Assembly (NCBI GenBank): GCA_965262235.1
Contig: OZ253504.1
Span: 3,361,684 to 3,425,683, forward strand
Length of the DNA stretch: 64,000 nucleotides
Source of the DNA: Dehalococcoidia bacterium
Lineage (GTDB): Bacteria > Chloroflexota > Dehalococcoidia > Bin125
Direction: 5' to 3'
This document shows positions 1 to 64,000 of this stretch, piece by piece (within the stretch, counting starts at the first letter, position 1; each line of letters opens with the position of its first letter). A program made the translations under genes and the position numbers. The notes beneath the pieces were generated by a model. That model was not told the DNA's origin, searched no databases, and worked only from the letters and a program-made list of their open reading frames with translations.

Positions 1-106
1 CGCGACAGCTCCCCCGCGGGGGGAGCAGTGGATCCCTCTCTACCGCGCGAATCATGAAACAGGCTCCGAACGCGAGCGTGACGGGAAGTCGCGATACGCT
101 GAGGTC

Positions 107-253
107 ATGCGTCGCGTGCTGTTCATCACCGTCGGCAGCGTCCTGTTTGTGCTGCTGATGATCATTCTGTTGCAGACGGGGCTCGGCGTGGACAGCGACG
201 TGACGATCACCGACCGCAACCGACCTGAGATCGTCGGCAACGACGACGACTAG
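107..253 (+). CDS. Putative small membrane protein (48 aa). It falls below the ORF-track size cutoff.
   Basis: ATG at 107 and TAG at 251-253. Translation MRRVLFITVGSVLFVLLMIILLQTGLGVDSDVTITDRNRPEIVGNDDD has one hydrophobic helix. Codon usage is like the neighbouring genes. Confidence 0.25.
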   Translation: MRRVLFITVGSVLFVLLMIILLQTGLGVDSDVTITDRNRPEIVGNDDD

Positions 254-274
254 CCAACCTGCGGAGCTGCGCCC

Positions 275-622
275 ATGGCCCGTCCCTCGGAAGCGCTGAT
301 GAACGAAGCCGGTGAGTGGATCGCGGAGATGCTCTCGGAGGAGGGGCTGATGGTGACGGGTGGGTTTGTGGACCTCGTGCTCGACATGGAGTGGACGGCG
401 ATCGAGGGGGGCGCGCCGGTTGACGATCGGCCGGCGCTGGTGGAGGCGATCGTGGGGCGGATGCGGGAAGAGAACGTGATGGTGGGGCCGCCGCCGGAGA
501 CGATCTCGACGGACGGGATCGACACGTCGCAGATTCGCCCGGTGCCGCGCGGATTCATCGAGCAGGTGCTCTCCTGGGAGGACGACTTCCTCGGCTTCGC
601 GGGCATCAAGCGCAGCGGCTGA
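275..622 (+). CDS. Hypothetical protein with no cysteines.
   Basis: ORF with GC3-rich codon usage and no recognisable motif. It ends at a TGA immediately followed, in the same frame, by the ferredoxin-like ORF. Confidence 0.4.
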   Translation: MARPSEALMNEAGEWIAEMLSEEGLMVTGGFVDLVLDMEWTAIEGGAPVDDRPALVEAIVGRMREENVMVGPPPETISTDGIDTSQIRPVPRGFIEQVLSWEDDFLGFAGIKRSG

Positions 623-625
623 CCG

Positions 626-955
626 GTGGCCGCGGCTTCGCTGAGCGTCCACACTGTCACCGTCGAGCCGTCGGGCCTGGAAGTGGCGGTGGCCGACGGC
701 GAGAATCTGATGCAGTCGGCGCGCAACCTGGGCATGTGGTGGCCGAACCAGTGCGACATGCAGGCCCGCTGCACGGGGTGTTTCGTGATGGTGGTTGAGG
801 GCGGGGAGCATCTGTCGTCGATGGGCCGCGCGGAGCGCGAGGCGCTGCTCAATCAGCGCGGACGCAACGCGCTCGACCAGCCGGTGCGGCTGGCCTGTCA
901 GCTGGGCATCTACGGCGACGTGACGGTGCGCAAAACCGGCGTGCGCGCGGGCTGA
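626..955 (+). CDS. 2Fe-2S ferredoxin-like protein.
   Basis: Translation SVHTVTVEPSGLEV...NQCDMQARCTGCFVMV has the plant-type 2Fe-2S fold pattern (C-x4-C-x2-C plus a later C). It lies directly upstream of the LysR gene and probably starts at an alternative GTG. Confidence 0.5.
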   Translation: MAAASLSVHTVTVEPSGLEVAVADGENLMQSARNLGMWWPNQCDMQARCTGCFVMVVEGGEHLSSMGRAEREALLNQRGRNALDQPVRLACQLGIYGDVTVRKTGVRAG

Positions 956-958
956 GCG

Positions 959-1894
959 ATGACGCAGAGCCACATCGAAGACCGGGCGCTGCACGACATC
1001 GGGATTCCGCGACTGGAGGCGTTCATCGCCGTGGCGACGGAGCATTCGTTCACACGCGGGGCGCTGTCGATTTCGCTGACGCAGCCGACCGTCTCGGCGC
1101 GAGTGGCGGCGCTGGAGCGCGACCTTGGGGTGGCTCTGTTCGAGCGGCTGGGGCGCGACATCCGGCTGACCGACGCCGGCAACGCGCTGCTGCCGCACGC
1201 GCGGCGGACGGTGCATGCAGCGCGGGACGCGGCTGAGGCGATCCGGGCGCTGCGTGTGGGGGGCGGCGGCAGCGTGCTGATCGGCACTGCCCCGACGTTC
1301 GGGACGTACGTGTTGCCGGACCTGCTGCAGCGCTTCGACGCGGCGTATCCCGATGTGGAGATCACGATCCGCACCGGGCGCTCGCTCGAGGTGTCGCAGA
1401 TGATCCTCGACGACGTGGTGCAGATCGGCTTCGAGCGGCGGCTGGGGCACCCGGAGATCGCGGCGATCACGCTCTACGAGGACGACATCATGCTGATGGC
1501 GAGCCCGGCGCACGCGATCGCACAGCGTCGGCGTGCGCCGGTGTCGGACATTGCGCGGGAGTCGATCGTGTTCTTCGATACGGGCTCCTCGTATCACGCG
1601 CTGAGCCACGCGGTGTTTCGGGAGTCGGAGATCGCGCCGCGTCATGCGCTTGATGTGGACAGTCTGGAGATGGCGAAGCATCTGGTGCTGCGCGGTCTGG
1701 GGCTGGCGTTTCTGCCGCGCGTGGCGGTGGAGCGGGAGTTGGCGTCGGGCGAGCTGGTGCCGATTCGGATCGAGGGCGCGGAGCCGATCAGCCGGAGTAT
1801 CTCGGTGATTTATCGGCGGCGGCGCTCGATGTCGGACGCGGCGCTGGCGTTCCTGGAGCTGGTCAAGGATGCCTACGGGGTGGGCGCCGACTAG
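959..1894 (+). CDS. LysR-family transcriptional regulator.
   Basis: N-terminal HTH (LEAFIAVATEHSFTRGALSISLTQPTVSARVAALERDLGVALFER) followed by a LysR substrate-binding domain, 311 aa. Confidence 0.85.
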   Translation: MTQSHIEDRALHDIGIPRLEAFIAVATEHSFTRGALSISLTQPTVSARVAALERDLGVALFERLGRDIRLTDAGNALLPHARRTVHAARDAAEAIRALRVGGGGSVLIGTAPTFGTYVLPDLLQRFDAAYPDVEITIRTGRSLEVSQMILDDVVQIGFERRLGHPEIAAITLYEDDIMLMASPAHAIAQRRRAPVSDIARESIVFFDTGSSYHALSHAVFRESEIAPRHALDVDSLEMAKHLVLRGLGLAFLPRVAVERELASGELVPIRIEGAEPISRSISVIYRRRRSMSDAALAFLELVKDAYGVGAD

Positions 1895-1949
1895 GAAAGC
1901 TCTGAACTGTTCTCCCACCGCTCGGCAGGTGGGGAGATTGGGTCCGGAT

Positions 1950-2420
1950 CCCCTCTCCCCCCGCTCTGCGGGGGGAGATGTCACGGAGTGACAGAAGGGG
2001 GCTCCCTTCCCCGCGCGGGCGCCAGCGTACCGCGCGGGGGTGGGGTGGGTGCAGGGAGCGCGGCGTGAGTGGTGGGGGGCCGTCGCTGATCTGGGGCGCT
2101 GACGGGAAGCTTGAGGTCGCATGGATTCCTGCCTGCGCAGGAATGACGGAAAGGAGGGGCAGGAACGACGGGGAGGGCAAGACCGAGGGGTGGGGTGGGT
2201 GAAGGGAACGTGGCGCGAGGGGTGGGGGGCCGTCGCTGATCTGGGGGGCTAACGGAAAGCTTGTGGTCGCATGGATTCCTGCCTGCGCAGGAATGACGGA
2301 AAGGAGGGGCAGGAATGACGGAAAGGAGGGGCAGGAATGACGGAAGAGAGGGGCGGGAACGAGGGGAGGGCAAGACCGAGGGGTGGGGCGCTGCTGGTGT
2401 GACGGAGGAGCGGCGTGTGG
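1950..2420. repeat. Cluster of palindromic repeat elements with two tandem copies of a ~170-bp unit.
   Basis: CTCTCCCCCCGCTCTGCGGGGGGAGATGTCACGGAGTGACAGA at 1953. The unit ...CGCATGGATTCCTGCCTGCGCAGGAATGACGGAAAGGAGGGGCAGGAA... repeats at ~2041-2210 and ~2211-2395. The same modules recur at 15.8-17.3 kb, 22.0-22.4 kb, 35.7 kb, 39.1 kb and 50.2-50.5 kb. Confidence 0.75.
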
Positions 2421-2432
2421 GGTGGGCTTAGG

Positions 2433-3332
2433 TCAGTCTGCGGGAGGGGCGGGGGTTTCGGGGAGGTTGGGGTCGTCGCGGAGGGCGCGGAGGATCTCGA
2501 GGTCGGCCTGGCCGGGGCCGTCGCTCTCGTAGCCGGGGACTTCGAGCAGCCAGACAGCCTTGCGCAGCAGGCGATTGCGGACCATACGGCGGAAGGCGCG
2601 CATGCCGATGTGGCCCTGGCCGATGTTTTCGTGGCGGTCGCGGCCGGAGCCGAGCTGGGTCTTGCTGTCGTTGGCGTGGACGGCCACGAGCTGGTCGTCG
2701 CTGAACTCGGCGCGGTAGGCCTGAACCACCTCACGCAGGCCGCGCTCGGTGGCGACGTCGTAGCCGGCCGCGTGCAGGTGGCAGGTGTCGAGGCAGAGGC
2801 GCACGCGGTCGTTGTGGACGCCATCGATCATCGCGGACAGCTCCGCGAACGTGGAGCCGACGCTGCGGCCCGCGCCGGCGTTGTTTTCGAGGCAGAGCCA
2901 GACATCGTCGGGCGAGTCGTCGAGCGCGGATTGCATGCCGGCCACCATCCGGGGCAGCTGGGTCTCGAAGCCTGCGCCCATGTGCGAACCGACGTGGACG
3001 ATCACGCCTTCGACGCCGAGCTGGGAGCCGAGGCGCAGCTCGGCCGTCAGCGCCGCGATGCTCTTGGCGAGCAGCTCGTCGTCGGGGCTGGCGAGGTTGA
3101 TCAGGTAGATCGCGTGGATGAAGGTGGGGCCGAGCTTGACCGCCTTCGCGTCGGCGCGGAAGCGGCGGATGTCGTCGCCGTGGTCCTTGCGTCGCCACTG
3201 CTGAGGGGCGGCGCCGAAGATCTGGATCGCCTCGGCGCCGATCTTCTCGGCGCGTTCGACGGCCTTGTAGATGCCGCCGGAGGCGGAGACGTGCGCGCCG
3301 ACGGCGGGGTTGCGGCCGCGTCGCCTAGGCAC
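2433..3332 (-). CDS. nfo: Endonuclease IV (deoxyribonuclease IV, AP endonuclease).
   Basis: GAHVSASGG...HxxYLINLAS...HLHAAGYD signature of the Nfo/xylose-isomerase-like TIM barrel, 299 aa. Confidence 0.85.
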   Translation of the reverse strand: MPRRRGRNPAVGAHVSASGGIYKAVERAEKIGAEAIQIFGAAPQQWRRKDHGDDIRRFRADAKAVKLGPTFIHAIYLINLASPDDELLAKSIAALTAELRLGSQLGVEGVIVHVGSHMGAGFETQLPRMVAGMQSALDDSPDDVWLCLENNAGAGRSVGSTFAELSAMIDGVHNDRVRLCLDTCHLHAAGYDVATERGLREVVQAYRAEFSDDQLVAVHANDSKTQLGSGRDRHENIGQGHIGMRAFRRMVRNRLLRKAVWLLEVPGYESDGPGQADLEILRALRDDPNLPETPAPPAD

Positions 3333-3627
3333 CGGCGAGCCTGCTCAGTTTGGTGAGCCAGCGGCGGCCGCGGGGCAGGAAGACGGTCGATTGGACGGCG
3401 GCGACCCAATCGGCATCGCTGCCGGCGGTCAGCCGGACGCGGGCTTCGCCGGTTTCGAGCGAGCAGTCGGCGGACTCGACGCCGGGGAGCTCGGCCAGGG
3501 CCGACTGGACACGGCCCGCGCAGATGCCGCAGACGAGGCCGTCCACGGCGAGGTGGACTTCGGAATCGGAGGCGCTGAGGATGCGCGCCTCGGGGGTGAT
3601 CAGCAGGTTCTTCGGTCGCAGTTTCAC
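3325..3627 (-). CDS. Heavy-metal-associated (HMA) domain protein, a copper-chaperone-like protein.
   Basis: LAVDGLVCGICAGRVQSALAELPGV matches the HMA MxCxxC metal-binding loop (here C-G-I-C) within a ferredoxin-like fold. The exact start is uncertain. It overlaps the nfo start by 8 bp. Confidence 0.45.
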   Translation of the reverse strand: MKLRPKNLLITPEARILSASDSEVHLAVDGLVCGICAGRVQSALAELPGVESADCSLETGEARVRLTAGSDADWVAAVQSTVFLPRGRRWLTKLSRLAGA

Positions 3628-3652
3628 TGCGGATCTCCAGTCATGCGCCGGG

Positions 3653-5113
3653 TCATGCGCCGGTCGGCTGCGCCGGCCAGCCGAGCCAGTCGAGGTAGCG
3701 GCGGACCGCGGTCGCGCAGGATTCGATCGACTGGTAGCAGGCGACGCCGGCCTCGTTGAGGGAGCGCTGGAGCTTGATGCCTTTCTCGAAGCCCTCGACG
3801 CTGTTGGGCTCGCGGATCACCACGGCGATCGGGCGGCTGAGCTTGGGGGCGAGCTTGCCGATCCGGTCCGCGAACTGCTCTTCGAAGCCGTCGCGGTCGC
3901 GCCGGCTGTTTCCGCGGAAAGCCATATCCATCCCCGTGTGGACCATCATCCAGTCGATCGATTCGTCTTCGGCGACGGCGGTCAGCGCGGCCTCGACGCC
4001 TTCGCCCTCGAACATGAAGCCGGCGTCGAGCGGGTTGCGCACCGAGGTGCCGGCGATCGGAGTGAATTTGCTGAGCCGCTGCTGGGTGGTCTTGCTGAAC
4101 CAGGGGACGGGGATGCCGGCGCGGTCGCAGATGTCGGCGGCGAGCACCGAAACGCCGCCGCCGCCGCCGAGCACCGCAGCGCGCGGGCCCGCGAGGTGGG
4201 GCATTCGCTGGACGGTGACCGCGAGGTCGAGCAGCTCGTCGACGCTCTCGGCGCGCATGAAGCCGGCCTGACGCTGGACGGCGTTCCAGATCTGGGCGGA
4301 GCCGGCGAGCGAGCCGGTGTGTGAGCTGGCGGCTCGCGAGCCGGCCTCGGTCAGGCCGCCCTTGAGCACTGCGAGTGGTCGCTTGCCGGCCATCGAGCGG
4401 GCGACGCGCAGGAAGCGAGGGCCGTCGCGGATGCCCTCGATGTAGGCGAGCACGATGTCGGTGTCGGGATCGTTGGCGAGGAACTGGAGATAGTCGGCCT
4501 CGTTGAGGTCGGAGGCGTTGCCGAACGAGGCGACGTTGGAGAACTCAATCCCGCGGCGCGGGCCGTGGCCGAGCGCCTCGCTGGCGTTCATCCCGCTCTG
4601 CGAGAGCATGGCGACGCGGCCGGGGGTGGGGGAGGCGGAGTCGCTGAAGGAGACGCCGCCGCGGGTCGAGTGGATGCCCAGGCAGTTGGGGCCGATCAGG
4701 CGGATGCCGCCAGCGTCGAGGCGCTTGAGCACCTCGCGCTCGAGCTCGGTGCGTTGCTCGTCGCCGGTTTCAGAGAAGCCGGCCGTGAAGAGGTGGATGA
4801 CGCGCACGCCCTTGGCTACGCAGTCATCCACGAGGCTCAGGATCGCCGAGGCGGGCACGGAGGAGATGACGTAGTCAACCTCGCCCGGCGCCTCAACCAG
4901 CGAGCGGTAGATCGGCGTGCCGTCCTGCAGCTTGCCGCCCTTCGGGTTGATGCAGTAGACGTGTTCGAGCCGGTCGAGGTTGCGGATGCCGCGCAGGAAG
5001 GACTGTCCGCCGCCCCAGCCGACGTTGGAGGCTGAGACGCCGGCGATAGCCACCGAGCGCGGCGCGAAGGCGACGCCGAGGGCGTCCTGTCCGTCGCGTT
5101 CACGGGCGGTCAT
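3653..5113 (-). CDS. CoA-binding-domain protein of the NDP-forming acyl-CoA synthetase type (acetyl-CoA synthetase, ADP-forming alpha-domain family).
   Basis: MTARERDGQDALGVAFAPRSVAIAGVSAS...GPNCLGI...SQSG... has the CoA-binding and succinyl-CoA-synthetase-like flavodoxin domains. The start is taken at the ATG giving MTAR (5113); the ORF extends further upstream without homology. Confidence 0.7.
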   Translation of the reverse strand: MTARERDGQDALGVAFAPRSVAIAGVSASNVGWGGGQSFLRGIRNLDRLEHVYCINPKGGKLQDGTPIYRSLVEAPGEVDYVISSVPASAILSLVDDCVAKGVRVIHLFTAGFSETGDEQRTELEREVLKRLDAGGIRLIGPNCLGIHSTRGGVSFSDSASPTPGRVAMLSQSGMNASEALGHGPRRGIEFSNVASFGNASDLNEADYLQFLANDPDTDIVLAYIEGIRDGPRFLRVARSMAGKRPLAVLKGGLTEAGSRAASSHTGSLAGSAQIWNAVQRQAGFMRAESVDELLDLAVTVQRMPHLAGPRAAVLGGGGGVSVLAADICDRAGIPVPWFSKTTQQRLSKFTPIAGTSVRNPLDAGFMFEGEGVEAALTAVAEDESIDWMMVHTGMDMAFRGNSRRDRDGFEEQFADRIGKLAPKLSRPIAVVIREPNSVEGFEKGIKLQRSLNEAGVACYQSIESCATAVRRYLDWLGWPAQPTGA

Positions 5114-5214
5114 CCGGTCTGTCGTGTTGCCCGGCAGGTCGGTCAAGAGCGCGCAGCCTTCCCCGGCGCGAGCCGCGCTCGCGCAGCGCCAGCGTAGCAA
5201 GCGTCGTGCTGAAG

Positions 5215-6606
5215 TCAGAGGGGTGGAGGCCGCCAGCCGCCGAGCGCGGACTCGAGCAGGGCGGCGAGGGCGAGGCAGATGTCCTCGCGCCACGGTGCGG
5301 CGACGATCTGTAGGCCGATCGGGAGTCCCTCGTCCGACGTGCCGCAGCGCACCACGACGGCCGGCCAGCCGGCGATGTTGTAGGGGCTGGTGAACGACCC
5401 GCTGCGGCTGGCTGGCTCGGGATATGCGCCTGGCGCCGTCGCTGGCGCGGCGTTGACCGGGGCGATGATCGCGTCGTAGTCGGCGATGAACTTCAACATG
5501 TCGGCGCGGAAGCGGTCCTGGGCTTCGAGGGCGGCCGTAAAGTCGGCGACCGGAACGGGGCTGGGGTCGGCGAACTCGCGGGCGATCTGGTGCGACGGGT
5601 GTTCCGTGCCGACGCGCTCGAGCAGACGCTGCATCCAGACGCCACCATCGCCGCGGTCGACGCGTTTCCAGAGATCGACGCTACGTGCGAGCGGCTCGGG
5701 CGTACGTTGCTCGATTGAAGCGACCAGGTCTCGGAGCGCGGCCACGGCCGCGCTGATGGCGCGGCGGGTAGCGTCGCTCGGCGTGGCGTGAAGTTCGATG
5801 TCGCAGTACCAGGCGAGGCGTAGTCGCCGGACGTCGACCGCGGCGGGATCGCCGAGCGGCACCGGGTGAATATCGGGATCGATGCCGTCTGGACCACTGA
5901 TGATTGGGAGGGTGAGCGCGAGGTCTTCGACGTGGCGAGCGATTGGGCCCAGCACGGTCCAGCCGCCGATCGCACCGAGTCCCCAGGAGACGATGTGGCC
6001 GCTGCGCGGCACGCGGCCGGCGGTCGGCTTGAGACCGGCAACGCCGCAGAAGTGCGCCGGGCCGCGGATGCTGCCGCCTGTATCGCTGCCGATGTCCAGT
6101 GGCGAGCCGCAGGCGGCGACGATCGCGGCCGAGCCGCCGCTGGAGCTGCCCGGGCTGCGCGTGAGGTCATACGGATTGTGCGTGGGACCGAACAGGTCGT
6201 TGTCGATCTGCGCAGCCAGCGTGCACTCGGGCGTGTTGGTCTTGCCGATCACGATCGCGCCGGCGTCGCGCAGCCGGGCGACGACGGTCGAATCGCGCGA
6301 GGGCACGTGATCGCGGCGACCGACAGTGCCGCCGGTCGTGCGGAGTCCCGCGGTGTCATGCGAGTCTTTGAGTGTGATCGGCACGCCGTGCAGTGCGCCG
6401 AGCGTCGCGCCGCGCGCTACGGCTCGGTCGGCGGCCGCAGCCTCTGCGAACGCGCGGTCGTCGCATCGGGTAACGACGGCGTTGAGCTCGCCGTTGACCT
6501 GATCGATGCGCTCGAGATGCGCCTGGACCAGCTCGACTGCTGAGACCTCTCGCGCGCGGACGAGCTGCGCCATTGCCGCGGCGGACGAGTGCAGCAGCTC
6601 ACCCAT
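5215..6606 (-). CDS. Amidase (amidase-signature family), paralog 1.
   Basis: GKTNTPECTLAAQ...GGSSGGSAAIVAA...GSDTGGSIRGPA is the AS-family Ser-cisSer-Lys signature, 463 aa. Confidence 0.85.
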   Translation of the reverse strand: MGELLHSSAAAMAQLVRAREVSAVELVQAHLERIDQVNGELNAVVTRCDDRAFAEAAAADRAVARGATLGALHGVPITLKDSHDTAGLRTTGGTVGRRDHVPSRDSTVVARLRDAGAIVIGKTNTPECTLAAQIDNDLFGPTHNPYDLTRSPGSSSGGSAAIVAACGSPLDIGSDTGGSIRGPAHFCGVAGLKPTAGRVPRSGHIVSWGLGAIGGWTVLGPIARHVEDLALTLPIISGPDGIDPDIHPVPLGDPAAVDVRRLRLAWYCDIELHATPSDATRRAISAAVAALRDLVASIEQRTPEPLARSVDLWKRVDRGDGGVWMQRLLERVGTEHPSHQIAREFADPSPVPVADFTAALEAQDRFRADMLKFIADYDAIIAPVNAAPATAPGAYPEPASRSGSFTSPYNIAGWPAVVVRCGTSDEGLPIGLQIVAAPWREDICLALAALLESALGGWRPPPL

Positions 6607-6609
6607 GGA

Positions 6610-8001
6610 TCACAGCGGGGGGCGCTGCCAGCCGCCGAGGGCGGATTCGAGGGCGGCGGCGAGGGCGAGGCAGATGTCCTCGCGCCACGGCTTGGCGAGG
6701 ATCTGGACGCCGATTGGCAGGCCCTCGGCCGAGGTTCCGCAGCGCACCACCGCGCCGGGCCAGCCGGTGATGTTGTACGGGCCGGTGTAGAACATGGTGC
6801 GATTGTCGCCCTCGTAGGTCGCGCCGTGGGTGGGCGCGGGCTGCGAGGCGACGGGCGCGACGACGGCGTCGTAGTCCTGGACCCAGCCGAGCATCTCGCT
6901 GCGGAACTGGTCCTGGGCTTCGAGCGCCGCGGTGTACTCGGCGGTGGTAGTGGGCTCGGTTCGCGCGAAGCCCTTCTCGATGAAGGGGGAGACCTCGGTG
7001 GTGCCCCACTTCTCCAGCATGCGGTCGACCCAGGCGCGGCCGTCGCCCCCGCCGACGCGGGCCCAGAGGTCGACGTACTTGCTGATTGGGGGCGGCGCGT
7101 CCTGCTCAACCGACTGCACGAGCTCGGCGAGGGCGGTGACGGCCGCGGAGAGCGTGGCCTGGGTGTCGTCGGTGGCGCGCTGGTAGCCGTCGACGTCGGA
7201 GTAGTAGGCGATGCGCAGACCGCTGATGTCGACATCGGCGGGGTCGCCGAGCGGCACCGGGAAGATTGCAGGGTCGACACCGTCGGGGCCGGAGATGATC
7301 GGCAGGGCGAGGACGAGGTCCTCGACGTAGCGGGCCATCGGACCGATCGTGGTCCAGGCGTCGAGCGCGCCCATGCCCCAGGGGACGATGTGCCCGGTGC
7401 GGGGGACACGGCCGGCGGTCGGCTTGATGCCGGCGATGCCGCTGAAGTGGGAGGGCAGGCGGATGCTGCCGCCGGTGTCGCTGCCCATGTCGAGCGGGGA
7501 GCCGCCGGCGCAGATGATCGCGCCCGCGCCGCCGCTCGAGCCGCCGGGGGTGCGGGTGAGGTCGAACGGGTTGCGCGTCTGGCCGTAGACGAGGTTGTCG
7601 GTCTCGCCGGAGAGGGTCAGCTCGGGGGTGTTGGTCTTGCCCATCAGGATCGCGCCGGCGCCGCGCAGGCGGGCTGTCACGGTCGAGTCGGCCTCGGGCA
7701 CGAAATCTTTGCGGCCGAGCGTGCCGCCGGTGCTGATGACGCCGGCGGTGTCGTGCGAGTCCTTGAGCGTGATCGGGACGCCGTGGAGCGGGCCGAGCTC
7801 GTCGCCGCGGGCGATCGCGGCGTCGGCGGCTGCGGCCTCTTCGCGGGCGCGCTCGGCGCAGAGTTGGACGACTGCATTGAGGTCGCCGTTGACCTCGTCA
7901 ATGCGGGCCAGATGGGCTTCGAGCACCTCGGAGGAGGAGACCTCCCCGGCGCGGATCGCATCCGCGATGGTGACAAGCGAGGAATAGGTGAGGTCGTCCA
8001 T
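6610..8001 (-). CDS. Amidase (amidase-signature family), paralog 2.
   Basis: Same AS signature (GKTNTPELTLSGE...GGSSGGAGAIICAG...GSDTGGSIRLPS). It is 463 aa, in tandem and in the same frame as paralog 1, separated by 3 nt. Confidence 0.85.
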   Translation of the reverse strand: MDDLTYSSLVTIADAIRAGEVSSSEVLEAHLARIDEVNGDLNAVVQLCAERAREEAAAADAAIARGDELGPLHGVPITLKDSHDTAGVISTGGTLGRKDFVPEADSTVTARLRGAGAILMGKTNTPELTLSGETDNLVYGQTRNPFDLTRTPGGSSGGAGAIICAGGSPLDMGSDTGGSIRLPSHFSGIAGIKPTAGRVPRTGHIVPWGMGALDAWTTIGPMARYVEDLVLALPIISGPDGVDPAIFPVPLGDPADVDISGLRIAYYSDVDGYQRATDDTQATLSAAVTALAELVQSVEQDAPPPISKYVDLWARVGGGDGRAWVDRMLEKWGTTEVSPFIEKGFARTEPTTTAEYTAALEAQDQFRSEMLGWVQDYDAVVAPVASQPAPTHGATYEGDNRTMFYTGPYNITGWPGAVVRCGTSAEGLPIGVQILAKPWREDICLALAAALESALGGWQRPPL

Positions 8002-8072
8002 GTGTGGAGCTCCGTTTGCGGATTGATGCGTACTGGCAAGCTAACGCGGCGGATAGGCTGCGCGTCGCGATC

Positions 8073-8708
8073 ATGTCCCTCAAGATCATCGTTCCCTCGC
8101 GCGCCGGCCCGATTGACGCCATGTGGTGCCAGCCCGAGGGGGTCGCGCGCGGGTCGGTGTTGTGCGTTGGCGGCTTCGACGGCGGGTTTGAGGGGCCGGC
8201 GAACGGGATCTTCGCGGCCTTGGCCGACTTCCTGCCGGACATCGGGATTGGCGTGCTGCGGCTGGACTTCCGGATCAAAACGTCGCCGGGGCCGATTGAT
8301 TCGGGGACGGATGATGTGTTGGCTGGTCTGGAGTGGCTCGCGGAGCAGGAGGCTGCGCCTGTCGCGCTGATTGGGCACTCATATGGGGGCGCGATCGTGA
8401 TCCGCGCGGGAGCGCGGTCGGAGCACGCCGGGTCGGTGGCGGCGCTGTCGACGCAGACGGCCGGGATTGAGCTGGAGGATCTCCAGCGTCTGCCGCCGCG
8501 ACCGTTGCTGCTGGTGCATGGGGCCGCGGATTGGCGTCTGCCGCCGCGGTTGTCGGAGTGGGTCTACTCGCAGGCGCTGGAGCCGAAGGCGCTGCAGATC
8601 CTGCCGGAAGCGACGCACTCGCTGCGCCAGCGGCGCGACGAGCTGTGGGAGATTCTGACCGAGTGGGTGGAGGCGTCGCTGACCACGCATGACAGGCTGC
8701 AGGAATGA
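8073..8708 (+). CDS. Alpha/beta hydrolase (dienelactone-hydrolase-like).
   Basis: GHSYGG nucleophile elbow and a C-terminal His region. The start is taken at MSLKII; the ORF extends to 8004. Confidence 0.6.
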   Translation: MSLKIIVPSRAGPIDAMWCQPEGVARGSVLCVGGFDGGFEGPANGIFAALADFLPDIGIGVLRLDFRIKTSPGPIDSGTDDVLAGLEWLAEQEAAPVALIGHSYGGAIVIRAGARSEHAGSVAALSTQTAGIELEDLQRLPPRPLLLVHGAADWRLPPRLSEWVYSQALEPKALQILPEATHSLRQRRDELWEILTEWVEASLTTHDRLQE

Positions 8709-8721
8709 CGAGGCAGGCCTG

Positions 8722-9507
8722 CTAACGGCCCTGGAACTTGGCTTCGCGCTTCTCGGCGAAGGCGGTCGTGCCTTCGCGGGAGTCGGCGGTCTCCATGATT
8801 TCGGAGTAGAGACGGCTCTCGACGGCCATGCCCTCGGCGAAGCCGCTGGGATTGAGTACGCCCTCGTAGGCGGCGCGCTTGGCGGCGCGGACAGCGAGCG
8901 GTGCGTTGGAGGCGATCTCCTCGGCCATCGCACGGGCCGCGGGCAGGAGCTCTTCAGGCGTGGTGACGGCGTTGGCGAGGCCGATGCGATGAGCTTCGTG
9001 GGCGTCGATGTGGTTGGCGCGCATGAGGATTTCGAGCGCGACTCCGAAGGGGACGTAGCGGGCGAGTCGCTGGACCTGACCGCCGCCGGGCAGCAGGCCG
9101 CGTTTGGGCGCCATGCTGCCGATTCGCGCACCCTCGGCCATGATCCTGATGTCGCAGGCGAGGGCGAGCGCGAAGCCGCCGGCGAGGCACCAGCCGTTGA
9201 TCGCGGCGATCACCGGTTTCGCTGTCGCACCGGGTCCCCAACTGCCGAGGCCTGCCGCGTCTGCGGCGCTGCGTTTGGCGCGGTCGCGCTCGTCGTCGTG
9301 GGCGGCGTCGCGGACCAGGTCGCGGCCGGAGCAGAAGGCGCGACCGGCGCCGGTGATGATCGCGACGTGGAGATCGTCATCGCCTTCGAACTCGCGCCAG
9401 AAGGCCTCGAGTTCGCGGCCCATTTCGGGTGAGATGGCGTTCATCCGCTCGGGGCGGTCGAGGGTGACGGTGGCGATCTTGCCGGAGTGGTCGATCAGCA
9501 GTGGCAT
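8722..9507 (-). CDS. Enoyl-CoA hydratase/isomerase (crotonase family).
   Basis: ATVTLDRPERMNAIS...AIITGAGRAFCSGRDL...GGG crotonase fold motifs, 261 aa. Confidence 0.85.
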   Translation of the reverse strand: MPLLIDHSGKIATVTLDRPERMNAISPEMGRELEAFWREFEGDDDLHVAIITGAGRAFCSGRDLVRDAAHDDERDRAKRSAADAAGLGSWGPGATAKPVIAAINGWCLAGGFALALACDIRIMAEGARIGSMAPKRGLLPGGGQVQRLARYVPFGVALEILMRANHIDAHEAHRIGLANAVTTPEELLPAARAMAEEIASNAPLAVRAAKRAAYEGVLNPSGFAEGMAVESRLYSEIMETADSREGTTAFAEKREAKFQGR

Positions 9508-9702
9508 GGTGCGATCATACGCGGACGACGCGGGAGGGTCACCCGGGCGGGGCAGGCAGCGTTCCTCGGCTGGGGAGTCGTCGCGTCCTACGCCGAGTTG
9601 GAACTCGTGACGAAGGGCGCCCGACGGCTGTCGGGCGCCCTCCTGCAGGCGAGGCCTCAGGCGCCGCGCCAGCGTTCGCGGGGCGGCTACCGCGGGCGCC
9701 CG

Positions 9703-10968
9703 CTACTCGTCGTTCGCCGCGCTATCGGACGGAGGGTTGAAGCGCCGCGCGTTCGCGCTCAGGATGCTGATCCGGTCGATTGCCTCTTGCGGCGTCGAGA
9801 GGATCGGCGCCTCGAGCGTGATTTGCAGCTGGGGCTGGAAGCCCGCCGGGTCAACGCCGTAATCGGCGAGCAGGTTTCGATAGGCGGCGACCGCGGCGCG
9901 CAGGGCGCTGAGGACCAGCCAACTCTGGTGGTAGGGATTGGTGTTGACGGTGAACAGCAACTTGCCGTCGCGCAGCGCCTCGAGAGCGGCGATGTTGATA
10001 TCGAACGTGGCGAGCACGGCGCTCGACGCTTCTGTATCGATCGCGGCGAGTGCGGCGAGACTGATCCGTGCGTTGAGGGTGATCACGCCGGCAACGGGAG
10101 TCTGGCCTGAGTCAGCGCGCAGCCGTCCCGCGATGGACGCCTGCGTTGCCGCCAGGTCGCTGACGCCGGTCTCGTTGACGGTGAACCGTTCAAGCTGGCC
10201 TGGGTAGCCGCTCTCGAAGCCGTTGCAGCGCTCCTCGAGGCCGATGTTCTCTTCTTCGTGGATGACGCAGAGCACGGTGCCGGTGATGCCGGCGTCGACG
10301 AACCGCTGTGCGGCCCGGCTGCCAAGCCGGTGCTCGTCGACGCTGACGTGGAACAGCGAGCCGACGCGCCTGAAGTCATCGCGGCCCGAGTTGAAGGACG
10401 CCACGACGACGCCGGCCTCCCTGGCTTCGGCGAGCGCGTCGGCGAGTGCGTCGGGCGCGGCGAGGGTGGTGGCGATGGCGCCGGCGCCGGCGGCGACGCA
10501 GTCGCGCACGAGCTGAGCCTGCCCGCTGGGCACGGGGTTGGCCACCACGCGGACGTCAATGCCGAGGCCGTCAACGCTCCAGCGCCTCGACGATGCGGCC
10601 CTGCGGACGGTGTTCCAGAACGCTTCGTCGCCGGGGTGTTCGTGGGTGACGAGGCACCAGAGCTCGTCTTCGGACTCGGCGACGGTCTCGGTGGCTGCCT
10701 GGTCGCTCTCGGTGGGAGCCAACGCGACGGCGCTGCTGCTGTGCCAGCGGCCCGGGGCGGCATCGGCAGGGAGGAAGCGGCTGTCGGGCAGGCTGCGTTC
10801 GCCCCATTCGCCGCCGGCGCTCTGTTGAATCGCGACTTCGACGCGACCGTCGTCGAGGCGTCGGGCCTGGACGCGCAGCTCGTCGTCGCCGCCGGCGGCC
10901 ATTGCCAGGCCCAGCGTGATCGCGGCCACGACGAATCCGGCCACGAACGTCATGGTGGTCTTGAGCAT
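9703..10968 (-). CDS. Membrane-anchored periplasmic-binding-protein-like (type I PBP / sugar-binding-like) substrate-binding protein.
   Basis: N-terminal TM helix followed by two alpha/beta lobes resembling the LacI/RbsB-type PBP fold. There is no adjacent transporter gene. Confidence 0.45.
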   Translation of the reverse strand: MLKTTMTFVAGFVVAAITLGLAMAAGGDDELRVQARRLDDGRVEVAIQQSAGGEWGERSLPDSRFLPADAAPGRWHSSSAVALAPTESDQAATETVAESEDELWCLVTHEHPGDEAFWNTVRRAASSRRWSVDGLGIDVRVVANPVPSGQAQLVRDCVAAGAGAIATTLAAPDALADALAEAREAGVVVASFNSGRDDFRRVGSLFHVSVDEHRLGSRAAQRFVDAGITGTVLCVIHEEENIGLEERCNGFESGYPGQLERFTVNETGVSDLAATQASIAGRLRADSGQTPVAGVITLNARISLAALAAIDTEASSAVLATFDINIAALEALRDGKLLFTVNTNPYHQSWLVLSALRAAVAAYRNLLADYGVDPAGFQPQLQITLEAPILSTPQEAIDRISILSANARRFNPPSDSAANDE

Positions 10969-11208
10969 TCGAGGTCCCCTTCGGATTTGAATACTGCCCG
11001 GTACGGCGGATACCTGGGAACGTTAGACCTATGTGCATCCGACATGCAGCACGCAAGCGCGGGGTGCTTGGGCGATCGGGTGGCGCCACGGCGTGGCGGT
11101 GACGGCAGAAGAACGATCGGCGCCGGCGACTGTCAGGCGTCGATTGTGCGGGCGATCGATCGGGAGCGGCGCCGCCGGTGGCGAACTCCTACTGGCGTGG
11201 GTTCGGGT

Positions 11209-11502
11209 TTAGCGGCGCGGCGCGTCTGAGCCACCGGCGACGGCGGGGACGATGCTGACTTCGTCGCCGTCGCCGATCGCAGTGGCCATGCCCTCGAGGA
11301 AGCGGATGTCCTCGCCGTTGACGAAGACGTTGACGAAGCGGCGCAGCTCGCCGCCGTCGTCGACGAGACGCTCGCCCATCCCGGGGTACTGGCGCTCGAG
11401 CTCGACGACGAGGTCGCCGAGCGATCCGGGTGCCCCGTCCACCACATCCTGGTCGCCGGTGAGGCCGCGCAGCGGCGTCGGGATTCGCACAACGATGCTC
11501 AT
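11209..11502 (-). CDS. MoaD/ThiS/CysO-family ubiquitin-like sulfur carrier protein with a C-terminal extension after Gly-Gly.
   Basis: 97 aa with a beta-grasp-like sequence ending ...VSIVPAVAGGSDAPRR. The GG is followed by 6 extra residues. Confidence 0.55.
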   Translation of the reverse strand: MSIVVRIPTPLRGLTGDQDVVDGAPGSLGDLVVELERQYPGMGERLVDDGGELRRFVNVFVNGEDIRFLEGMATAIGDGDEVSIVPAVAGGSDAPRR

Positions 11503-11632
11503 CTGGCCCAGCTCAACTCTCCGCGTCTGGCTGCGTCTGTCTCGTGCCGTCCTGTGCCCGCCCTGTTGAGGCGCTCCAGCGAGCCTATCGCGTCGCTGGG
11601 TTTAGGCGGGGTTTAGGCGGGGTTTGGGCGGG

Positions 11633-11899
11633 CTACGCCTCGTCCTTGGGATCGTCGGCCTCCCAGAGTTCCTGGCAGACGTGACAGACGAGGGCTGAGA
11701 TGACCTCAGTGCCCTCTTCGACCATCTCGTATTCAAGCTCGCACTCCTGGCCGCACTCGGGGCAGAGCGGGCGGAGGGCGTAGTCGAACTCGCCGCTGGT
11801 CAGGGAGCTGCGGTGCAGCAGCGTGTCGATATCGACCCACTCCTCGAAGGGGAGGGTGTGGACCTTGTAGCTGGCGAGGTCTCCGGGGGTGGCGCTCAC
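11633..11899 (-). CDS. Small Zn-ribbon protein (four-Cys).
   Basis: CPECG...CHVC pairs within an 88-aa acidic protein. No homology could be assigned from memory. Confidence 0.4.
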   Translation of the reverse strand: MSATPGDLASYKVHTLPFEEWVDIDTLLHRSSLTSGEFDYALRPLCPECGQECELEYEMVEEGTEVISALVCHVCQELWEADDPKDEA

Positions 11900-11948
11900 T
11901 GCGGCAGTCTATCGCGCGGCTGCGCGAGCGCAGTCGGGCGGCGCCGGG

Positions 11949-12212
11949 CTAGCGATGGCGGGCACGGTGGCCGCGCATCGAGCTGAGCGCCTGTTCGATG
12001 TCGCTCTCGCTGCTCTCGGAGACGGGCTCGTGGCCGCGCCGACCGCGGCCGCCGAAGATGTCTGAATTGTTGGTCCGCTCGAGATCGGGGAATGAGTTCG
12101 CGAAGCGGCGGCACTCGCCGCACTTCTGGCATTCGCCGGGGCTCGTGGACCCGTTCGGTGTGGCGAGCACCCAGTTATGCGCGCAGTGTCCCTCGGAGAC
12201 TTGCGTAACCAT
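11949..12212 (-). CDS. Small Cys-rich hypothetical protein.
   Basis: HCAHNW...CQKCGEC cluster in an 87-aa protein with a basic C-terminus. Confidence 0.35.
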   Translation of the reverse strand: MVTQVSEGHCAHNWVLATPNGSTSPGECQKCGECRRFANSFPDLERTNNSDIFGGRGRRGHEPVSESSESDIEQALSSMRGHRARHR

Positions 12213-12376
12213 GGGTCGACTCCCGGAGGAGCCCGTGCGCCGCCACGGCGCTAAGCGGTCCAGCTCTGTATAGCTGCAGAACGGTCGCTGCGCGGGTTAT
12301 TGTCGAGCACCGGCCGAGCGGTTGCAACGTTCTTTACAGCGTGTTTACCGGGTGTCTAGTGGATGCCTGGCGACAT

Positions 12377-12844
12377 CTACGACGCGGCTTCAGCGAGCGC
12401 CTGGACGTGTTTGAGCGAATCTTCGGCGTGCAGCGCGAAGTCGCGCGGGGCGTCGACGATGTGGCGGACGATGCCTTCGGCGTCGATCACGTAGGTCGTG
12501 CGGGCGGTGATCCCACGCTCTTCATTGAAGATGCCCCAGACCTTGCCGGTGCGGGCGAAGGGGAAGTCGCCGAGCAGCGGGAAGCTGAGGCCGAGCTCGC
12601 GTGCGTAGGCTCCGGCGGCGAAGGGTGAATCGACACTGACGCCCAGGACCTGGGCTCCAGCCGCCTCGAACTCGTCATGGAGTTCCTGGAAGCGGCTCAG
12701 TTCGTTCGTTCAACCACCGGTGAAGGCGAGCACGTACCAGGCGACGACGACGGTCCGGCCGCGGTACTCGCTGAGCTGATGCTCGCGGCGGTCGCCGTCC
12801 ATCAGCGTGAAATCGGGGGCCTGTTGTCCAACTTCCACGGCCAT
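12377..12844 (-). CDS. AhpE/Bcp-like 1-Cys peroxiredoxin with an in-frame TGA (candidate selenocysteine) at the peroxidatic position.
   Basis: I translated the whole frame by hand. It reads MAVEVGQQAPDFTLMDGD...VVVAWYVLAFTGG-[TGA at 12710-12712]-TNELSRFQELHDEFEAAGAQVLGVSVDSPFAAGAYARELGLSFPLLGDFPFARTGKVWGIFNEERGITARTTYVIDAEGIVRHIVDAPRDFALHAEDSLKHVQALAEAAS-TAG (12377). LAFTGG-U-TNEL aligns residue-for-residue with the AhpE motif LAFTGI-C-QGEL. The peroxiredoxin fold continues for 110 codons after the TGA with no frameshift. Confidence 0.65.
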
Positions 12845-12981
12845 GCGCCGCTCCCTTCGGTGCGGCGCGGGCGCGCCGCCGGGTCCTGCGGCCTGCATGG
12901 TACGCCTCCGCGGGAAGGTGCATGGGGCCGCATCGGGCGGCGCAACCAGGTGTCGGGAGGAGTGGATATAGACTCTGGGGT

Positions 12982-13521
12982 ATGACTTCCTCCGCCGAAT
13001 GGGACCTCGGCGCTGCCACCGCGCTCGAAGCTGAAGCGATCGGAGAGCCCGGTCAGCGTCGGTTCCGGCTGCGCGTGACCGCGGGAGACGTGACGGCTGC
13101 GATCTGGTGCGAGAAGGAGCAGGTGAACTCGCTGGCCACCGCGGTCCAGCAGATTCTCGCGCGGCACCGGCGCGACGAGGAACGACGGCGTCCGATCGCG
13201 CTGGACCTGATCGGCTTCCCGCTGACGCCGACGCACGAGTTCCAGGCCGGGCGCATTGCGCTCGGCTACGACGAGGATGCGCACACCCTGACGCTCTACG
13301 CGACGGATATCGACGCGCAGAGCGATCGTCCGACGCTGCGCGTCGACTTCAGTCGCGAGATCGCGCGCGCCTTCACGGTCCAGGCCGAGCTGGCTGTGGC
13401 CGGTGGACGGCCCTCGTGTCCGCTGTGTAAGCAGCCGTTGGAGGGCGACGCGCATCTCTGTCCGCAGACCAACGGGCATGGCGAAAGCTCGCTGGCAGGC
13501 ATCGGCCCACCGGAGTTCTGA
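12982..13521 (+). CDS. DUF3090-like protein with a C-terminal CPxC...HxC.
   Basis: MTSSAEWDLGAATALEAE... ending ...GRPSCPLCKQPLEGDAHLCPQTNGH. The architecture resembles the actinobacterial DUF3090 family. The start is taken at the internal ATG. Confidence 0.4.
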   Translation: MTSSAEWDLGAATALEAEAIGEPGQRRFRLRVTAGDVTAAIWCEKEQVNSLATAVQQILARHRRDEERRRPIALDLIGFPLTPTHEFQAGRIALGYDEDAHTLTLYATDIDAQSDRPTLRVDFSREIARAFTVQAELAVAGGRPSCPLCKQPLEGDAHLCPQTNGHGESSLAGIGPPEF

Positions 13522-13763
13522 CCGTTTCCGCGCGCACGCCGCTCACGCACGCCGCCTGGACCGCGCGCTCAGCCCCCCAGAGGATTGTCAACGGCGTCAT
13601 CGACGCGGCGCTGCTGCTGGGCGGCCCACGGCGGCCGCTCTGGACGCCGCAGTATCTGTTCACGCTGGCGGGCACGTTCAGCTTCTTCGCCTGTTTCTTC
13701 TACCTGACCACCACGCTGCCGGCCGAGCTTGGCGACCGCGGCGCGGGCGTCTTCGAGGTCAGC

Positions 13764-14828
13764 GTGATCGTGGGCGGCTACGCCGTGATCCCGATCCTGC
13801 TGCGCCCGTTCGTGGGGCGCTGGAGCGATGCAGGCCGGCGGATTCGGCTGATGCGGATCGGCCTGCTCTCCTTCGCGGTTTCGTTCGCGCTGATGATCTT
13901 CACCGAATCGATCTGGGTGTTCTTTGCGCTGCGTTGCGTGCAGGGCATCGGGATGGCCGCCTACCCGACGGCGGCCGGCTCGTTTATCGCGGAGATCGTG
14001 CCGCCGCGCCGGCGCGGCGAGGGGCTGGGCTTCTTCGGGTTGGCGACCAGCGGGTCGCAGATGATCACGCCGCTGGTCGGCGGGCTGGTGGTGGCTCACT
14101 TTGGCGGCTTCGATGCGGTGCTGGTGCTCGGCGTTGCGACGGCTGGTCTGGCGCTCGCGCTGACGGTGCTGCAGCGGGAGCCGACCCACTCGGGCCACCC
14201 GGCGCCGCCGATGAGCCTGCGCGCGCTGGTGCCGCCGGCGGCGGTCTTTCCGATGCTGGTCTTCCTGAGCATCACGCTGACGTTCAGCGCGGCGGCCACC
14301 TTCCTGCCCGCCTTCGAGGACGCCGACCCCAATCGAGACCTCGGAGGCGTGACGGGGTTGGGGCTGTTCTTCGTGTTTGGCGGGGCGGCCGCGATGATCA
14401 CGCGGCCGATTGCGGGGCGGATCTCCGACCGGTTGGGGCGCGTGCCGGTGATCATTCCGGGGCTGATCGCGACGATCGCCGGGCTGGTGGTGCTGACGCA
14501 GGCGCAGGTACCGGAGATGCTCTGGATCGCCGGAGCGCTGACCGGGGTCGGGATGGGCGGCGCTCATACGGGGCTGCTGGCGCTGGCGGTTGACCGCGTG
14601 GCGCCGACTCAGCGCGGCGGCGCGACCGCGACGTTCCAGCTCGCCTGGGATATCGGCGGGTTTGTCGGTGGCGGGCCCGTGTTGGGGCTGGTGGGCGGCG
14701 TGCTCTCGGTCGAGATGGTGTTCTGGGCGGCGGCGGTCGCCGCTGTGGTCGCGTTGGGCGCGTTGCTGGTTGGCCGGGCGATGGGCTGGACGCGCCCGCA
14801 CGCATCGTTCGTGGACGCGAGCACGTAG
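13764..14828 (+). CDS. MFS transporter whose N-terminus is unresolved.
   Basis: MFS motif A GRWSDAGRRIRLMRIG and about 10 TM helices. The same frame stays open back to a TAA at 13428-13430 and encodes TM1-like sequence (YLFTLAGTFSFFACFFYLTTTLP), but contains no ATG/GTG/TTG upstream of 13764. Confidence 0.7.
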   Translation: MIVGGYAVIPILLRPFVGRWSDAGRRIRLMRIGLLSFAVSFALMIFTESIWVFFALRCVQGIGMAAYPTAAGSFIAEIVPPRRRGEGLGFFGLATSGSQMITPLVGGLVVAHFGGFDAVLVLGVATAGLALALTVLQREPTHSGHPAPPMSLRALVPPAAVFPMLVFLSITLTFSAAATFLPAFEDADPNRDLGGVTGLGLFFVFGGAAAMITRPIAGRISDRLGRVPVIIPGLIATIAGLVVLTQAQVPEMLWIAGALTGVGMGGAHTGLLALAVDRVAPTQRGGATATFQLAWDIGGFVGGGPVLGLVGGVLSVEMVFWAAAVAAVVALGALLVGRAMGWTRPHASFVDAST

Positions 14829-14836
14829 CCGGCGCC

Positions 14837-15346
14837 ATGTCTCGATCGCCAGATCCTGGATCGGAGTTCGACACTCGGGGCGGTCGCACGGAGCTGCGCG
14901 AGCTCGCCCGCGAGGAGCAGCGCGAGCCGCTTGATCGGCGCCGGATCGCCGTGGCGTTCGCGGCCGGCGTGGTGTTCGTGCTGGCGATCGGCTTCGCGAC
15001 CGACCTGTTTCAGACGGGCCCGACGCGGGCCGATGTGGACGGCGCGTATCAGCGCGGCGCGGAGCGTGGCGCGAGCGTGGTTGAGTCGGACTGGCAGGAC
15101 GAACTCGTGCGCCGCGAGCGGATCGGCTTTGCCCGCGGGCGCAGCGAGGCGTCGACGCTGACCGCGGACGAGATTGCCCGTTTTCGTTACGGGTTCACCT
15201 ACGAGGCCGCGTACGACCTGGCGCTACAGCTGGCCGAGCGGGGGCTGACCGAATCCTGGGACGCGGGCTGGTGGAAGGGCTATCGCACCGCGTGGGAGCA
15301 GGTGCGAGGAGCGCCGCCGAGCGGTCCGGTTGAGGGGCCGCCATGA
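14837..15346 (+). CDS. Hypothetical membrane-anchored protein, paralog A.
   Basis: Single N-terminal TM helix, then GPTRADVD...W..GWWKGY motifs. It overlaps the next gene by ATGA. Confidence 0.45.
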   Translation: MSRSPDPGSEFDTRGGRTELRELAREEQREPLDRRRIAVAFAAGVVFVLAIGFATDLFQTGPTRADVDGAYQRGAERGASVVESDWQDELVRRERIGFARGRSEASTLTADEIARFRYGFTYEAAYDLALQLAERGLTESWDAGWWKGYRTAWEQVRGAPPSGPVEGPP

Positions 15347-15753
15347 ACCGGAATGTCGCCCTCGTGATTGCGTTCATCGTCGGCGCGCTCGCAATGGGGC
15401 TGGCCGGAAGCCTGAGCGGCGTGTTCGACCGCGGGCCAACGCAGCAGGACGTGGTCGCGAGCCGCGAGGCCGGCTACGCCGCGGCGGAGGAGGCGACGGC
15501 CCAACGGATGCAGCTGGAAGCCGACCGCAAGGAGTCGGAGGGCTACCAGCGCGGGCTGTTGGCGACTGAGGCCGCGCCGCTGCTCGACTATCTGCCCAAC
15601 CCGTCGGGTCTGATCGCCGGCGCCATCGCGGGGCGGGAGGACCTCGACGAAGGGTATGCGCAGCTCACCCAGGACGCGTGGGACGACGGCTGGGTAGTGG
15701 GGTACGACGTCGGGATTCACCATGCGTGGTTTGATCTGGGCGGGGGACGTTAA
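15343..15753 (+). CDS. Hypothetical membrane-anchored protein, paralog B.
   Basis: Same architecture as paralog A: TM helix, GPTQQDV, then ...WDDGWVVGY. Confidence 0.45.
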   Translation: MNRNVALVIAFIVGALAMGLAGSLSGVFDRGPTQQDVVASREAGYAAAEEATAQRMQLEADRKESEGYQRGLLATEAAPLLDYLPNPSGLIAGAIAGREDLDEGYAQLTQDAWDDGWVVGYDVGIHHAWFDLGGGR

Positions 15754-15779
15754 CAAGCTGCTGAAAGAGTCCGCCGGTT

Positions 15780-16960
15780 GGCGCTCGCCTCTCTTCCCCT
15801 GCCTTGCGGGGGGAGATGCCGAAGGCAGAGGGGGGTCAATCGGTTGGGGAGCGGGGGGGGGCTTGTATGTTCGCGCTGGCTCGGGAGCCGTTGGTGGCTG
15901 AGTCGAACCGGGGTGCGGCAGACCGATTCCCCCCTTCATTCTTGCGCCGCCTCCGTCATTCTTGCGCCGCCTCCGTCATTCCTGCGCCGCCTCCGTCATT
16001 CCTGCGCCGCCTCCGTCATTCTTGCGCCGCCTCCGTCATTCCTGCGCCGCCTCCGTCATTCTTGCGCCGCCTCCGTCATTCCTGCGCAGGCAGGAATCCA
16101 TGCGGTCTGTGGGGGTCAAGGGCACTCTCAAAGTTCGACGGCGCCCGATCACCCACGGCGCGCTGGGAGCTGTGGTGGGCCGTCGGGCGGATTGAGGCTC
16201 GTCGCACGGTTGGACGGTCGCATGGATTCCTGCCTCCGCAGGAATGACGGAAGGGGCGGATGTGACGGACAGGGCGGGTGTGACGGAAGGAGGCGAGTGT
16301 GAGGTACAGGGCGGGTGTGAAGGAAGGAGCGGGTGCGGCAGACCGGTGCCCCCTCTCCGTCATTCCTGCGCCGCCTCCGTCATTCCTGCGCAGGCAGGAA
16401 TCCATGCGGTCTGTGGGGGTCAAGGGCACTCCCAATGTTCGACGGCGTCCGATCACGCGCGGCGCGCTGGGAGCTGTGGTGGGCCGTCGGGCGGATTGAG
16501 GCTCGTCGCACGGTTGGGCGGTCGCATGGATTCCTGCCTGCGCAGGAATGACGGAAGGGGCAGGGGTGACGGACAGGGCGGGTGTGACTGAAGGGGCGGG
16601 TGTGACGGACAGGGCGGGTGTGAAGGAAGGAGCGGGCGCGGCAGACCGGTGCCCCCTCTCCGTCATTCCTGCGCCGCCTCCGTCATTCCTGCGCAGGCAG
16701 GAATCCATGCGGTCTGTGGGGGTCAAGGGCACTCCCAATGTTCGACGACGCCCGATCACGCGCGGCGCGCTGGGAGCTCTGGTGGGCCGTCGGGCGGATC
16801 GAGGCTCGTCGCACGGTTGGGCGGTCGCATGGATTCCTGCCTGCGCAGGAATGACGGAAGGGGCAGGGGTGACGGACAGGGCGGGTGTGACGGAAGGGGC
16901 GGGTGTGACGGACAGGGGCGGGTGTGAGGGACAGGGCGGGTGTGACGGACAGGGCGGGCG
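15780..16960. repeat. Nested tandem-repeat array built from hairpin repeat modules.
   Basis: 7 tandem copies of a 20-bp unit TCATTCYTGCGCCGCCTCCG at 15936-16075. Then 3 copies of a ~305-bp unit starting at 16076, 16380 and 16683. Each unit is bounded by the inverted hairpins TCATTCCTGCGCAGGCAGGAATCCATGCG and CGCATGGATTCCTGCCTGCGCAGGAATGACGGA. The units are separated by short ~20-bp GGGCGGGTGTGACGGACAG repeats. Confidence 0.8.
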
Positions 16961-17250
16961 TGACCAGCTGCTGCGCAGCGTGCCGGGCGTGGGTGAGCAG
17001 CTCTCACTGACGCTGCTGGCCGAGCTGCCGGAGCTGGGCCGGCTGAACCGTCGTCAGGTCGCCGCCCCTGGTCGGCGTGGCGCCCTTCAACCGCGACAGC
17101 GGCAGACGCACGACCTGGGGCGGGCGCGCCCCGCAAGCCCAAGAGGCTGGCCCTTACCGCCTGCATGTGCAAGCTGCTCGTGATCTTCAACGCGATGCTC
17201 AAACACCACACACCCTGGCGCGATTTGAGCCCCGACAGCGCCCACTGAGT
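16958..17250 (+). pseudogene. IS110-family transposase remnant: the C-terminal part only, with frameshifts.
   Basis: LLRSVPGVGEQLSLTLLAELPELGRLNRRQVAA, then ...VGVAPFNRDSGRRTTWGGRAP... in a second frame, then KRLALTACMCKLLVIFNAMLKHHTPW in a third frame. These match the conserved C-terminal block of IS110-family transposases. The 5' portion is replaced by the repeat array. Confidence 0.6.
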
Positions 17251-17345
17251 TGATCCTCAACACAGTTGCTCTGTCACTCCGTGACATCTCCCCCCGCTGC
17301 GCGGGGGGAGAGGAAGACGGGACACGGTGACTCTTCAGCAGCCTG

Positions 17346-17996
17346 CTACGGCGTGCGCTGGCCCCAGGCGTTCCAGTGGACGACCTCGGAGAGCGGGACT
17401 CGCGGGGCCGGCTTGAAGTCTTCGCCGGTGAAGTAGGCCATCGGGAAGAGCACGGTCTGGGTGACATCGTCGGGGATGCCGAGCAGCTCGGCGACGTCGG
17501 CCTCGTGGCGTAGGTGAATCGTGGTCCAGGCCATCCCGATGCCGCGCTCGCGGGCAGCGAGCATGAACGACCAGGCGCCGGGCAGGATCGAGCCGTAGAC
17601 GCCCGCGTGCGCGGTGGCGGGCAGCTGCTCGATGCGGCCGTTGATGCAGGCGATCAGCATCGCGGGGCAGCGGTGCATCTCCGCCGCGAGGTACATCGCC
17701 GACTTGGTCACCTTCTCGGACTGGTGGGTGCGGCTGTCGTCCGCGCCGTAGGCGGGCCGCTGCTCGGGCGGGCGGTCGGTCAGGACCTGGAACGACTTGC
17801 GGTAGATGTCGGCGACGGCGGAGATTTTGTCGGGGTCGGTGATCACGACCCACTGCCACTGTTGGCTATTCGAAGCGGTTGGAGCCTGCAGCGCGACATC
17901 GAGGCATTCTTCGATGACGGCGGGGTCGATCGGGCGCTCGAAGTCGAGGCGCAGGCGCACCGAGCGGGTGGTTCGCAGTACGTGGTCGGCATCCAT
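17346..17996 (-). CDS. Nitroreductase-family protein.
   Basis: MDADHVLRTTRSVR...SNSQQWQWVVITDP...P matches the NADH oxidase/flavin reductase fold. The start is set at the internal ATG (17996). Confidence 0.75.
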   Translation of the reverse strand: MDADHVLRTTRSVRLRLDFERPIDPAVIEECLDVALQAPTASNSQQWQWVVITDPDKISAVADIYRKSFQVLTDRPPEQRPAYGADDSRTHQSEKVTKSAMYLAAEMHRCPAMLIACINGRIEQLPATAHAGVYGSILPGAWSFMLAARERGIGMAWTTIHLRHEADVAELLGIPDDVTQTVLFPMAYFTGEDFKPAPRVPLSEVVHWNAWGQRTP

Positions 17997-17998
17997 TG

Positions 17999-18940
17999 TC
18001 AGGCTCCATGTGGTCTGTGGGCGGGGTCGTTGGACGTGTGTTTGGGCACGTGCTGGGCCACGCGGACGATCTGCACGCGGCCGGCGCTGCTGCGACCATA
18101 CCGCCGCACCAGCCCGGCCATCGCGTTGCCGGGGCCGAGGGTGAGGTAGCGCTCGACGCCGTGGCGGTCGAGCGTCTCGATCACGCGCAGCCACTCGACG
18201 GGACGTGAGTACTGGCCGCGCAGCTCGGCCCTGAGCTGCTCTGCGGTCTCGATCAGCTGGCCGGCTGCGTTGCCGACCATCGGGGTGAACCGGTCGGCGA
18301 TCTTAAGTTCGTCGATCCAGCGCTCGTTGCGACGGTCGGAGGCGGCGAAGTCGTCGGTGTGGAAGGCGCCGGCGACGCGCAGCTCGACGGCTTGCGCCTC
18401 GGCCGCCTGCACCTCCCTGAGCGCCGCCCTCAGCGCCGCCTGCGGACCGCCGAGGACGGTCTGGTCGCTGGCGTTGTGGTTGGCCAGCACGGCGCCGGTG
18501 CGAGCGGCGAGCGCCTCGGCCTGCTCGCGATTCGCGCCGACCAGCGCCATCATGCCGCCCGCGCCGACGGCACAGGCCTGGTCCATCTCACGGCCGCAGG
18601 CGTAGGCGAAGCGGAGGCCTCGCTCGAGCGTGACGGCCCCGCTGAGCACCATCGCGGCGTTGAGGCCGGAGGAGTGGCCGGTGACGAAGTCGACGCGCTC
18701 GTCGAGCCGGGCGGCGCGCCATTCGGCGACGGCCCAGCAGACGAGGTAGGGCTGGAGGCGGGAGGGCCGCCGAAGCTCGATTTCAGCCTCGCGCGATTCG
18801 TCGAGGCCGAGCTTCCAGAGGTCAACGCCCGCGATCGCTGAGGCGGCGTCGAATACGTCCTGCGCAGCGGCAGGGAGGTCGGCGAGTCCGCCGACGCGCT
18901 GCGCGCCCTGACCGGGGCAGATCAGCGCCGCTGCGGCCAT
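17999..18940 (-). CDS. Malonyl-CoA:ACP transacylase-like acyltransferase (FabD family).
   Basis: CPGQGAQ...GHSSGLNAA (GHSxG) acyltransferase motifs. The stop lies 2 nt from the nitroreductase start, suggesting an operon. Confidence 0.7.
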   Translation of the reverse strand: MAAAALICPGQGAQRVGGLADLPAAAQDVFDAASAIAGVDLWKLGLDESREAEIELRRPSRLQPYLVCWAVAEWRAARLDERVDFVTGHSSGLNAAMVLSGAVTLERGLRFAYACGREMDQACAVGAGGMMALVGANREQAEALAARTGAVLANHNASDQTVLGGPQAALRAALREVQAAEAQAVELRVAGAFHTDDFAASDRRNERWIDELKIADRFTPMVGNAAGQLIETAEQLRAELRGQYSRPVEWLRVIETLDRHGVERYLTLGPGNAMAGLVRRYGRSSAGRVQIVRVAQHVPKHTSNDPAHRPHGA

Positions 18941-18971
18941 CGTGGCTCGGGTAACGGCGCTACGGCTCGGA

Positions 18972-19379
18972 TTAGCCCCCGGCCGCCTGCATGAGGTACT
19001 GCGGGCCCATGTCGGTCAGCTCGATGATGTTGCCGTCGGGGTCCTTGCAGAAGGCGGCCCAGATGTCGTCGATTTCGCGGTGGTTGGGCTCAACCATGAC
19101 CTCGACGCCGGCCTCGCGCAGGCGCTCGACCTCACTGTGGAAGTCCTCGCGGGGGATGTAGAGCGCGAAGTGCGGGCCGATGCCCTCGCCAGCGCCGGCG
19201 TCGTTCTCGCGCTGCATCAGGTGCAGCTGCAAGGTGCCGACGACGTACCACTCGCCGGGGAAGCCGAAGTCGGGGCGATTGACGGTCTCCAGGCCCAACT
19301 GCTCTCCGTAGAAGTGGCGCGACTCTTCGACGTTCGACACACAGATCGCGACGTGACTGTATCCGGCTACGGCTGCCAT
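18972..19379 (-). CDS. VOC/glyoxalase-family protein.
   Basis: HVAICVSNVEESRHFYGEQLGL...HFALYIP...GVEVMVEP is the paired beta-alpha-beta-beta-beta VOC fold. The start is at the ATG giving MAAVAGY. Confidence 0.7.
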   Translation of the reverse strand: MAAVAGYSHVAICVSNVEESRHFYGEQLGLETVNRPDFGFPGEWYVVGTLQLHLMQRENDAGAGEGIGPHFALYIPREDFHSEVERLREAGVEVMVEPNHREIDDIWAAFCKDPDGNIIELTDMGPQYLMQAAGG

Positions 19380-19522
19380 CTCGAACCTCCTCCGCGCCCG
19401 TGCGCGTGCGCTGTTGAATCGGCTGGCATGGTACAGCTTCTGCACGTGGGCGATCGGCGACTTTACGCGCGATTGGTAGGCTGACCTCGCGGCAGCGAGC
19501 GCCGCGAACGTCAGGCGAGCCG

Positions 19523-21121
19523 ATGTCCGAGGCCCTCCCGCCGCCCCCGCCGTTCGACCCGAGCGGCGCAACGTCGTCCGGCGTCCCGTCCGCGCCGCCG
19601 CCAGCCAGCGCGGGCCCGCCGGTACCGCCGCCGCCGCCCGCGCCATCGCTTCAGCCGAGCGAGCCAGATGGGCCACAGGTTCCGCATGAGCCACGGGTTT
19701 CACGGGGGCCGCGTCGCAGCGTGGTGGGGCTGTTGATGCTGGTGATGCTGCTCGCGGCCTTTGCGTTGGGCGGGGGCGTGTTACGAATCGTTGATCCGCC
19801 GGACGACGGCAGCGCGTTCCTGCGCAGCACGCGCGGCGGCGTGGCGGTGGCCGCGCCGGCGACGGACGAGCCCAGCCCCCGAGCCACGGCCGCACCCGTC
19901 GTCGCGCGCGACTCGCGCTTCGCGATCCTCGACGAGGTCTACGACGTGCTCGACCGCGACTTCGTCGAGCCGGAGACGTTCGAATCGACCGACCTGCGGC
20001 GCGCGGCGATCAATGGGATCATCGACGCGCTCGGGGACCCGCACATGGCGTTCATCGACGCCGAGACCTACCGGCTCTCGTCAGAGGACATCGGCGGCTC
20101 GTTCGAGGGGATCGGCTGCACGGTCAACGACTTTGACGGGGAGATCACGATCGTGACGGTGTTCGCGGGATCGCCGGCGCAGGACGCCGGCGTGCGCAAC
20201 GGCGACGTGATTCTCGAGGTCGATGGCGAATCGATCGATGACTGGAGCCTGCAGGAGGCAGTGCAGCGGATTCGCGGGCCCTCGGGCACGATCGTCGAGC
20301 TGCTCGTGCGGCACACCGACCAGACCGAGGAGTTGCTGCCGATCACGCGCGACCGGATCGTGGTGCCGAGCGTGCGCTCCCTCCCGATCACCGATCGCGA
20401 CGGGAACCCGGTGGCAGACATCGGCTTCATCTGGATTTCGCAGTTCACCGAGGACACGCGGCCGGAGATCGTCAGCCTGCTCGAGGCGGCGCAGACGGCG
20501 GGGCTGTCGAAGATCATCATCGACCTGCGCAACAACCCGGGCGGCCTGCTGCGGGCGACGGTCGAGACGACGGGCGAGTTCGTTGATCAAGAGATCATCC
20601 TGCGCGAGATTCACCGCGACGGGGAGGAACAGATCTTCCGCGACGAGCCTGGCGGTGAGGGTCTCGAGATGGAGATCGTGATCCTGCTCAACGGGGCGTC
20701 GGCATCTGGCTCGGAAGTGATGGCGGCTGCGCTGCGCGACCACGGACGAGCGGTGCTGATCGGCCAGGTGACATCGGGTAAGGGCACGGTCAACGTGCCG
20801 CGGCGGCTCTCGGATGGCAGCGTGCTTTATGTCAGCACCGCGCGCTGGATCTCGCCGGACGGCACGCTGATCGAGGGGATCGGCGTGATTCCCGACATCG
20901 AGGTTGCGCAGCCGGACACCGGCTTCGAGGCGGGCATCGACGTGCAGTTGATGACGGCGATCGATTATCTGCGCGGCGAGTGGCAGCCAGGGGGCGCAAC
21001 CAGCGATGATGAGTCGGATGGGGAGTCCGACGAACCGGCCGAGGATGGGGAGTCCGACGCCACGCCGGATGCCGACAGCCCCGAGGCGAACACACCTGAG
21101 GATCAGCAATCAGAGGAATGA
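19523..21121 (+). CDS. ctpA: Carboxyl-terminal processing peptidase (S41 family) with a PDZ domain and a Pro-rich N-terminus.
   Basis: PDZ (GIGCTV...GSPAQDAGVRNGDVILEVDG) plus S41 catalytic region (IIDLRNNPGG...NGASASGSEVMAAALRD...GKG). N-terminal TM helix and acidic C-terminal tail. Confidence 0.85.
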   Translation: MSEALPPPPPFDPSGATSSGVPSAPPPASAGPPVPPPPPAPSLQPSEPDGPQVPHEPRVSRGPRRSVVGLLMLVMLLAAFALGGGVLRIVDPPDDGSAFLRSTRGGVAVAAPATDEPSPRATAAPVVARDSRFAILDEVYDVLDRDFVEPETFESTDLRRAAINGIIDALGDPHMAFIDAETYRLSSEDIGGSFEGIGCTVNDFDGEITIVTVFAGSPAQDAGVRNGDVILEVDGESIDDWSLQEAVQRIRGPSGTIVELLVRHTDQTEELLPITRDRIVVPSVRSLPITDRDGNPVADIGFIWISQFTEDTRPEIVSLLEAAQTAGLSKIIIDLRNNPGGLLRATVETTGEFVDQEIILREIHRDGEEQIFRDEPGGEGLEMEIVILLNGASASGSEVMAAALRDHGRAVLIGQVTSGKGTVNVPRRLSDGSVLYVSTARWISPDGTLIEGIGVIPDIEVAQPDTGFEAGIDVQLMTAIDYLRGEWQPGGATSDDESDGESDEPAEDGESDATPDADSPEANTPEDQQSEE

Positions 21122-21133
21122 GCAGGAACTGAA

Positions 21134-21979
21134 ATGACAACTGGCGACGGCTGGGCCCGACCTGAGCTGCTGTGCGACACCGACTGGCTCGCGGAGCACA
21201 TTGACGACGATGACGTGGTGGTGCTGGACTGCGATGTGCTGCCCTCGTATCAGCGGCTGCACATCCCCGGATCGATCTGGTCGCTCTCGCGCTACTGGAA
21301 GACCGACCCGAAGGACGATTCGCAGATCTACGGGATGGACGACCCGGCGCAGTTTGCGGCGCTGCTCTCCGGGATGGGGATCACGCCCGACACGCAGGTG
21401 GTCGCCTACGACGCGTCGGGCTGCCTCTACGCGGCGCGGGTGTGGTGGACGTTTGAGCGGTTCGGACACACCAACTTCAGGATTCTCGATGGCGGCCTGG
21501 ACAAGTGGTACGCGGAGGGCCGGCCGCTGGCCAACGACAACCCGCGAGCGGTGCGCAGCGAGTACCCGGCGCCGGCGGCGGCGCGCAGCGACTCGGTCTG
21601 CAGGCTCGACGACATCCCCGCGCTGATCGAGGACGAGAACCACGTCTTCTGGGACGTGCGCTCGGACGGCGAATGGACGGGCGCGAACAAGCGCGGCACG
21701 CAGCGCGGCGGGCGCATCCCGGGGGCGGTGCATCTGGAGTGGCTGCACACGCTGGAGTCGCCGGTGCGGACGCTGAAGTCGCCCGCGGTGCTGCGCGAGA
21801 TGCTCGGCGAGCTGGGGATCACGCCGGACAAGCGCGTGACGACGTATTGACAGGGCGGCATCCGTGCGGCGCACGGATACTTCCTGCTGCGACTGCTCGG
21901 CTGGGACCACGCGGCGAACTATGACGCCTCGTGGCACGAGTACGGCAACGCGCTCGAGCACCCGATGGAGACCGAGTAG
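21134..21979 (+). CDS. Two-domain rhodanese (thiosulfate/3-mercaptopyruvate sulfurtransferase-like) with an in-frame TGA (candidate selenocysteine) at the catalytic-Cys position.
   Basis: Annotated ORF 21134..21850 ends ...KRVTTY-TGA (21848-21850). The same frame continues QGGIRAAHGYFLLRLLGWDHAANYDASWHEYGNALEHPMETE-TAG (21977-21979). TY-U-QGGIRAAH aligns with the rhodanese active-site loop TY-C-R.G.R..H. The tail matches the conserved ...NYDGSWxEWG... C-terminus. A perfect 7-bp hairpin ATCCGTG-cggcg-CACGGAT lies at 21860-21878, 10 nt after the UGA. Confidence 0.65.
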
Positions 21980-22059
21980 GCGGGGCGCTCGGATCGACCC
22001 GGTGCGCGCCTGAGTCGATGGGCTGGGCCGCCGAGGCGAGCGGCGTTCGGAATCCTCTG

Positions 22060-22400
22060 AACAAGTCGGATCCCCTCTCCCCCCGCTTCGCGGGGGGAGA
22101 TGTCACGGAGTGACAGAGGGGGGCAGCCCCAGTTGGCCAGATACAGCCACGCCGGTGAGTCGGGACCGCAGCCCCCCTCTGCTCCCTGCCTGTGCGGGGG
22201 CAGGCTGCGGCATCTCCCCCTCAGAGACCTGCGCGTAAGTCCCACTGCTCCGACCTTCCCTGCCGATGGCGGTGTCACGAAGTGAAGGTGGGGAGCTTCC
22301 GTTATCTGGTGAGGGCGCGCCCGGAGCCCCCCTCTGCCTGTGGCATCTCCCCCCGCGGAGCGGGGGGAGAGGGGAAATGGAGATTACGCGCAGGTCTCCT
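22060..22400. repeat. Cluster of palindromic repeat elements.
   Basis: GGATCCCCTCTCCCCCCGCTTCGCGGGGGGAGATGTCACGGAGTGACAGAGGGGGGCAGCC ... CATCTCCCCCCGCGGAGCGGGGGGAGAGGGG. Same family as at 1950, 35700, 39150 and 50250. Confidence 0.7.
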
Positions 22401-22480
22401 CGGGCGGCGACATTGTGACAGGGATCGGATGCCCCTGACGAGATTGAGCGGTCAGGGGATCCGGCTTGCTCAGAGCTTTG

Positions 22481-23638
22481 CTAGCTGCGCTCGAGCGCGG
22501 CAACGAGCGCGGCTTCGATTTCTTCGATTGGGGCGAAGGCTTCGAAGCGGGCGACCACCTGGCCGTCACCGTTGACGATGAACGTCCATTCGTCGGTGTG
22601 GAGCCCCCACTCTTCGAGCAAGGGGGTCCGCTGGGGCGGCTCGCCGCGGCGCACGTTGAGCGGGTTTTCGTAGAGATCGACGTGGATGTAGCGAACGCCG
22701 GCGGGATACAGCAGGCGCAGCTCGCTGAGCACTTCGACCTGCGGGCCGCAGAACGCGTTGGTGCAGAAGCCGGGGCTGGCGAAGACGACGACGAACGGTT
22801 CGCCGTTCTCAAGCGCCTCGGCGATCGTGAGTTCGTAGAGCATCGCGTCGGGCTCGGCGGCGGTCGAGAGCTCCTCGGCGCCGGCGACATCGCGCAGGGT
22901 GCGGTTGATCGATGCCGGCGGCTGCTCGCCGACGGAGGGCGCGAGCGTGTTCTCGCGCACGGTGATCGCGATTGGGATGTCGATGAAGCCATCGAGGCTC
23001 GGGGTGCGGATGTTGATCACCCAGTCGCCGGCCTGGCCGAACGTCAGCTGCGCGACATGGAAGCCGCGGATGCCGTCGGGGAAGAGCGTGTAGGCGGCGA
23101 GCGCATCGCTGGCCGACTCAGGGCCGGTGGCGACGGGCCAGTAGCTGAGCGCCAACGCGGGGAACTCGACGAGGCCGTCGTCGCTCTCCACCACGACGCT
23201 GACGCGGTTTTGACCAAGGCCGAGGTCGGGCGTTCCAAGTGAGACGGAGAACCCCTCGGGGCTGAGGTAGACGGGGTAGCCGCCGTCGGTCAGCAGCGCC
23301 AGGCGCGGGCTGAGCTCGTCCACGGGGACGGGCTGCAGCGCGTTGACCGTGGAGACTGTCGCGTCGCCGGACTGCTCGGCGGCGGTCTGCGACTGGTCGG
23401 CCTGCGAGTCGTGCTGTTGGGCGGCCTGCTGCGCGGCGGGCTGGTCAGCGTCAGCCGCTTCGGCTGGGGTTTGCTGCTGTGCCTGGTCCTGGGACTGTTG
23501 GGCCTCCGGCGCGGCGGGAGCGGAGGAGGCCGCTTGTTGCGGATCATCGCCGCCGCTGCCGCAGGCGGCGAGCAGCAGGCCCACGACGAGCGCGCCACCG
23601 ATCAGCGCGCCACCAATCGGGAATCGCAGAGACATCAT
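22481..23638 (-). CDS. Thioredoxin-fold lipoprotein (TlpA/redoxin-like) with a Gln-rich linker.
   Basis: Lipobox LLLAACGSGG and a low-complexity AQQ-rich linker. C-terminal ...FVVVFASPGFCTNAFCGPQ (CxxxC in a thioredoxin-like beta-alpha context). Confidence 0.55.
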   Translation of the reverse strand: MMSLRFPIGGALIGGALVVGLLLAACGSGGDDPQQAASSAPAAPEAQQSQDQAQQQTPAEAADADQPAAQQAAQQHDSQADQSQTAAEQSGDATVSTVNALQPVPVDELSPRLALLTDGGYPVYLSPEGFSVSLGTPDLGLGQNRVSVVVESDDGLVEFPALALSYWPVATGPESASDALAAYTLFPDGIRGFHVAQLTFGQAGDWVINIRTPSLDGFIDIPIAITVRENTLAPSVGEQPPASINRTLRDVAGAEELSTAAEPDAMLYELTIAEALENGEPFVVVFASPGFCTNAFCGPQVEVLSELRLLYPAGVRYIHVDLYENPLNVRRGEPPQRTPLLEEWGLHTDEWTFIVNGDGQVVARFEAFAPIEEIEAALVAALERS

Positions 23639-25152
23639 TCACCGCCCAGGTAGGAACCGAACGTGAAGGCGAAGATCGCCAGTTGGTTGGAGTTCGAGCG
23701 CAGTTTCAGTTCGTGGGTGCTCCACTCGGGCAGCTTCACGAGGCGAAAGAGATCGTTCTTCGTGACGCGCACGAAGGAGCGCCCGTCGCCATCGAAACTG
23801 ATGTCGTCGCCCGCCTCGGCGGGCTCGAGCCAGCGGCCGTCCATCTCGATCAAGACATCGAAGGGCTGCGCGCCGTCTTCGAGTGTCAGCACGACGTTGA
23901 CGGTGCGCGCGGTGAACGTGAAGGCGAGGTAGTCCTCGAGATCGTTGGTGTTGCGCGCATGCACGATCGCTTCGGCGGTGTTGCGCCAGAGGCCCTGCAG
24001 GTACCACTTGTTGGCCTGCCGTCCGCTGGCGTCCTCGATGTCGGTGTACTGCTGGGCGACGTTGGAGGTGAGGTAGAACTCGGGCTGCGCGGCGTACTGG
24101 ATGCGGCCGTAGTTGCGGTCGGTGCCGCCGTAGAGCTCGCGGGTCTGGTTCAGCGAGACGGGGTCGCGCTGGGGGGCCACGGCGGAGGTGCCCTCCTCGA
24201 CGCCGCTCAGGTCCCAGCCGGCTTCCTCGAGGAGCTCGCGGATCGCCCGCTCGGTTTCGAGATAGTCGCCTTCGCCGAAGTGCTGGTAGCGGACGCTCAT
24301 GTCCGGGGCGATCAGATATTTGGCCGGCCAGTAGCGATTGTTGAAGGCGCGCCAAGTGCGGAAGTCGTTGTCCTGCGCGACCACGTACTCGATGCCGTAC
24401 TGCTCGATCGCTTGCTCGACGTTGGCGCGCACTTTCTCGAACTCGAACTCGGGCGAGTGCACGCCGATGATCGTGAGGCCGCGGTCGCCGTACTTCGCCT
24501 GCCATTCGACGAGGAAGGGCAGGGTGCGGATGCAGTTGACGCAGGTGTAAGTCCAGAAGTCGATCAGGACGACGTTGCCCTTGGCGAGCTCGAGCGCGAT
24601 TGAGGTCTCCTCGCCGTTGAGCCAGGCGTTGACGCCGCGCAGGTCGCTGACGGAGGCATCGGCGGCGATCTCTTCGGCACGCAATCGCAGTCGCTCGGCT
24701 TCGTCGGGGGCGACCTCCTGCTCGGCCTGCATTTCGGCCTCGTCTTCCGCCTGCGCTTCTGCTTGCTCTTCTTCCTGCAGATCGTCCTTGCTGGGCTGCG
24801 CGGCCTGCTGCTGGGTTCCGTCGTCGTCGTCGGAGTCCACGGTCGCGGCCGACTGCGCGTCGTCGTCTGCCGCGTCCTCTTGCTGCGCCGTCTGCTGCGC
24901 GGCTTGCTCCTGGCGGTCGTCGTCGGCCGGTTGCTCGGCGGCCGTTTGCTGCGACCGTTGTGCGGTTTGCTCCTGGCTGTCGGCGGCGGCCGGTTGCTCG
25001 GCGACCTGTTGTTGCTGCGTCTGCGCGGCCACCGCTGGCGTCGCGCTCTGCTGCGCCTGTTGATCGGCGTCCGACCCGCAGGCGGCCAGCGCGAGCGCGC
25101 CGATCACCAGTGCCGTTACGCCTGCAATCGCCCGAATCAGAAGTGGTTTCAT
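23635..25152 (-). CDS. DipZ C-terminal-domain-like thiol:disulfide oxidoreductase (thioredoxin-like CxxC plus a C-terminal beta domain).
   Basis: Lipoprotein signal LALAACGS, Gln/Asp-rich linker, then VVLIDFWTYTCVNCIRTLPFL...GVHSPEFEFEK, typical of the DipZ/ResA-like thioredoxin domain. It overlaps the downstream gene by 4 nt. Confidence 0.6.
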   Translation of the reverse strand: MKPLLIRAIAGVTALVIGALALAACGSDADQQAQQSATPAVAAQTQQQQVAEQPAAADSQEQTAQRSQQTAAEQPADDDRQEQAAQQTAQQEDAADDDAQSAATVDSDDDDGTQQQAAQPSKDDLQEEEQAEAQAEDEAEMQAEQEVAPDEAERLRLRAEEIAADASVSDLRGVNAWLNGEETSIALELAKGNVVLIDFWTYTCVNCIRTLPFLVEWQAKYGDRGLTIIGVHSPEFEFEKVRANVEQAIEQYGIEYVVAQDNDFRTWRAFNNRYWPAKYLIAPDMSVRYQHFGEGDYLETERAIRELLEEAGWDLSGVEEGTSAVAPQRDPVSLNQTRELYGGTDRNYGRIQYAAQPEFYLTSNVAQQYTDIEDASGRQANKWYLQGLWRNTAEAIVHARNTNDLEDYLAFTFTARTVNVVLTLEDGAQPFDVLIEMDGRWLEPAEAGDDISFDGDGRSFVRVTKNDLFRLVKLPEWSTHELKLRSNSNQLAIFAFTFGSYLGGE

Positions 25153-25188
25153 CTGCTCACCGTATCGCGATGCGGGCCGATGGGGGCC

Positions 25189-26145
25189 CTAGCCCGACGA
25201 CACCGCCCAGGCTCGAATGAGGGTATGCGCGATCGCCATGGGTCCCGGGAGCGAGAGCGCTCCGCCGCGCGCGGGCTCGCCGACGATGCTCGCCGGCGGG
25301 CCCTCCAGCGCTTCCATGATTTCGTCGCGGGTGAACCACTGCACGTCGTCCATCTCGAACTCGTCCATATTGATGGCCGAGGTCTCGGCGTCGGCGTGGC
25401 AGCCGATCATTAGCGACGCGGGGAAGGGCCAGGGCTGCGACGAGTGATAGTGGATGGCTTTCACTTCGATGCCGGCCTCCTCGCGAACCTCGCGGCGTAC
25501 GGCGTCCTCGATCGATTCGCCATGGTCGATGAATCCGGCCAGTGCGGAGAACATCCCCGCGGGCCAGCTCGCCTGTCGTCCGAGTAAGCATCGCCGTCCG
25601 TCGTTGACGACCGTGATCACGACTGGATCGGTTCTTGGAAAATGTTCGGCTGAACACTCGACGCACTTGCGCGAGATGCCGCCCTGGACGGGCGCGCTGC
25701 GTGCGCCGCAGACGGCGCAATGGCGATTGCGCGAATGCCAGTCGATCAGCGAGCGGGCCTGGGCGGCGATCCCCGCGTCGTCGGCGTCGAGGGTGACGGA
25801 GGCTTCGCGCAGGTCGGCGAACGCGGCCCCATCAGGGAGGTCCAGCGCGACCGATGGGTCGGCGGCGCCCGAGACGTTGATCGCGAAGCGGGCCGCGCCG
25901 CTCTCGTCGTCGACGCCGAGCAGCACGGGGAAGCTCTCGGGGTCGGCGTCTTCGAGGTCGCTGACGGGCGCCCAGGCGAGTCGCAGCGTGCCGGCGTCGT
26001 CGACGATCGGCACGGTCAGCCGGTACAACGGCAGCAGGCGGGTGGAATCGTCGGCGAGGCGGCTGCGAATCCAGTCCTCGTCGCGGCGTTGCGCGGCGAC
26101 CCGATCGAGCGGGTTGCCGGCGAAAGTGTTGCGCTGCTCGGGCAT
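25189..26145 (-). CDS. nudC: NAD+ diphosphatase (NADH pyrophosphatase), a NUDIX hydrolase with a Zn ribbon.
   Basis: Zn ribbon CAVCGARSAPVQGGISRKCVEC followed by the Nudix box GFIDHGESIEDAVRREVREEAGI. Confidence 0.8.
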   Translation of the reverse strand: MPEQRNTFAGNPLDRVAAQRRDEDWIRSRLADDSTRLLPLYRLTVPIVDDAGTLRLAWAPVSDLEDADPESFPVLLGVDDESGAARFAINVSGAADPSVALDLPDGAAFADLREASVTLDADDAGIAAQARSLIDWHSRNRHCAVCGARSAPVQGGISRKCVECSAEHFPRTDPVVITVVNDGRRCLLGRQASWPAGMFSALAGFIDHGESIEDAVRREVREEAGIEVKAIHYHSSQPWPFPASLMIGCHADAETSAINMDEFEMDDVQWFTRDEIMEALEGPPASIVGEPARGGALSLPGPMAIAHTLIRAWAVSSG

Positions 26146-26173
26146 TGAGTGACCCCTTGAGCTAATCAGTCAG

Positions 26174-27799
26174 CTAGTCGGTGGGCAATCCGTCGCCGAT
26201 CGCGAACTGGGTCGCGGCGGGTTCGCGCGGCAGGCCAGGCATGGTCATGATCTCGCCGGAGATGATCACGACGAAGCCCGCCCCGGCGGCGGGCCGGACC
26301 TCGCGGATCGTGAACTCGTGATCACGCGGACGGCCGAGCAGGGCGGGATCGTCGGAGAGCGAATACTGCGTCTTGGCCATGCAGATCGGCCAGGCCTCCA
26401 TGCCGAGGCGCCGGGCGCGGCGGAGCGTCAGCTCGGCGCGGCGCAGGTAGACGACCGAGCCCGCGCCGTAGACCTGGCGGGCGACCTTCTCGATCTTTTC
26501 GTGGAGCGGATCGTCGAGTTCATAGAGCGGTTGGAGCTGCGAGTCGCCGGCGTCAAGCGCGTCGCGGACGGTCTCGGCCAGTTCGGCGCAGGCTGCCGCG
26601 CCGCCGCCGTAGGGGTCGGCCACCGCCGCGCGGGCGTTGCGCGCGCGGCAGTGCGCGAGCACCGCGTCGACCTCCGCCTGGGTATCGCTGGGGAAGCGGT
26701 TGACCGCGACGACCGGGGTGACACCGTGGCGCTCGACGTTGTCGATGTGCGCGTCGAGGTTGACGAGGCCGGCCTCGAGCGCGGTGACATCCTCGATCTC
26801 CAGCTCTCGCGGGCCGCGGCCGCCGTGGCGCTTGATCGCGCGCGCAGTCGCGACGATCACGGCGACCTGCGGCTCGAAGCCGCCGACGCGGGTGACGACG
26901 TTGAAGAACTTCTCCGCGCCGAGGTCGGAGCCGAAGCCGGCCTCGGTGACGGTGATGTCGCTGGTCGCCAGCGAGGCGCGGGTGGCGGCGATGCTGTTGC
27001 AGCCAAGCGCGATGTTGGCGAACGGGCCGCCGTGGACGAAGGCGGGGCCGCCGTCGAGCGTCTGGACCAGGTTGGGCCGAATTGCCTGCTCGAGCAGCAC
27101 CGCCATCGCGCCGTCGACCTGGAGGTCGCGGCAGTGCACGGGCTGGATATCGCGCGTGTAGCCGACGATCACGTCGCCGAGGCGGCGGTGCAGGTCCTGG
27201 AGGTCGGAGGCGACCGAGAGGATCGCCATGACCTCGGAGGCGGGCGTGATGTCGAACGACTCCTCGCGGGGGATGCCGTCGGTCGTGCCGCCGAGACCGA
27301 TCACCGCGCCGCGCAGCGCGCGGTCGTTCATGTCGATGCAGCGATGCCAGGCGATTCGGCGCGGGTCGATCTGGTGCGGGTTGCCGTGGAAGATCGAGTT
27401 GTCAATTGCCGCGGCGAGCAGGTTGTTCGCGGCCGTCACGGCGTGCAGGTCGCCGGTGAAGTGCAGGTTGATGTCGTCGGACGGCTCGATGATCGAGAGC
27501 CCACCGCCGGTGCCGCCGCCCTTGATCCCGAAGACGGGCCCCATCGAGGGCTCGCGCAGGGCGACGGTCGCGCGCGCGCCGCCGGCGCGCAGCGCCTGGG
27601 TCAGCCCGATCGCCGTGGTCGTCTTGCCCTCGCCCGCGGTGGTCGGGGTCATGCCGGTCACGAGCACGAGTTTGCCCTGCGGCGCGTCGGCCAGGTTGGC
27701 CAGCGCGTCGGGCGTCAGCTTGGCCTTCGACTGCCCGTAGAGCTCGAGGTCGTCTTCGGCCAGGCCGAGGTCCGCCGCCACGTCCACAATCCGCCGCAT
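26174..27799 (-). CDS. fhs: Formate--tetrahydrofolate ligase (formyl-THF synthetase).
   Basis: LVTGMTPTTAGEGKTTTAIGLTQAL P-loop and overall FTHFS family conservation, 541 aa. Confidence 0.9.
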   Translation of the reverse strand: MRRIVDVAADLGLAEDDLELYGQSKAKLTPDALANLADAPQGKLVLVTGMTPTTAGEGKTTTAIGLTQALRAGGARATVALREPSMGPVFGIKGGGTGGGLSIIEPSDDINLHFTGDLHAVTAANNLLAAAIDNSIFHGNPHQIDPRRIAWHRCIDMNDRALRGAVIGLGGTTDGIPREESFDITPASEVMAILSVASDLQDLHRRLGDVIVGYTRDIQPVHCRDLQVDGAMAVLLEQAIRPNLVQTLDGGPAFVHGGPFANIALGCNSIAATRASLATSDITVTEAGFGSDLGAEKFFNVVTRVGGFEPQVAVIVATARAIKRHGGRGPRELEIEDVTALEAGLVNLDAHIDNVERHGVTPVVAVNRFPSDTQAEVDAVLAHCRARNARAAVADPYGGGAAACAELAETVRDALDAGDSQLQPLYELDDPLHEKIEKVARQVYGAGSVVYLRRAELTLRRARRLGMEAWPICMAKTQYSLSDDPALLGRPRDHEFTIREVRPAAGAGFVVIISGEIMTMPGLPREPAATQFAIGDGLPTD

Positions 27800-27866
27800 T
27801 CCATCACCCCTCTGCCCGGCGCGTGAGGCCGAGAGCCTGCGCTGCGGCGCTTAATCTACCCCACGC

Positions 27867-28310
27867 TCAGCGCTCCACCGTGACCTTCACATCGTTGACC
27901 TTGCGGGAGTTGACGATCAGGGCGATGTTCCAGTCGCCGGGCTGGGAAATGCTGAGCGGGATCGCGGCGACATCCCAGGGCGGGATGAGATCCTCGAAGC
28001 GGTAATCCTGGACCTCGAAGTAGGAGCGGCCGCCGACATCCAGCTCGAAGCGCACGAGCACGTGGTCGGCCTCGGTCGGGCTGGCGAGGTCGAGGCGCAC
28101 CCAGAACGGTTCGTCGACGCCGAGCTTGCGTTCGAGCGGGACGAGCACGCCTTTGTCGGGGTCCTGCAGGTCGAGCTCCAACGCCGCCTCCGCGCTGTGA
28201 CCGGCGCCCCAGGTTGAACAGCCCGTCAGTGCGAGTGCGGCGAGACATAGAATCAGCAGAACGCCCGGGGGCGAGTAGGTTGCGCGACACGCGGCGAGGA
28301 TTCGGTAGAT
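27867..28310 (-). CDS. Hypothetical lipoprotein.
   Basis: Signal plus lipobox LAALALTGCS. The start is uncertain. Confidence 0.4.
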   Translation of the reverse strand: MYRILAACRATYSPPGVLLILCLAALALTGCSTWGAGHSAEAALELDLQDPDKGVLVPLERKLGVDEPFWVRLDLASPTEADHVLVRFELDVGGRSYFEVQDYRFEDLIPPWDVAAIPLSISQPGDWNIALIVNSRKVNDVKVTVER

Positions 28311-28312
28311 CG

Positions 28313-29569
28313 ATGACACAATTCGACGATACCCGCAGGGCGCCGGACGATGAGGTCGTTGTCTCGATCCGCGGCCTCTACAAGATCTTCGGCGATGCTG
28401 CCGATGAGGCCATGGCGATGGCGCGCAATGGTGGCTCAAAGGAGCAGATTCAGGAGACGACGGGCGCTGTGGTTGCGCTGTCCGACGTGAGCTTCGATAT
28501 CCGGCGCGGCGAGATCTTCGTCGTCATGGGCCTCTCGGGCTGCGGCAAATCGACGTTGGTGCGCTGCATCAACCGATTGATCGACGCGACCGCGGGCGAG
28601 GTTTGGATCGGCGGTCGCGAAGTCACCGCGATGGATGACGCCGCGCTGCGCGAGCTGCGCCGTCGCGAAGTCGCGATGGTCTTCCAGCACTTCGGGCTGC
28701 TGCCGCACCGCAACGTGATCGAGAACGTCGCCTGGCCGCTCGAAGTGGCCGATGTCGACCGCCGCGAACGGCTGCGCCGCGCCGCCGAGTCGCTCGAGCT
28801 GGTTGGCCTCGGCGACTGGCACACATCGATGCCGCAGCAGCTCTCCGGCGGCATGAAGCAGCGCGTCGGCCTCGCCCGCGGGCTCGCGCTCAATACTCCG
28901 GTGCTGCTGATGGACGAGCCGTTCTCTGCGCTCGACCCGGTGATCCGCCGCGATCTGCAGGACGAGCTGTTGCAGCTACAGGAGTCGGTCCACAAGACGA
29001 TCGTGTTCATCACCCACGATCTCAACGAAGCCGTTCGCGTGGGCGACCGGATCGCGATCATGCGCGACGGGCTCGTGGTCCAGGAAGGCACGCCGAACGA
29101 GGTCGTGCTCTCGCCGGCGAATGCCTTCGTGCGCGAATTCACCCGGGATGTGCGCCTGCACGCGATGGTCAACGCCGGCTCGATCATGGACGAGCCCGCG
29201 CTGGCGCTGCCGGACTCGATGATGGCCTCGATCGCGGCCGCCGCGATGGAGTCGCAGCAGCAGACGCATTGCTGCGTCGTCGATGATCAGCGCCGTTACG
29301 TCGGCACGGCTTATCTCGCCAACGTGCTGACCAGAATCCGCACGGGCGACTGCGCGCTCGCTGCGGCGCCGCTGATCACCGACGGGCGAGTCCTGCAAGA
29401 CACCGTGCTCGATGATCTGGTCCCGGCCGGCCTCCGATCGCAGCACCCGTTGGTCGTGCTCGATGCAAACGGCGTGCTGGTCGGCGAAATCCCACTGGAC
29501 CGCCTGGCGGCCGCGATGGTCTCCGACGAGGCTGCGGTCGCGGCGGCCGGCGAAGGCGCGGAAGGGTAG
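28313..29569 (+). CDS. proV: Glycine betaine/proline ABC transporter ATP-binding protein with tandem C-terminal CBS domains.
   Basis: Walker A GLSGCGKST, signature LSGGMKQRVGLARGL, Walker B LLMDEPFSALD, then a CBS pair. This is the OpuAA/ProV architecture. Confidence 0.85.
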   Translation: MTQFDDTRRAPDDEVVVSIRGLYKIFGDAADEAMAMARNGGSKEQIQETTGAVVALSDVSFDIRRGEIFVVMGLSGCGKSTLVRCINRLIDATAGEVWIGGREVTAMDDAALRELRRREVAMVFQHFGLLPHRNVIENVAWPLEVADVDRRERLRRAAESLELVGLGDWHTSMPQQLSGGMKQRVGLARGLALNTPVLLMDEPFSALDPVIRRDLQDELLQLQESVHKTIVFITHDLNEAVRVGDRIAIMRDGLVVQEGTPNEVVLSPANAFVREFTRDVRLHAMVNAGSIMDEPALALPDSMMASIAAAAMESQQQTHCCVVDDQRRYVGTAYLANVLTRIRTGDCALAAAPLITDGRVLQDTVLDDLVPAGLRSQHPLVVLDANGVLVGEIPLDRLAAAMVSDEAAVAAAGEGAEG

Positions 29570-29575
29570 TCGCGA

Positions 29576-30583
29576 GTGCCGCCGACACCGCTGGCGCTGC
29601 TGCGCGCGACCGTGCGCCTCTTCGTCGGTTCCGAAGGCTCGCAGCCGCTGCCGGCCAGATGGTGGATCGCGCCGTTCATCGTCGTGCTGATGGCGGTCGC
29701 GTTCGTCCTGTCCAGCCTCGCCGCGGGCGAGGAATTTCCCCTCGACATCGGACGCGCCGTGGGCCTCTTCATCGATGAGATCGTGGACTGGCTGACGGAG
29801 AACGTCTCCTGGTTCTTCCAGGCGATCAAGGATGTGCTGACCTGGTTCCTGGTCGCGCTGGAAGACGCGCTGTTCTGGATGCCCTGGCCCGCGTTCATCG
29901 TCACCGTCACGCTGACCGCATGGTTGTTGGTCAGCTTTCGGATGGCGATCTTTTCGGTCGCCGCGCTCCTCCTGGTGGGCGCGTTCGGACTCTGGGAGAG
30001 CACGATGGAGACGGTCGCGCTGATCGTCGTCACTGTGGCGCTGTCGATCCTGGTCGCCGTGCCGATGGGCGTCTGGGCGTCGCAGAACGACCGGCTCGAC
30101 ACCCTGGTACGCCCGATCCTCGACGCGATGCAGACGATGCCGAGCTTCGTCTACCTCGTGCCCGCGATCGCGTTCTTCAGCCTCGGCAACGTCCCGGCGG
30201 TCATCGCCACCCTGATCTACGCCGTGCCGCCCGGCGTGCGCCTGACCAACCTGGGCATCCGCCAGCTGCCGGCGGAGACGGTGGAGGCGGCCGAATCGTT
30301 CGGGACCACCCCCATGCAGCTGCTGCTGAAGGTCAAGATTCCGCTGGCGATCCCGACGATCATGGCGGGCGTCAACCAGACCACGTTGATGGCGCTCTCG
30401 ATGGTCGTGATCGCCTCGCTGGTCGGGGCCGGCGGGCTCGGCCAGGACGTCAATCGTGCGCTGGGTCGGATCGAACCGGGCAACGCCTTCCTGGCCGGGC
30501 TCGGGATCGTGTTCCTGGCGATCATCATCGACCGCATCACCCAGGCGCTGGCGCGCCGCCAGCAGGACGCGGTCGGCGGCTGA
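29576..30583 (+). CDS. proW: Glycine betaine/proline ABC transporter permease.
   Basis: ProW/OpuAB family; EAA-like region ...ESFGTTPMQLLLKVKIPLAIPTIMAGVNQT.... Confidence 0.85.
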   Translation: MPPTPLALLRATVRLFVGSEGSQPLPARWWIAPFIVVLMAVAFVLSSLAAGEEFPLDIGRAVGLFIDEIVDWLTENVSWFFQAIKDVLTWFLVALEDALFWMPWPAFIVTVTLTAWLLVSFRMAIFSVAALLLVGAFGLWESTMETVALIVVTVALSILVAVPMGVWASQNDRLDTLVRPILDAMQTMPSFVYLVPAIAFFSLGNVPAVIATLIYAVPPGVRLTNLGIRQLPAETVEAAESFGTTPMQLLLKVKIPLAIPTIMAGVNQTTLMALSMVVIASLVGAGGLGQDVNRALGRIEPGNAFLAGLGIVFLAIIIDRITQALARRQQDAVGG

Positions 30584-30819
30584 TGCAGCGACGACCCAAC
30601 CCACTGCAGCTCGGGACCGAGCGGCTGGCGCGCCTCCGCGGCCTCGCCGCGATCAGCGTGGCCGTGCTGTGCTGGGTCGTGACCGCGTTCGCGCTGATGG
30701 ACAGCGAACTCTCGCCGGGCGCGTTCCTCGGCGGCGCGAAGGCGCTGTTCGTTGTGCTGGCGGTGCTGATGACGCTCGTTGCGGGCTTCAGAGCGCGCGT
30801 ATTCCGGCGGCGCGGATAG
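30584..30819 (+). CDS. Small two-TM membrane protein (hypothetical).
   Basis: Overlaps the proW stop (ATGA). Two hydrophobic helices. Confidence 0.3.
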
Positions 30820-30964
30820 CTCGCGCGACAGTTCACTTGTGGCGCGCCGAATCGGGTCTCAGCGTGGCGCGGGTGTGGCGCGGGTTCGGTCTTGGACACA
30901 CGCTCCGCAGCGGTTATGGTGGCGCGGTCAGTCCGAACGGGCTGCGCGGGGATTAGGGGCGAGT

Positions 30965-32215
30965 ATGCGATTCGGATCAGGACAAGGGAAACGGCTGGGC
31001 CTGCGGATCACGGCGCTGCTCGCGCTGTGCGCCGTGGTTTGGGTTGCGTTGGCGGCCTGTTCGTCGGACGACGACCAGCCGCAGCAACAGGCGGCGCCGG
31101 TCGCCGCCGCGGAACAGCAGCAGCAGCAAGAGCAACCGGCCCCGGCCGTGCAGCAGCAAGAGCAGCAGCAAGATCAGCAGCAAGCGGTCGCGCAGCAGCA
31201 GGAGCAACAGGAGCAGCAGGCGCCGCCGCCGGCCGCGCAGCAGCAGCAGCAGCAAGAGCAACAGCAGGCGGTCGCGCAGCAGCAGCAACAGGCTGAACCG
31301 CAGGCTGAGGTCGAGGCGGCCGTCAAAGAGGTCATCGTCTTCTCCAACCTCAACTGGCTCTCGGCCGAAGTCCAGACTCGGATCGTCTCCTTCATCGTCG
31401 AGCACGGCTACGGCTACCCGACCGACCTGATCGACGGCGACACGGTCTCGCTCTGGCAGGGCCTGATCAACGACGACACGCAGGTGACGCTGGAGATCTG
31501 GCCGTCGCAGCAGAAGTGGATCGATGACCTCGAACCGGGCGTGATTGAACTGCTCGGCGACAGCCTGGACGAGAACTGGGAGGGCTGGGTCATCCCGCAG
31601 TACATCAAGGATGAGAATCCCGGGCTCGTCTCGGTCACCGACCTGCCTGACTACCAGGATCTGTTCGTGACGGCCGACTCGCGCGGCAAGGCGCGCTTGG
31701 TGGGCTGTATCGCCGGCTGGATGTGCGAGGAGACCAACGCCAACAAGATCGTCGCCTACGGGCTGGAAGACGTCATTGACCTGATCGACCCGGGCAGCGG
31801 CGCGGCGCTGTTCGCCGACCTCGAAGCCGCCTACGCACGCGGCGACGCGTGGCTGGGCTACATATGGGGTCCGACACAGCCAACCGCGACACTCGACCTC
31901 TACCGGCTGGAGGAGCCCGAGTGGACCCAGGACTGCTGGGACGGCGATCAGGGCTGCGCGTATCCGAGCTCCGAAGTGCGGATCGCGGTCAATACGAGCC
32001 TGGTCGATCGCGCGCCCGAGGTGATCACGTTCCTACGCGCCTGGGACTACTCAGCCGCGCAACAGGTCGCCACCGAGATTTGGATGGGCGAGAACAACGA
32101 GACACCCGACGCGGGCGGGATCTGGTACCTACGCAACAATCGCGATGTCTGGAGCCAGTTCATCCCCGCCGATGTCGCCGAGCGCGTCGACGCGGCCCTG
32201 GCCGAGGAGAGCTAG
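30965..32215 (+). CDS. proX: Glycine betaine ABC transporter substrate-binding lipoprotein.
   Basis: Lipobox LAACSS, a long Gln-rich linker, then an OpuAC/ProX-type binding domain (...FSNLNWLSAEVQ...GWVIPQY...WLGYIWGP...). Confidence 0.8.
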   Translation: MRFGSGQGKRLGLRITALLALCAVVWVALAACSSDDDQPQQQAAPVAAAEQQQQQEQPAPAVQQQEQQQDQQQAVAQQQEQQEQQAPPPAAQQQQQQEQQQAVAQQQQQAEPQAEVEAAVKEVIVFSNLNWLSAEVQTRIVSFIVEHGYGYPTDLIDGDTVSLWQGLINDDTQVTLEIWPSQQKWIDDLEPGVIELLGDSLDENWEGWVIPQYIKDENPGLVSVTDLPDYQDLFVTADSRGKARLVGCIAGWMCEETNANKIVAYGLEDVIDLIDPGSGAALFADLEAAYARGDAWLGYIWGPTQPTATLDLYRLEEPEWTQDCWDGDQGCAYPSSEVRIAVNTSLVDRAPEVITFLRAWDYSAAQQVATEIWMGENNETPDAGGIWYLRNNRDVWSQFIPADVAERVDAALAEES

Positions 32216-32311
32216 CTCGGGGCTAGCTCTGGACGCCACAGCGGCGTCAGACGTTCGTTGGCGGTGGCGCCAATCGAGCGTGCTGGCGCCGCGCTGACGC
32301 CGGGGCGCGGA

Positions 32312-32941
32312 TCACGCATCGCCGACGGCGTCGAGCACTCCGGTGGCCGCTCGTCGGCGCTGGGCCCGCGCCACCTCATGGCTGAGGATGACCAGGTCGT
32401 GCTTGCGGCCATCGCGGTCCTTGACGTGTTGTTTGAGGACCGCCTCCGGCTCGAAGCCGAGCGAGCGGAAGACAGTGATCGCCTGCTGCTGGTCGATGGT
32501 CATCTGGGCGATGACCTTTTCCACGTTCATCTCCAGCGCGATCCGAAACGCTTCTTCGGTCAGCAGTCGACCCGCGCCCCGTCCGCGCAGCTCGGGCGCG
32601 ACCAGCGCGCGGAGTTCGGCGACATGCGGCGACCAGGGCAGATCGTTTCGGTCGACCGTCGCATAGCCCCGGATCTCGCCGCCCTCGTCGATCAGCAGGA
32701 GCGACGTCGCGAGGCCGGCCTCAATTCGCTGTAGCCAGATTTCGACCTGTGCCGGGTCGGTGATGTCGCGGCGCAGGAAGAGCAGATCGTGGGGCGGCAG
32801 CTGGCGCGCGAAGGCGACCATCGCCGCGGCGTCGTCGCGGTCCATGAGACGCAGCGTGACGCGGGCGTTGGCGATGGTGGCGGCGGCGGGATAGCGGGTG
32901 TCGTGATTCATTGCAGTTAGACCGAACGCGCTGAGAGCCAT
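32312..32941 (-). CDS. GNAT-family N-acetyltransferase.
   Basis: Acetyl-CoA binding motif RGRGAGRLL in a GNAT fold. Confidence 0.75.
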   Translation of the reverse strand: MALSAFGLTAMNHDTRYPAAATIANARVTLRLMDRDDAAAMVAFARQLPPHDLLFLRRDITDPAQVEIWLQRIEAGLATSLLLIDEGGEIRGYATVDRNDLPWSPHVAELRALVAPELRGRGAGRLLTEEAFRIALEMNVEKVIAQMTIDQQQAITVFRSLGFEPEAVLKQHVKDRDGRKHDLVILSHEVARAQRRRAATGVLDAVGDA

Positions 32942-34089
32942 TGGTCGAGCTTGGGCCAGAGCCGGTATTTGGCGTTGCCTCCGGCGACCAGGCTGGCGTG
33001 GCCGCCGCGCATCACGATCGCCTCGGTGTCCTCCGACTGCACCGCGTCGAGCAACGGCTTGGCTGCTTCGTAGGGCACGACATGGTCATGTTCGGCCATG
33101 GCGTGGATGATCGGGAGCTTGATCGATCCGAGGTCAACGCGCTTGCCGCCCAGCTCCAGCGTGCCTTCGAGCATCGCGTTCTTCCAGTAGAGCTCTTTGA
33201 TCATCTGCCGGAAGGCCTCTCCGGCGAACGGAATCTGATCCGCAGCCCAGCGGTCGACCATCATGAATGACTGGACATACTTGTCGTCGCGGATGCGATC
33301 GAGCACCTGGATCGGGCTCGTGAGGCGGCCGGTGGGCCGCAGCATGTCGAACGCGGAAAGCAGCATCTCGCCGGGCACGTTGCCCAGCGAGTCGACGATG
33401 CGGTCGACATCGAAGTAGCGCTGATCGGTCCACTGCGTGAACAGGCCCATGCCTTTGAAGTTCACGGGGGTCGTGAGGCAGGCAGCGTGGCGGACCGGAG
33501 CATCGGGGTGGGTGGCCAGGTAGAGCATGCCCAGGGTGCCGCCCAGGCAGTAGCCAAGTATGTTCAGTTCGGACTCGCCGGAGTCCTGCTTGATCCGTTC
33601 GATGCAGGCCGGGATGCGCGACAGCGCGTAGTCGTCGAGGGTGAGCGAACTCTCCTCGGGAAGTGGCGCGCCCCAGTCGATCAGGTAGACGTCGTAGCCC
33701 TGCTCGACGAGGAACTCCACCATGCTCTGACCCGGTGTGAGGTCGAGGATGTAGGGCTTACTGACGAGCGAGGTGATCACCAGCAGCGGGAGGCGGTAGA
33801 CCTCTGCCGTCTTGGGACGGTAGTGATACAGCTTCATCGAGCCCTCGCTCAGGATCGTGTCCTTGGGCGTCGAGCCGGGCTGTGGGTCGTCGAGCGAGAT
33901 GTACTCAAGGCCGACGAGTCCGCGACGCAGCACGGTCTCGACGGTCGAGCGGACCTGACTGGCGACGTCATCAGCCACGTCGCCAGGGAAGTCCGCGGGT
34001 GCAATTTCGGGGGTTGAATCATCGGACGCGACGGAAGCGAGCGAATCGGATTGGGGCTCAGCTACGACTGTCGTCAATGTGGACTCCAC
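32917..34089 (-). CDS. phaC: Poly(3-hydroxyalkanoate) synthase, class III/IV PhaC.
   Basis: Lipase box ILGYCLGG (G-x-C-x-G), alpha/beta-hydrolase core, about 390 aa as in class III/IV PhaC. Confidence 0.8.
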   Translation of the reverse strand: MESTLTTVVAEPQSDSLASVASDDSTPEIAPADFPGDVADDVASQVRSTVETVLRRGLVGLEYISLDDPQPGSTPKDTILSEGSMKLYHYRPKTAEVYRLPLLVITSLVSKPYILDLTPGQSMVEFLVEQGYDVYLIDWGAPLPEESSLTLDDYALSRIPACIERIKQDSGESELNILGYCLGGTLGMLYLATHPDAPVRHAACLTTPVNFKGMGLFTQWTDQRYFDVDRIVDSLGNVPGEMLLSAFDMLRPTGRLTSPIQVLDRIRDDKYVQSFMMVDRWAADQIPFAGEAFRQMIKELYWKNAMLEGTLELGGKRVDLGSIKLPIIHAMAEHDHVVPYEAAKPLLDAVQSEDTEAIVMRGGHASLVAGGNAKYRLWPKLDQWLSARSV

Positions 34090-34193
34090 TGTTCGCAGGA
34101 CGCACGCGTGAAGGCAGTGCTGGTCAGTTCCATCGTGACGCGCGTGGGCACGGACGGGTTACGCGCGAGTTAAGGGCGCGCGAGGCTGAACAC

Positions 34194-34604
34194 TCAGTCT
34201 GTATCCGGCGTTGCAGGCCGTACTGCGGGCCGTGTTGCGGCCCGTTTGGTGCGCGCCGGCTTGGGGCTGGGCTGATCGCTTGCGCCCTTCGCCAGGTCGG
34301 CCTGCAGCACAGAGAGGTTCGCCTCGATCGCGGCCAGCCGATTCTCGATGGCCTGCAGGCGGTCGCCGAGGGTCAGCACGTCGGTGCGGGTGGGCACGTT
34401 CAGCGCCGTGAGATACGGGCCCATCGCCTCGCTCATCGTCTTCTGGAAGTGCAGGAAGACATCCAGGTTGCGGCCCAGAGACTGGCTGAATTCGTCGGTG
34501 CCCATCATCTCGTTGAAGAATTCGTTCCACTGGCGCTCGGACTGGGTGGCCCAGTCACGCCAAACGGCTGAGATGTCCGGGGGTGTGGTCTCGGTCTTGC
34601 TCAT
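34194..34604 (-). CDS. Putative PHA synthase partner subunit (PhaE/PhaR-like) with a coiled coil.
   Basis: 136-aa protein immediately upstream of phaC with a C-terminal heptad region (LGDRLQAIENRLAAIEANLSVLQADL). The role is inferred from position. Confidence 0.4.
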   Translation of the reverse strand: MSKTETTPPDISAVWRDWATQSERQWNEFFNEMMGTDEFSQSLGRNLDVFLHFQKTMSEAMGPYLTALNVPTRTDVLTLGDRLQAIENRLAAIEANLSVLQADLAKGASDQPSPKPARTKRAATRPAVRPATPDTD

Positions 34605-35026
34605 CAGGCTTGTTCTCCGGTGCTCGTGTCATCGGTGGCCGCCGCCGCTTCTTCGAAGCGGTCGATGGCGCCCGTGAGCACGGCGTGATAGTGATCCAGC
34701 GTGTCGATCCAGGTGCGGAGGAAGATCTCCCCGGCGGCGGTCAACGAATACATGCGCCGCGCGGGGCCCTGGTCGGACGTGTCCCAGAACGAAGAGACGA
34801 ACCCGCTGCTCTCCATCTGGCGCAAGGCGCGATAGACGGTGCCGCTGTCGGAGCGGGGCAGGCCGGCCTCGCTCAGTTGTTGACTGAGCTGGTAGCCGTA
34901 GGCATCGCAGCCCTTCAGAAAGGCGAGCAGTCCCGTGGCCAGCATCTCGCCGTGCAGGCGGGGCTGGGCGGTCGTGCGCTTGCGCCCGCGGCCCGCTGGC
35001 ATGTCTTCTGGCGCGTCATTTGGCAT
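34604..35026 (-). CDS. PadR-family transcriptional regulator.
   Basis: Winged HTH ...LAFLKGCDAYGYQLSQQLSEAGLPRSDSGTVYRALRQMESSGFVSS.... Confidence 0.75.
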   Translation of the reverse strand: MPNDAPEDMPAGRGRKRTTAQPRLHGEMLATGLLAFLKGCDAYGYQLSQQLSEAGLPRSDSGTVYRALRQMESSGFVSSFWDTSDQGPARRMYSLTAAGEIFLRTWIDTLDHYHAVLTGAIDRFEEAAAATDDTSTGEQA

Positions 35027-35139
35027 GACTGCATTCTGCCGCTATGTGTGAACCGATGCAAGATGCGTATTGCACATAGCTGCATCCCTCCCTACATTCG
35101 TCCCATCAGACCACCAGCGACGCACACGGAGCGAACACC

Positions 35140-35658
35140 ATGACCGAGCAGACCGCGACCGAGCAGGACGCCGCCGAGCAGGCTCCGACCGACGAGTATT
35201 TCGACGCCCTGCTGGCCAGCTACGACGCGCTGGCCCAAGCGATCGAGCAGGCCAGCGAGCGCGGCGTCCGGTTGTCCCGCCAACTGCTCACCGATGTGTC
35301 CGCAGCGCAGCGCAAGGCGCTCGAGCTGGCGCGGCAGGTTGCGGCCGACCCGAGCGACACGGCCGACGCGTACTCGGCGATCATGGAATCCGCCGTGGCC
35401 GCTCAGAGCCAGGCGCTCGACTTCACCCAGATGGCCTACAAAGAGGCCATGGCTGCGGGAACCGAGGGTCGCGAGGCGCTCGATGCCGTGCTCAGCGCCA
35501 GCCGCACCGCCGCCGAGGCGGCGCTCGCGATCTCGCGTGACTGGCAGAGCACGAATCCCTGGGCGGCATTCGTGCAGAGCAGCCTGCGCAAGGGCATGGA
35601 GACCTTCACGACGGCCGCCAACGGCGCGACCAAGGAACCCGCCGACACCAAGGCCTAA
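35140..35658 (+). CDS. Phasin-family PHA-granule-associated protein.
   Basis: Ala/Glu-rich, fully helical 172-aa protein divergent from PadR and beside phaC. The composition is typical of phasins. Confidence 0.55.
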   Translation: MTEQTATEQDAAEQAPTDEYFDALLASYDALAQAIEQASERGVRLSRQLLTDVSAAQRKALELARQVAADPSDTADAYSAIMESAVAAQSQALDFTQMAYKEAMAAGTEGREALDAVLSASRTAAEAALAISRDWQSTNPWAAFVQSSLRKGMETFTTAANGATKEPADTKA

Positions 35659-35659
35659 G

Positions 35660-35840
35660 AATCCTCTGAGCGAATCGGACCTCATCTCCCCTCGCTCCCC
35701 GGGCGGAGATGTCACGGCGTGACGGCGGGCCGCGCGCGCCCCGCTCGGGCAGATACCGCCACGCCGGTGAGTCGGGACCGCTGCCCCCCTCTGCCTTCGG
35801 CATCTCCCCCCGCTTTGCGGGGGGAGAGTTATTCCGAGCA
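35660..35840. repeat. Palindromic repeat elements.
   Basis: GAATCCTCTGAGCGAATCGGACC...GGAGATGTCACGGCGTGAC ... CATCTCCCCCCGCTTTGCGGGGGGAGAG. Confidence 0.7.
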
Positions 35841-35843
35841 CTC

Positions 35844-36656
35844 CTAGTTTCTGGCCTGGCCCTGCCGCTCGCGGGGCGTGTCGGCCAACAGTTCGGCGAC
35901 CGCCTGATACGCCGCGCTGCTGTAGATGATCCCGTAGTGGCTCGTGTCGATCGCCACGTTGTACTCGGGCTCGTTCTCCATGCAGCTCTCGGGCACCACC
36001 AGCCCGTCACGTTTGGCGTAGAGCGCATAGCGGCGAAACGTCGGTTGCTGCGGGCGCATGATGTTCTCGGTGAAGGGGCAGGTGCAGTGTCCGCTGTAGC
36101 AGGCCGGCGCGACGTCCCAGGTCAGATGCGAGCCGGCCTGCCGGCGCACGGCAGCCATCGCCTCGATCAGCGCCGGATGCACGTGGGCGATGTCGTTGAA
36201 CGGCGCCGCCAGCGAGATCAGCAGATCGACCAGCTCAGGATGCCGGAACGCCACACTTCGGGCGATCAGCGCGCCGAGGCTGTGACCGATCAGGTGGACG
36301 AGGGCGCCGGTCTCCTGCGCGGCCCGCTTGACGACGCTCAGAACCACGTCTGAGGCGACATCGGGGCAGTTCACGTTGAGGCCGAGGCCCGAGTAGTAGG
36401 GCTGGTAGCCGATCCGGGCGAGCCACCAGTAGAGCTCCATCATCGACAGGTCGGTGCCCATGAAACCCGGCACCACCACGACCGCTTCGCCGCGCCCGTG
36501 TGGCAGGCCCCAGCCGTAGTACGCGGGAGTGCTCCGCAGGTTCAGCCACTCGCAGAAGAAGCCGAGCTCGTTCTGGATCGGCGTCCGGGCCGGCTGAATG
36601 GAATGGTCGTCGAGATACAGGCCCGAAAACGGCGGCGGAGCGCCCGTGGACGGCAT
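35844..36656 (-). CDS. Alpha/beta hydrolase (lipase/esterase-like); possibly a PHA depolymerase, inferred only from context.
   Basis: GHSLG nucleophile elbow (LIGHSLGALIA). The start is at the ATG giving MPSTGAPP. Confidence 0.6.
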   Translation of the reverse strand: MPSTGAPPPFSGLYLDDHSIQPARTPIQNELGFFCEWLNLRSTPAYYGWGLPHGRGEAVVVVPGFMGTDLSMMELYWWLARIGYQPYYSGLGLNVNCPDVASDVVLSVVKRAAQETGALVHLIGHSLGALIARSVAFRHPELVDLLISLAAPFNDIAHVHPALIEAMAAVRRQAGSHLTWDVAPACYSGHCTCPFTENIMRPQQPTFRRYALYAKRDGLVVPESCMENEPEYNVAIDTSHYGIIYSSAAYQAVAELLADTPRERQGQARN

Positions 36657-36793
36657 CTGCGACACGTGCTCCAGATGTGCATGCGCGGATTGATTCAGCC
36701 TACAAGGGCGAGCTTCGCCGCCCCCGGGTGGTGGTACCTTCGCCCTGACTCGGCCCCGCCACCGACCTGCCACCGACCTGCTCAGGAGCCATC

Positions 36794-38170
36794 ATGGTCC
36801 GCCTCTCCGACCTCCACCCCGAAGAAGCGGAGCATCTGAGGAGCTGGCCGCCGCTTCAGATCGAGCCGGGGGAGTGGATCACGCCCAAGCCGCTGCGCGA
36901 GTCGACGATCGCTCTGATCACCACCGCGGGCCTGCATCGGCGCGATGACGTGCCGTTCGCGTCGGGCGCGGTGGACTATCGGATCATCCCCGGCGACGCT
37001 GACTTCGCGGATGTCATCTCCTCGCACTTGAGTTCCAACTGGGACCGCTCGGCGCTCGCGCAGGATCTGAACGTCGTGCTGCCGATCGAGCGCCTCAGGG
37101 AGTTGGCTGCGGCGGGCGAGATCGGCGGCGTGGCACGCTGGCACTACTCGTTCATGGGCGGGGTCCCGCGCGCCGATCGGCTGGAGCCGTACGCCCGCGA
37201 GGTGGCGGGCCTGCTCAAGCGCGACGGCGTCGACGCCGCCGTGCTCATACCCGTTTGACCGGCCTGCACGCGCGCCGTCGGCGCGCTCGGCCACTACATC
37301 GAGCGTGAGGGCGTGGCCACGACCAGCATCTCGCTGGTCCGCGAGCACAGCGAATACATGAAGCCGCCGCGCGCGCTGTGGGTGCCGTTCTACCTCGGCC
37401 GCCCGTTCGGCGTGCCCGACGACCCCGACTTCCAGCGCGACGTGCTGCGCGCCGCGCTCGACCTGCTACCGACGCTGACCGAGCACGGCATCGTCGACTA
37501 TCCAGTCGAGGCGCCCGACGACTCGTTCTCCCACACGTGGGCCTGCCCGGTCTCGTTCGAGGCGTCGGACGCCGACTCGTTGGGCGCCCGCCTGCGCGGC
37601 GAGGCGCAGCGGCTCGCGCCCTGGTGGCGCGAGACGCACCGGGCTCGCGGACGCACCCTGGTGGGTGCGAGCGCGCCGCTGCCAGACGGACCAGACCGCG
37701 AAGTGACCGTGCCGCAGCACGTCGACACGCTGGCCGCCGCGCTTGTGGACGTCGCGGAGGGCGCGCCGCTCGACACGCCGCCTGTGATCGAGCGGCCGGC
37801 CGGCTCGAACCCCGCCGAAGCGGCAAATGAGCTTGCCTGGTCGCACCCGATGCCCTTCCTGCTGCGTCACCTCGTGCAGGACCTGCGCTGCTTCTATCAG
37901 GAGGCCGCGGCGGGGCAGCCGGGCGCGCAGGCGCCGTCGCATCGCGCGTTGAACGAATGGATCTTTGGCGAGACCGTGCTCGGCGAGGCGATCATCGAGA
38001 TGGGCCGCCGGCTCACCGAGGCCGGCGATCCACGCCTGCGCGCCTTGCGCTTCTGGTCGATCCCCGAAGGCTTCTGGCCCGATGACGACGAGGTTGTCAC
38101 CGCTGCGAGCATGACCGACTCACTCGCGCGCGCCGACGCCGCCAACAAGCTGTTCGCGCCGCGCCAATAG
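36794..38170 (+). CDS. Glycine/betaine/sarcosine/D-proline reductase family 'selenoprotein B' (GrdB-like) homolog with an in-frame TGA (candidate selenocysteine) in a U-x-x-C motif.
   Basis: Track ORFs 36794..37258 and 37313..38170 are in the same frame and separated only by the TGA at 37256-37258. Read-through gives ...DGVDAAVLIPV-U-PACTRAVGALGHYIEREGVATTSISLVREHSEYMKPPRALWVPFYLGRPFG.... The U-P-A-C-T motif resembles the UxxC redox motif of GrdB/PrdB-family proteins. A GC-rich hairpin (GGCC..GCGCGCC-GTC-GGCGCGC..GGCC) lies at 37261-37292. Confidence 0.55.
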
Positions 38171-38258
38171 CGACGCACAATTGAGGCGTTGTCGGAGGCG
38201 TTGTCGGGGCGGCGACCGACTAACTTGCGGACGAACGCACTGGTGAGGACCAACCCAC

Positions 38259-39098
38259 ATGACACAGCGAACCGACGCCTACCCCGAGCTTGACCGCGAC
38301 CTGCGCTTCTTTCCGCTCGGCGTCGAGCAGCCGCGGCAGCTCAGCGCGGAGCAGATTCAGCAGTACAACGACAAGGGCTACATCTTCCCGATCGACATCT
38401 TCTCGAAGTCCGAGATCGAAGTGATCCGCGGCTACTTCGACGATCTGCTGCCCAAAGCGATGGACGCCGGCTGGAACAACTACGAGCTGACCAACTGGCA
38501 CAAGCACTGCCGCGGCGTCTGGGATGTCGTCACCGACAGCCGGATCATCGACGTGATGGAGGACATGCTGGGCGAGACGGTGATCCTGCGCCACAGCCAT
38601 CTGTTCGCCAAGCTGCCCGGCGACGGCATGCGAGTCAGCTGGCACCAGGACGCGTCGTACTGGCCGCTCTCGCCCAGCAAAGTCGTCTCCGCCTGGCTGG
38701 CGCTCGATGATGTCGACCTGGGCAACGGCGCGATGCAGGTGATCCCCGGCTCGCACCACAACGCGCAGGTCGCCTTCCAGGACAGCGCTGCCGACGAGCA
38801 CAACGTGCTCAACCAGACCGTGCCCAATCCTGAGGACTACGGCGACCCGCCGGTCGCGCTGGAGCTGCGCGCCGGCCAGATCTCGCTGCACAGCGACTGG
38901 ATGCTGCACGGCTCCGAGCCCAACGAATCGAACCGCCGCCGCTGCGGCCTGGCGATGCGCTACCTGTCATCCGATGTGCGCGCCTACAACGGCTGGAACG
39001 CGCACTCAATCGTCTGCCGCGGCTCCGAGCCGACCGGTCACTGGGCCAATCACCCGCGCCCGGACGGTGAGTTGATTCCCGTCAAGAGCGCCGAATAA
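38259..39098 (+). CDS. Phytanoyl-CoA dioxygenase (PhyH) family Fe(II)/2-oxoglutarate oxygenase.
   Basis: WHQDASYW...D...H...R motif layout of the PhyH family, 279 aa. Confidence 0.8.
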   Translation: MTQRTDAYPELDRDLRFFPLGVEQPRQLSAEQIQQYNDKGYIFPIDIFSKSEIEVIRGYFDDLLPKAMDAGWNNYELTNWHKHCRGVWDVVTDSRIIDVMEDMLGETVILRHSHLFAKLPGDGMRVSWHQDASYWPLSPSKVVSAWLALDDVDLGNGAMQVIPGSHHNAQVAFQDSAADEHNVLNQTVPNPEDYGDPPVALELRAGQISLHSDWMLHGSEPNESNRRRCGLAMRYLSSDVRAYNGWNAHSIVCRGSEPTGHWANHPRPDGELIPVKSAE

Positions 39099-39139
39099 GC
39101 GGCCGCATCGCAAGGTCACCAGTGGTCGCCTGCGGAAGC

Positions 39140-39200
39140 TCTGAATAACTCTCCCCCCGCCATGCGGGGGGAGAGGGGATCCGACTTGTTTAGAGGATTC
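39140..39200. repeat. Palindromic repeat element.
   Basis: CTCTCCCCCCGCCATGCGGGGGGAGAGGGGATCCGACTTGTTTAGAGGATTCC. Confidence 0.7.
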
Positions 39201-39291
39201 CCAAGCTCGCCCACCAACGCTCTGCATCCTGAGCACGCTTCATGACCGTGAGTCTATGAACGGCGACCCCACTCCCACATACACTCCGTGA

Positions 39292-39825
39292 ATGGCGACG
39301 ACATCACGAGCCAAGGCGAAGCGCAATGCGCGGGCCGCGCGGCGCGCGGAACAGACCGACCCCGAGCGGGCGAACAACCGCGTGCTCGCGCGCAACCGCC
39401 GCGCGACCTGGCAATACGAGATCACGCAGCGGATCGAGGCCGGGATCGAGCTGCGCGGCAGCGAGATCAAATCGCTGCGCATGGGCCGCGGCTCGATCGC
39501 TGAGGCCTACTGCCGCCCGCGCGGCGGACAGCTGTGGCTGATCGGCGCGCACATCGCGCGCTACGAGCCGGCCGGCGAGCAGAACCACGAGCTGACCCGC
39601 GACCGTCGGCTGCTGGTCCATCGCCGTGAAATCCACCAGCTGGAGGCGGCGTTCGAGCAGCGCCGGCTGACCCTGGTGCCGCTGCGCCTGTACCTGAAGC
39701 ACGGCCTCGTCAAGCTGGAGATCGGCGTGGCCCGCGGCAAGCGCGAGCACGAGAAGCGCCAGCGCATTCGCGAGCGCGAGACCAACCGCGAAATCGCCCG
39801 CGTCCTCCGCCAAAACAACGTCTGA
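39292..39825 (+). CDS. smpB: SsrA-binding protein SmpB.
   Basis: ...NRVLARNRRATWQYEITQRIEAGIELRGSEIKSLR...LLVHRREI...LKHGLVKLEIGVARGKREHEKR is canonical SmpB with a basic N-terminal extension. Confidence 0.85.
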   Translation: MATTSRAKAKRNARAARRAEQTDPERANNRVLARNRRATWQYEITQRIEAGIELRGSEIKSLRMGRGSIAEAYCRPRGGQLWLIGAHIARYEPAGEQNHELTRDRRLLVHRREIHQLEAAFEQRRLTLVPLRLYLKHGLVKLEIGVARGKREHEKRQRIRERETNREIARVLRQNNV

Positions 39826-39837
39826 GCCGCGCTGGCG

Positions 39838-40030
39838 GCCCGCAGTCCGCGCATGCCGACACGGGCCGCGTCAAGCGTCGCACGGTCGTCGATCCCGCGA
39901 CGCCCGAGGACGTGGATGCGATGCGGAATCTGATCGAGGGCACCGACATATTCTCGCAGGCGTGCAGCGCGGAGAGTCTCGCGCGCCACGGGGCAGACAC
40001 GCTAGAGTTCACAGAACTTCCCTCAGGAGC
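39838..40030 (+). pseudogene. Fragment of a family III CoA-transferase paralog (internal ~60 codons only).
   Basis: PQSAHADTGRVKRRTVVDPATPEDVDAMRNLIEGTDIFSQACSAESLARHG is clearly homologous to QSAQADTGHGKRRAFVDLETPEGVDAMWHLIEGADVFSQSYRAESLARRG of the intact gene at 43126-44562. No start codon and no flanking domains. Confidence 0.5.
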
Positions 40031-40036
40031 GGCCTC

Positions 40037-41194
40037 ATGGCGAGTCCAGCCACACATGCCACACGTGGCGAAGAACCATCGTTCACCCCCGAGTTCCTGC
40101 CCGTTGGGGAGCTTCACCTTGACGGTAAGAATCCGCGCATCCAGCAGGTCGGAGTGGACCTCGACCAGGAGCGCATTCTCAAGATCCTTTGGGAGGAGTA
40201 CTCCGTAGACGAAGTGGCGCTGTCCATTGCGCAAAACGGCTTCTTCCCTCACGAGCCCTTGTTCGCCATCGAGGAGGGTGGCAGGCTCGTGGTCGTAGAG
40301 GGCAATCGCAGGCTCGCGGCTGTCCGATTACTCCGTGAGCCCGACCTCCGGGAACGCCTTCGTGGAGAAGCGTTGCCCACGATATCCGTAGAAGCGATCG
40401 CCAAGCTCGACTTCGTTCCTGTCATCCGCTGCAAGCGCGAAGGGATTTGGCAATACATCGGCTTCAAGCACGTGAACGGACCACAGGCATGGACATCCCT
40501 TGCCAAAGCCGAGTACGTCGCTTGGGTGAAGAACGAAATCGGCACTTCTCTTGAGGACATCGCCCGCACCATCGGTGACTACCACTCGACAGTCACGCGG
40601 CTATACCGAGCATACATGGCCCTGAAGCAGGCAGAAGATGAGGGCGTCTACGATCGCAAGTGGCGGACTCGGAAACACTTCTCATTCTCACACCTCTACA
40701 CCGGCCTGGACTACCAAGGCATACGGGATTTCACCCGTATCGCCGATCTCGACCCGCCCAAGGCGAGGCCGATCCCCAAGAGCAGACTCAAGGAGTTTGG
40801 TGAGCTGTGCGTCTGGCTGTGGGGGGACACGACACATAACACAGTTCCTCTAATCAAGAGCCAGAATCCCGACCTCCGCGATCTTGATGGAGCCCTCCAG
40901 AAGAAGGCCGGGCTAAGTGCTCTCCGCGCTGGCTATGGCATCTCTGTCGCGGTCGATATCGCCCGTGGCGACACCGCACTCTTCCGGGAGGCGTTGCTCA
41001 AGTCAAAGCAGTCGCTCCAGAATGCCCGCGCGAAGGTAGCAACTGGATTTGAGGGCGAAAAGGATTTGTCAAGGGAGATGGAAGAAATCCTCGTCATCGC
41101 CGATGCCCTTGACGACGACATGCGGACGATCGCGATAGACCCCCTACAGAGGCAGCGAGATAGGCGACGACGCCGGAGAGCCCAGAGGACATAG
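40037..41194 (+). CDS. ParB/Srx-fold (ParB-like nuclease domain, DUF262-like) protein.
   Basis: N-terminal ...LHLDGKNPRIQ...GRLVVVEGNRRLAAVRLL matches the ParB N-terminal domain motif. SD-like AGGAGC sits 7 nt upstream of the ATG. This is the first gene of a low-GC three-gene block. Confidence 0.55.
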   Translation: MASPATHATRGEEPSFTPEFLPVGELHLDGKNPRIQQVGVDLDQERILKILWEEYSVDEVALSIAQNGFFPHEPLFAIEEGGRLVVVEGNRRLAAVRLLREPDLRERLRGEALPTISVEAIAKLDFVPVIRCKREGIWQYIGFKHVNGPQAWTSLAKAEYVAWVKNEIGTSLEDIARTIGDYHSTVTRLYRAYMALKQAEDEGVYDRKWRTRKHFSFSHLYTGLDYQGIRDFTRIADLDPPKARPIPKSRLKEFGELCVWLWGDTTHNTVPLIKSQNPDLRDLDGALQKKAGLSALRAGYGISVAVDIARGDTALFREALLKSKQSLQNARAKVATGFEGEKDLSREMEEILVIADALDDDMRTIAIDPLQRQRDRRRRRRAQRT

Positions 41195-41200
41195 CGGCGG

Positions 41201-42181
41201 ATGGTAGGTCTCATCGTTCCGCCGGCGTCCGCCGACGCAACGGAACACGCTGACTGGCTTGAGTTGACGGCGGCGGTCACATCTGACGCCACTCGTTCAA
41301 GGCAGCATCTAATCGCAGCGATCCGAAGAACGGGCTCAATCGATGGGACTCCCTCCACCGAGGACCTAGACGATGAACCGCTTGATGAGCTGGTTGAGCG
41401 GGAGGATGAAGAGCTTGAGGGAATCGCCGACGCCGCCTTCGAACAACTGGCGAGGCGCGAGAGCTACCTCGGCGCGCACTACCCGTTTGCCGTTGGCGGG
41501 ACGGTGCAAGCCAAGGATGGTGCTCTGGCCTCGCCCTATCTCTTCCTGACGGCGCTGACGAAGTTCAACCCGACGCTGAGGGCATCGGAAGAGAGCGGCG
41601 CCTCGCTCTTTGAACGCGTTAGCAGGACTGCTCTGGTGGAATACCTCGGCGGCGTAGAAACCGTGCGCTCCTACGACTTTGGGTTTCCCCGACGCGACGG
41701 CCCGAAGGCGTTCTACGATGCTCTTGAGGCTCTGTGCCAGCAAATGGGTGAGGGGCTTGGCTGCAAGGTGAAAAGGCCCAAGACAGCCAGCGTCAAGGAC
41801 GCGAAGCTTGACCTCGTGGCATGGCTACCGTTCGAGGATGGCCGTGACAATCAACTTAGCGTATTCGGACAGTGTGCAGCGGGGATGGACTGGTCTGAGA
41901 AGGTCAATGAGCTTCAGCCAGTTGACTTTTGCCGCATATGGTTGAAGGAATCCCCGGCGATGAGTCCCCTTCTCGCTTTCTTCGTGCCCCGGCAGGTTGA
42001 GGAACGCCGCTGGTTTCAGGTTAGCGTTGGGGAGCGACGCATTTTCTTCGACCGGCTCAGGATCGCCCGCTTTCTCGGCAGGCTCGACAAGGACCTCGCC
42101 AAGCGCTGCGAGTCGTGGACGGCGGCAGCTATCGCAGTGGGTGACGCGGCCGGCGCCCCCGTTGCTGACGCGACATCCTAG
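41201..42181 (+). CDS. Hypothetical protein, middle gene of the island.
   Basis: 326 aa, tightly coupled between the ParB-like and Dam genes. The N-terminus is acidic. I recognise no motif with confidence. Confidence 0.4.
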   Translation: MVGLIVPPASADATEHADWLELTAAVTSDATRSRQHLIAAIRRTGSIDGTPSTEDLDDEPLDELVEREDEELEGIADAAFEQLARRESYLGAHYPFAVGGTVQAKDGALASPYLFLTALTKFNPTLRASEESGASLFERVSRTALVEYLGGVETVRSYDFGFPRRDGPKAFYDALEALCQQMGEGLGCKVKRPKTASVKDAKLDLVAWLPFEDGRDNQLSVFGQCAAGMDWSEKVNELQPVDFCRIWLKESPAMSPLLAFFVPRQVEERRWFQVSVGERRIFFDRLRIARFLGRLDKDLAKRCESWTAAAIAVGDAAGAPVADATS

Positions 42182-42183
42182 GC

Positions 42184-43038
42184 ATGAGGTTCGCGAGCCC
42201 GCTTCGCTACCCAGGCGGGAAGGCAGCCATGACGGGCATCCTGCGCACCATCAGGACCTTAAACGGCTTCAACGGTCATGCTGTGGCCGAACCGTTCGCG
42301 GGTGGGGCTGGTGCCGCGCTTACGCTTCTCTATTCTCGGGAGACGCATAAGGTACACATAAACGATCTCGATCCCGCCATCCACGCCTTTTGGTTCTCGG
42401 CGGTTCACGACAGCGAGGCGTTGCTTAATCTCCTCGATCAGACGCCGGTGTCCGTCGAGGAGTGGAAGCGTTGGAGGGATGTCTACCGAAGTGGCCGCGC
42501 CTCGCCTCTTGAACTGGGGTTTGCCACTTTCTACCTCAACCGCTGCAATCGGTCAGGAATCATTCAGAACGGCGGCGTCATAGGTGGGATCGAGCAGAGG
42601 GGGCGTTGGAAAATCGATGCCCGGTTCAACAAGCTTGCCTTGAGGCAGCGGCTTGAACGAATCGCGGAGGAGTGCGACCGAATAGCGGTGTCGAACCTTG
42701 ATGGCATCGACTTCATCGACACGTTAGATGCGGAATCGACGCTCTACTTTGTGGACCCGCCCTACTTCAGAAAAGGGCCCCTGTTGTATCTGAATAGTCT
42801 TAGTGATGACTATCACTCCAGTCTCGCTGAGAAGCTCCAGAGCATTGAGGAAGCGGCATGGGTTCTGACCTACGACGACTGTTCTGAGATCCGCGAGCTG
42901 TATGGAGAGTGGGCGGCGATTCATCCTTTCTCGCTTCGCTACTCGGCACGTGAGCGGCAGCAGGGACGGGAGGTCTTGATCACGCCTCGGTGGATGCACT
43001 TGCCAGAGGCCGTGAGTGAGGCTGCGGTGAGCTGGTGA
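42184..43038 (+). CDS. DNA adenine methyltransferase (Dam/D12-class N6-adenine MTase).
   Basis: N-terminal LRYPGGK (AdoMet motif I), Glu/Asp motif II, and catalytic DPPY (FVDPPYF) motif IV in Dam order. Its ATG immediately follows the upstream stop. Confidence 0.8.
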   Translation: MRFASPLRYPGGKAAMTGILRTIRTLNGFNGHAVAEPFAGGAGAALTLLYSRETHKVHINDLDPAIHAFWFSAVHDSEALLNLLDQTPVSVEEWKRWRDVYRSGRASPLELGFATFYLNRCNRSGIIQNGGVIGGIEQRGRWKIDARFNKLALRQRLERIAEECDRIAVSNLDGIDFIDTLDAESTLYFVDPPYFRKGPLLYLNSLSDDYHSSLAEKLQSIEEAAWVLTYDDCSEIRELYGEWAAIHPFSLRYSARERQQGREVLITPRWMHLPEAVSEAAVSW

Positions 43039-43125
43039 GCCGCGCTGGCGGCGCGCTCGCGGAGTTCCAGTGGCTGGGCGACCAGGCCGAAGCCCGGCAT
43101 CGGGCATGACTTATCTTCGGCTGAT

Positions 43126-44562
43126 GTGACGGTTCGGGACACGTTTGGACCCCTCATGCAGCGCGCCGACCTTGAAGCGATTTCGGAAGCCGCCGGGGTG
43201 CCGGCGACGACCACCCCGATCGAGTTCACGGGGCCCGACGATCCGACCTACCCCTCGCCGCTGCGGCTGGGCGAGGGGACGGCGGCGCTGCTCGCGAACG
43301 TCGCCGGCGCAGTCAGCGACATCACAGCCGCGACCGGCGGAACGCCGCAGTCGGCGCAGATCGATGTCGGCCATGCGCTCGTCTCGATCTCCAGCATGTG
43401 GGTGCTGCGGGTCAACGGCGTGCTCGCGGGCGAGGCGCTGGCCGACGAGATGGCCCCCGGCCAGGGCATCTTCCCGACCCGCGACGGCCGGCATCTCTAT
43501 CTGCTCAGCGGCTTCGCGCACATCGTTGAGCGGACGCTCGAGGCGATCGGCTGCCATGACGTGACGCGCCTCGCCGAGCACGTCGCGGAGCGCGACTCCG
43601 CCGAGCTTGAGGCGGCGCTGGTCGAGGCGCAGCTGACCGGCGTCGTGCTGCGCGACGCGGAGCAGTGGTCAGCCCACCCACAGGGGCGGCTGCTCGCGCA
43701 GTCGCCGGCGGTGCGGGTCGAGCGGATCGGCGACGCCCCGCCCACGCCGCTGCCGGAGGGCGCGCAACCGCTCGCAGGACTGCGCGTGCTCGATTCGACG
43801 CGCGTGCTGGCCGGGCCGACGATCTCGCGCACGCTCGCCGGTCTCGGCGCCGATGTCCTGCACGTCGGCTCGCCGCACGTGCCCGACCTGCAGTCCGCGC
43901 AGGCCGACACGGGCCACGGCAAGCGTCGCGCGTTCGTCGATCTGGAGACGCCCGAGGGCGTGGACGCGATGTGGCACCTGATCGAGGGCGCCGACGTGTT
44001 CTCGCAGTCGTACCGCGCGGAGAGTCTGGCGCGGCGCGGGCTGGGCCTCGAGGCGGTGGCGGCGCGGCGGCCGGGCATCATCTATGTCTCCGAGAACGCC
44101 TACGGCCAATCGGGGCCGTGGCGCGAGAAGCGCGGCTTCGACGGCAACGTGCAGGCCGCCAGCGGGATCGCAGCGCTGCACCAGCGGTCCGACCAGTTCG
44201 CGCCGGCGGGCCCGGCGATGGCGATGAACGACTACTGCACGGGCTACTGGGGCGCGTACGGCGTGCTGGAAGCGCTCAAGCGCCGCGCGACCGAGGGCGG
44301 CTCGTGGCACGTGACGGTCTCGCTCGGCCAGACCGCGGCCTGGTTCCTGCGGATGGGCACGCCGCACGAGATCGGCGCGGATCATCCCGCGCGCGATCCG
44401 GAGATCGGCTATCGGCTGGCCGCGCAGTTCTCGGAGGATGTCGAGTCGGACTACGGGACGCTGACGCGTCTGAAGTTCCCGATCAGCTTTTCCGACACCG
44501 AGCCCGCCTGGTCGCGCACCGTCAAGCCCGGCGCCCACGCCCCGGAGTGGCTGCCGCGCTAA
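43126..44562 (+). CDS. CoA-transferase family III (CaiB/BaiF-like) domain protein with a ~200-aa N-terminal extension.
   Basis: LAGLRVLDSTRVLAGPTISRTLAGLGADVLHV..ESLARRGLG...GFD are family III CoA-transferase motifs starting near residue 205. Confidence 0.7.
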   Translation: MTVRDTFGPLMQRADLEAISEAAGVPATTTPIEFTGPDDPTYPSPLRLGEGTAALLANVAGAVSDITAATGGTPQSAQIDVGHALVSISSMWVLRVNGVLAGEALADEMAPGQGIFPTRDGRHLYLLSGFAHIVERTLEAIGCHDVTRLAEHVAERDSAELEAALVEAQLTGVVLRDAEQWSAHPQGRLLAQSPAVRVERIGDAPPTPLPEGAQPLAGLRVLDSTRVLAGPTISRTLAGLGADVLHVGSPHVPDLQSAQADTGHGKRRAFVDLETPEGVDAMWHLIEGADVFSQSYRAESLARRGLGLEAVAARRPGIIYVSENAYGQSGPWREKRGFDGNVQAASGIAALHQRSDQFAPAGPAMAMNDYCTGYWGAYGVLEALKRRATEGGSWHVTVSLGQTAAWFLRMGTPHEIGADHPARDPEIGYRLAAQFSEDVESDYGTLTRLKFPISFSDTEPAWSRTVKPGAHAPEWLPR

Positions 44563-44732
44563 CCCGTGCCCCTCGGTCGGTGTCCTGCGACCTGCTCGAC
44601 GAGCTGTTCGCCGCCGTGAATCTGAAAGCGAGCTGAGCAACGCTCGGGCCTGAGCGCGATGCCCGGTCCGGCCGCGCGATGCTGGGATTCGGATAGGATG
44701 GCGCTGCGCAACGATGCGCGAAGACAACACGT

Positions 44733-45091
44733 GGGGACGAAAGGGATCGACAGCGGCCGACTGATCTGTGGCTGCGCGCCGAGGTGGCGTTCCTCGCTAA
44801 TCCGCGCCAACCTTTCCTTAACTGGCGAAACCAAGGAATTCGCACTCGCCGCTTAACCGCGGCGACGTCGCCTCCCGACTGCCGCCGAACCGGTGGGAGT
44901 GCGGCGCCATCAGTTTGGCCGCTCGCCGCGGGATGACGGGACCGCAGCGCTAAGACCATTCCGGATCACCTGGTCGTAACGGCTGGCCGACGCGCCGGCG
45001 ACCGGGGAAAACTTAAGCGACGGCTACGCGCGTAGAGGCTGCGGGGAGCGACCGACTGGACGGGGAGTTCGATTCTCCCCCGTCTCCACCA
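44733..45091 (+). ncRNA. ssrA: tmRNA (ssrA).
   Basis: 5' GGGGACGAAAGGGATCGACAGCGG... The 3' tRNA-like end is GGACGGGGAGTTCGATTCTCCCCCGTCTCCACCA, giving T-arm GGGAG/CTCCC and acceptor 5'-GGGGACG pairing 3'-CGTCTCC, then ACCA. The internal tag ORF ends ...GETKEFALAA-TAA (44854-44856), the canonical ...ALAA degradation tag. Confidence 0.7.
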
Positions 45092-45142
45092 CCACACCAT
45101 CCAGACGCGCCCTGCGCGTCGCCGGATCCGGGGAGCGCAGCG

Positions 45143-45580
45143 ATGGCCGACCCCGCTCCGCTGGTGCTGCCGCGCGGCGTGCTGCCACCCGCGCGGCCGG
45201 CCCCGCCGCCCTCGGGCGCGCCGTTCGATCGCCGCTTCTTCGAGGCCGTCCTGCCCGGCGCGGTCAGCGCCTACTGCACCCAGGTCGCCTGCACGATTCC
45301 GCTCGTGCAACTGTTCACCTCCGACGGGGCGCGCCACTACATCCGCGCGATCTCGGCCGTGTCCGACAGCTGGGTGGCGCTGCATACGCAGGCCGAGAAG
45401 AACGAGCAGCCGATTCAGGTCTTCATCCCCTACCCGGCGATCATGCGGGTCGAGATTCATCCCGATCTGAGCCCCGAGCTGCGCCGCTTCGGCTTCCTCA
45501 CGGCGACCTCCGAGCTGAGCCCGCACGAGCTGGCCGCAGCGGCGCAAGCGGCCGCGGCCGACACTGCTACGCACGGCTGA
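45143..45580 (+). CDS. Hypothetical protein.
   Basis: 145-aa ORF with typical codon bias and a Pro/Ala-rich N-terminus. No motif recognised. Confidence 0.4.
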   Translation: MADPAPLVLPRGVLPPARPAPPPSGAPFDRRFFEAVLPGAVSAYCTQVACTIPLVQLFTSDGARHYIRAISAVSDSWVALHTQAEKNEQPIQVFIPYPAIMRVEIHPDLSPELRRFGFLTATSELSPHELAAAAQAAAADTATHG

Positions 45581-45709
45581 ACTATTCGCCAACTCGCGGA
45601 TGACTCTATCGACGCACTTGGGTAGGCTGCGTCAATCAGCCGCGTGCGCGTGAGCCACGCCAGCCGCGGCATACCCAGCGGGCGACAGCCCAACAGGAGG
45701 ATCAGACCC

Positions 45710-47602
45710 ATGCAAGAGCGAAACTACTGGAGTCGAATGCGGCGACAGCGACTCTCACGCCGCACCCTGCTGGGCGCCTCCGCACGCGTCGGCGTCGGCG
45801 CCGCCGGGCTCGCCCTGGTCGGCTGTGGTGACGACGACGACGACGGCCAGCAGGCCGCCGCCCAGGTTCAGCAGGCCCGCCAACAGTCCGCCGCCGAGCA
45901 GCCGTCCGCCGCCGAGCAACAGGCCCAGCAGGCCAGTCAGCAGGCGGGATCCACGCCAGCGCAGGACCAGGACTCGCCGGCAGCCGTCGCGGACGCCGGC
46001 GGGATCAAGACGGGCGGCATCTGGGACACCACCTACGTCGGTCTGTCCTCGGCCAACCCGCCGACGCTCGACCCGATGGCGAACCTGAGCTACCTGTCGC
46101 AGATTCCCTCCGGCTATCACTACAGCCGGCTGCTCAAGTACATCCGCGGCGACGAGGGCGTCGATCCGCTCAACTACGGCGAGTACGAAGGCGACGCGTC
46201 CTCGAGCTTGCCCGAGATCCCCGACGCGACGACTTACATCTACACGATCCGCGAGGGCATGACCTGGCACGACGTCGACCCGATGAACGGTCGCGACCTG
46301 ACCGTGGACGACGTGCTCTACACGCAGGACCGCTTCCTCTCGCTGGCCGACTCGAACGGCAACGCGCAGTCCTGGTCGGGCGTCGTCAGCTCCTTCGAGG
46401 GCGTTGAGGACCGGCAGATCAAGATCGGCCTGCACCGCCCCTACGCGCCCTTCCTGAACTTCTCTGCGTCGCCCTCACACCTCTGGATCATCCCCCGTGA
46501 GATCGTCGAGGACGGCACGGTCGAGTCGCGCCCGGTCGGCTCCGGCCCCTGGATCTTCGACACCTATGAGCCGGACGTGCGGCTGGTCTGGAAGCGCAAC
46601 CCCAACTGGTACGAGCCGGAGTGGAACGGCGCCAAGCCACCGTTCGCGGACGGCATCCAGGCCTCGCTGATCAACGACCCCAACGTGATCATCCCCAACC
46701 TGGCTTCGGGAGCCATCGATCTCTCGCTGCTGGACCCCTCGATCTACGGTCGGCTGACCGAGGAAGTGCCCGACGCCACCTACCGCTTCAACCAGAGCAC
46801 GGTGCCCAACGGCTTCGGCTTCAACTTCTCGATCGAGCCCTGGAACGACATCCGGATGCGCCAGGCGCTGTCGCTGTCGCTGGACCGCCAGGCGATCCTC
46901 GAGGCGGTCGACGACACCAAGCAGGGCGCCTGGCAGACGGCGCTCTCGCCGCTCGCCCCGTTCTATCTCGATCCGCGCGACAAGGAAGGGTTCGGCGAAA
47001 ACGTCGAGTACTTCCACCGCGACCTGCAGCGGGCTCACGAGCTGATGGACGCCGCCGGCTACCCGGACGGCATCGATGTCGTGGTGCACGGCAACTCCGA
47101 CCGCTACGGACCGGCCTGGGTCAACTACATGGAAACCGTGATGGTCTCCGCGGCCGAACTCGGGATTCGCTACTCCTTCCAGTTCACCGAGTACGCCGCC
47201 TACATCGCGACCGCCTTCCGCGGCGACTTCGACGAGGGCATCTTGCTCGGACCGTTCATCGTCCCGGTCGAGCCCGACGACATCCTGTTCACCGTCTACC
47301 ACCCCGACAGCGGGCGTCACAACTGGGGCGCCGGCCCCGGCGACCCGGCCTCCGACCCGACCTTCGTCGCGATGCTCGACGCGCAGCGCGCCGAGGTTGA
47401 CGCGGAGGCGCGGCTCAACCTGATCCACGACATCCAGCGCTACATGGCCGAGAAGATGTACATCATCCCGACGCCGCGCGGCGCCAGCGTCTACGGCTTC
47501 AACCCCAACGTGCGGCACTTCGACAACGAGGTGCCCTGGCACAAGGGCGGTTACGCCTGGGGCACCGAGTTCATGCCGTACATCTGGGACGCCGACGCCT
47601 AG
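45710..47602 (+). CDS. ABC transporter substrate-binding protein, family 5 (peptide/nickel, DppA/OppA-like), a Tat-signal lipoprotein.
   Basis: Twin-arginine SRRTLLGASA, lipobox LALVGCG, Gln-rich linker, then a family-5 SBP domain. Confidence 0.8.
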   Translation: MQERNYWSRMRRQRLSRRTLLGASARVGVGAAGLALVGCGDDDDDGQQAAAQVQQARQQSAAEQPSAAEQQAQQASQQAGSTPAQDQDSPAAVADAGGIKTGGIWDTTYVGLSSANPPTLDPMANLSYLSQIPSGYHYSRLLKYIRGDEGVDPLNYGEYEGDASSSLPEIPDATTYIYTIREGMTWHDVDPMNGRDLTVDDVLYTQDRFLSLADSNGNAQSWSGVVSSFEGVEDRQIKIGLHRPYAPFLNFSASPSHLWIIPREIVEDGTVESRPVGSGPWIFDTYEPDVRLVWKRNPNWYEPEWNGAKPPFADGIQASLINDPNVIIPNLASGAIDLSLLDPSIYGRLTEEVPDATYRFNQSTVPNGFGFNFSIEPWNDIRMRQALSLSLDRQAILEAVDDTKQGAWQTALSPLAPFYLDPRDKEGFGENVEYFHRDLQRAHELMDAAGYPDGIDVVVHGNSDRYGPAWVNYMETVMVSAAELGIRYSFQFTEYAAYIATAFRGDFDEGILLGPFIVPVEPDDILFTVYHPDSGRHNWGAGPGDPASDPTFVAMLDAQRAEVDAEARLNLIHDIQRYMAEKMYIIPTPRGASVYGFNPNVRHFDNEVPWHKGGYAWGTEFMPYIWDADA

Positions 47603-47711
47603 TCGCCGATCTCGTTCGCTCGCGATCCGATCAAGCGGGGCGGTCGTCTGCGCGGACGACCGCTTCGCTCGCTCAGCGCGACGCCGGTGCAGAAATTCGG
47701 ACGGTTGAGCC

Positions 47712-48677
47712 ATGCGCGAGTACGCCATCCGCCGCCTGCTGCTGGTGGTACCGACGATCATCGGCATCACGATCGTGGTCGTGGGACTCGTCCGGCTGTT
47801 GCCAGGCGACGCCGTTGACGCGTTCGCCGACGAGTACCGCGGCACGGAAGAGGAGATCGAGGAGGTCAAGGCCAACCTGCGCGCGCAGCTGGGGCTCGAC
47901 CGCAGCTTCCCCGAACAATGGGCGGCCTGGTTCTGGTCACTGCTGCAGGGCGACCTCGGCTACTCATTCCACGGGCGCGAACGGACCGTCTGGCGGGATA
48001 TCCGTGAACGCATCCCGGTGACCTTCGAGCTCGGCGTGCTCGCGATGATCGTCGGTCTCGTGATCGCGATGCCGGTCGGGATCTACTCCGCCGTGCGCCA
48101 GGACACGACCGGCGACTACGTGGCGCGCGGCATCTCGATCCTGTTCCTCGCGGTGCCGTCCTTCTGGCTGGCGATCCTGATGATCTCGATCGTCTTTCCC
48201 CGCCTGGGCTTACCACCGTTACCGATCGTCTATCGCTCACCGACCGAGGATCTGCTCGAGAACCTGCGCCAGATGTACGTCCCGGCGATCGTCCTCGGCC
48301 TCTCCCTGGCCGGTCCCGTGATGCGGCTGACGCGCGCGCAGATGCTCGAGGTGCTGCGCCAGGACTACATCCGCACCGCGCGCGCCAAGGGTCTGCGTGA
48401 AGGCGTCGTGATCAACGGGCACGCCCTGCGCAACGCCTTGATCCCGGTCATCACGCTGGTCGGACTACAGGTCGGCGTCGTGATCGGCGGCTCCGTGATC
48501 ATGGAGACGATCTTCGTGCTGCCCGGCATGGGCAAGCGCATGCTCACGGCGCTCGGCGCGCGCGACACGCCCGTCGTGCTCGGGATCATGTTCGTGATCG
48601 CCACCGTCGTCGTGCTCGCCAACCTGCTCGTCGACATGACCTACTCGGTCGTCGATCCGCGCATCCGCTACCAGTAG
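47712..48677 (+). CDS. ABC transporter permease (DppB/OppB-like).
   Basis: Six TM helices with an EAA loop ...YIRTARAKGLREGVVINGHALRNALIP.... Confidence 0.85.
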   Translation: MREYAIRRLLLVVPTIIGITIVVVGLVRLLPGDAVDAFADEYRGTEEEIEEVKANLRAQLGLDRSFPEQWAAWFWSLLQGDLGYSFHGRERTVWRDIRERIPVTFELGVLAMIVGLVIAMPVGIYSAVRQDTTGDYVARGISILFLAVPSFWLAILMISIVFPRLGLPPLPIVYRSPTEDLLENLRQMYVPAIVLGLSLAGPVMRLTRAQMLEVLRQDYIRTARAKGLREGVVINGHALRNALIPVITLVGLQVGVVIGGSVIMETIFVLPGMGKRMLTALGARDTPVVLGIMFVIATVVVLANLLVDMTYSVVDPRIRYQ

Positions 48678-48691
48678 AAACCGAGTAGCCG

Positions 48692-50173
48692 ATGAGCCAG
48701 CCACCCGAGGTCAGCCCGGTCGCGCCACGCCGCCGCGTCTCAATCTCCCCACGAGATCTCTGGGAGCAGCTGGTTGATCGCTCACTCTCGAGTCCGCTCG
48801 GATTCGTCACCGGCGTCGCCTTCGGCATCTTCGCCGCCACGATCGGCTTCTTGATCGCCACGCTGATCATGCCCGTCTGGCTCTGGCGCCGGCGCAAGAT
48901 CATGGGCGTGGTCGGCGCGCTGATCCTGCTCGTCTCGGTCCTCGTCGCGATGCTGGCCCCGCTGATCCAGCCGACCGATGTCTCGAACTTCCCCAATCCG
49001 GCCTATCTCAAGGGCTCGCTCGCCGCCGAGGACCGCTTCAATCCGCCGTCGGTTGATCACGTCTTCGGCACCGATCGCAAGGGCCAGGATGTTGTCACGC
49101 GGATCATCTACGGCTCCGAGGTGACCGTGCTGGTCGGCCTCGGGACGGTCATTCTGACTGCGATCATGGCGACCACGCTGGGCATCATCTCCGGCTTCTT
49201 CGCCGGTGAATCGATCGCGATCACAGTTGCCGTGCCGCGCCGTCTGGCGCTGCTCAACGCGCCCTCGGCGTCGCTCGCGGCGCGCGCGCTGGGCCTGCCG
49301 CTGAGCCTGCTCTTCATCGCCGCGTCCGCCGGGTTCGGGCTGATCGTGCGTGCGATCGATCTCGTGATCCTCGCGATCGCGGAGCTCGTGGCGCTGCCGA
49401 TGCAGATCGCGGCGTTCTTCACGCGCCTGGCCGGCCGGCGGACATCGCATCTGGACGAGACCGCGAGCGGGCTGCTGCAGACGGCCGGGGCGCCGCTGGC
49501 GCGCTCGCTGGAGCTGCGCACCGGCGCGCTGCCGCGGATCAAGATCCCCGTGCCCAACATCGATATCGCGCTGCAGCGCGTGATCGATGTCTGGATCGCG
49601 TTCCCGGCGATCTTCCTGATCCTCGCGATCGTGGCGATCCTCGGCTCCGGCGGCGACGGCCTGTTCGGGCTCGGGCGCGGGCCCAACTGGGGCCCGCAGG
49701 CGACCAACTCGTCGGAGTGGTTGTGGGAGGTCTTCCCGCGCACCACCGTGGTCATCGTCACGCTCGCCGTGGTGCTGGCGGCCGGCAACACACGCGTGAT
49801 TCGCGGCGCCGTGCTGGCGATCAAGGCCGAGCAGTACGTCGACGCGGCGCGCTCACTGGGCGCGCCGAACACCCGGATCATGGCCGCCCACATCCTGCCC
49901 AACGTGGTCCCGGTCGTGATCATCCTGGCCTCGCTCAACCTCGGCATCGCGGTCCTGGCCGAGGCGGCGATCTCCTTCCTCGGCTACGGCGTGGCCCCGC
50001 CCTACCCGACCTGGGGGCGCGACCTCGGCGGCCTGACGCTGGTCGACGCCCCGCAGGCCTGGTGGATCGCCGTCTTCCCCGGCTTCGCGATCACGATCGC
50101 CGTGTTCGGCTTCAACATGATGGGCGACGCCCTGCGCGACATCCTCGACCCGCGCCTACGCGGCACCCAATAG
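48692..50173 (+). CDS. ABC transporter permease (DppC/OppC-like) with a long internal insertion.
   Basis: C-terminal ...YVDAARSLGAPNTRIMAAHILPNVVPVVII... EAA region. 493 aa versus ~300 aa typical. Confidence 0.8.
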   Translation: MSQPPEVSPVAPRRRVSISPRDLWEQLVDRSLSSPLGFVTGVAFGIFAATIGFLIATLIMPVWLWRRRKIMGVVGALILLVSVLVAMLAPLIQPTDVSNFPNPAYLKGSLAAEDRFNPPSVDHVFGTDRKGQDVVTRIIYGSEVTVLVGLGTVILTAIMATTLGIISGFFAGESIAITVAVPRRLALLNAPSASLAARALGLPLSLLFIAASAGFGLIVRAIDLVILAIAELVALPMQIAAFFTRLAGRRTSHLDETASGLLQTAGAPLARSLELRTGALPRIKIPVPNIDIALQRVIDVWIAFPAIFLILAIVAILGSGGDGLFGLGRGPNWGPQATNSSEWLWEVFPRTTVVIVTLAVVLAAGNTRVIRGAVLAIKAEQYVDAARSLGAPNTRIMAAHILPNVVPVVIILASLNLGIAVLAEAAISFLGYGVAPPYPTWGRDLGGLTLVDAPQAWWIAVFPGFAITIAVFGFNMMGDALRDILDPRLRGTQ

Positions 50174-50229
50174 CGCCGCCACGCCACGCCGCAGGCCGCG
50201 CGATCCCCCGCCCGGGCGGTCGCGGCTGA

Positions 50230-50500
50230 CTGCCGCCGCGCGCAATGCTCAGGATCACTCTCCCCCCGCTCGGCGGGGGGAGATGCCGCAGGCAGAGGGG
50301 GGCTCCCGCGCGTGACGCCGGCTGACCGCGACCCACTCCCCCTCTGCCTTCGGCATCTCCCCCTCAGGGGGCGATATTGGGAGGGGATTGGATCTCGCGG
50401 GCCGCGTTGAGTCGCAGGCGCGGGGAGCCCCCCTCTGTCACTCCGTGACATCTCCCCCCGCTTTGCGGGGGGAGAGTGGATTGCACAGGGCGGCGGAGGG
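50230..50500. repeat. Cluster of palindromic repeat elements.
   Basis: CACTCTCCCCCCGCTCGGCGGGGGGAGATGCCGCAGGCAGAGGGGGGCTCCC ... CTGTCACTCCGTGACATCTCCCCCCGCTTTGCGGGGGGAGAGTGG. Confidence 0.75.
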
Positions 50501-50526
50501 GCGGTCCGACTCGTTCAGCGCTGCGG

Positions 50527-52569
50527 CTAGCTGCGGCCGAACTCGCGGAGCAGATCCGCGGCGGCGATCTCGACCAGCGTGGGGCGTCCGTGCGGGCACG
50601 AATGCGGGTCCGCGCAGGCCTCCAGCTGGCGCAGCAGCGCGACCATCGCCGGCGCGTCGAGTACGACCCCGCGGCGCACCGAGCCGTGACAGGCGACCGA
50701 GGCCGCGACCCGATCGAAGCGCTGCTCGGTGGCGCGCCGCGTGTCGCCGCCCAGCTCGGCCAGCACGTCGCGCAGCCAGCGCTCGGCGCCGGCGGCCGTC
50801 AGCTCGCCGCTCGGCGCCCCGTGCGCCTCGCTGAGCCCCGGCCCGGCCGGGACCGCGCGCAGCCGCAGCGCGCGCTCGCCCCACTCGTCCAGCTCGAAGC
50901 CCAGAGCGGCCAGCTGCTCGGCCGCCTGCGACCAGACCGCCGACTCGGCCGCGTCGAGCGCCACGACCGGCGGATCGAGCAGCGGCTGGCGGGCGCCTTG
51001 GTCCGCTGCGCCCGGGCGCCCGGCCACGGAGCGCGCCGCGAGCAGCCGTTCGTAGACGACCCGCTCGTGCGCCGCGTGCTGGTCGACCAGCACCAGCCCC
51101 TGCTCGCCCTCGGCGATCACGAACGTGCGGTGCAGCTGGCCAACCATCCGCAGCGGCGCCAGTCCGCGCCGCCGCGAGCGCGAAACCGAGCCCGGCAGCG
51201 GCTCAGCCGCGCCGGTCGGCGGGGAACCGGTCGTCGGTCCGGATGCCGCGCCGGGCAGCACGGTTCGCACCTCGTCTGGCATTACGTCTGTCATCGCGTC
51301 CGGCGCTGTGGGCGGGGACGCCGCTGCGGCGCGCGGCAGCGCGCGGCGCGGATCCGCGGCCGCCGCGGCGGGCCGCGCGCCGGCGCTCTCGATCCGACCC
51401 TGCAGCGCGCCCGCGTCCGGTGCGATCGGGCCATCCGCGATCCCGCTGTCCGCCTGCGGCGCCCACTCGAGGTCCCGGTCGGGCCGGCGCAGCCGCAGCG
51501 TCGAGCTCGAGGCCTGTCCGGCCAGGGCGGCGCGCAGCGCGCGCTGCAGCAGACTGAACGCGCGCGCCGGCTCGCGCAGCTGCACCTCGGCCTTGGTCGG
51601 ATGCACGTTGACGTCGACCTGGTCGGGCGGCACGCTCAGCCGCGCCACGACCAGCGGGAAGCGGCCGGCCGGCAGCCAGCCGCGATAGGCCTCCTGCAGC
51701 GCCCAGGCCAGACTGCGGTCGCGCACCGGGCGTCCGTTGACGAACAGCCGCAGTCCCTCGCGTCCGCGCCGGCCGTCGCGCGGCGCCCCGGCCAGACCCT
51801 CCACGCGCAGCTCCGCGTCCTCGCCCGCCCACCAGATCGCCCGCTCGGCCGGCTCGGCGCCGAAGACCGACGCCCAGGCCTCGCGCAGCGCTGACTCAGC
51901 GCCGCCGCCGTCGCCGCCGTTCTCGCCCGCTGCGGGGTCGTGACGCAGCGTGACGCGGCCCTCCAGCTCGAGCCGCAGGCCCACGTCGGGACGCGCCAGC
52001 ACGGCGTCGGCCGCGACCCGCGTCAGCGCCGCCCGCTCCGAGCGCGGGCCGGGCAGAAACGAGCGGCGCGCCGGCTGCTGCGCGAACAGCTCCCAGAGCT
52101 CGACGCTGGTGCCGGGGCCGCGCGCGCAGCGCTCCAGGCCCTGTAGCCGTCCACCCGCGTAGCTGATCTGCGCCCCGACCGGCTGCTCGGCCGTCCGCGA
52201 GCTGGCCAGCAGCCTTCCCGCCGCGGCCGCGATCGCGGCCAGCGCCTCGCCGCGGAAGCCGTAGCCGTCGAGCGCCCAGAGCTGTTCGGCGCGCGACAGC
52301 TTGGAGGTCGCGTGGCGCCGGAAGGCCAGCTCCAGCTCCGCCGCGCGGATCCCCGCGCCGTCGTCGCGCACCGCCAAGCGTTCCAGCCCGGCCCCTTCGA
52401 GCTCGATCGTGATCCGCCGCGCGCCGCCGTCGAGCGCGTTCTCGAGCAGCTCCTTGAGCGCCGCGGCGGGCCGCTCGACGACCTCGCCGGCGGCGATCTG
52501 GCCCGCCACCGCGGCCGACAGCTCACGGATCCGGGCCGGCGCGTCGGCTGGCTGTTGCAGCGTGGTCAT
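50527..52569 (-). CDS. mutL: DNA mismatch repair protein MutL.
   Basis: GHKL ATPase motifs ...AAGEVVERPAAALKELLENALDGGARRITIEL...DDGAGI.... The start is taken at the ATG giving MTTLQQ. Confidence 0.85.
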   Translation of the reverse strand: MTTLQQPADAPARIRELSAAVAGQIAAGEVVERPAAALKELLENALDGGARRITIELEGAGLERLAVRDDGAGIRAAELELAFRRHATSKLSRAEQLWALDGYGFRGEALAAIAAAAGRLLASSRTAEQPVGAQISYAGGRLQGLERCARGPGTSVELWELFAQQPARRSFLPGPRSERAALTRVAADAVLARPDVGLRLELEGRVTLRHDPAAGENGGDGGGAESALREAWASVFGAEPAERAIWWAGEDAELRVEGLAGAPRDGRRGREGLRLFVNGRPVRDRSLAWALQEAYRGWLPAGRFPLVVARLSVPPDQVDVNVHPTKAEVQLREPARAFSLLQRALRAALAGQASSSTLRLRRPDRDLEWAPQADSGIADGPIAPDAGALQGRIESAGARPAAAAADPRRALPRAAAASPPTAPDAMTDVMPDEVRTVLPGAASGPTTGSPPTGAAEPLPGSVSRSRRRGLAPLRMVGQLHRTFVIAEGEQGLVLVDQHAAHERVVYERLLAARSVAGRPGAADQGARQPLLDPPVVALDAAESAVWSQAAEQLAALGFELDEWGERALRLRAVPAGPGLSEAHGAPSGELTAAGAERWLRDVLAELGGDTRRATEQRFDRVAASVACHGSVRRGVVLDAPAMVALLRQLEACADPHSCPHGRPTLVEIAAADLLREFGRS

Positions 52570-52573
52570 CGGC

Positions 52574-55500
52574 TCAGCCGCCCGCCGCCAGCCAGCTGAG
52601 CTCCTGCTGCGCCGCCGCCGGCGCGCCCGGCTGCATGCTCGGCTGCCCAATCTGTTGCACAATCGGCTGCATGGCGGGTCGCGGCGCGTCGCCGGCCAGG
52701 CGCGCCTGTTCACGCAGCGCGTAGAGCGCCGAGATCGCTTCCAGCGGGGTCAGCCCGTCGACATCGAGCGCGGCCAGCTCGTCCAGCAGCGCGGCGCCCG
52801 CCGCCCAGTCCTGATCCGCCGCTGCGCGCGCCGGCGGCGGGGCCAGCTCGAACAACGCCTCGGCGCCCGCCGCGCCCGACTCCAGCGCGGCCAGCAGCTC
52901 GGCGGCGCGCTCCAGCACGGGCCGCGGCAGACCGGCGATCGCGGCGACCTGCACGCCCCACGAGCGGTCCGCCGCGCCCGCCGCGACGCGGTGCAAAAAC
53001 CTGAGCCCGCCGCGGCCGTCCTCCTCGGCCGTGACCGCGGCGTTGGCGACCCGTTCGAGCGAGCCGGCCAGCGCGGTCAGCTCCTGGAAGTGCGTCGCGA
53101 ACAGCGTGCGCGGGCCGCTGCGGCCGGCCACGAGCCGCTCGGCGACCGCCTGCGCGATCGCCAGGCCGTCCCAGGTGCTGGTCCCGCGCCCGACCTCGTC
53201 GAGCAGCACCAACGAACGCTCGCCGGCGCCGTGCAGCAGCCGCGCCGTCTCCAGCATCTCGACCAGGAAGGTCGAGCGGCCCGCGGCGAGGTCGTCCTGC
53301 GCGCCGACCCGCGCGAAGATGCGGTCGACCAGACCGATCCGCGCCGCCGCCGCGGGCACGAAGCAGCCGGCCTGGGCGAGGATCACGATCAGCGCCGCCT
53401 GGCGCAGGTAGGTGCTCTTGCCCGACATGTTCGGCCCGGTCAGCAGCAGCAGCTGCGGCGCGCCGGCGCCGCCCGCGTCGAGCTCGAGGTCGTTGGCCAC
53501 GAACGCGGCCGGATCGCCGCCGGCCTCGACGATCGGATGCCGGCCGGCCTCGATCCGCAGGCCCAGCCCGGCGTCCAGCCGCGGCCGCCGCCAGTCGCGC
53601 TCGGCCGCCAGCTCGGCCAGCGCGGCCGCCGCGTCAAGCCGCGCCAGCGCCCCGGCGCAGCCCCGAATCGCTGCAGCCTCGGCGGACAGCGCAAGGGCCA
53701 GGCGCTCCACGCAGCCGCGCTCGGCCGCGCTCAGCTCGCGCTCGGCGTCGGCCAGTTCGTCGGCCAGGGCGCGCAGCCGCGGCTCCGAGAAGCGCTCAGA
53801 GGCGCGCAGACTCTGGCGCCGCTCCCAGCCGGCCGGCACGGCGTCGGGCTGGCCGGGCTGGGCCAGCTTGCCCAGCTGACCGCGCGTGACCTCGATGTAG
53901 TAGCCCCAGCTGCGGTGATAGCCCAGCTTCAGCGCGGCCAGCCCGCTCTCGGCGCGCAGCGTCGTCTCCAGCACGGCCAGCCGCGCGCGGCCGGCCGTGC
54001 GCCGCGCCGCGGCGGCGTCAACCGCCGCGTCGACCCCGGCGCGCAGCACGCCGCCGCCGTAGGCCGCTTCGGGCTGCTCGAGCAGCGCCGCGGCCAGCCT
54101 GTGCGCCGCCGCCGGCGCCGGCCCCAGCCGCTGCGCCAGCGCCGCCAGGGCCTCCACTGGCCCCGAGGCCGCCACATTCCCCGAGGCAGAATGTCCGCCT
54201 CCTTCGCCCGCCTCGCCCGCTGCGCCTACATCGGCGCGGATCCGCTCGGCCAGCGCTGCGGCCGCGAGCAGACCGCGGGCCAGCGCCGCCAGCTCGGCGG
54301 GCCGCGCCAGACCGGCGGCCAGCCGCGCCAGCAGCCGCTCGAGGTCGGGCGCCTCGCGCGCGGCCGCGCGGACCGCGCGGCGCAGCGCAGCGCGTTCGCG
54401 CAGCGCCGCGATCCGGTCCAGCCGGGTCTCGATCCGTCGCTGATCGAGCAGCGGGGCCAGCAGCGCGGCGCGCAGCCAGCGCCGGCCCGCCGCGCTGCCG
54501 CAGCGGTCGAGCGTCTGCAGCAGCGTGCGCGGCGCGTCCGACCCGCGGCCGGCGCCGCCCGGCGCGTCGTCGACGATCGCCAGCGCGCGCTGCGTCGCCG
54601 CGTCCCACTGCAGCCGCGCGCCCGGCTCCAGCAGCCGCGGCGGCGCCAGATGCGCCAGCCGGTCCACCGTCCGACCCTCGCCCGCCGCTGGACCGCCTGC
54701 TTCATCGTCTGTCCCACCGTCTACTGCGCCCTCCGCGTCCGCGGGCAGCGCCGCCGCGGCCAGCTCCAACACGCCGCCCAGCGCCGCCAGCGCGGCCGGG
54801 CGCTCCTCCAGACCGAGCGCCGCGGCCGGTTCGCGGCCCAGCTCGCCGCCCCAGCGCGCCGCCAGCGCGCGGCGCGCCTGCGCGGCGCCGAAGCCGCGCG
54901 CCTGCAGCCCGGCCTGCCCGTCGCGCCGATCCTGCCCCGTGCGCCGCAGTGGCAGCCCATCCAGCTCGGCGCCGACCAGCTTCCAGCGCTGCTCGCCGAG
55001 GCCGGGACCGAGCAGCAGTTCGCGCACGCCCAGCCGGGCCAGCTCGGCGGCCAGCGGCGCGGCCAGCTCGGGCAGCGCCGCGGCGCGCAGCTCCAGCGCG
55101 TGACAGGCGCCGGTGCTGAGGTCCAGCGCGGCCAGACCGAGCAGCCACGCGCCGCCGCCCGGGGCGCCGCGGCCGGGGGCGCCGCCGCCGCGGGCGGGCT
55201 CGCGCTGCAGCGTCAACGCCGCGCAGGCCGAGGGCTCGCCGGCCTCCAGCAGCGCCGGCTCCAGCGCGGTGCCCGGTGAGAGCACGCGCACCACGCCGCG
55301 CCGCACCAGCCCGCGCGCGGCGCGCGGATCCTCGAGCTGCTCGCAGATCGCGACCCGGTGACCGCGCGCGACCAGCCGCGCCAGGTGCGATTCGACGTGC
55401 GCGACCGGCACCCCGGCCAAGGGCGCGCGCAGGCCGCCGCCCATCGGCTTCGAGGTCAGCGTGATGCCCAGCTCGGCGGCCACGAGCTTGGCGTCGTCAT

Positions 55501-55606
55501 CGAACGTCTCGTAGAAATCGCCCAGCCGAAAAAACAGGATCGCGTCGGGCTGACGCGCCTTCTGCTCCAGATACTGGCGCCGCATCGGGGTGGTCACGCC
55601 GCCCAC
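52574..55606 (-). CDS. mutS: DNA mismatch repair protein MutS (1010 aa, with low-complexity insertions).
   Basis: N-terminal ...PMRRQYLEQKARQPDAILFFRLGDFYETFDDDA and C-terminal Walker A ...LLLLTGPNMSGKSTYLRQ...LLDEVGRGTST.... Confidence 0.85.
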   Translation of the reverse strand: MGGVTTPMRRQYLEQKARQPDAILFFRLGDFYETFDDDAKLVAAELGITLTSKPMGGGLRAPLAGVPVAHVESHLARLVARGHRVAICEQLEDPRAARGLVRRGVVRVLSPGTALEPALLEAGEPSACAALTLQREPARGGGAPGRGAPGGGAWLLGLAALDLSTGACHALELRAAALPELAAPLAAELARLGVRELLLGPGLGEQRWKLVGAELDGLPLRRTGQDRRDGQAGLQARGFGAAQARRALAARWGGELGREPAAALGLEERPAALAALGGVLELAAAALPADAEGAVDGGTDDEAGGPAAGEGRTVDRLAHLAPPRLLEPGARLQWDAATQRALAIVDDAPGGAGRGSDAPRTLLQTLDRCGSAAGRRWLRAALLAPLLDQRRIETRLDRIAALRERAALRRAVRAAAREAPDLERLLARLAAGLARPAELAALARGLLAAAALAERIRADVGAAGEAGEGGGHSASGNVAASGPVEALAALAQRLGPAPAAAHRLAAALLEQPEAAYGGGVLRAGVDAAVDAAAARRTAGRARLAVLETTLRAESGLAALKLGYHRSWGYYIEVTRGQLGKLAQPGQPDAVPAGWERRQSLRASERFSEPRLRALADELADAERELSAAERGCVERLALALSAEAAAIRGCAGALARLDAAAALAELAAERDWRRPRLDAGLGLRIEAGRHPIVEAGGDPAAFVANDLELDAGGAGAPQLLLLTGPNMSGKSTYLRQAALIVILAQAGCFVPAAAARIGLVDRIFARVGAQDDLAAGRSTFLVEMLETARLLHGAGERSLVLLDEVGRGTSTWDGLAIAQAVAERLVAGRSGPRTLFATHFQELTALAGSLERVANAAVTAEEDGRGGLRFLHRVAAGAADRSWGVQVAAIAGLPRPVLERAAELLAALESGAAGAEALFELAPPPARAAADQDWAAGAALLDELAALDVDGLTPLEAISALYALREQARLAGDAPRPAMQPIVQQIGQPSMQPGAPAAAQQELSWLAAGG

Positions 55607-55625
55607 CTCTCCAACATCCGCTCCG

Positions 55626-55643
55626 TAGCCTACACGGTACCGT
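55626..55643. promoter_or_regulatory. Perfect 18-bp palindrome immediately upstream of mutS; candidate operator.
   Basis: CTACACGGTACCGTGTAG at 55626-55643, 20 bp upstream of the mutS start on the opposite coordinate side. Function unknown. Confidence 0.3.
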
Positions 55644-55871
55644 GTAGCGCAACGCTCCGCCCGTCGTCAGGCGCACAGACAGGTTATCAATTGACCCAAC
55701 CGGCTTCCGGGTCCCGCGCCGCTCCGTTCCGTCGAGCCGCGCGCTCCGATCCGCCCAGCGCCGCCGGTCGCGGGCAGGCCGCGGATGTGCGACGACCCGG
55801 CCCTGAAGTCGGCGGGCGCGAATCCGGTGGAGCGCTGCTCGGAAAGGACTGTCAGACGCGCAGCGGTCCGG

Positions 55872-57794
55872 CTAGGCGTCGACCGGGGTCAGCAGCGCGA
55901 GGAAGCGGTCTTCGACGCGCACCGCGTCGGGCGCCAGCTCGCGGCAGACGTCACAGCGGATGCAGGCCGAATCGTCGATCCGCCAGCCGCTCGGCCGCTC
56001 CGCCGGATCGTCATCGTCGTCGGCCGGCTGCGCGCGCGGCACGATCGCGTTGGTCGGGCAGAGCTCAGCCGCTTCGGCCAGCTCCGGCGCCTCGGGATCG
56101 GTCAGCACGTAGCGAATCAGCCCCGGCGCGACCTTCGCGGGATCGCGCTTGTGGTCGATCTGGGTGTCCAGCTCGTCGCGGAAGTAGTTGACCAGACCGC
56201 GCACCGCGTACGGCGTGAACTGGCCGTGCAGACAGTTGGAGTTCTGCAGCGTGCGATCCAGCACGCCGATCCGTTCGATGTCCTCGCGGCGTCCGCCGCC
56301 CTCCGTGATCCGCTGCAGCAGCTCGACCAGCCGCTGCGATCCGCCGTGACAGGTCGTGCAGCGGCCGCATGACTCGTCCTCGCAGAACTCCGAGAAGTAG
56401 AGCGTCAGGTCGACCGCCGAGGCGCGCTCGTCGAACAGGATCAAGCCGCCCGAGCCGAGCAGCACGCCGCGCTCGGTGAAGGGCGGACGCTCCAGCAGCA
56501 GGCCCAGGTCGGAGGCCGGCAGCAGACCGCCCAGCGGCCCGCCGGGCTGGATGCCCTTGGCCGTGTGGCCGGCCTCGGGGCCGCCGCCGGCGTCGAGCAG
56601 CAGCTGGTCCATGCGCAGGCCGAACGGCACCTCGAGGATGCCGGGCCGGCGCAGCGAACCGGTGATGCTGAACATCTTGGTGCCCGGGTCCGACTCCGTG
56701 CCGAACTCGCGGTACCAGGCGGAGCCGTGCTCGACGATCAGCGGCACGTTGGCGTAGGTCTCGGTGTTATTGACGTTCGAGGGCATGTCGAAGACGCCGC
56801 GCTGGGCGGGGAAGGGCGGGCGAATCTTGGGCATCCCGCGCAGCCCCTCGACCGAGGCGATCAGCCCGGTCTCCTCGCCGCACACGTAGGAGCCGGCCCC
56901 GCGCGTGATCTCCAGCTCGAAGGCGAGGTCGCTGCCCAACACCGCGTCACCGAGCAGCCCCAGCGCGCGCGCCTGGCTGAGCGCCAGCTCCATCCGCTCG
57001 ATCGCCAGCGGGTATTCGTCGCGGATGTAGATGAAGCCGCGCGCGGCGCCGGTCGCGCGGCCGGCGATCACCATGCCTTCGACGACCAGATGCGGGTCGG
57101 ATTCCATCAGCACGCGGTTGACGAACGCGCCGGGGTCGCCCTCGTCGGCGTTGCAGACCAGATACTTGGTCGGACCCGGCGCGCCCAGCAGGAACTTCCA
57201 CTTGCGGCCCGCCGGAAAGCCGCCGCCGCCGCGTCCGCCCACGCCCGCCGCCTCGACCAGGTCGCAGATCTCGATCGGCTCGAGCGTCAACGCGCGGTCC
57301 AGCGCCGCGTAGGCGCCGTCCGCGATCGCCTCGCTGATCCGCTCCGGATCGATCACGCCCATCCGCCGCATCAGGCGGCGCTCTTGCAGCGCCCAGAACG
57401 GACCGTCGGCGAGCGGCGCCGCGCCGTTGACCCGACCGCTGCGGCTGCCGATCAGCCAGCCGGCCGCCGCCTCGACCGGATCGTCCGCCAGCGCGGCCGC
57501 CAGCCACTGCGCCGCGTCGGCCGGCTCGAGCGGTCCGTAGACCAGCGCCGCGCCGCCGCGCTCGACTTCGACCACCGGCTCCAGCCAGGACATCCCCAGC
57601 GTGCCGACGCGGACCAGATCGACATCGTGTCCGGCGGCGGCGATCGCCGCCTCCAGCGCCTCCCAGAGCAGATCGGCGCCGGCCGCGATCGAGGAGGTGC
57701 TGAGGTCAACCCGCAGCAGCGGGCGCTCCGGCGCACGCCGCGGCGCCGCCTCCAGCTCGGCCGCCTCGCGCAGCGCCTCGTATGCAGCGCTCAT
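55872..57794 (-). CDS. NuoF-like NAD(H)-binding flavoprotein subunit (HoxF/FdsB-type) with C-terminal 2x[4Fe-4S] ferredoxin domains.
   Basis: NADH/FMN motifs GGRGGGGFPAGRKWKF...CNADEGDPGAF, 4Fe-4S ESCGRCTTCHGG, and C-terminal CPTNAI...CIRCDVC clusters. Confidence 0.8.
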   Translation of the reverse strand: MSAAYEALREAAELEAAPRRAPERPLLRVDLSTSSIAAGADLLWEALEAAIAAAGHDVDLVRVGTLGMSWLEPVVEVERGGAALVYGPLEPADAAQWLAAALADDPVEAAAGWLIGSRSGRVNGAAPLADGPFWALQERRLMRRMGVIDPERISEAIADGAYAALDRALTLEPIEICDLVEAAGVGGRGGGGFPAGRKWKFLLGAPGPTKYLVCNADEGDPGAFVNRVLMESDPHLVVEGMVIAGRATGAARGFIYIRDEYPLAIERMELALSQARALGLLGDAVLGSDLAFELEITRGAGSYVCGEETGLIASVEGLRGMPKIRPPFPAQRGVFDMPSNVNNTETYANVPLIVEHGSAWYREFGTESDPGTKMFSITGSLRRPGILEVPFGLRMDQLLLDAGGGPEAGHTAKGIQPGGPLGGLLPASDLGLLLERPPFTERGVLLGSGGLILFDERASAVDLTLYFSEFCEDESCGRCTTCHGGSQRLVELLQRITEGGGRREDIERIGVLDRTLQNSNCLHGQFTPYAVRGLVNYFRDELDTQIDHKRDPAKVAPGLIRYVLTDPEAPELAEAAELCPTNAIVPRAQPADDDDDPAERPSGWRIDDSACIRCDVCRELAPDAVRVEDRFLALLTPVDA

Positions 57795-58366
57795 CCGCCC
57801 GCCTCCGCTTGATCGAGTCGCTCATCAACATGTTCGGCGCCGTAGACCGCTTCGGCCTCGACGAAGACCGCCGGGGCGATCTTGATCGGACGCCTGGGCC
57901 ACTCCACTACATCCTCGCCGGCGCGAATCCGGCGCGCCAGTTTGACCGTCTCGACCATCGTCAGCGGACCGACCACGCGACCGTTGACCCAGATCATCGG
58001 AGCCCGCTCGCAGGTGCCGTTGCACTGGCCGAGCCACAGCCCGACCTCGTCCTGCGCGTCGTTCTGGCCCATCCGGCAGCCCAGCTCGACCTCCAGAATC
58101 CGCCGCATGCGGTCGCCGCCGACCACCCGGCAGCTCGGACCCGAGCACCAGGTCACCAGCGTCCTGGGCGGCGGCGAATGCCGGAACTCGGCGTAGAAGG
58201 TCGCCGCGCCGTAGACCTCGGCGTCGGACATGCGCAGATGCCGGCCGATCAGCCGGATCGCGTCCTTGGTGACCCAGCCGAGCTGCTCCTGGGCGAGATG
58301 CAGCGCGCGCAGCAGCTCGCCCTTGGCGCGCGGCAGCTGCTGCAGGAGGCCCGCGAACCGCTCCAT
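57791..58366 (-). CDS. NuoE-like 2Fe-2S thioredoxin-like subunit.
   Basis: C-x4-C...C-x3-C pattern (CSGPSC...CNGTC) of NuoE/HoxE. It overlaps the NuoF-like gene by 4 nt. Confidence 0.75.
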   Translation of the reverse strand: MERFAGLLQQLPRAKGELLRALHLAQEQLGWVTKDAIRLIGRHLRMSDAEVYGAATFYAEFRHSPPPRTLVTWCSGPSCRVVGGDRMRRILEVELGCRMGQNDAQDEVGLWLGQCNGTCERAPMIWVNGRVVGPLTMVETVKLARRIRAGEDVVEWPRRPIKIAPAVFVEAEAVYGAEHVDERLDQAEAGG

Positions 58367-58545
58367 CGTGTCGCCCCTCGATCAGACTCAGGCGCAGCCG
58401 CGACGCGTCGGCCCCAGCCGACGCGCAGGCTATCGCCGCAGCGCCAGCCGAACAAGCGCGGGCCCGAGCGCGCGGCGCAATGCGCTTGCTGAGGCGCTTG
58501 GTGATCGCCCGCGATCGAGCGTCGGCGCGCCCGTCAGCTCGCCCC

Positions 58546-59481
58546 TCAGTGTGCGTGGTGCAGCCGCAGGCCGGGGCGCGGCCAGTCGCAGGCGATCAGC
58601 CGGCCGCTGGTGGAGAGCGTGATGTAGGCGGTGCGCAGGTCCGCGCCGCCGAAGCAGATATTGGTCGTCAGCGGGTCGTCGCCGACCGCCACATGCTCGA
58701 CCGCCCCGCTGTCGGGATCGATCACGGTGATCCCGCCGGGCCCGATCGTGGCCACGCAGACGGCGCCGCCGGCCTCCACGGCCAGCGAATCGAACATCGT
58801 GTAGCCGCCGGCGTTGGCGATGAACGCAGCGAAACCCGCCGCCGGAGCGGCCGCGGCCAGCTGGCCGGGCGACGCGATCGCCCAGCCGAACAGCCGGCCG
58901 GTCGGCGTCTCAGCCGCGTACACGCGGTCGCCGGCCGGCGAGAGGCCGACCCCGTTGGGGCCGCCGGGGATCGGGTAGACGCACTCGCGGATCGATCCGC
59001 CGTCGAGCGTCGCGTAGTAGAGCCCGCCCAGATCGCGGTCGCGCTCACGATTCTTGCCCAGGTCGGAGAACCAGAAGCCGCCGGCCCCGTCCATCACGAT
59101 GTCGTTGGGCCCGCGCAGCTGATGTCCGTCGACCTCGCGGTAGACGTCTTCAACCGCGCCCGTGGCCAGGTCGACGCGCTGGATCGAGCCGCCCGCATAG
59201 TCGTCGCCCTGCGGACCGGGCAGCAGCCGGCCGCCCACCTCGCGCCAGCGGAAGCCGCCGTTGTTGGTGATCCAGACGCTGTGGTCGGGTCCCAGGGCCG
59301 CCCCGTTGGGGCCGCCGCCGGTTTCCGCCACGACCTCGACGCTGCCGTCGGGCTGCACCCGCGAGAGCGTGCCGCGGGCGATCTCGACCAGCAGCACGCT
59401 GCCGTCCGCCATCCAGATCGGGCCCTCGGGGAACAGCAGTCCGCTCGCCAGCTCGCGATACTCGACCATGTTCGGCTCCAT
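58546..59481 (-). CDS. SMP-30/gluconolactonase/LRE-family beta-propeller protein.
   Basis: ...YRELASGLLFPEGPIWMADGSVLLVEI...GPNG... repeated propeller blades. Confidence 0.7.
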   Translation of the reverse strand: MEPNMVEYRELASGLLFPEGPIWMADGSVLLVEIARGTLSRVQPDGSVEVVAETGGGPNGAALGPDHSVWITNNGGFRWREVGGRLLPGPQGDDYAGGSIQRVDLATGAVEDVYREVDGHQLRGPNDIVMDGAGGFWFSDLGKNRERDRDLGGLYYATLDGGSIRECVYPIPGGPNGVGLSPAGDRVYAAETPTGRLFGWAIASPGQLAAAAPAAGFAAFIANAGGYTMFDSLAVEAGGAVCVATIGPGGITVIDPDSGAVEHVAVGDDPLTTNICFGGADLRTAYITLSTSGRLIACDWPRPGLRLHHAH

Positions 59482-59646
59482 CCTCAGCAACCTCGATCGC
59501 GCGCCGCGCACCGTGCACGGCGCAAGGGGCGTCGCGGCGGCGTAGCGCGCAGGCTAGTCGGCTCGCCCACCGGCCAACATGCGGGCCAACGTGCGACCCA
59601 ACCTGCCCACCGAGCCTGGCTCGCAAGCGGCCCGGACACGCGGTGT

Positions 59647-59991
59647 TCAGCCGGCGACCGGCTGCAGCCAGAAGGTGCGACGGGCCGGCGGGCCGGTGAT
59701 GTGATCGATCCGCAGCGCCAGCTCAGCCTCGCGGCCGGCGCGCAGCACCACCTCGGGCTGGTTGGCGTGGAACAGCGCCTCCAGCGCGCCCGGCGGGGCC
59801 ACCTCGGTCAGCTTCAGCTCGTAGGCCTCGCCGACGTGCTCGGGCGCCCGGTCGGCCACCCGGCCGCGCGCCAGCAGCGCGCCGCTGCGGGTCAGAATCG
59901 CGCAACGCGTCGACTCGTTGGTCTGCGCTCGGGTCGCCTGCTGTGTGCCGGACAGCGCCGGCGTCTGCGTCCGCTCAATCGCCTGGATCAT
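59647..59991 (-). CDS. Hypothetical protein.
   Basis: ORF with typical codon bias and no recognisable motif. The start is uncertain. Confidence 0.35.
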   Translation of the reverse strand: MIQAIERTQTPALSGTQQATRAQTNESTRCAILTRSGALLARGRVADRAPEHVGEAYELKLTEVAPPGALEALFHANQPEVVLRAGREAELALRIDHITGPPARRTFWLQPVAG

Positions 59992-60066
59992 GTTGTGTTG
60001 CCCGCGCCCGTCGCCCGCCCCGACTCTGGAGCACAACTCCCCGTTTCGTCAAGTAGTGCGCTGCGA

Positions 60067-60585
60067 CTACGAACGCGCCAGCGCCGCGAAGCGATCGTCA
60101 TCCGCGTCCACCCAAGCAAGGACGCCCGTCAGGTCGGTCTTCGACAGGCTCCCGGCCCAGCGCTCGAACCGTGGGCCGTCGTTTCGCCATGACAGACGGA
60201 ATGTGCGGCGCACAACGAACGCGATCGACTCGTCGCGGTCGATTGTGCCGGCCGCCACTCCGAGGCTGAACTCGTACAGCTCGTCGTCGCCGACCGTTAG
60301 CGCAGCCCCATTGATGTCCAGGAAGTACTCCATCGCGGTGAGGGCGAACCGCTTGTTGCCGTCAACGAATGGGTGGTTCTGGTTGAGGTGGTAGTGCAAC
60401 ACCGCCGCCTTGCGCTGCAGCGTCCGGTGATGCGGCCATTGGGGCTGCGCCAGCGCGCTGGACAGCGCCGCCTGCCCCTCGTCGCCACGCAGCTGAAACG
60501 CCGGCGAGCCGGGAAAGACGCGCGCGGTCAGCTCAGTGACGACCCGACGCGCGTCGTTGTCGTCCAGATAGCGCAGCCGGGGCAT
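60067..60585 (-). CDS. doc: Doc/Fic-family toxin (death-on-curing).
   Basis: Fic/Doc motif HPFVDGNKR. Confidence 0.75.
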   Translation of the reverse strand: MPRLRYLDDNDARRVVTELTARVFPGSPAFQLRGDEGQAALSSALAQPQWPHHRTLQRKAAVLHYHLNQNHPFVDGNKRFALTAMEYFLDINGAALTVGDDELYEFSLGVAAGTIDRDESIAFVVRRTFRLSWRNDGPRFERWAGSLSKTDLTGVLAWVDADDDRFAALARS

Positions 60586-60603
60586 CGTGCATGGCTTCGT
60601 GGG

Positions 60604-60783
60604 TTAGTGGTCGGCGAGACGGATCAGCAGGTTGCGCCGGCGCTCGATCACATCCGCGAGCGACTCGGCCTTGGTCCGCCGGCGGCCACGCAGCCCTGCG
60701 GCGCTGCGGTTCGCGCGCTCAGCCGCGTGCGGCCGGGCCGCGTAGACGGGCGCGTCCTCGGCAACGCGGTTCTTGGCGGGCAT
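60604..60783 (-). CDS. Putative Phd-type antitoxin partner of Doc.
   Basis: ~59-aa basic ORF whose stop lies 16 nt upstream of the doc start. Assignment by position only. Confidence 0.35.
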   Translation of the reverse strand: MPAKNRVAEDAPVYAARPHAAERANRSAAGLRGRRRTKAESLADVIERRRNLLIRLADH

Positions 60784-60960
60784 GGCAGCGACCTTCCACA
60801 TTCGGCTCGATGCTTCGGCATCAAGCGGAAGTCTTCGTGTCGGCGACCGTATCAGATGGCGAGCATGCGACGCCTGAGCGCTGTAGCGCAGCGTCGGGCT
60901 GCCTGTATTCTGTCAGACATCAAGGCTGCGATTTCGCGCACAGATCAGAGGAGGACAACC

Positions 60961-61911
60961 ATGGCTGACCGACTGGCTGGACGGGTGGCGATCGTGACGG
61001 GCGCGGGACGCGGAATCGGCCGCGGACACGCCCTGCTGCTCGCCGAAGAGGGCGCATCGGTGGTCGTCAACGACTACGGCGGCGGCGCCGGCGGTGAGCT
61101 CGATGGCGAGGCCGGGCCGGCCGATGAAGTCGTCGCGGCGATCAAGGACGCCGGCGGCAACGCCGTCGCCAACTACGACTCCGTCGCCGACATGGCCGCG
61201 GGCGAGCGCATGGTCCAGCAGGCGCTGGACGGGTTCGGCCGGCTCGACATCCTGGTCAACAACGCCGGCATCCTGCGCGACCGGATGGTCTTCAACATGA
61301 CCGAGGAGGAGTGGGACGTGGTCGTCGCGGTCCACCTCAAGGGCCACTTCACGGTCACCAAGTTCGCCTCGCAGGTCTTCCGCCAGCAGCGCTCCGGGCG
61401 GATCGTCGGCACCTCCTCCGAATCCGGTCTGGGCAACATGGGCCAGGCCAACTACGCCGCGGCCAAGGAGGGCATCGTCGGCCTGACCCGCACGCTGGCG
61501 CGCGACCTCGGCCGCTACGGCGTCACCGCCAACGCGATCCGTCCACGCGCCGGAACCCGCCTGACCCTGACCGAGGAGCTGGCCGAAGCGCAGCGCCGCG
61601 CCCGCGAGGCCGGCCTGGCCTCGGGCGACGCCGGCGGTCTTGCGTTCGGCGGCGACCGTGAAGCGATGATGGCGCCGGAAAACGTCTCGCCCTTTGTGGT
61701 CTGGCTCTGCACCGACGCCGCGGCCAACGTCAACGGCCGCACCTTCCTCGTCTGGGGCAACGAGATCGGGATGTACAACGAGCCCCGGGTCGAGTCCTCG
61801 ATCTTCGCCACCGGACCGTCCTGGACGCTCGACGAGCTCGACCGCGCCGCCGCCCAGTCCTACCTCGCCAGCCAGACCAACCTCTGGCCGGTCCAGGCGC
61901 CCCGGACCTAA
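60961..61911 (+). CDS. Short-chain dehydrogenase/reductase (SDR).
   Basis: TGAGRGIGRG Rossmann motif, NNAG, and catalytic S...YxxxK (YAAAK). Confidence 0.85.
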   Translation: MADRLAGRVAIVTGAGRGIGRGHALLLAEEGASVVVNDYGGGAGGELDGEAGPADEVVAAIKDAGGNAVANYDSVADMAAGERMVQQALDGFGRLDILVNNAGILRDRMVFNMTEEEWDVVVAVHLKGHFTVTKFASQVFRQQRSGRIVGTSSESGLGNMGQANYAAAKEGIVGLTRTLARDLGRYGVTANAIRPRAGTRLTLTEELAEAQRRAREAGLASGDAGGLAFGGDREAMMAPENVSPFVVWLCTDAAANVNGRTFLVWGNEIGMYNEPRVESSIFATGPSWTLDELDRAAAQSYLASQTNLWPVQAPRT

Positions 61912-61951
61912 CTCCCCGACCCCACAGCGACAGCAGGGAAGTACGAGCACC

Positions 61952-62647
61952 ATGGCGATCCTGAACTACGAATACGTGACCTTCGCCGCCAACGGCGGCA
62001 GCGCCGGCGGCTACCTGGCGCGGCCCAGCGAGGGCGGCCCGTTCCCCGGCGTGGTCGTGATCCAGGAGTGGTGGGGGCTCAACCCGAACATCTGCGACAT
62101 CGCCAACCGCATCGCCGCGGAGGGTTATGTCGCGCTCGCGCCCGACCTCTATCACGGACAGATCACGGCCGAGCCCGGCGAGGCGGAGAAGATCATGATG
62201 GGCGTGCAGGAGCCGCAGGCGCTGCTCGACATGAGCGGCGCGGTCGCGGCGCTGCAGGCCCGCGCTGACGTGCGCGCCGACCGGATCGGCGTGACCGGTT
62301 TCTGCCTCGGCGGCGGGATGTCGCTGCTGCTCGCGATGCACAACCCCGCTGTCAGCGCCGCCGCGCCGTTCTACGGCGTCCCCGGCGAAGGCATGGCCGC
62401 GGCCTCCGGCATCGCCGGGGCGGTCTGCGGCTTCTTCGCGGGCAAGGACGGCTGGGTTAACGCCGAAGCCGTCGCGTCGATCCGCTCAGCGCTCGAAGCA
62501 AATGAAGTGCGGCATGAGCTGCATGTCTACGACGACGCTGACCACGGCTTCTTCAACGACACCAGCGCCGGCGTCTACCACCCGGACGCTGCCGCCGACG
62601 CCTGGAGCAAGCTGACCGCGTTCTTCGCCGCCGAACTTCAGGCCTGA
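61952..62647 (+). CDS. Dienelactone hydrolase family protein.
   Basis: ...GVVVIQEWWGLN...GFCLGGGMS...DDADHGF is the DLH catalytic triad layout. Confidence 0.8.
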   Translation: MAILNYEYVTFAANGGSAGGYLARPSEGGPFPGVVVIQEWWGLNPNICDIANRIAAEGYVALAPDLYHGQITAEPGEAEKIMMGVQEPQALLDMSGAVAALQARADVRADRIGVTGFCLGGGMSLLLAMHNPAVSAAAPFYGVPGEGMAAASGIAGAVCGFFAGKDGWVNAEAVASIRSALEANEVRHELHVYDDADHGFFNDTSAGVYHPDAAADAWSKLTAFFAAELQA

Positions 62648-62737
62648 CCAAATCTGAACGAATCCGACCAAGGCTGACCAGAGTCTGACCGCCGATCACC
62701 CGCGCGCCGCCAGCGCCGCGGCGCGTCAGCCGACCCG

Positions 62738-63070
62738 CTACAGCTCCAGCATGCCCGTCTCGCCGTGCTCGTCTTCGTCCTCGAGCTCCACGTCCGCGCC
62801 GATCCCCACGCCGATGTAGATGAACCCGCCGATGCCCAGCCCGATAAACAGGCCGGCGCCGACGATGATCCACAGCAGCCAGGCGTCGAACCCGCCGTTG
62901 GCGCTGCTGAGGTGCTGATTGCCCGCGCCGAGGTTGACCATGATCGCGTTCACCACGACGCCCAGCACGCCGCCCACCACCATGCCCGGCAACAACAGCG
63001 CCATCTGGATCAGCGGCGGAAGGTCTTTGATGAACTGCGGCAACAGGAACGAAGGAACCAGCGGCGGCAT
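62738..63070 (-). CDS. Small multi-TM membrane protein (hypothetical).
   Basis: Gly-rich hydrophobic helices and an acidic C-terminus. Confidence 0.35.
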   Translation of the reverse strand: MPPLVPSFLLPQFIKDLPPLIQMALLLPGMVVGGVLGVVVNAIMVNLGAGNQHLSSANGGFDAWLLWIIVGAGLFIGLGIGGFIYIGVGIGADVELEDEDEHGETGMLEL

Positions 63071-63198
63071 TGCACACTCCCCTGCGCTACGCGGGTCAGG
63101 CGCCGCCAGTATCGCAAGCAGCGCGCTGATGCGCCACCCTCATGCGCCAGCTCGCCGCCGCGGCTGCCCGAGCGCCGCTGGGCTGTAAGCTCACCGAA

Positions 63199-64000
63199 AT
63201 GCGAGGCACGCTCAGTCGACGCCGTTTGCTGCGCTCCGCCGCCACTGTCGGCCTCGGCGCAACCGCTCTCGCGCTGGTCGGCTGCAGCTCGGACGACGAT
63301 CCCGAACCTGACGACGCGCCGCAGCAGGCGCAGCAGCAGTCTCAACAGCAGGACCAGCCGTCCGCGGCGCAGCAACAGCAGCAGGAAGCGCCGGCCGCCG
63401 CGCAGGCTGAGCAGCCGGGCGCGCAGCAGCAGCAGCCCTCCGAGCAGGCCCCGCCGCTGCGCCCCACGCCCGGCGGGATCATGCGCAGCTACCTGCCGAT
63501 CGATCGCTTCGACACCTGGGACCCGCACCGCTCGCGCTATCGCTACGCGCAGAACATTCACAGCCTCGTCTACAGCCGCATCCTGCAGCCCGCCGACCCG
63601 CACACGGGCGAGCTGCAGGCCGACCTCTGCGGTCTCCCGGAGATGCCCGATCAGTCGACCTACGTCTTCACGCTGGACCCGCGCGCGACGTTTTGGGACC
63701 AGCCGCCGACCGACGGCCGGCCGGTCGGGGTCGACGACATCCGGCTCAACATCGAGCGTCAGCAGCAGGGGGTCGACGGCGGCGGCGCGCCCGATGTCTA
63801 CCTGTTCCGCCGCCGCGACTGGAATCGCGCCGCGTTCGCGCCTGGCGACGACGGCGCGTTCACACTTTCAGCGAACGAACTCGACGCGCCGTTCCTCGGC
63901 AGCGTTGTCGCCTCGCCCTTCGCCTGGATGATTAGCAGCGAGGCGATCGACGCCGCGGCCGGCTGGCGCGTCGACCCATTCGACCACACGCTCGTCTCGG
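63199..64000 (+). CDS. ABC transporter substrate-binding protein, family 5, a Tat-signal lipoprotein. It is partial and continues beyond the window.
   Basis: RRRLLRSAATVGLGATALALVGCSS plus a Gln-rich linker. It is a paralog of the 45710 gene. Confidence 0.7.
   Translation, partial: MRGTLSRRRLLRSAATVGLGATALALVGCSSDDDPEPDDAPQQAQQQSQQQDQPSAAQQQQQEAPAAAQAEQPGAQQQQPSEQAPPLRPTPGGIMRSYLPIDRFDTWDPHRSRYRYAQNIHSLVYSRILQPADPHTGELQADLCGLPEMPDQSTYVFTLDPRATFWDQPPTDGRPVGVDDIRLNIERQQQGVDGGGAPDVYLFRRRDWNRAAFAPGDDGAFTLSANELDAPFLGSVVASPFAWMISSEAIDAAAGWRVDPFDHTLVS

Follow-up and report, generated by a model that had tools for sequence, protein, structure and literature searches.

Two-domain rhodaneses built around a Cys nucleophile have been solved from several organisms, and include the Thermus thermophilus enzyme (PDB ID 1uar), the mycobacterial CysA/SseA proteins (3hwi, 3aax and 3hzu), RhdA from Azotobacter (1e0c) and bovine rhodanese (1rhd). 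These proteins share a plan in which an inactive N-terminal domain is followed by a catalytic C-terminal domain, where the nucleophile is succeeded by a six-residue cradle carrying loops such as RIGER, RKGVT or QTHHR. A selenocysteine (Sec) counterpart was predicted in 2005, when a Sec-containing 'rhodanese-related sulfurtransferase' (COG2897) was reported from the Sargasso Sea on the basis of 3 sequences, with a SECIS element drawn for AACY01016424 (PMC1088965). Sec rhodaneses were encountered again in the GOS metagenome, with 8 Sec sequences in cd01449 and 1 in COG2897 (PMC2398784), and most recently a rhodanese-like form 4, with a UxxG motif and the PF00581 domain, has been listed with MCY3690685.1 as its representative (PMC13188914; the UxxG motif also appears in PMC9312934). 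The class to which our sequence belongs is likewise known for selenoproteins: BSepDB, which scored a species only where two or more of SelA, SelB and SelD were present, places two Dehalococcoidia MAGs among the top ten selenoprotein-rich bacteria (46-49 genes), one of them bearing a UUID-style isolate name like those of loci analysed here (PMC13326102). In the literature on Sec rhodaneses we found neither the size of a Chloroflexota clade, nor an invariant mini-SECIS with a putative His-Gly imprint on the protein, nor Sec-to-Cys reversions or the annotation truncation of these genes. To the best of our knowledge, a Sec-rhodanese has yet to be characterised experimentally.

Here we describe a gene within a 64,000-nucleotide stretch of DNA from a Dehalococcoidia bacterium (GCA_965262235.1 OZ253504.1:3361684-3425683; the whole stretch is hereafter called the window) that is, with high probability, a genuine selenoprotein gene encoding a two-domain rhodanese-type sulfurtransferase with a catalytic Sec. 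In common with the catalogued Sec rhodaneses (COG2897/cd01449) it has the PF00581 domain, Sec at the catalytic Cys position, a UxxG motif (here U-Q-G-G) and a hairpin with a G-containing loop directly downstream, and its Cys homologues are likewise far more numerous. We infer from the match in description to the AACY01016424 and MCY3690685.1 entries that it is a member of this catalogued subfamily, and MCY3918907.1, a member of the present rhodanese family from a Chloroflexota sponge MAG, falls in the same accession series as MCY3690685.1, making subfamily identity likely. The gene is accordingly a further instance of the catalogued Sec-rhodanese family in a lineage previously recognised as rich in Sec. 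A first-pass annotation of the window, made from the sequence without database searches, had implied greater novelty than the published catalogues allow (PMC1088965, PMC2398784, PMC13188914), and because both the family and the Sec-rich lineage were already in print, current understanding is left unchanged.

A UGA codon at the catalytic position of a two-domain rhodanese

The features of the reading frame and its product are as follows.

21134..21979, + strand: full predicted selenoprotein ORF, 281 residues (238 codons, Sec, 42 codons) followed by TAG; from translation, Pfam and PDB alignment
21179..21514, + strand: N-terminal rhodanese domain, residues ~16-127, best Pfam stretch
21848..21850, + strand: in-frame UGA, residue 239, at the catalytic Cys position; from PDB alignment and homologue codons
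21848..21868, + strand: active-site loop U-Q-G-G-I-R-A (CxxGxR cradle with predicted Sec; UxxG motif)
21851..21976, + strand: 42 post-UGA codons, end of the catalytic domain (…NYDASWHEYGN…)
21977..21979, + strand: true stop, TAG

The frame opens with an ATG at 21134, and its upstream part ends in ...PDKRVTTY before meeting the TGA at 21848-21850. The 42 in-frame codons past this point encode QGGIRAAHGYFLLRLLGWDHAANYDASWHEYGNALEHPMETE, up to the TAG at 21977-21979. The first-pass annotation had counted these 42 same-frame codons, with which coordinates and translation agree, and had placed the TGA exactly at the active-site Cys, a claim borne out by alignment to proteins of known structure. When compared with PDB sequences by phmmer, residues 6-279 of the read-through product align end to end with the solved rhodaneses 1uar, 8k55 and 3hwi, and the TGA column coincides with the catalytic Cys of all three. 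Matches span E-values from 4e-44 to 1e-22, with 1uar first (4e-44), followed by 8k55, 3hwi, 3aax, 3hzu, 1e0c and bovine 1rhd. In this alignment U239-QGGIR-A is set against C-RIAER-S and C-RIGER-S of the solved enzymes, the nucleophile thus opening the six-residue loop of the C-terminal domain; where the Cys enzymes have a Cys nucleophile and the loops named above, the present protein would have Sec and QGGIR. The Q, G, I, R and A of this active-site loop are invariant among 55 Sec forms.

Pfam finds PF00581 twice in the read-through product (E 2.6e-32; 111.8 bits against a cut-off of 22.2), and by Pfam and PDB alignment together the 281-residue product contains two tandem rhodanese-homology domains, of which the N-terminal one is presumably non-catalytic, going by the architecture of other two-domain rhodaneses. 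Against the NCBIfam equivalog for 3-mercaptopyruvate sulfurtransferase the product scores 104.6 bits, far below the cut-off of 250; we describe the protein as a predicted two-domain rhodanese-type sulfurtransferase.

Conservation of the TGA codon and of the frame beyond it

A genome scan that took one genome per species returned 80 loci. TGA stands at codon 239 in the window and in 54 other distinct Dehalococcoidia/Chloroflexota genome sequences at identities from 94% down to ~41%, and this set of 55 takes in a SAR202 MAG, sponge-associated MAGs and many closed chromosomes. TGC occupies codon 239 in 20 of the 80 scan loci (eight from Chloroflexota, the remainder mostly from Acidobacteriota), and the TGC forms in total amount to 22 homologues at the same column, nine of which are from Chloroflexota. 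The 40-50 codons after the TGA are kept in frame in all TGA sequences, and likewise in the Cys forms. Relatives thus carry either TGA with a conserved downstream frame or TGC, and none ends with a different C-terminus.

The same picture emerges at the protein level and from metagenomes. A search of 5.8 billion proteins yielded ~45 protein clusters, of 100% to 52% identity, called as 233-243 aa and ending ...TTY, and full-length ...TTY-C-QGGIRAA forms were interleaved with these shortened clusters. Metagenome stretches in which the 17-nt block described below follows a TGN codon have TGA in 119 cases and TGC in 1 among the matches listed (at least 120), and encode 108 distinct peptides; judged by their contig series, they point to both marine and soil samples.

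Substitution patterns on the two sides of the UGA were compared as pN/pS, which is 0.47 after the codon and 0.42 upstream, at a downstream pS of ~0.55 where synonymous change is saturated. Invariant residues past the UGA carry varying third positions. As pN/pS downstream matches that upstream, the post-UGA stretch is therefore translated. Gene callers and public records tell a different story in annotating a 'rhodanese-like domain-containing protein' of 234-242 aa, as they would if a pseudogene, a sequencing error or a real truncation had left a protein of 238 residues with no catalytic loop, and a decaying remnant downstream of it. However, the same TGA recurs in 55 distinct genome sequences and 119 listed metagenome stretches, down to ~41% identity, purifying selection acts as strongly on the 42 downstream codons, whose frame is undisrupted, as on those upstream, and an invariant 17-nt block would not survive in a decaying remnant. 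We give this explanation practically no credence, and regard a pseudogene or sequencing error as excluded by the conservation of the TGA, the in-frame selection downstream and the invariant block.

A variant genetic code, in which TGA would be a sense codon (Trp or Gly) unrelated to selenium, would explain the in-frame TGAs themselves and nothing further. TGA is in fact the commonest ordinary stop in the window, ending 17 of the 38 other confident genes, and the genetic code is therefore standard; moreover, the in-frame TGAs in real window genes are found only at Cys-equivalent redox positions. Reassignment of the codon is excluded by this stop usage, and its chances are in our estimation close to nil. 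The reading of the UGA as Sec is taken up again below, starting from the RNA element that follows it.

An invariant SECIS-type hairpin downstream of the UGA

The RNA element consists of the following parts.

21860..21876, + strand: invariant 17-nt SECIS-type block AUCCGUGCGGCGCACGG, also encoding I-R-A-A-H-G
21862..21867, + strand: 5' arm of the conserved stem, CCGUGC, first base 11 nt past the UGA
21868..21870, + strand: apical loop GGC; with its closing pair C-GGC-G, fits the bSECIS pattern N1-G-[G|U]-N-N2
21871..21876, + strand: 3' arm of the conserved stem, GCACGG, encoding His-Gly

The first-pass annotation had singled out a 'textbook' hairpin with a perfect 7-bp stem and a 5-nt loop, AUCCGUG-CGGCG-CACGGAU at 21860-21878. 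The hairpin is present in this form, but RNAfold adds a C-G pair to give 8 bp and a GGC triloop (-11 to -12.5 kcal/mol), and only the inner 6 bp (21862-21867 with 21871-21876) and the GGC loop make up the conserved core, the outer two pairs of the 7-bp stem forming in 22/44 and 35/44 distinct sequences. The distance given for the start of the stem, 10 nt after the UGA, has to be corrected: the 7-bp stem starts after 9 nt and the conserved stem after 11 nt. The hairpin fits the bacterial model, is invariant and is linked to the TGA; the single-sequence fold is unremarkable for a genome of 69% GC, its z-score varying between -0.9 and -2.3 with the choice of stretch. The significance of the hairpin derives from comparison across genomes, and not from any single fold.

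In this comparison the block AUCCGUGCGGCGCACGG is identical in 55 distinct Sec forms, except for one paired double change in locus L060, where C-G is replaced by A-U; this is the sole compensatory change, and it also turns Gly into Val. The invariance covers the four- and two-fold degenerate third positions of CGU-GCG-GCG-CAC, so that third-position entropy is 0.00 bits at codons +5 to +8 versus 1.0-1.9 in equally conserved flanking codons, and pS is 0.09 inside the block versus 0.5-0.6 elsewhere. Constraint on the block at the RNA level is very strong and covariation is thin; with covariation amounting to a single event and the rest invariant, it is therefore conservation of sequence that is demonstrated rather than conservation of structure.

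The minimal SECIS element of E. coli fdhF has a reported spacing of 11 nt, equal to the spacer here. As in elements of the fdhF type, the hairpin in the window lies inside the coding region just past the UGA and has a short GC-rich stem with a small G-G loop. It differs from them in being very small (a 6-bp conserved stem and a triloop), in having no bulged U, in sitting at the lower limit of spacing, and in being invariant in sequence, and not only in structure, across a deep clade. Its spacing and energy are nevertheless within the limits of the bacterial model, and the earlier assertion of bacterial SECIS-like spacing and form stands: the consensus model of Zhang and Gladyshev, in the summary given by PMC13188914, sets four constraints, and the element agrees with each of them, having a loop of GGC (or C-GGC-G), a stem of 6-8 bp, a spacing of 16-17 nt and an MFE of -8.0 to -12.5 kcal/mol. 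No Rfam family matches the rhodanese locus, the whole window giving a tmRNA only.

Linkage of the hairpin to TGA and switching between Sec and Cys

The core stem is fully paired, at six positions out of six, in 57/57 TGA forms versus 1/22 TGC forms. The one TGC form with an intact core, L085 (gene 281-1126), is a near-identical recent variant of the TGA form L039 (L039:3597), with which it shares every base of the 9 nt preceding and the 63 nt following the codon, and it keeps its hairpin intact despite the TGC. The pair is either a Sec/Cys switch that happened very recently or a polymorphism within a population. Protein cluster 2 contains both 234-aa (truncated) and 281-aa members.

Among the Chloroflexota Cys forms, I-R-A-A is encoded by varied codons. 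The His-Gly that follows it in the Sec forms is replaced in most Cys forms, including 7/9 from Chloroflexota, by Gln in place of His and then mostly by Ala. The closest Cys orthologue that we found, at 61% identity, is that of L086 (ena:ERZ25068966 contig, gene 10001-10837), in which the hairpin is lost; its neighbourhood is partly syntenic with that in the window (ECH, ThiS, DUF3090, MFS and FTHFS), and no match to the Sec-peroxiredoxin described below was found within the L086 locus. This lineage may be shedding selenoproteins.

In a rough neighbour-joining tree, Cys forms are placed outside the Sec clade and are also nested inside it at at least 4 places. Because the SECIS is identical everywhere, and on the strength of this tree, the sequences suggest a single origin of Sec, basal to a Chloroflexota clade, followed by several reversions to Cys. 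The family offers a clean natural series, in which the nucleophile is Sec or Cys and the SECIS is present or absent, and which could help to find out what advantage selenium gives a sulfurtransferase.

Further selenoprotein candidates and the decoding of Sec

Two other genes of the window have an in-frame TGA at a redox position.

12377-12844, - strand: AhpC/TSA (BCP-type) peroxiredoxin, candidate selenoprotein; TGA 12710-12712, FTGG-U-TNEL, TxxU
36794-38170, + strand: GrdB/PrdB-family candidate selenoprotein; TGA 37256-37258, PV-U-PAC-T, UxxC

In the peroxiredoxin gene the TGA stands at the peroxidatic Cys position; another 20 fetched loci retain it, and L070 has a Cys homologue that reads AFTRGCT. 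Beyond this TGA lies a long hairpin (z -3.05), whose inner stem, aligned by eye, has some mismatches across species. The GrdB/PrdB-like protein matches Pfam GRDB and falls under the NCBIfam PrdB cut-off; nearly all database entries of its homologues are C-terminal fragments, and the Cys forms in clusters P0178 and P0229 read PV-C-PxC-T. Its hairpin, GCGCGCC-GUC-GGCGCGC at 37270-37286, lies 11 nt past the UGA, matching the rhodanese hairpin both in this distance and in its type of loop. A further in-frame TGA at 14096-14098 (- strand) was rejected, as its translation is of low complexity and runs antisense to what is likely an MFS transporter gene. The remaining flagged TGAs, at 620, 953, 6541, 6610 and elsewhere, are probably either ordinary stops separating neighbours that share a frame or part of non-coding frames.

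Genes for Sec decoding were sought in the window and in 204 fetched loci. ARAGORN detected no tRNA-Sec in either, and tblastn with the E. coli SelA, SelB and SelD proteins returned only weak GTPase-domain matches, in a search that covered 64 kb of a ~3.43-Mb genome and so says nothing about the genome as a whole. That the organism decodes Sec has good, if indirect, support in the two further window genes with in-frame TGAs and in the class-level literature (PMC13326102).

We considered whether the UGA might be passed by Sec-independent read-through, with a near-cognate tRNA (Cys or Trp) decoding UGA-C, the hairpin serving as a general stimulator and the enzyme carrying Cys or Trp. A UGA followed by C is a weak termination context. 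The UGA-C context is invariant here, and together with the lack of Sec machinery in the 64-kb window and the 204 loci this speaks for such read-through. On the other hand, the hairpin satisfies all four constraints of a SelB-type SECIS, including the G-containing loop and the spacing, TGA occupies a redox Cys position in two more window genes, both members of classical selenoprotein families, and Dehalococcoidia are documented as having the Sec pathway and large selenoproteomes (PMC13326102). An enzyme with Trp in place of its catalytic Cys would be dead. Insertion of Cys would be better served by TGC, which should then spread, yet TGA has been retained in 55 distinct genome sequences. Given the fit to the SECIS model and the other selenoprotein genes, decoding of this kind is unlikely, and we rate its chances as very slim.

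Decoding of the UGA as Sec, which the first-pass annotation had put forward as the only way in which the enzyme could function, is by comparison well upheld: a Sec/Cys pair occupies the catalytic column, the conserved downstream frame is translated, an invariant RNA element is tied to the TGA, and the window holds two further candidate selenoprotein genes.

A proposed mechanism

The likeliest mechanism is insertion of Sec at UGA-239 by a SelB-dependent route under the direction of the hairpin; here we infer dependence on SelB, incorporation of selenium, the nature of the donor and acceptor substrates, and the chemistry. During translation, the hairpin CCGUGC-GGC-GCACGG within AUCCGUGCGGCGCACGG would fold 11 nt downstream of UGA-239 and, as in characterised bacteria, could be bound by SelB carrying Sec-tRNA(Sec). 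The UGA would then be decoded as Sec, and translation could run on through the final 42 residues to complete the catalytic domain. Catalysis would presumably proceed by double displacement as in a Cys rhodanese, with a selenolate in the U-QGGIR-A cradle replacing the thiolate nucleophile. This selenolate might take sulfane sulfur (or selenium) from a donor such as thiosulfate or 3-mercaptopyruvate, and the resulting Se-S intermediate, formed instead of a persulfide, would be handed to a thiophilic acceptor.

Although speculative, it is tempting to combine these observations into a reading that we consider improbable as a whole, namely that the enzyme is not simply a 'better' sulfurtransferase and might act as a dedicated selenium/selenosulfide relay in these Chloroflexota, so unusually rich in selenoproteins, for example by handing Se(0), bound in an Se-Se or Se-S adduct, to selenophosphate synthetase, and that the SECIS forces His-Gly upon the protein after the active-site loop, Cys revertants drifting to Gln-Ala once the constraint is lifted. 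Were such a relay to exist, the L039/L085 pair and the at least 4 independent reversions would constitute a natural experiment on when Sec repays its cost.

Consequences for annotation

The public records HJN92446.1, PZC42108.1 and MCY3918907.1 all end at the Sec codon and carry the names of ordinary rhodanese or sulfurtransferase proteins. Truncation at the UGA likewise leaves at least 45 protein clusters related to this gene at 234-243 residues, without their catalytic residue. Clusters P0020 and P0057 include stretches of unrelated-looking sequence and apparently stem from frameshifted contigs. Gene callers also split the peroxiredoxin and GrdB/PrdB-like genes into fragments. Because the rhodanese is shortened and the other two genes are split in annotation, gene content, and with it sulfur and redox metabolism, is under-called in marine, sponge-associated and soil Dehalococcoidia.

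Gene neighbourhood and other observations in the window

The gene neighbourhood of the rhodanese is not conserved. An upstream S41 peptidase is common to the near-identical relatives L001 and L002, and is not found beside the syntenic Cys orthologue of L086. Immediately past the rhodanese gene, the intergenic stretch 22037-22493 is dense in inverted repeats, with arms of 36-40 nt at 22037-22106 and 22340-22493, and holds two copies of the palindrome UCUCCCCCCGC-NNNN-GCGGGGGGAGA; these repeats could be a MITE/REP-like element or stacked terminators.

A tmRNA gene is located at 44733-45091 (+ strand; Rfam 126.8 bits). The tag peptide that ARAGORN gives for it, AATSPPDCRRTGGSAAPSVWPLAAG, is unlike the GESKEFALAA-type tags of L007, L008, L016 and L018, and the tag frame has probably been mispredicted in the window. 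Finally, the stretch 50000-56000 has a G+C content of 77-78% versus ~68% elsewhere, and very long ORFs overlap there on both strands, at 52301-55279 (+ strand, 992 aa) and 52574-55606 (- strand, 1010 aa).

Follow-up and report, generated by a model that had tools for sequence, protein, structure and literature searches.

The closest described systems are the selenocysteine (Sec)-containing proteins PrdB and GrdB/GrdF/GrdH, the B proteins of D-proline reductase and glycine/betaine reductase. GrdB, GrdF and GrdH (PF07355, TIGR01918) belong to the same superfamily as the protein described here and carry a UxxC motif, with the Sec lying just beyond the end of the Pfam model. The B protein of betaine reductase, GrdH, acts on a quaternary-amine substrate and is not known to need a pyruvoyl group, and betaine reductase therefore shows that Sec chemistry of this type has a precedent in which PrdA and GrdE play no part; the partners of GrdH, in anaerobes, are GrdI, GrdA and GrdC/D. 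D-proline reductase depends on PrdA, a pyruvoyl subunit whose maturation by PrdH requires PrdB; prdA, prdB and prdH are co-encoded in real prd operons, and PrdC is needed for re-reduction (PMC11229817). The Sec residue of C. difficile PrdB is U151 (PMC11229817). A marine family has also been filed under the name of PrdB. The Sargasso Sea survey of 2005 ranked 'proline reductase PrdB' (pfam07355, UxxC) third in abundance among selenoprotein families and counted 42 sequences with Sec and one with Cys (PMC1088965), the GOS survey of 2008 listed 235 'proline reductase PrdB' sequences (PMC2398784), and in the Tara/GOS survey of 2021 'proline reductase PrdB' accounted for 6.4% of marine selenoprotein genes. 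In the available portions of these surveys, the family is assigned to PrdB and credited with the reduction of D-proline, and the C-terminal domain, the missing PrdA and the hosts described below do not appear there. The survey family of Zhang, Gladyshev and co-workers and the family of the present gene have in common PF07355, UxxC, marine occurrence, abundance and a large excess of Sec over Cys. Judged by these shared features, and not by sequence comparison, the two are most likely the same family. As far as the available survey text goes, the family is not new; it is most likely the already catalogued marine 'PrdB' selenoprotein, of which the present gene is another member. Literature searches returned no relevant match for PrdB-like or GrdB-like selenoproteins, and nothing useful on Sec in SAR202 or on PrdA in aerobic marine bacteria.

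The window, i.e., the whole stretch of 64,000 nucleotides that was analysed, comes from a Dehalococcoidia bacterium. An earlier note, made from this sequence alone, had described two ORFs (36794-37258 and 37313-38170) sharing one frame and a U-x-x-C motif at the TGA between them. Translation bore out both points. Positions 36794-38170 on the plus strand form one frame of 458 codons followed by TAG, with TGA 37256-37258 as the sole internal stop. Around the TGA the translation reads ...GVDAAVLIPV*PACTRAVGALGHYIEREG..., and the junction ...VDAAVLIPV*PACTRAVG... corresponds to the motif PV-U-PAC. Since Cys158 is encoded by TGC 37265-37267, this motif is a U-x-x-C (U155-P-A-C158). The features of the locus are as follows.

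36784-36788, plus strand: Shine-Dalgarno-like AGGAG, 5 nt upstream of the ATG, read from the sequence.
36794-38170, plus strand: complete selenoprotein gene in a single frame, from ATG to Q458 and TAG, with Sec as codon 155.
36884-37492, plus strand: PrdB-like alpha/beta domain, residues 31-233, on both sides of the Sec codon (TIGR04483, PF07355, AF2).
37256-37258, plus strand: UGA codon predicted to be read as selenocysteine, U155; TGA in 87/87 copies, Cys in four homologs.
37261-37292, plus strand: extended hairpin, outer GGCC/GGCC plus upper stem, in the window and its closest relatives.
37265-37267, plus strand: Cys158, putative resolving cysteine of the U-x-x-C, invariant in 84/84 full-length sequences.
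37270-37286, plus strand: SECIS upper stem-loop with a 7-bp stem and loop GUC, from family covariation.
37499-38167, plus strand: family-specific C-terminal helical domain, residues 236-458.
37544-37546, plus strand: invariant Cys251 in the motif W-A-C-P-V-S-F of the interdomain linker (84/84 sequences, alignment A1).
38259-39098, plus strand: PhyH-family dioxygenase gene, context only (PF05721, E 6.7e-29).

Searching one genome for each GTDB species produced at least 600 matches, from which 79 loci were kept; their copies, together with L001 (80 loci in all) and the window, made up a set of 87 copies. Among the matches listed, the nearest relatives were Dehalococcoidia MAGs with 92-93% identity, and the other hosts included marine Acidimicrobiia, Pseudomonadales/Azotimanducaceae, Alphaproteobacteria and a Desulfarculaceae MAG. 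Full-length relatives had about 400-460 aa, and in the closest genomes the tblastn matches spanned residues 1-457 of the window protein. The Sec codon was TGA in 87/87 copies (80 loci plus the window), including those of Chloroflexota, Actinomycetota, Alphaproteobacteria and Gammaproteobacteria, within the codon context P-[VI]-U-P-x-C-[TS]. On this comparison, a TGA at the same codon in all copies is far beyond chance. The 18 codons (54 nt) from the TGA to the supposed GTG start at 37313 were conserved at the protein level (PxC[TS]xxVGxLxxxxE), with many synonymous changes. Four rare full-length homologs showed Cys at the Sec position, in the contexts VCPNCTR (P0017), VCPLCTR (P0068), VCPSCTR (P0297) and VCPNCSR (P0310). 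The earlier note had held that conservation of the two halves as separate genes would speak against its reading; in the 87 relatives they were never separate genes. In the window, smpB and a methyltransferase gene terminate with TGA, and TGA is therefore not globally reassigned here. These comparative data indicate that the window gene is a real, Sec-decoded selenoprotein gene which has been mis-split by annotation.

The hairpin which had been pointed out behind the UGA exists, consisting of GCGCGCC (37270-37276), the loop GUC (37277-37279) and GGCGCGC (37280-37286), flanked by GGCC at 37261-37264 and 37289-37292. Its 17-nt stem-loop, with a 7-bp upper stem, begins 11 nt after the UGA; the minimal SECIS of E. 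coli fdhF is reportedly (Liu et al. 1998) also a 17-nt stem-loop starting 11 nt after the UGA. Folding, which had been proposed as a check on the SECIS, gave no support from the lone sequence (z = -0.58 against dinucleotide shuffles, at 69% G+C of the window sequence), and the support came from covariation of the 7-bp stem in the family. Because the lone-sequence fold was no better than the shuffles, it was this covariation that we used as the evidence for a SECIS. Across 80 distinct family sequences, 89.5% of the cells of the 7-bp stem were paired, as compared with 44-61% when the partner was slid. Double-sided changes numbered 52 and fell in five of the seven pairs, and the observed score was reached by none of 500 shuffles. 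Several covarying pairs combined an amino-acid-changing base with a synonymous wobble base, for example, position 1 of an Arg/Gly codon with position 3 of an Ala codon, and position 1 of an Ala/Thr codon with position 3 of a Gly codon; the covariation of the stem thus goes beyond protein constraint. The outer GGCC/GGCC stem showed no conservation in the family alignment and was found in the window and its closest relatives. An Rfam scan of the window at the gathering cut-offs returned tmRNA only.

No sel gene or tRNA-Sec was found within the 64-kb window. Absence of the selenium machinery had been named as a further point that would tell against the gene, and the relatives indicate the opposite, as sel genes or tRNA-Sec adjoin the family gene in several of them. 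In L072, selD lies directly downstream (TIGR00476, 353 bits) and has its own in-frame TGA in CAG-U-AGK, while in L079 a divergent selD, selA (564 bits), tRNA-Sec and a selB-like ORF stand beside the family gene. A tRNA-Sec was located 1.5 kb upstream of the family gene in L064. In the Dehalococcoidia locus L004, which has a copy with 68% identity to the window protein, selA (500 bits) was 6.5 kb away. From these sel genes of the relatives, we infer that the genome of the window is probably competent for Sec insertion.

We examined the family assignment with profile models. Homology to the PF07355 GRDB family, which the earlier note had asked to be checked, was clear (37 bits against a gathering cut-off of 22, E 3.1e-9), with residues 32-151 aligned to positions 221-344 of 347; the match stops 4 residues short of the Sec, which lies just beyond the model end. 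The PrdB model TIGR04483 matched far more strongly (E 3.6e-33, 115 bits), aligning residues 31-233 to model positions 24-226 of 238. The claim of a 'GrdB-family' protein was thus right as to the GRDB superfamily and needed correction as to the branch, since the window protein is closer to PrdB (115 bits) than to GrdB, GrdH and GrdF (39-49 bits). By the offset of TIGR04483, and not by a residue-by-residue alignment to a bona fide PrdB or GrdB, U155 corresponds to about model position 148, as compared with U151 in C. difficile PrdB. The score for PrdB missed the TIGR04483 equivalog cut-off of 300 bits, the score for TIGR01918 was below its cut-off (46.4 versus 65.45), and the equivalog cut-offs for GrdH (48.9 versus 775), GrdF (47.7 versus 800) and GrdB (39.4 versus 602) were missed as well. 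The full GrdB architecture of about 430 aa is absent, as the matches to the Grd models begin at about profile position 221; the window protein matches only the C-terminal half of GrdB and lacks the N-terminal GrdB domain of about 220 residues, and its motif is UxxC in place of the UxxCxxC of GrdB. PrdB of C. sticklandii and C. difficile (TIGR04483) is homologous over its full length, with its Sec in a U-x-x-C at nearly the same position, but lacks the additional helical domain of 220 residues, with its invariant Cys, at the C terminus of the window protein. No NCBIfam model recognised the full-length window protein.

This C-terminal domain, which makes up about half of the protein and had gone unnoticed in the earlier note, is family-specific. 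Residues 236-458 gave no Pfam or NCBIfam match, and no solved fold was matched. An exhaustive phmmer search of the domain against 1.84 billion representatives yielded 211 matches, all of the same family; the best 150 of the 211 comprised 148 post-Sec fragments of at most 315 aa and two full-length Cys forms. Going by this search, the C-terminal helical domain appears only in this architecture. An AF2 model of the window's own C-terminal domain reached a pLDDT of 85.7 and a pTM of 0.83. In the AF2 model of the Cys homolog P0017 (pLDDT 83.4), an alpha/beta domain is followed by a low-confidence loop and then a helical bundle; the Sec position comes directly after the strand 149-153 and before the helix 159-172, and the Cys251 motif (W-A-C251-P-V-S-F) falls in the low-confidence loop. 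PDB sequence searches, one of which used a profile of the C-terminal columns only, found no GRDB-superfamily structure. Invariant in the 84 full-length sequences were R63, S80, N82, D84, R85, N93, H117, U155, P156 and C158 and, further along, R183, PPRALWV (191-197), R193, R203, Q214, C251, E270 and R287. Tandem or multiple paralogs were frequent in Dehalococcoidia, which suggests a substrate-diversified enzyme.

In the window, the gene is flanked by an alpha/beta hydrolase gene on the minus strand and the PhyH dioxygenase gene on the plus strand, with a PhaC-like gene, an OpuAC-type binding-protein gene, smpB, a CoA-transferase III gene and tmRNA farther out. The PhyH gene starts 88 nt downstream of the window gene, and the intergenic stretch before it contains no terminator-like site; the two genes are possibly co-transcribed. 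The neighbouring ORFs were taken from a crude ORF caller, which also yielded a conserved antisense ORF (cluster c2). A relative with 93% identity showed the gene order betaine-type ABC transporter, split GRDB, PhyH, SmpB and CoA-transferase, and among the 80 loci PhyH was adjacent only in the five closest Dehalococcoidia loci. The PHA-metabolism and PhyH neighbours which had been remarked upon are thus present, but their meaning does not extend beyond local synteny. The comparative analysis of the neighbourhood, likewise proposed earlier, was carried out on the 80 loci and found no neighbour conserved between phyla. An operon with PhyH, OpuAC or PHA genes was rejected as a feature of the family, these neighbours having been seen solely in the closest relatives. 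At the betaproteobacterial loci L084 and L085, two AhpD-like CxxU selenoprotein genes and one AhpC-TSA gene surround the gene, and an association with AhpC/AhpD was also rejected as a general feature, as tblastn found these neighbours at L084 and L085 only. The Cys homolog P0017 adjoins a gene for a Prx-like W-U-P-Y-C selenoprotein, and P0018 has an Rv2466c-like thiol-redox gene in its vicinity.

No grd or prd partner gene was found among the 10 window ORFs in 28976-44562, in agreement with what had been noted before. PrdA/GrdE, GrdA and thioredoxin were absent from the top 25 Pfam families per scan of 75 co-directional neighbours, and equally from the top 25 Pfam families per scan of the 58 recurrent neighbour clusters within 10 kb at the 80 loci. 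The same scans of window ORFs and neighbours contained no PrdH, PrdC, grdC/D or grdG/grdI. As compared with the prd operons, PrdA, PrdH, PrdC, PrdD, PrdE and PrdF genes are missing near the window gene, and as compared with the grd operons, grdA, grdE, grdC and grdD are missing; nor did we see, near the gene, any of the partners with which GrdH works. Because no PrdA, GrdE, GrdA or other partner gene is conserved alongside, the label 'orphan' that the gene had been given is correct. Since neither a pyruvoyl-subunit partner nor a GrdA partner accompanies the gene, its product would not be the B subunit of D-proline reductase or of glycine/betaine reductase.

Taken together, these results probably are best explained by one Sec-decoded gene for a 458-residue protein, PrdB-like with a unique additional domain, which stands alone and performs chemistry analogous to that of PrdB. 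The family of this protein is large, marine for the most part, and has members in several phyla. By analogy, we infer a stand-alone selenol/thiol reductase that is not a D-proline reductase. SelB and tRNA-Sec would be directed to the UGA at 37256-37258 by the 17-nt stem-loop 11 nt downstream. On the model of PrdB, the Sec selenolate may act as the nucleophile towards a small and probably anionic substrate, which the many invariant Arg, Asn, Asp and His residues would hold in place, and Cys158 may then resolve the selenium adduct to give a selenenylsulfide. The selenenylsulfide would be re-reduced by cellular thiols (thioredoxin or similar), possibly relayed via C251. The PrdB chemistry from which this mechanism is borrowed needs a pyruvoyl partner, which is missing here.

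The alternative which survives best, and which we regard as rather unlikely, places the protein in an antioxidant system as a general selenol/thiol-disulfide oxidoreductase that would reduce, for example, peroxiredoxin or AhpD-type proteins. The position of the UxxC after a beta-strand and before a helix in the AF2 model is that of thiol oxidoreductases, and the redox genes beside L084, L085, P0017 and P0018 point in the same direction. Each of these redox associations, however, occurs in a single lineage, and tblastn with the AhpC/AhpD-like neighbours was negative at the other 80 loci. Generic oxidoreductase selenoproteins usually have many Cys homologs, according to the available part of the GOS survey (PMC2398784), whereas the window family uses Sec almost exclusively. 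The invariant Arg, Asn, Asp and His residues and the expansion of paralogs resemble those of a substrate-specific enzyme. On these sequence features, namely, the almost exclusive use of Sec, invariant polar residues and paralogs, we consider a reductase with a specific substrate more likely than a generic disulfide oxidoreductase, and the near-absolute retention of Sec suggests a chemistry that would not be replaceable by cysteine.

A more specific form of a substrate-specific reductase, which we consider quite doubtful, is that the family would be a self-sufficient, pyruvoyl-independent branch of GrdB/PrdB in aerobic marine bacteria, in which the Sec displaces the leaving group of an osmolyte. 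This would be a good leaving group, such as a trimethyl- or dimethyl-ammonium or sulfonium group, and the osmolyte an abundant one, for example, proline betaine, glycine betaine or a related compound. The C-terminal domain and Cys251 might stand in for the functions of PrdA/GrdE and GrdA; in a more speculative variant, self-cleavage at Cys251 might generate a pyruvoyl group in cis. In the window's lineage, an OpuAC-type betaine ABC transporter precedes the gene and PhyH and a CaiB-type CoA-transferase follow it, which lends weak, local support to a pyruvoyl-independent enzyme.

That the protein is a genuine PrdB subunit of D-proline reductase, with PrdA encoded elsewhere in the genome, is highly improbable. 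TIGR04483 is the best-scoring named family and its whole model is covered, in the JGI and NCBI annotations the N-terminal fragments appear as 'D-proline reductase (dithiol) PrdB' (the tails being 'hypothetical protein'), and the marine 'proline reductase PrdB' of the surveys has, in their available text, the same PF07355 and UxxC features. The score of 115 bits is, however, far under the 300-bit equivalog cut-off, and the 220-residue extra domain is absent from PrdB. In real operons prdA and prdH are co-encoded (PMC11229817), and neither was present in the window or among the families listed for the 80 loci; membership in PrdB proper fails because PrdA, PrdH and PrdC were not seen alongside, and the protein does not qualify as a GrdB either. 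The hosts also differ, being Chloroflexota, marine Actinomycetota and Proteobacteria here as compared with clostridia for PrdB, and, going by their lineage names, they probably live as aerobic heterotrophs in the sea and not by fermenting amino acids.

Readthrough of the UGA without Sec, by a near-cognate or suppressor tRNA or under a reassigned code, would fit the lack of sel genes in the window itself, but it has almost no likelihood in view of the TGA that ends conserved window genes including smpB, the covarying SECIS-type hairpin at the canonical distance, and the selD, selA and tRNA-Sec adjacent in relatives. Moreover, the alternative residue in the homologs is Cys, which makes the classic Sec/Cys pair. 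A pseudogene, a sequencing error or a truncated PrdB remnant followed by an unrelated ORF from GTG 37313 would match the splitting of the family by gene callers everywhere and the halves of 154-156 aa and 250-300 aa held in databases, but it is already refuted by the comparative data, i.e., the same in-frame TGA in 87/87 copies from at least four phyla, the protein-level conservation of the 54 nt between TGA and GTG, the full-length Cys forms and the alignment of the PrdB model across the TGA (residues 31-233).

For the window alone, the Sec-decoded, stand-alone gene is an ordinary result, one further member of its family. For the family, it means that gene callers cut these genes at the Sec codon, and the resulting pieces, 'PrdB' stubs (about 155 aa) and 'hypothetical' tails (about 270 aa), run into the hundreds. 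By its name, a 'proline reductase' would take part in Stickland chemistry under anaerobic conditions, which agrees neither with these hosts nor with the missing PrdA. In the available text of the surveys, the marine 'PrdB' family has repeatedly been ranked among the most abundant selenoproteins of the ocean, and it would be a major marine selenium sink.

Compared with its two 93%-identical relatives (loci L001 and L002), the window carries two additional blocks, at 32312-36773 and 39962-43038. The former is placed between the OpuAC-type gene and the PrdB-like selenoprotein gene, and the latter comprises three ORFs between smpB and the CoA-transferase gene, adjoining the tmRNA. The genes named in these blocks, together with the tmRNA, are as follows.

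Features in and beside the extra blocks (window coordinates)
32917-34089, minus strand, PhaC-like gene (first block)
35844-36773, minus strand, alpha/beta hydrolase gene (first block)
42184-43038, D12 N6-adenine methyltransferase, one of the three ORFs (second block)
44733-45091, plus strand, tmRNA (ARAGORN)

The second block may represent a mobile or restriction-modification island. The tag peptide predicted by ARAGORN for the window tmRNA, AATSPPDCRRTGGSAAPSVWPLAAG*, is unusual, and the orthologous tmRNA of L002 and L003 was assigned the tag GETKEFALAA* by the same program; the resume codon of the window tmRNA was probably miscalled.

Two long ORFs overlap the selenoprotein gene on the opposite strand.

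36782-37348, minus strand, long antisense ORF
37245-37826, minus strand, long antisense ORF

These ORFs were seen again in relatives (cluster c2, 34 loci). We rejected them as genes, since their recurrence is explained solely by conservation of the sense strand in G+C-rich DNA; such spurious ORFs mislead crude gene callers.

In several Dehalococcoidia/Chloroflexota genomes (L042, L043, L054, L056, L057 and L059) the selenoprotein gene occurs as two paralogs in tandem, with the paired Sec sites 1.4-3.6 kb apart. In one genome, OZ244584.1, the gene is present both at L003 and, separately, at L041. Two homologous proteins showed odd architectures. P0378 (257 aa) has an alpha/beta-hydrolase-like N-terminus joined to pieces of the family C-terminal domain (EQWACPLNL...RGRTLF...LIPEGRYRGGSAF), and in P0056 (368 aa) the Sec region is skipped by the gene model (HYSFMG-CTRAV). 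For both, an artefact of assembly or of the gene model, and not a true architecture, is a possible explanation.

Further selenoprotein genes, and Sec machinery, were found beside family members in other genomes.

Genes beside family members (coordinates of each locus)
L081 9362-10126, minus strand, membrane-anchored Prx-like gene, in-frame stop within FFRAHW*PYC
L084 6300-6827, AhpC-TSA gene
L084 6857-7471, first AhpD-like paralog, in-frame stop within HGCHY*MAH
L084 8784-9380, second AhpD-like paralog, in-frame stop within HGCHY*MAH
L072 11354-12397, plus strand, selD, in-frame TGA within SCAG*AGK
L079 5225-9855, cluster of selA, tRNA-Sec, a selB-like ORF and selD, divergent from the PrdB-like gene

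The Prx-like gene, with its UxxC motif, adjoins the gene of the Cys-containing homolog P0017, and is cut into 129-aa and 102-aa ORFs in the public annotation. In L084, from a betaproteobacterial MAG, and likewise in L085, the PrdB-like selenoprotein gene is flanked by the two AhpD-like paralogs, both of which bear a CxxU selenoprotein motif. The AhpC-TSA gene lies close to these genes in L084, as does a T4-deiodinase-like gene, the group as a whole being a small island of selenoprotein genes. The selD of L072 is itself a selenoprotein gene. In the L072 and L079 genomes, the PrdB-like protein may be one of the principal clients of the Sec machinery.

Follow-up and report, generated by a model that had tools for sequence, protein, structure and literature searches.

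Within a Chloroflexota population, some strains carry a 3.2-kb foreign restriction-modification-like cassette inserted directly 3' of smpB, whereas others lack it. We analyzed it within a 64-kb window (the whole stretch of DNA under study) and compared the locus with eight related metagenome contigs, four empty and four carrying the cassette, together with the more distant outgroup L011; most of these nine relatives come from a few ENA assemblies, and assembly errors are possible, as with a split gene 2 in carrier L004. The insertion is bordered by a short duplication of its target, arose once, and persists as a polymorphism. The occupied allele probably goes back to one old illegitimate, microhomology-mediated insertion of a putative defence cassette, an event that duplicated part of the target, and has since persisted as a recombining polymorphism of presence and absence.

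The native order of the locus is smpB-CoAT-ssrA, with a family-III CoA-transferase gene (CoAT) separating smpB from the tmRNA gene in every close relative and in the outgroup. All three genes are still intact beside the cassette, on the plus strand like every feature described here. smpB (39292–39825; Pfam SmpB, 1.2e-51, residues 33–173 of 177) is 94–98% identical in nucleotide sequence to smpB of the relatives, and CoAT (43126–44562; Pfam CoA_transf_3, 1.2e-53) is 94.6–96.7% identical to the CoAT genes of L001–L005 and L041. ssrA (44733–45091) is detected by ARAGORN and over its full length by Rfam RF00023 (126.8 bits, model positions 1–374), and its tag reading frame is most likely 44824–44856, which translates to GETKEFALAA*, the tag that ARAGORN reports for the near-identical ssrA of L001. 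A sequence-only reading of this region had placed the three genes where Pfam, ARAGORN, and Rfam place them and had recognized a low-GC island lying between smpB and CoAT, a position borne out by the empty alleles. Given the native order, smpB and ssrA are not split by the island alone, and "paralogous" is a misnomer for the intact CoAT, which is the ortholog of the single CoAT found between smpB and ssrA in all relatives, including L011.

Alignment of empty and occupied alleles places the 3.2-kb insertion between 17–21-nt direct repeats of target sequence. The left copy (TGAGCCGCGCTGGCGGCCCGC, 39823–39843) matches the right copy (TGAGCCGCGCTGGCGGCGCGC, 43036–43056) at 17 of 17 and 20 of 21 positions, and its first three bases are the TGA stop codon of smpB (39823–39825). 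The right copy corresponds to the single copy found 3' of smpB in empty alleles and is followed directly by the native 69-nt upstream region of CoAT; in the whole window, the exact 17-mer occurs at these two places only. In the island-free alleles compared (L001 and L003), smpB is followed by one repeat copy and then CoAT, and their left and right flanks, when aligned to the window, share exactly the 17-nt repeat. The two copies in L004–L006 are ~20% diverged, similar to the CoAT fragment described below, which fits a common age of repeat and fragment. The sequence-only reading had suggested a search for att-like direct repeats yet had missed this one; it was right that the fragment is not itself a target-site duplication, but the inserted segment that holds the fragment is bracketed by this repeat. 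Microhomology of ~3 nt is seen at all three junctions (TGC, GGG, and TGA). In DNA with 70% GC, however, 3-nt matches carry little weight, and the ancestral junctions had to be rebuilt from copies that have diverged. In carriers, neither the insert nor the ~8–10 kb around it contains an integrase, a transposase, or inverted repeats.

The island is missing from L001, L002, L003, L010, and outgroup L011, each of which has no second CoAT. In L011, smpB is followed by a 22-nt spacer, CoAT, and the tmRNA gene, and since this outgroup is empty, the empty allele is the ancestral state; some empty alleles could in principle derive from deletion between the repeats instead. The carriers L004, L005, L006, and L041 have the same cassette, the same CoAT fragment, and identical left and right junctions, and the insertion thus has a single origin. 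Island genes differ by 3–12% between carriers; an insertion did take place, but against the sampled diversity it is old, not recent as had been read. The synteny comparison that had been proposed gave a divided result, with some relatives showing the same spacing by way of the same island, others being without it, and none having a second intact CoAT. The smpB alleles of carriers are 2.1–4.5% apart versus 4.7–6.4% to empty alleles, except for that of L005, which has a recombination breakpoint inside smpB. CoAT alleles (2.4–5.6% apart) do not group by cassette occupancy, nor do two ~75%-identical downstream haplotypes follow island presence. Separately, L002 has an OLD-family nuclease insert adjoining a truncated smpB 3' end, with its junction inside smpB (about codon 119) and not at the 21-mer.

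Within the inserted segment, directly 3' of the left repeat, lies a dead 157-nt copy of CoAT nucleotides 759–915 (codons ~253–305) in direct orientation (39836–39992). It aligns without gaps to 43884–44040 (133 of 157 nt, 85%, E=1e-42), ~860 nt downstream of the insertion point, and its translation is 68% identical to the intact CoAT over 50 aa, close to the ~70% estimated in the sequence-only reading, which had found the fragment but misjudged its extent (39838–40030). The fragment is nearer to the CoAT of this clade (81–86% nucleotide and 66–70% amino acid identity) than to that of outgroup L011 (68–71% nucleotide identity) or other clades (at most 59% amino acid identity). Fragment–CoAT differences fall evenly on the three codon positions (8:9:7), whereas those between real orthologs fall mostly on third positions (8:2:23), and polymorphism is spread 9:11:6 among fragment copies versus 2:1:13 among CoAT alleles. 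Fixed differences lie largely on the fragment branch (11 of 14, with codon positions 4:5:2). This even spread gives no sign that the fragment was ever a functional paralog; by its sequence it looks nonfunctional from birth, and it has decayed neutrally since the insertion. A simple in situ origin is complicated by three outgroup states that survive in the fragment but in none of the eight sampled CoAT alleles, meaning that it was copied either before the common ancestor of those alleles or from an unsampled sister lineage.

The cassette itself is a compact three-gene block with a GC content of 0.596 versus 0.68–0.70 in the flanks and a GC3 of ~0.70 versus 0.90–0.91, and it is present in many phyla; this composition and spread argue for a foreign origin. 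Its upstream region (39993–40036) contains a ribosome-binding site, AGGAG, and the motif ACGCTAGAGT, which is best described as a putative promoter, as a sigma-70 consensus scan gave no match. Homology to the distant L007 cassette starts within this region, and the motif (T)GCGCTAnAnT also precedes gene 1 in L007 and L012–L015, which belong to other phyla. Gene 1 (40037–41194, 385 aa) encodes a ParB/Noc/KorB-like protein with a ParB N-terminal nucleotide-binding-type fold, a helical DNA-binding region, and an invariant GNRR motif; it matches phrog_3694 (8e-68, function unknown), and its AlphaFold model (pLDDT 85) retrieves ParB, Noc, and KorB in Foldseek at E=5e-6 to 1e-4. Gene 2 (41201–42181, 326 aa) has no Pfam, NCBIfam, or PADLOC match and matches phrog_14650 (2e-24, function unknown). 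Its AlphaFold model (pLDDT 88.5) has a restriction-endonuclease-like PD-(D/E)xK fold, with MspJI as top Foldseek match (E=1.2e-3, probability 1.0, TMq 0.30) and AspBHI, Ecl18kI, and EcoT38I among the further best matches, making its product a probable nuclease effector. In 28 of 29 distant genome loci it comes after gene 1, and at the remaining locus the match is truncated. Gene 3 (42184–43038, 284 aa) encodes a Dam-type (D12 class) N6-adenine DNA methyltransferase with a DPPY motif (Pfam MethyltransfD12, 1.7e-10; PADLOC MTase_II, 7e-76). Its TGA stop is native to the cassette, as L007 and L012 likewise end in TGGTGA, and homology to distant cassettes such as these spans only the promoter-like motif to the methylase stop, with unrelated flanks.

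From this gene content, the cassette presumably serves in defence. It is related to the anti-phage system PD-λ-5 (Vassallo et al. 2022, PMC9519451) and is not a member of it. Both are compact restriction-modification-like modules, gene 3 strongly matches PD-Lambda-5_B (6e-97), and gene 1 has the ParB-like N-terminal ~160 residues of PD-Lambda-5_A (residues 21–177, 1.7e-20). However, true A proteins fit that profile end to end, as does the 439-aa A protein of Paracoccus phage Pkon1 (2e-147, residues 13–436), whereas gene 1 fits at its N terminus only; gene 2 does not resemble A (hhalign probability 1%); and the cassette has three genes instead of two.

We propose that this cassette entered the spacer right after the smpB stop once, in an ancestor or sister lineage of the population, and that illegitimate microhomology-mediated joining, rather than a site-specific recombinase, placed it there. 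The surviving target duplication would comprise the 21-nt sequence from the smpB stop and the 157-nt internal CoAT piece, both left of the cassette, and such an interrupted duplication points to template switching or to a later deletion of ~850 nt. By the first route, one-step template switching would have led from the chromosome to CoAT nucleotides 759–915, then to the foreign cassette, and back to the chromosome 21 nt upstream of the exit. By the second, insertion would have duplicated ~1 kb of target, from the smpB stop to CoAT nucleotide 915, possibly through homology-facilitated illegitimate recombination of sister-lineage DNA, and the truncated left copy would later have lost ~850 nt. 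The relatives include no intermediate allele in which the left CoAT copy is longer, so the two routes are not separable. In both, the CoAT piece would have been dead at birth and decayed neutrally afterwards, and the occupied allele would have persisted alongside the empty one, shuffled by homologous recombination. MMBIR/FoSTeS template switching and homology-facilitated illegitimate recombination in transformable bacteria are known mechanisms, and this locus resembles their products in its multiple junctions with 2–3-nt overlaps, its short templated copy of nearby sequence in direct orientation, and a short duplication marking the return point; it differs in that the mechanism is deduced from the scar alone.

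Restriction-modification units inserted with target duplication and without mobility genes have been documented (Nobusato et al. 2000; Furuta, Abe & Kobayashi 2010, PMC2853133), and the repeats that flank them often take in a gene's 3' end (PMC2853133). The insert described here is similarly small and of foreign composition, encoding a methylase and a putative nuclease but neither integrase nor transposase; its repeat reaches into the upstream gene at the 3' end and is single-copy in an island-free relative; and it is polymorphic within a species-level group. It differs in that its contiguous 17–21-nt repeat is under the >30-bp criterion for a long target duplication (PMC2853133), in that the duplication is interrupted, with the 21-mer joined to a CoAT piece from far downstream, and in that the R component is assigned by fold only. 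A contiguous repeat of this length is also within the range of site-specific att cores, which counts against our main reading.

One alternative modifies the proposed insertion without excluding it: the occupied allele may have been assembled in an unsampled sister species and have reached this population when smpB and CoAT recombined homologously, in which case the fragment would be CoAT sequence of that species rather than a copy of the resident gene. The distinct smpB haplotype that carriers share next to the insert, with the CoAT side fully shuffled, and the ancestral states found in the fragment and in no sampled CoAT allele both fit this scenario, as does the recombination evident from the L005 breakpoint and from downstream haplotypes independent of the island. 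However, no lineage emerged as a candidate donor, with only 75% identity to the nearest non-syntenic cassette; the excess divergence of the fragment also follows from neutral decay lasting about two allele coalescence times; and the same illegitimate event would still be needed, in the donor. We consider this origin less likely than not.

Integrases often target the 3' ends of genes, and islands are classically found in the neighbourhood of smpB and ssrA. The 21-mer could accordingly be an att core at the smpB 3' end, with the cassette left over from, or a satellite of, an integrative element that has lost its recombinase or is served by one in trans, and with the CoAT piece carried along as passenger DNA after an earlier imprecise excision. 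The exact 17-nt repeat does start precisely at the smpB stop codon, and the different, defence-type insert in L002 indicates that the locus has been hit repeatedly; neighbourhood, short flanking repeat, GC below that of the host, and defence cargo all recall tyrosine-integrase islands at ssrA and tRNA genes. Yet ssrA is intact and 1.7 kb away beyond CoAT, with the insertion elsewhere, and the repeat consists of intergenic sequence plus the smpB stop codon. None of five carriers has a recombinase in the insert or within 8–10 kb, and the insert, whose ends overlap by 3 nt, is exactly the stretch from promoter-like motif to stop codon. Moreover, the L002 junction within smpB means that the two inserts do not use one site, distant cassette copies lack the 21-mer and have unrelated flanks, and the cassettes of L007–L009, though amid other mobile genes, share no end sequences with the window island. 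Site-specific integration is thus improbable.

That two full tandem CoAT paralogs once stood here and the arriving island deleted most of the older, upstream one, as the sequence-only reading had it, is highly improbable: the divergence of the fragment from intact CoAT (15–20%) does exceed that among CoAT alleles, and its three ancestral states do make it older than their common ancestor, but a second CoAT is present here in neither the relatives nor the outgroup, the codon positions bear no sign of purifying selection, the greater closeness of the fragment to the CoAT of this clade than to that of L011 would date any duplication after that split, and empty and occupied alleles line up precisely at the repeat, so that the tandem duplication boundary would need to coincide exactly with the cassette stop codon.

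A single old illegitimate insertion, maintained as a recombining polymorphism, is therefore the reading we prefer, and the locus is on the whole an ordinary island, though a neatly documented one.

Three genes of the locus are intact in the window and lie on the forward strand: smpB (39292-39825; Pfam SmpB, 1.2e-51), a family-III CoA-transferase gene (CoAT; 43126-44562; Pfam, 1.2e-53), and ssrA, whose full-length tmRNA (44733-45091) was called by ARAGORN and scored 126.8 bits in Rfam over model positions 1-374. Between smpB and CoAT, three further forward-strand ORFs (gene 1, 40037-41194; gene 2, 41201-42181; gene 3, 42184-43038) form a low-GC block, with GC dropping from about 0.70 to 0.54-0.63 across 39900-43050 and a GC3 of 0.70 in these ORFs vs 0.90-0.91 in smpB, PhyH, and CoAT. 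CoAT homologs mark the organism as a Chloroflexota (Dehalococcoidia/Tepidiformaceae-like) lineage, and genomic context was taken from contigs encoding the closest of them. The locus is empty in three close relatives (L001, a 3.24-Mb contig, L003, and L010), running smpB, a spacer of ~118 nt, CoAT, tmRNA, and a 145-aa ORF, and it is occupied by the same three genes in four others (L004, L005, L006, L041), with left and right junctions identical to those of the window in alignments. L002 lacks the cassette and carries another gene followed by a truncated smpB 3′ end, CoAT, and tmRNA, and the more distant outgroup L011 (CoAT 78% identical in amino acids) has smpB, 22 nt, CoAT, and tmRNA. Only one CoAT lies between smpB and ssrA in L001, L002, L003, L010, and L011. 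Because the empty relatives and the outgroup share the order smpB-CoAT-ssrA, CoAT is native to this position in the clade. The sequence-only reading, mostly right about the features present, had described smpB and ssrA as split by ~5 kb holding an island and a duplicated CoA-transferase; the empty alleles confirm an island between smpB and CoAT, but the implication that the island alone separates smpB from ssrA is wrong.

Exact-sequence searches with CoAT and SmpB of the window matched no record. The CoAT relatives found in a scan of JGI metagenomes were all at ≤73% identity, and their fetched flanks, up to 6 kb on each side, contained neither smpB nor tmRNA. In five more distant relatives from marine metagenomes (L045, L047, L048, L049, L050), the CoAT homolog adjoins a convergent CoAT paralog, ~41% identical to the query, and neither smpB nor tmRNA occurs within the fetched flanks. 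Several gene calls in the close relatives are irregular: gene 2 of L004 (9165-10144) is split into ORFs of 189 and 145 aa, the CoAT calls of L003 (3452-5155) and L005 (11120-12802) have extended C termini (567 and 560 aa), and that of L010 (8001-9113) is truncated at its 5′ end, reflecting either real frameshifts or assembly errors.

The insertion is bracketed by a direct repeat, TGAGCCGCGCTGGCGGC, at 39823-39843 and 43036-43056, with 17 of 17 positions exact and 20 of 21 identical over 21 nt. The left copy begins with the smpB stop codon and the right copy with that of gene 3, and the 64-kb window has no further exact match to the 17-mer. Aligned to L001 by BLAST, window positions 39193-39839 pair with 9250-9896 and 43036-46579 with 9880-13428; the flank alignments to both L001 and L003 overlap by 17 nt, which is the repeat, and multiple alignment agrees. 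The overlap in L001 thus defines an insertion of 3,196 nt with a target duplication of 17-21 nt. The sequence-only reading had suggested a look for att-like direct repeats at 40030 and 43040-43125 but had missed this pair. The inserted segment contains, immediately following the left repeat, a fragment of CoAT at 39836-39992, in which 133 of 157 nt (85%) match 43884-44040 without gaps (E=1e-42). This fragment had been noticed from the sequence with a span of 39838-40030 and ~70% amino acid identity to the intact CoAT; the identity is borne out (68% over 50 aa), and the boundaries are revised.

Junction overlaps of about 3 nt, read from a reconstructed consensus of the target, the CoAT gene, and the cassette ends, are found at all joints: TGC between the target and CoAT nt 759, GGG between CoAT nt 915 and the cassette, and TGA between the cassette stop and the target. 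The evidence best supports an illegitimate, microhomology-mediated insertion that duplicated part of the target. This could have happened in one template-switching event, or by an insertion that duplicated ~1 kb of the target, from the smpB stop through CoAT nt 915, with ~850 nt later deleted from the truncated left copy. A possible cause of the second route is homology-facilitated illegitimate recombination with sister-lineage DNA, and this would also account for the smpB haplotype linked to the island and for the ancestral states that the fragment retains. The observed structure is compatible with both routes, and the data do not separate them.

Insertion of restriction-modification (RM) units with long target duplication is the nearest documented phenomenon. 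Such units insert without any other mobile element, and their repeats are often found overlapping a gene's 3′ end (PMC2853133). Like the RM insertions of Furuta et al. (2010), which are shorter than 20 kb and free of mobility genes, the cassette spans 3.2 kb and has none, and its repeat is single copy in insert-free relatives (L001, L003). The duplications described by Furuta et al. (2010) exceed 30 bp, whereas the repeat here is shorter (17 nt exact, 21 nt overall) and would exceed that length only on the assumption that a single ~1-kb duplication left both the 21-mer and the 157-nt CoAT piece. Those insertions also contain homologs of both M and R; in the cassette M is clear, and R is suggested by weak AlphaFold/Foldseek similarity.

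Site-specific integration of the cassette is improbable, given that neither a recombinase nor a shared end sequence was found. None of the three ORFs of the 3.2-kb insert matches an integrase or transposase family, a recombinase gene is absent from the island of the window and from the 8-10 kb around it in L004, L005, and L041, and the island is flanked by neither inverted terminal repeats nor other repeats of note. Integrase islands at ssrA or tRNA genes have a recombinase in or near them and hit and duplicate the 3′ part of the RNA gene; here, the tmRNA is full length and 1.7 kb downstream of the right repeat, and a repeat comparison of the locus yielded no tmRNA-derived repeat. For the tag peptide of this tmRNA, ARAGORN called 25 residues (AATSPPDCRRTGGSAAPSVWPLAAG) in the window and likewise in L002-L005. 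We dropped this call as implausible in favor of the canonical-looking GETKEFALAA, which with its stop (GETKEFALAA*) is encoded at 44824-44856 inside the tmRNA and is what ARAGORN reports for the near-identical tmRNA of L001; the call for L011 is GEPKELALAA.

The CoAT fragment had been taken for the remains of an older tandem paralog deleted by the island, a reading that fails on the single CoAT of the empty alleles and the outgroup and on the codon-position spectrum of its changes. At the nucleotide level, the fragment is 81-86% identical to the CoATs of the clade and 68-71% to that of L011, with clade CoATs and L011 at 79-81%; its best protein matches are again the clade's own CoATs (66-70%), the next group reaching ≤59%. 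These closest matches place its origin in the CoAT of this lineage and not in a distant donor. The 24 differences between the fragment and the resident CoAT fall 8:9:7 at codon positions 1:2:3 vs 8:2:23 for functional orthologs, and polymorphisms are distributed 9:11:6 in the five fragment copies vs 2:1:13 in eight CoAT alleles. With no third-position excess of the kind left by past purifying selection, within the limited power of 157 nt, the fragment looks to have been dead from birth. When the outgroup L011 is used to polarize the 14 fixed differences, 11 fall on the fragment branch (4:5:2) and 3 on the CoAT stem (1:0:2); the latter imply, as far as 157 nt can carry such an argument, that the fragment either is older than the ancestor shared by every sampled CoAT allele or derives from a sister lineage outside the sample. 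Functional roles were also considered for the fragment and rejected, that of an antisense regulator of CoAT because it is oriented like CoAT, and that of a conserved functional element because it is more polymorphic than CoAT, at all codon positions.

Divergence around the locus bears on the age of the insertion. Flanks are 93-98% identical across all nine genomes and island genes 88-97% between carriers, and the repeat copies in L004-L006 are ~20% diverged, like the fragment, in contrast to the nearly identical pair of the window. Left-flank divergence was measured with an smpB-only distance matrix, as the indel-rich PhyH-smpB spacer and the different upstream region of L002 defeat a sliding window. 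By this measure, carriers differ by 2.1-4.5% from one another vs 4.7-6.4% from empty alleles, with the exception of L005, whose smpB (7256-7789) is close to the empty L001 and L003 in its 5′ half (3.4-3.7%) and to carriers in its 3′ half (0.7-1.5%), placing a recombination breakpoint inside the gene. CoAT alleles, which differ by 2.4-5.6% overall and 4-12% at third positions, do not sort by occupancy, and the right flank shows no extra divergence of occupied vs empty alleles. Farther downstream, 45143-47600 (the 145-aa ORF and an SBP_bac_5 gene) exists as two haplotypes, ~75% identical and independent of the island, one in the window, L002, and L004 (95% identical) and the other in L001, L003, L005, and L041. 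Taken together, these distances indicate a single old insertion, kept as a presence/absence polymorphism in a recombining population. The two-haplotype stretch adjoins the highly conserved tmRNA, and the PhyH-smpB spacer (39099-39291 in the window; equivalents in L001-L041) ranges in length from about 113 to 665 nt among genomes otherwise 93-98% identical.

As for the cargo, gene 3 encodes a D12/Dam-type adenine methylase (Pfam 1.7e-10) that matches the PADLOC profile PD-Lambda-5_B (PDLC04018) at 6e-97, with residues 2-278 on positions 3-280 of 291. The ParB-like gene 1 product matches PD-Lambda-5_A over its N-terminal ~160 residues only (1.7e-20, profile positions 14-173 of 473) and phrog_3694 over its full length (8e-68); its model (pLDDT 85) resembles structures of ParB, Noc, and KorB (E about 5e-6), and its GNRR motif is invariant. 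Gene 2 falls into no family of Pfam, NCBIfam, or PADLOC, and its AlphaFold model (pLDDT 88.5) gave weak Foldseek matches to MspJI, AspBHI, Ecl18kI, and EcoT38I (best E=1.2e-3, TMq 0.30), making it a putative restriction (R) component on the strength of predicted fold. A genuine PD-λ-5 A protein, that of phage Pkon1 (439 aa), matches profile positions 7-425 of 428, aligns with gene 1 in BLASTP over the first ~170 residues only (30%), and yields no alignment with gene 2. The cassette therefore shares the B-type methyltransferase of PD-λ-5 but not the full-length A protein (~430-500 aa) beside it, and where PD-λ-5 has two genes, the cassette has three, with gene 2, unrelated to A, between the A-like gene and the methylase. 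The partial match of gene 1 and the unrelated gene 2 place it outside PD-λ-5 proper, as a related system of three genes, and the cargo is a poorly characterized variant of RM/PD-λ-5 systems.

Relatives of the cassette are widespread. About 3,200 gene 1 homologs were found at E≤1e-10 among 8,000 candidates scored, and copies of the cassette occur in Chloroflexota, Acidimicrobiia, Planctomycetota, Binatia, and Bacteroidota, with GC below the surroundings in each distant host examined. Of 29 distant loci from many phyla, 28 keep gene 1 and gene 2 together, and in about half of the loci a Dam-like gene adjoins them; none of the 29 is near smpB or CoAT, and neither the 21-mer nor the fragment was found near distant copies. 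No matches came from a viral-contig scan with gene 1 or from a search of JGI metagenomes with an exact pattern from the cassette upstream region. Homology with a 75%-identical copy (L007) extends from ~39993, at a GCGCTAnAnT motif, to the methylase stop (TGGTGA), and the flanks are unrelated, so that the insert consists of the stretch from a promoter-like motif through the stop codon and nothing else. The motif, (T)GCGCTAnAnT (40000-40012), precedes the gene 1 start by ~30-40 nt, recurs in L007 and L012-L015 across several phyla, and is possibly a -10-type promoter element belonging to the cassette; a sigma-70 and terminator scan of the island called no promoter and nothing above chance, so this reading draws on cross-phylum conservation only. 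In L007/L008 (ERZ25071132, 4493-15518) and L009, the 75%-identical cassette sits in a mobile-element-rich region with a KAP NTPase and a large serine recombinase nearby, and its neighbors in L009 include DDE transposases; such a region might carry the cassette in other genomes.

The insert in L002 is of another kind. This contig starts inside an OLD-family nuclease gene (3-1532; Pfam AAA_21, AAA_15, and OLD-like TOPRIM; PADLOC Old, 6e-20), which is followed after 12 nt by a match to only the last ~180 nt of smpB (1545-1731), then by the 21-mer and CoAT; with the contig edge in the OLD gene, any intact smpB farther upstream would lie beyond the contig. A different defense-type gene is thus inserted within 180 nt of the cassette site, and two different inserts at the same place hint that the smpB locus is a hotspot. 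It may be, though as a whole this is less likely than not, that gene 1 and gene 2, usually accompanied by a Dam-type methylase, form a distinct, uncharacterized RM-like immune system present across many phyla and only distantly related to PD-λ-5; that this system spreads with nothing beyond the stretch from promoter to stop codon, through template switching or illegitimate recombination and with no need of a recombinase; and that smpB-ssrA is a defense hotspot in this Chloroflexota population.

In conclusion, the feature is of an ordinary kind, a defense cassette insertion near smpB and ssrA; it is a standard island polymorphism that adds no new principle and leaves current ideas standing. Its scar is unusually readable, combining a short target duplication with a templated or duplicated piece of the neighboring gene, and scars so well polarized are rare in uncultured bacteria. 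With empty and occupied alleles, an outgroup, and the scar all in hand, the acquisition of a defense cassette without a mobility gene is cleanly resolved. The case also cautions annotators that a gene fragment next to an island may have arisen as the island inserted and is not necessarily what remains of an older paralog. Finally, two of the three cassette proteins lack an annotated family, and the cassette, which is widespread, is a candidate defense system.

Follow-up and report, generated by a model that had tools for sequence, protein, structure and literature searches.

A ParB-like protein, a predicted nuclease and an adenine methyltransferase form a candidate restriction-modification module inserted after smpB in a Dehalococcoidia bacterium

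The three genes found next to smpB in a 64-kb stretch of Dehalococcoidia DNA (hereafter the window) raise the question of what a ParB-like protein, an unnamed protein and a DNA methyltransferase do together, and of how they came to be there. A sequence-only reading had proposed a defence or DNA-modification role, and judged by sequence this still appears to be the best reading of the block. The three open reading frames were confirmed on the + strand at 40037-43038, with ORF1 (385 aa) at 40037..41194, ORF2 (326 aa) at 41201..42181, and ORF3 (284 aa) at 42184..43038. They are as tightly packed as described, with gaps of 6 nt (ORF1-ORF2, previously given as 7 nt) and 2 nt (ORF2-ORF3), and the start codon of ORF1 (ATG) is preceded by AGGAG at a distance of 7 nt. 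Across the island, a promoter scan returned no promoter-like sites and a terminator scan two terminator-like sites, a number not above that in shuffled sequence.

The block is inserted after smpB (39292-39825; Pfam SmpB, 1.2e-51). The insert of 3,213 bp follows this gene immediately, and a repeat search of the 64-kb window showed it to be flanked by 17-nt direct repeats. The TGA of the left copy (TGAGCCGCGCTGGCGGC, 39823..39839, + strand, repeat family D10) is the stop codon of smpB, and the TGA of the right copy (43036..43052, + strand), identified by the repeat search and by alignment with the empty site, is that of ORF3. Relatives of the window strain were found by SmpB homology search. L084, whose SmpB is 95% identical, has an empty site, where the alignment shows a single copy of the repeat and smpB runs directly into a CoA-transferase gene. 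The site is likewise empty in L086 and L087. In L081, on the other hand, the site is occupied by this island, with genes that are 92-97% identical in nucleotides, ORF2 being the highest (97%). The left end of the insert, immediately 5' of ORF1, holds a 157-nt fragment (39836..39992, + strand, repeat family D1) that resembles a stretch inside the resident CoA-transferase gene. The fragment is 85% identical to 43884-44040 and 74-85% identical to the CoA-transferase genes of relatives, and it is also present in L081.

The GC content of the island (0.595) is the lowest of any 3-kb segment in all 64 kb, the segments outside the island having a mean of 0.699 (sd 0.030, minimum 0.653). The drop from ~70% to ~58% reported earlier is therefore real and not a compositional artefact. 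GC3 differs as well, at 0.70 in the three island genes and 0.90-0.92 in the smpB, PhyH-like, CoA-transferase and SBP genes. Three features, namely the empty site, the flanking direct repeats and the lower GC3, lead us to conclude that the island was horizontally acquired, as first proposed. The accompanying suggestion of a classic tmRNA integration neighbourhood has to be abandoned. A tmRNA/tRNA-targeting island integrated at ssrA (44733-45091; ARAGORN; Rfam 126.8 bits) was considered and rejected because the junction maps to the smpB stop codon; ssrA is 1.7 kb away, and the insert contains no integrase gene, the last point in agreement with the earlier reading. A family III CoA-transferase gene (43156-44562), not mentioned in the earlier reading, separates the island from ssrA, so that the neighbours of the island are smpB and the CoA-transferase gene, not the tmRNA gene.

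ORF3 is a D12-class (Dam-like) N6-adenine DNA methyltransferase of the PD-Lambda-5_B family, and its D12 assignment from sequence was upheld by Pfam (MethyltransfD12, PF02086, 1.7e-10), by PADLOC and by its motifs. The PADLOC model PD-Lambda-5_B (PDLC04018) matched it over its full length at 6e-97 (residues 2-278 of 284, profile positions 3-280 of 291), and matches were also obtained to PADLOC MTase_II (7e-76) and to the adenine methylase 7m6b in the PDB (5.8e-15). The motifs YPGGK (at 9), FAGGAG (at 38) and DPPY (at 191) are intact in the sequence, so that ORF3 possesses both the AdoMet-binding motif and the catalytic (D/S)PPY of a Type II restriction-modification (R-M) methyltransferase. The block had been said to match no arrangement that could be named, but PADLOC models of PD-lambda-5 match both ORF3 and the N-terminal part of ORF1. 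PD-lambda-5, a prophage system of E. coli, protected this species against almost every one of the 10 phages tested, for which an mrr-deleted host was needed, and was described by its authors as a compacted RM+Abi system of "ParB/HEPN, methyltransferase" (Vassallo et al. 2022, Nat Microbiol; PMC9519451). A solitary phage Dam beside an unrelated partition ParB is ruled out, the known partner of this methylase being a ParB/HEPN defence protein.

ORF1 is predicted to consist of a ParB-CTPase-fold N-terminal domain with a Box II of GNRRLAA, an HTH, and a helical/coiled-coil C-terminal half with an Arg-rich tail. It falls below the Pfam ParBc and TIGR00180 thresholds. In a structure search its model matched the two-domain CTPase+HTH structures of ParB, Noc and KorB, which agrees with the ParB/Srx fold originally assigned to it, and ORF1 shows what marks the ParB-CTPase family (ParB/KorB/Noc), a predicted ParB/Srx N-terminal fold with Box II GxxRxxA followed by an HTH DNA-binding domain. 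Homologues retain the Box I-like motif and Box II (G-x-R-R), whose arginine pair (GNRR at residue 89) is invariant among them. Conservation extends over the full length, including the C-terminal half of ~200 aa with its many invariant residues, for which no structural match was found. As many as 23 PADLOC PD-Lambda-5_A models matched ORF1 (best 1.7e-20), only over residues 21-177 and profile positions 14-173 of 473, and hhalign aligned residues 15-161 to a true PD-Lambda-5_A protein with a probability of 94%. The C-terminal HEPN-type effector half of the A protein is absent from ORF1. Like the CTP-dependent clamps ParB, KorB and Noc, ORF1 has a predicted CTPase fold, an HTH and both Box motifs, but it differs from these in lacking a parA and parS context, in its Box II (GNRRLAA versus GERRxRA), and in having the additional C-terminal half and an obligate nuclease partner. 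A partition function was considered and rejected, as parA is missing, the constant partner is a nuclease-fold protein and the neighbour is a methylase. The ligand of ParB-CTPase-type proteins is not predictable from sequence (10.1101/2025.10.10.680097).

In ORF2, an acidic linker joins a predicted winged-helix-like domain at the N terminus to a predicted PD-(D/E)xK nuclease-fold domain at the C terminus. Sequence similarity to known restriction enzymes was not found. Its AlphaFold model (pLDDT 87.9) matched PD-(D/E)xK restriction enzymes, the top structural matches being MspJI, FokI, N.BspD6I, the small subunit of R.BspD6I, and PaqCI, in which the cleavage domain relies on a separate recognition domain or subunit. 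Because the modelled fold is that of a PD-(D/E)xK restriction endonuclease, the island contains a predicted nuclease, and the claim that it had no cognate restriction endonuclease is contradicted by the middle protein. Across 43 ORF2 homologues D200, D204 and D213 are invariant; G223 and C225 are also invariant, and K199, Q224 and K234 nearly so. The canonical (D/E)xK lysine is not at its usual place in this putative nuclease, where the strand reads G-Q224-C225-A/T. The ORF2 family contains ~3,000 clusters at 50% identity, and it has neither a Pfam, NCBIfam or PADLOC model nor a functional name in any source searched.

Linkage was surveyed in 80 loci of other genomes from many phyla. In 77 of these, the ORF2-like gene directly follows an ORF1-like gene, most commonly with a 4-nt overlap at the junction, and the remaining three loci are cut by contig ends. 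A DNA methylase adjoins the pair in 74 of the 80 loci, either of the D12 class in any orientation (30 loci) or an amino-methylase with DPFCGRGT/SPPY motifs (44 loci). The co-conservation that had been put forward as a check on the trio is thus borne out. The adjacency of ORF1 and ORF2 is obligate, and the linkage to a methylase of interchangeable class is nearly so. Two complete loci (L005 and L020) have the pair with no methylase adjacent to it, and in the P2-like Yersinia phage HQ103 the pair is accompanied by a third class, a C5 cytosine methylase. Among loci with a D12 methylase, identity to the three proteins of the window drops in step. In a Vibrio prophage the trio is located between int and cI, and in L040 and L006 a true PD-Lambda-5_A is found beside the ORF1/ORF2 module.

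Taken together, we consider it likely that the block is a horizontally acquired, self-contained defence module of the R-M type, made up of three co-translated genes and related as a variant to PD-lambda-5. ORF3 would methylate adenines at its target sites on the host chromosome, while ORF1, by means of its nucleotide-binding ParB fold and HTH, would read DNA and detect the unmethylated recognition sites on incoming DNA. ORF1 would then recruit or license ORF2, a FokI/MspJI-like PD-(D/E)xK cleavage protein, which would cut the foreign DNA and so confer anti-phage activity. A methylase that adjoins the pair in 74 of 80 loci, and that changes class beside a constant pair, is what one would expect if methylation shielded the host from the putative ORF1/ORF2 nuclease, and this linkage lends indirect support to a shared recognition sequence at which methylation would block cleavage. 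PD-lambda-5 and the present module share the methylase family and a homologous N-terminal ParB-like domain in its partner, and both are compact mobile modules, often prophage-borne. They differ in that PD-lambda-5 has two genes and the present module three, an ORF2-like nuclease gene accompanying the ORF1-like gene; the fused HEPN effector would here be replaced by another C-terminal domain and a separate DNA nuclease. Against this reading stand the absence of the canonical lysine of ORF2 from its usual place, the two complete loci that have no methylase next to the pair, and the derivation of the folds from AlphaFold models and not from solved structures. One reader/nuclease family with three methylase chemistries would moreover need its specificity to be re-matched repeatedly, which is usual in R-M systems.

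A more far-reaching version, which we regard as possible but rather doubtful, is that the trio represents a new mechanistic type of R-M in which a nucleotide-gated (CTP or ATP) ParB-type clamp loads at unmethylated sites, slides or spreads, and delivers or activates the FokI-like cleavage subunit, PD-lambda-5 being its RNase-armed sibling. It would be the first restriction system to use a ParB-CTPase switch, and not a helicase or translocase, for communication between site and cleavage.

Rather unlikely is a conventional Type II R-M system, in which ORF2 alone is the sequence-specific enzyme through its own winged helix and ORF1 is a KorB-like controller, analogous to a C protein, that times nuclease expression after transfer. 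ORF1, at 385 aa and conserved throughout, goes far beyond the needs of a repressor, and its ParB domain is homologous to the effector-fused domain of PD-Lambda-5_A. The pair also remains unseparated in the 77 loci, yet the methylase varies in position and orientation, and the closest structural matches of ORF2 are non-specific cleavage modules. Nucleotide-free cleavage, a Type II trait, may not hold here, since ORF1 is predicted to adopt a nucleotide-binding fold of the ParB type and retains the arginine pair of Box II. Compared with Type II/IIS systems with modular or heterodimeric nucleases (FokI; R.BspD6I with its large and small subunits; PaqCI), the module differs in a possible nucleotide requirement and in its proposed recognition partner, a ParB-CTPase-fold/HTH protein. 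We know of no characterised restriction enzyme in which such a fold occurs.

It is quite improbable that ORF1 and ORF2 form a methylation-independent or modification-dependent nuclease (Type IV-like or Abi-like), with the methylase serving otherwise, for example by shielding DNA from other restriction systems or marking it for PD-Lambda-5_A. The modification-dependent enzymes MspJI and AspBHI are among the top structural matches of ORF2, two loci have no adjacent methylase, and the methylase of L040 also adjoins a full-length PD-Lambda-5_A. ParB-like domains occur moreover in the Type IV enzymes GmrSD, BrxU and SspE (PMC12839542), which in defence couple a nucleotide-binding domain of the ParB/Srx fold (DUF262) to a DNA nuclease (PMC12839542; PMC4619093). 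These share that coupling with the present module, but each unites its domains, including an HNH nuclease, in one fused protein directed against modified DNA, and a cognate methylase is lacking, whereas the module has two proteins, a predicted PD-(D/E)xK nuclease fold and a nearly obligate neighbouring methylase. Adjacency in 74 of 80 loci, with the methylase switching class beside a constant pair, speaks against such a reading, as does the expectation that a nuclease directed against methylated DNA would be lethal beside an active methylase unless the specificities differ. In addition, no SRA-like reader of modified bases is present in ORF2, which has a predicted winged helix at its N terminus. 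Least credible is a remnant that is degenerating or plays no part in defence and has no current nuclease activity, be it an addiction module of the selfish kind or leftover genes together with an epigenetic regulator. In favour of such a remnant are the unconserved position of the canonical lysine in ORF2, the lack of mobility genes, and the retention of the island from a time before the split between L081 and the window strain. Against it, none of the three ORFs is disrupted in either strain (89-95% amino-acid identity), ORF2 shows the highest conservation, strong invariance of residues extends across phyla, and the methylase motifs are complete.

Judged from sequence, the module looks like a widespread and previously uncharacterised kind of R-M defence. 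The trio was not described in the literature found on PD-lambda-5, anti-phage ParB-like proteins, ParB-HEPN, PDC-M38 and the P2 hotspot, and an Asgard mobile-element paper and a BREX survey mention only other ParB-like proteins. If our reading is correct, a large family of restriction-type nucleases (ORF2) is left unlabelled by domain and defence databases, and the R-M architecture is a new one, with a nuclease always paired with a ParB-fold protein and protected by interchangeable methylases. A way into the mechanism of PD-lambda-5 would also be opened, and the ParB-CTPase switch, known from chromosome segregation and gene silencing, would gain a role in immunity. Automated pipelines would probably label the locus only as "PD-Lambda-5" or as an orphan Dam methylase, and either label would miss the predicted nuclease. 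With the occupied site, the empty site and the 17-nt duplication all at hand, the island is also a clean natural example of module movement.

The island consists of three plus-strand genes (40037-43038) between smpB and a family III CoA-transferase gene, the latter separating it from the tmRNA gene (ssrA). ORF1 (40037-41194, 385 aa, with AGGAG 7 nt ahead of the ATG), ORF2 (41201-42181, 326 aa) and ORF3 (42184-43038, 284 aa) have the positions given by the sequence-only reading, with gaps of 6 and 2 nt, and smpB (39292-39825) and ssrA (44733-45091) were confirmed. The GC drop described in that reading also holds: at 0.595, the island is the lowest 3-kb stretch in the whole window, against a mean of 0.699 (sd 0.030, minimum 0.653) outside it. 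Since GC3 is 0.70 in the three genes versus 0.90-0.92 in neighbouring genes, smpB and the CoA-transferase gene among them, the contrast points to a foreign origin and not to local noise.

The island is a precise insertion. Copies of a 17-nt direct repeat, TGAGCCGCGCTGGCGGC, lie 3,213 bp apart at 39823-39839 and 43036-43052, where the TGA of the left copy is the smpB stop codon and that of the right copy is the stop codon of ORF3. By searching for relatives of SmpB and reading their contigs, we identified both occupied and empty sites; absence from sister strains had been proposed earlier as a check. L084, a contig whose SmpB is 95% identical, lacks all three genes, and its smpB stop is followed by a single repeat copy and then by the sequence that flanks the window island on the right. 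In two further relatives (L086 and L087, SmpB 80%) the CoA-transferase gene directly follows smpB, while in L085 (SmpB 85%) the junction, at 7613-10006, holds a 797-aa DnaJ/TPR gene in place of the putative restriction-modification module. The smpB/CoA-transferase junction is variable within the lineage and, given the DnaJ/TPR gene, looks like a local hotspot at which genes insert. The 6.98-Mb contig L081 carries the same island at the same site (nucleotide identity 92-97% in the island genes, 96-98% in the flanks); its acquisition thus predates the divergence of the window strain and L081. As noted earlier, no integrase is present within the insert. The tmRNA gene had been proposed as the integration neighbourhood; insertion at the ssrA 3' end is ruled out, the junction being the smpB stop codon. 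Just ahead of ORF1, in the leftmost part of the insert, lies a 157-nt fragment (39836-39992) that is 85% identical to an internal CoA-transferase segment (43884-44040) and 74-76% identical to the orthologues of L085-L087; it also occurs in L081 and may represent donor flank or promoter sequence. The mechanical CoA-transferase ORF opens at GTG 43126, and alignment with L084, L086 and L081 places the real start at ATG 43156 (MQRADLEA...).

ORF3 is a D12-class adenine methylase carrying the YPGGK, FAGGAG and DPPY motifs, with a full-length match to the PADLOC model PD-Lambda-5_B (6e-97) and a match to a Type II methylase model (7e-76). ORF1 gave no Pfam match; 23 PD-Lambda-5_A models match it over residues 21-177, the best at 1.7e-20, and in a profile of 42 homologues the invariant GNRRLAA aligns with Box II (GERRLRA) of Helicobacter pylori ParB. 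The best 22 Foldseek matches, with E down to 2.9e-6 and probability 1.0, are all ParB, Noc or KorB structures spanning both the CTPase fold and the HTH domain. Helices make up the strongly conserved C-terminal ~200 residues, which finish in a long coiled coil and an Arg-rich tail; these residues matched nothing, and no HEPN domain was seen in them.

The earlier statement that no restriction endonuclease is present appears to be wrong, as ORF2, with the PD-(D/E)xK fold of its predicted model, is a candidate nuclease. ORF2 has no match in Pfam, NCBIfam, PADLOC or PDB sequences, and no functional name is given to any of its more than 190 homologues. The N-terminal region matches winged-helix proteins. 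D200, D204, D213, G223 and C225 never vary among homologues, and K199, Q224 and K234 hardly do. The (D/E)xK triad lacks its Lys at the canonical position, so that activity is likely rather than certain. The nearest structural relatives (FokI, MspJI, BspD6I) are cleavage modules dependent on a separate recognition part. ORF2 residues 45-80 (41333-41440) form a strongly acidic linker, GSIDGTPSTEDLDDEPLDELVEREDEELEG, and the Arg-rich tail of ORF1, QRQRDRRRRRRAQRT, lies at 41120-41191; both charge features recur among homologues, and their possible roles are electrostatic interaction, auto-inhibition by DNA mimicry or non-specific binding of DNA.

Among 1.84 billion representatives searched by profile, ORF2 has 2,998 relatives at E <= 1e-3, of which 2,347 reach E <= 1e-10. 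Scanning one genome per species, we obtained 80 loci from Chloroflexota, Actinomycetota, Acidobacteriota, Planctomycetota, Binatia, Proteobacteria, Bacteroidota and other groups, and co-conservation was evident: an ORF1-like gene lies immediately upstream of an ORF2-like gene in 77, most commonly with a 4-nt overlap, the other three being cut by contig ends. Only a methylase is widely kept beside the pair. A D12 methylase occurs at 30 loci (same strand, 17 downstream and 8 upstream; opposite strand, 6), and in 44 the immediate downstream neighbour is an amino-methylase of ~365 aa bearing DPFCGRGT and SPPY motifs; six loci have neither: two of them end at a contig edge, and in L005 and L020 a neighbouring methylase is genuinely missing. 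Distantly homologous pairs occur beside gpA in the P2-like Yersinia phage HQ103 (MZ420230.2) and in a Vibrio campbellii prophage, where int and cI enclose the pair together with a D12 methylase; a human-gut phage scaffold also has the pair. An invariable pair of genes with a predicted nuclease, combined with interchangeable methylases that span three chemistries and found in phage accessory-gene positions, is a restriction-modification signature.

In HQ103, a 314-aa C5 cytosine DNA methylase ORF (2335-3279, minus strand, opposite to the pair; PF00145, 5.5e-65) is unannotated in the GenBank record, where the adjacent ORF1-like and ORF2-like genes are labelled hypothetical. At another locus (L068, 5267-7974), which has no recognisable methylase, the ORF1-like gene is split into residues 19-300 (5267-6109) and 299-383 (7744-7974), ~1.6 kb apart, around a 525-aa ORF with no Pfam match, possibly a mobile-element insertion inactivating the system. 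In nine of the 80 loci (e.g. L074, 2-2890), a ~960-aa PLD-nuclease/SF2-helicase protein (PLDc_2, ResIII, Helicase_C) lies within 5 kb of the module, suggesting a defence-island context in those genomes.

PD-lambda-5 was discovered in E. coli ECOR7, is listed as "ParB/HEPN, methyltransferase", affected 9 of the 10 phages assayed and required an mrr-deleted host for cloning (Vassallo et al., PMC9519451). ORF3 belongs to its methylase family, but ORF1 shares only the ParB-like domain with PD-Lambda-5_A. As both the HEPN half and the two-gene architecture are absent, the trio falls outside PD-lambda-5 as defined; it is a clear relative and follows restriction-modification logic. Full-length PD-Lambda-5_A genes adjoin the ORF1/ORF2 module in L006 and L040. 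The two are thus sibling modules sharing a methylase family and a ParB-like domain; the effector of PD-lambda-5 is a HEPN domain within the same protein, that of the other a predicted DNA nuclease encoded by its own gene. L040 (3986-8885, an Acidobacteriota MAG) has the order PD-Lambda-5_A (495 aa), PD-Lambda-5_B methylase (60% identical to ORF3), ORF1-like and ORF2-like; the single methylase apparently serves both the ParB/HEPN protein and the ParB/nuclease pair, and this may be the uncompacted "RM+Abi" arrangement alluded to by Vassallo et al. In Vibrio phage ValB1MD-2, a methylase of the ORF3 family follows a canonical PD-Lambda-5_A. The latter is annotated as two overlapping CDS at 1952-3504, one of 252 aa matching profile positions 4-238 of 503 and one of 265 aa matching 250-502, either a genuine split into ParB and effector halves or a frameshift.

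The trio, of which we found no description in the searchable literature, probably has a restriction-modification-type function. ORF3 would methylate host DNA, ORF1 would contact DNA with its HTH and sense unmethylated sites, possibly gated by a nucleotide in the ParB fold, and ORF2 would perform the cut. We infer this division of labour because the structural relatives of ORF2 need a recognition partner, because ORF1 and ORF2 are inseparable, and because PD-lambda-5 fuses a ParB-like domain directly to its effector. It is unlikely that the system is a conventional Type II enzyme with ORF1 as its KorB-like controller. A pair acting as a methylation-independent or methylation-dependent nuclease, which would suit the few loci lacking a methylase and not the many retaining one, is very improbable. 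That the block is an inactive remnant, the atypical triad set against the invariant residues of ORF2, is hardly credible. Beyond the restriction-modification function itself, a tentative possibility is that restriction is driven by a ParB-type clamp using CTP or ATP.

In the tmRNA gene, ARAGORN calls a 25-aa tag, AATSPPDCRRTGGSAAPSVWPLAAG, starting at 44859. A short frame immediately upstream (44824-44856; GGC GAA ACC AAG GAA TTC GCA CTC GCC GCT TAA) encodes GETKEFALAA*, which, because of its canonical ALAA ending, is probably the real tag, the ARAGORN start lying one ORF too late.
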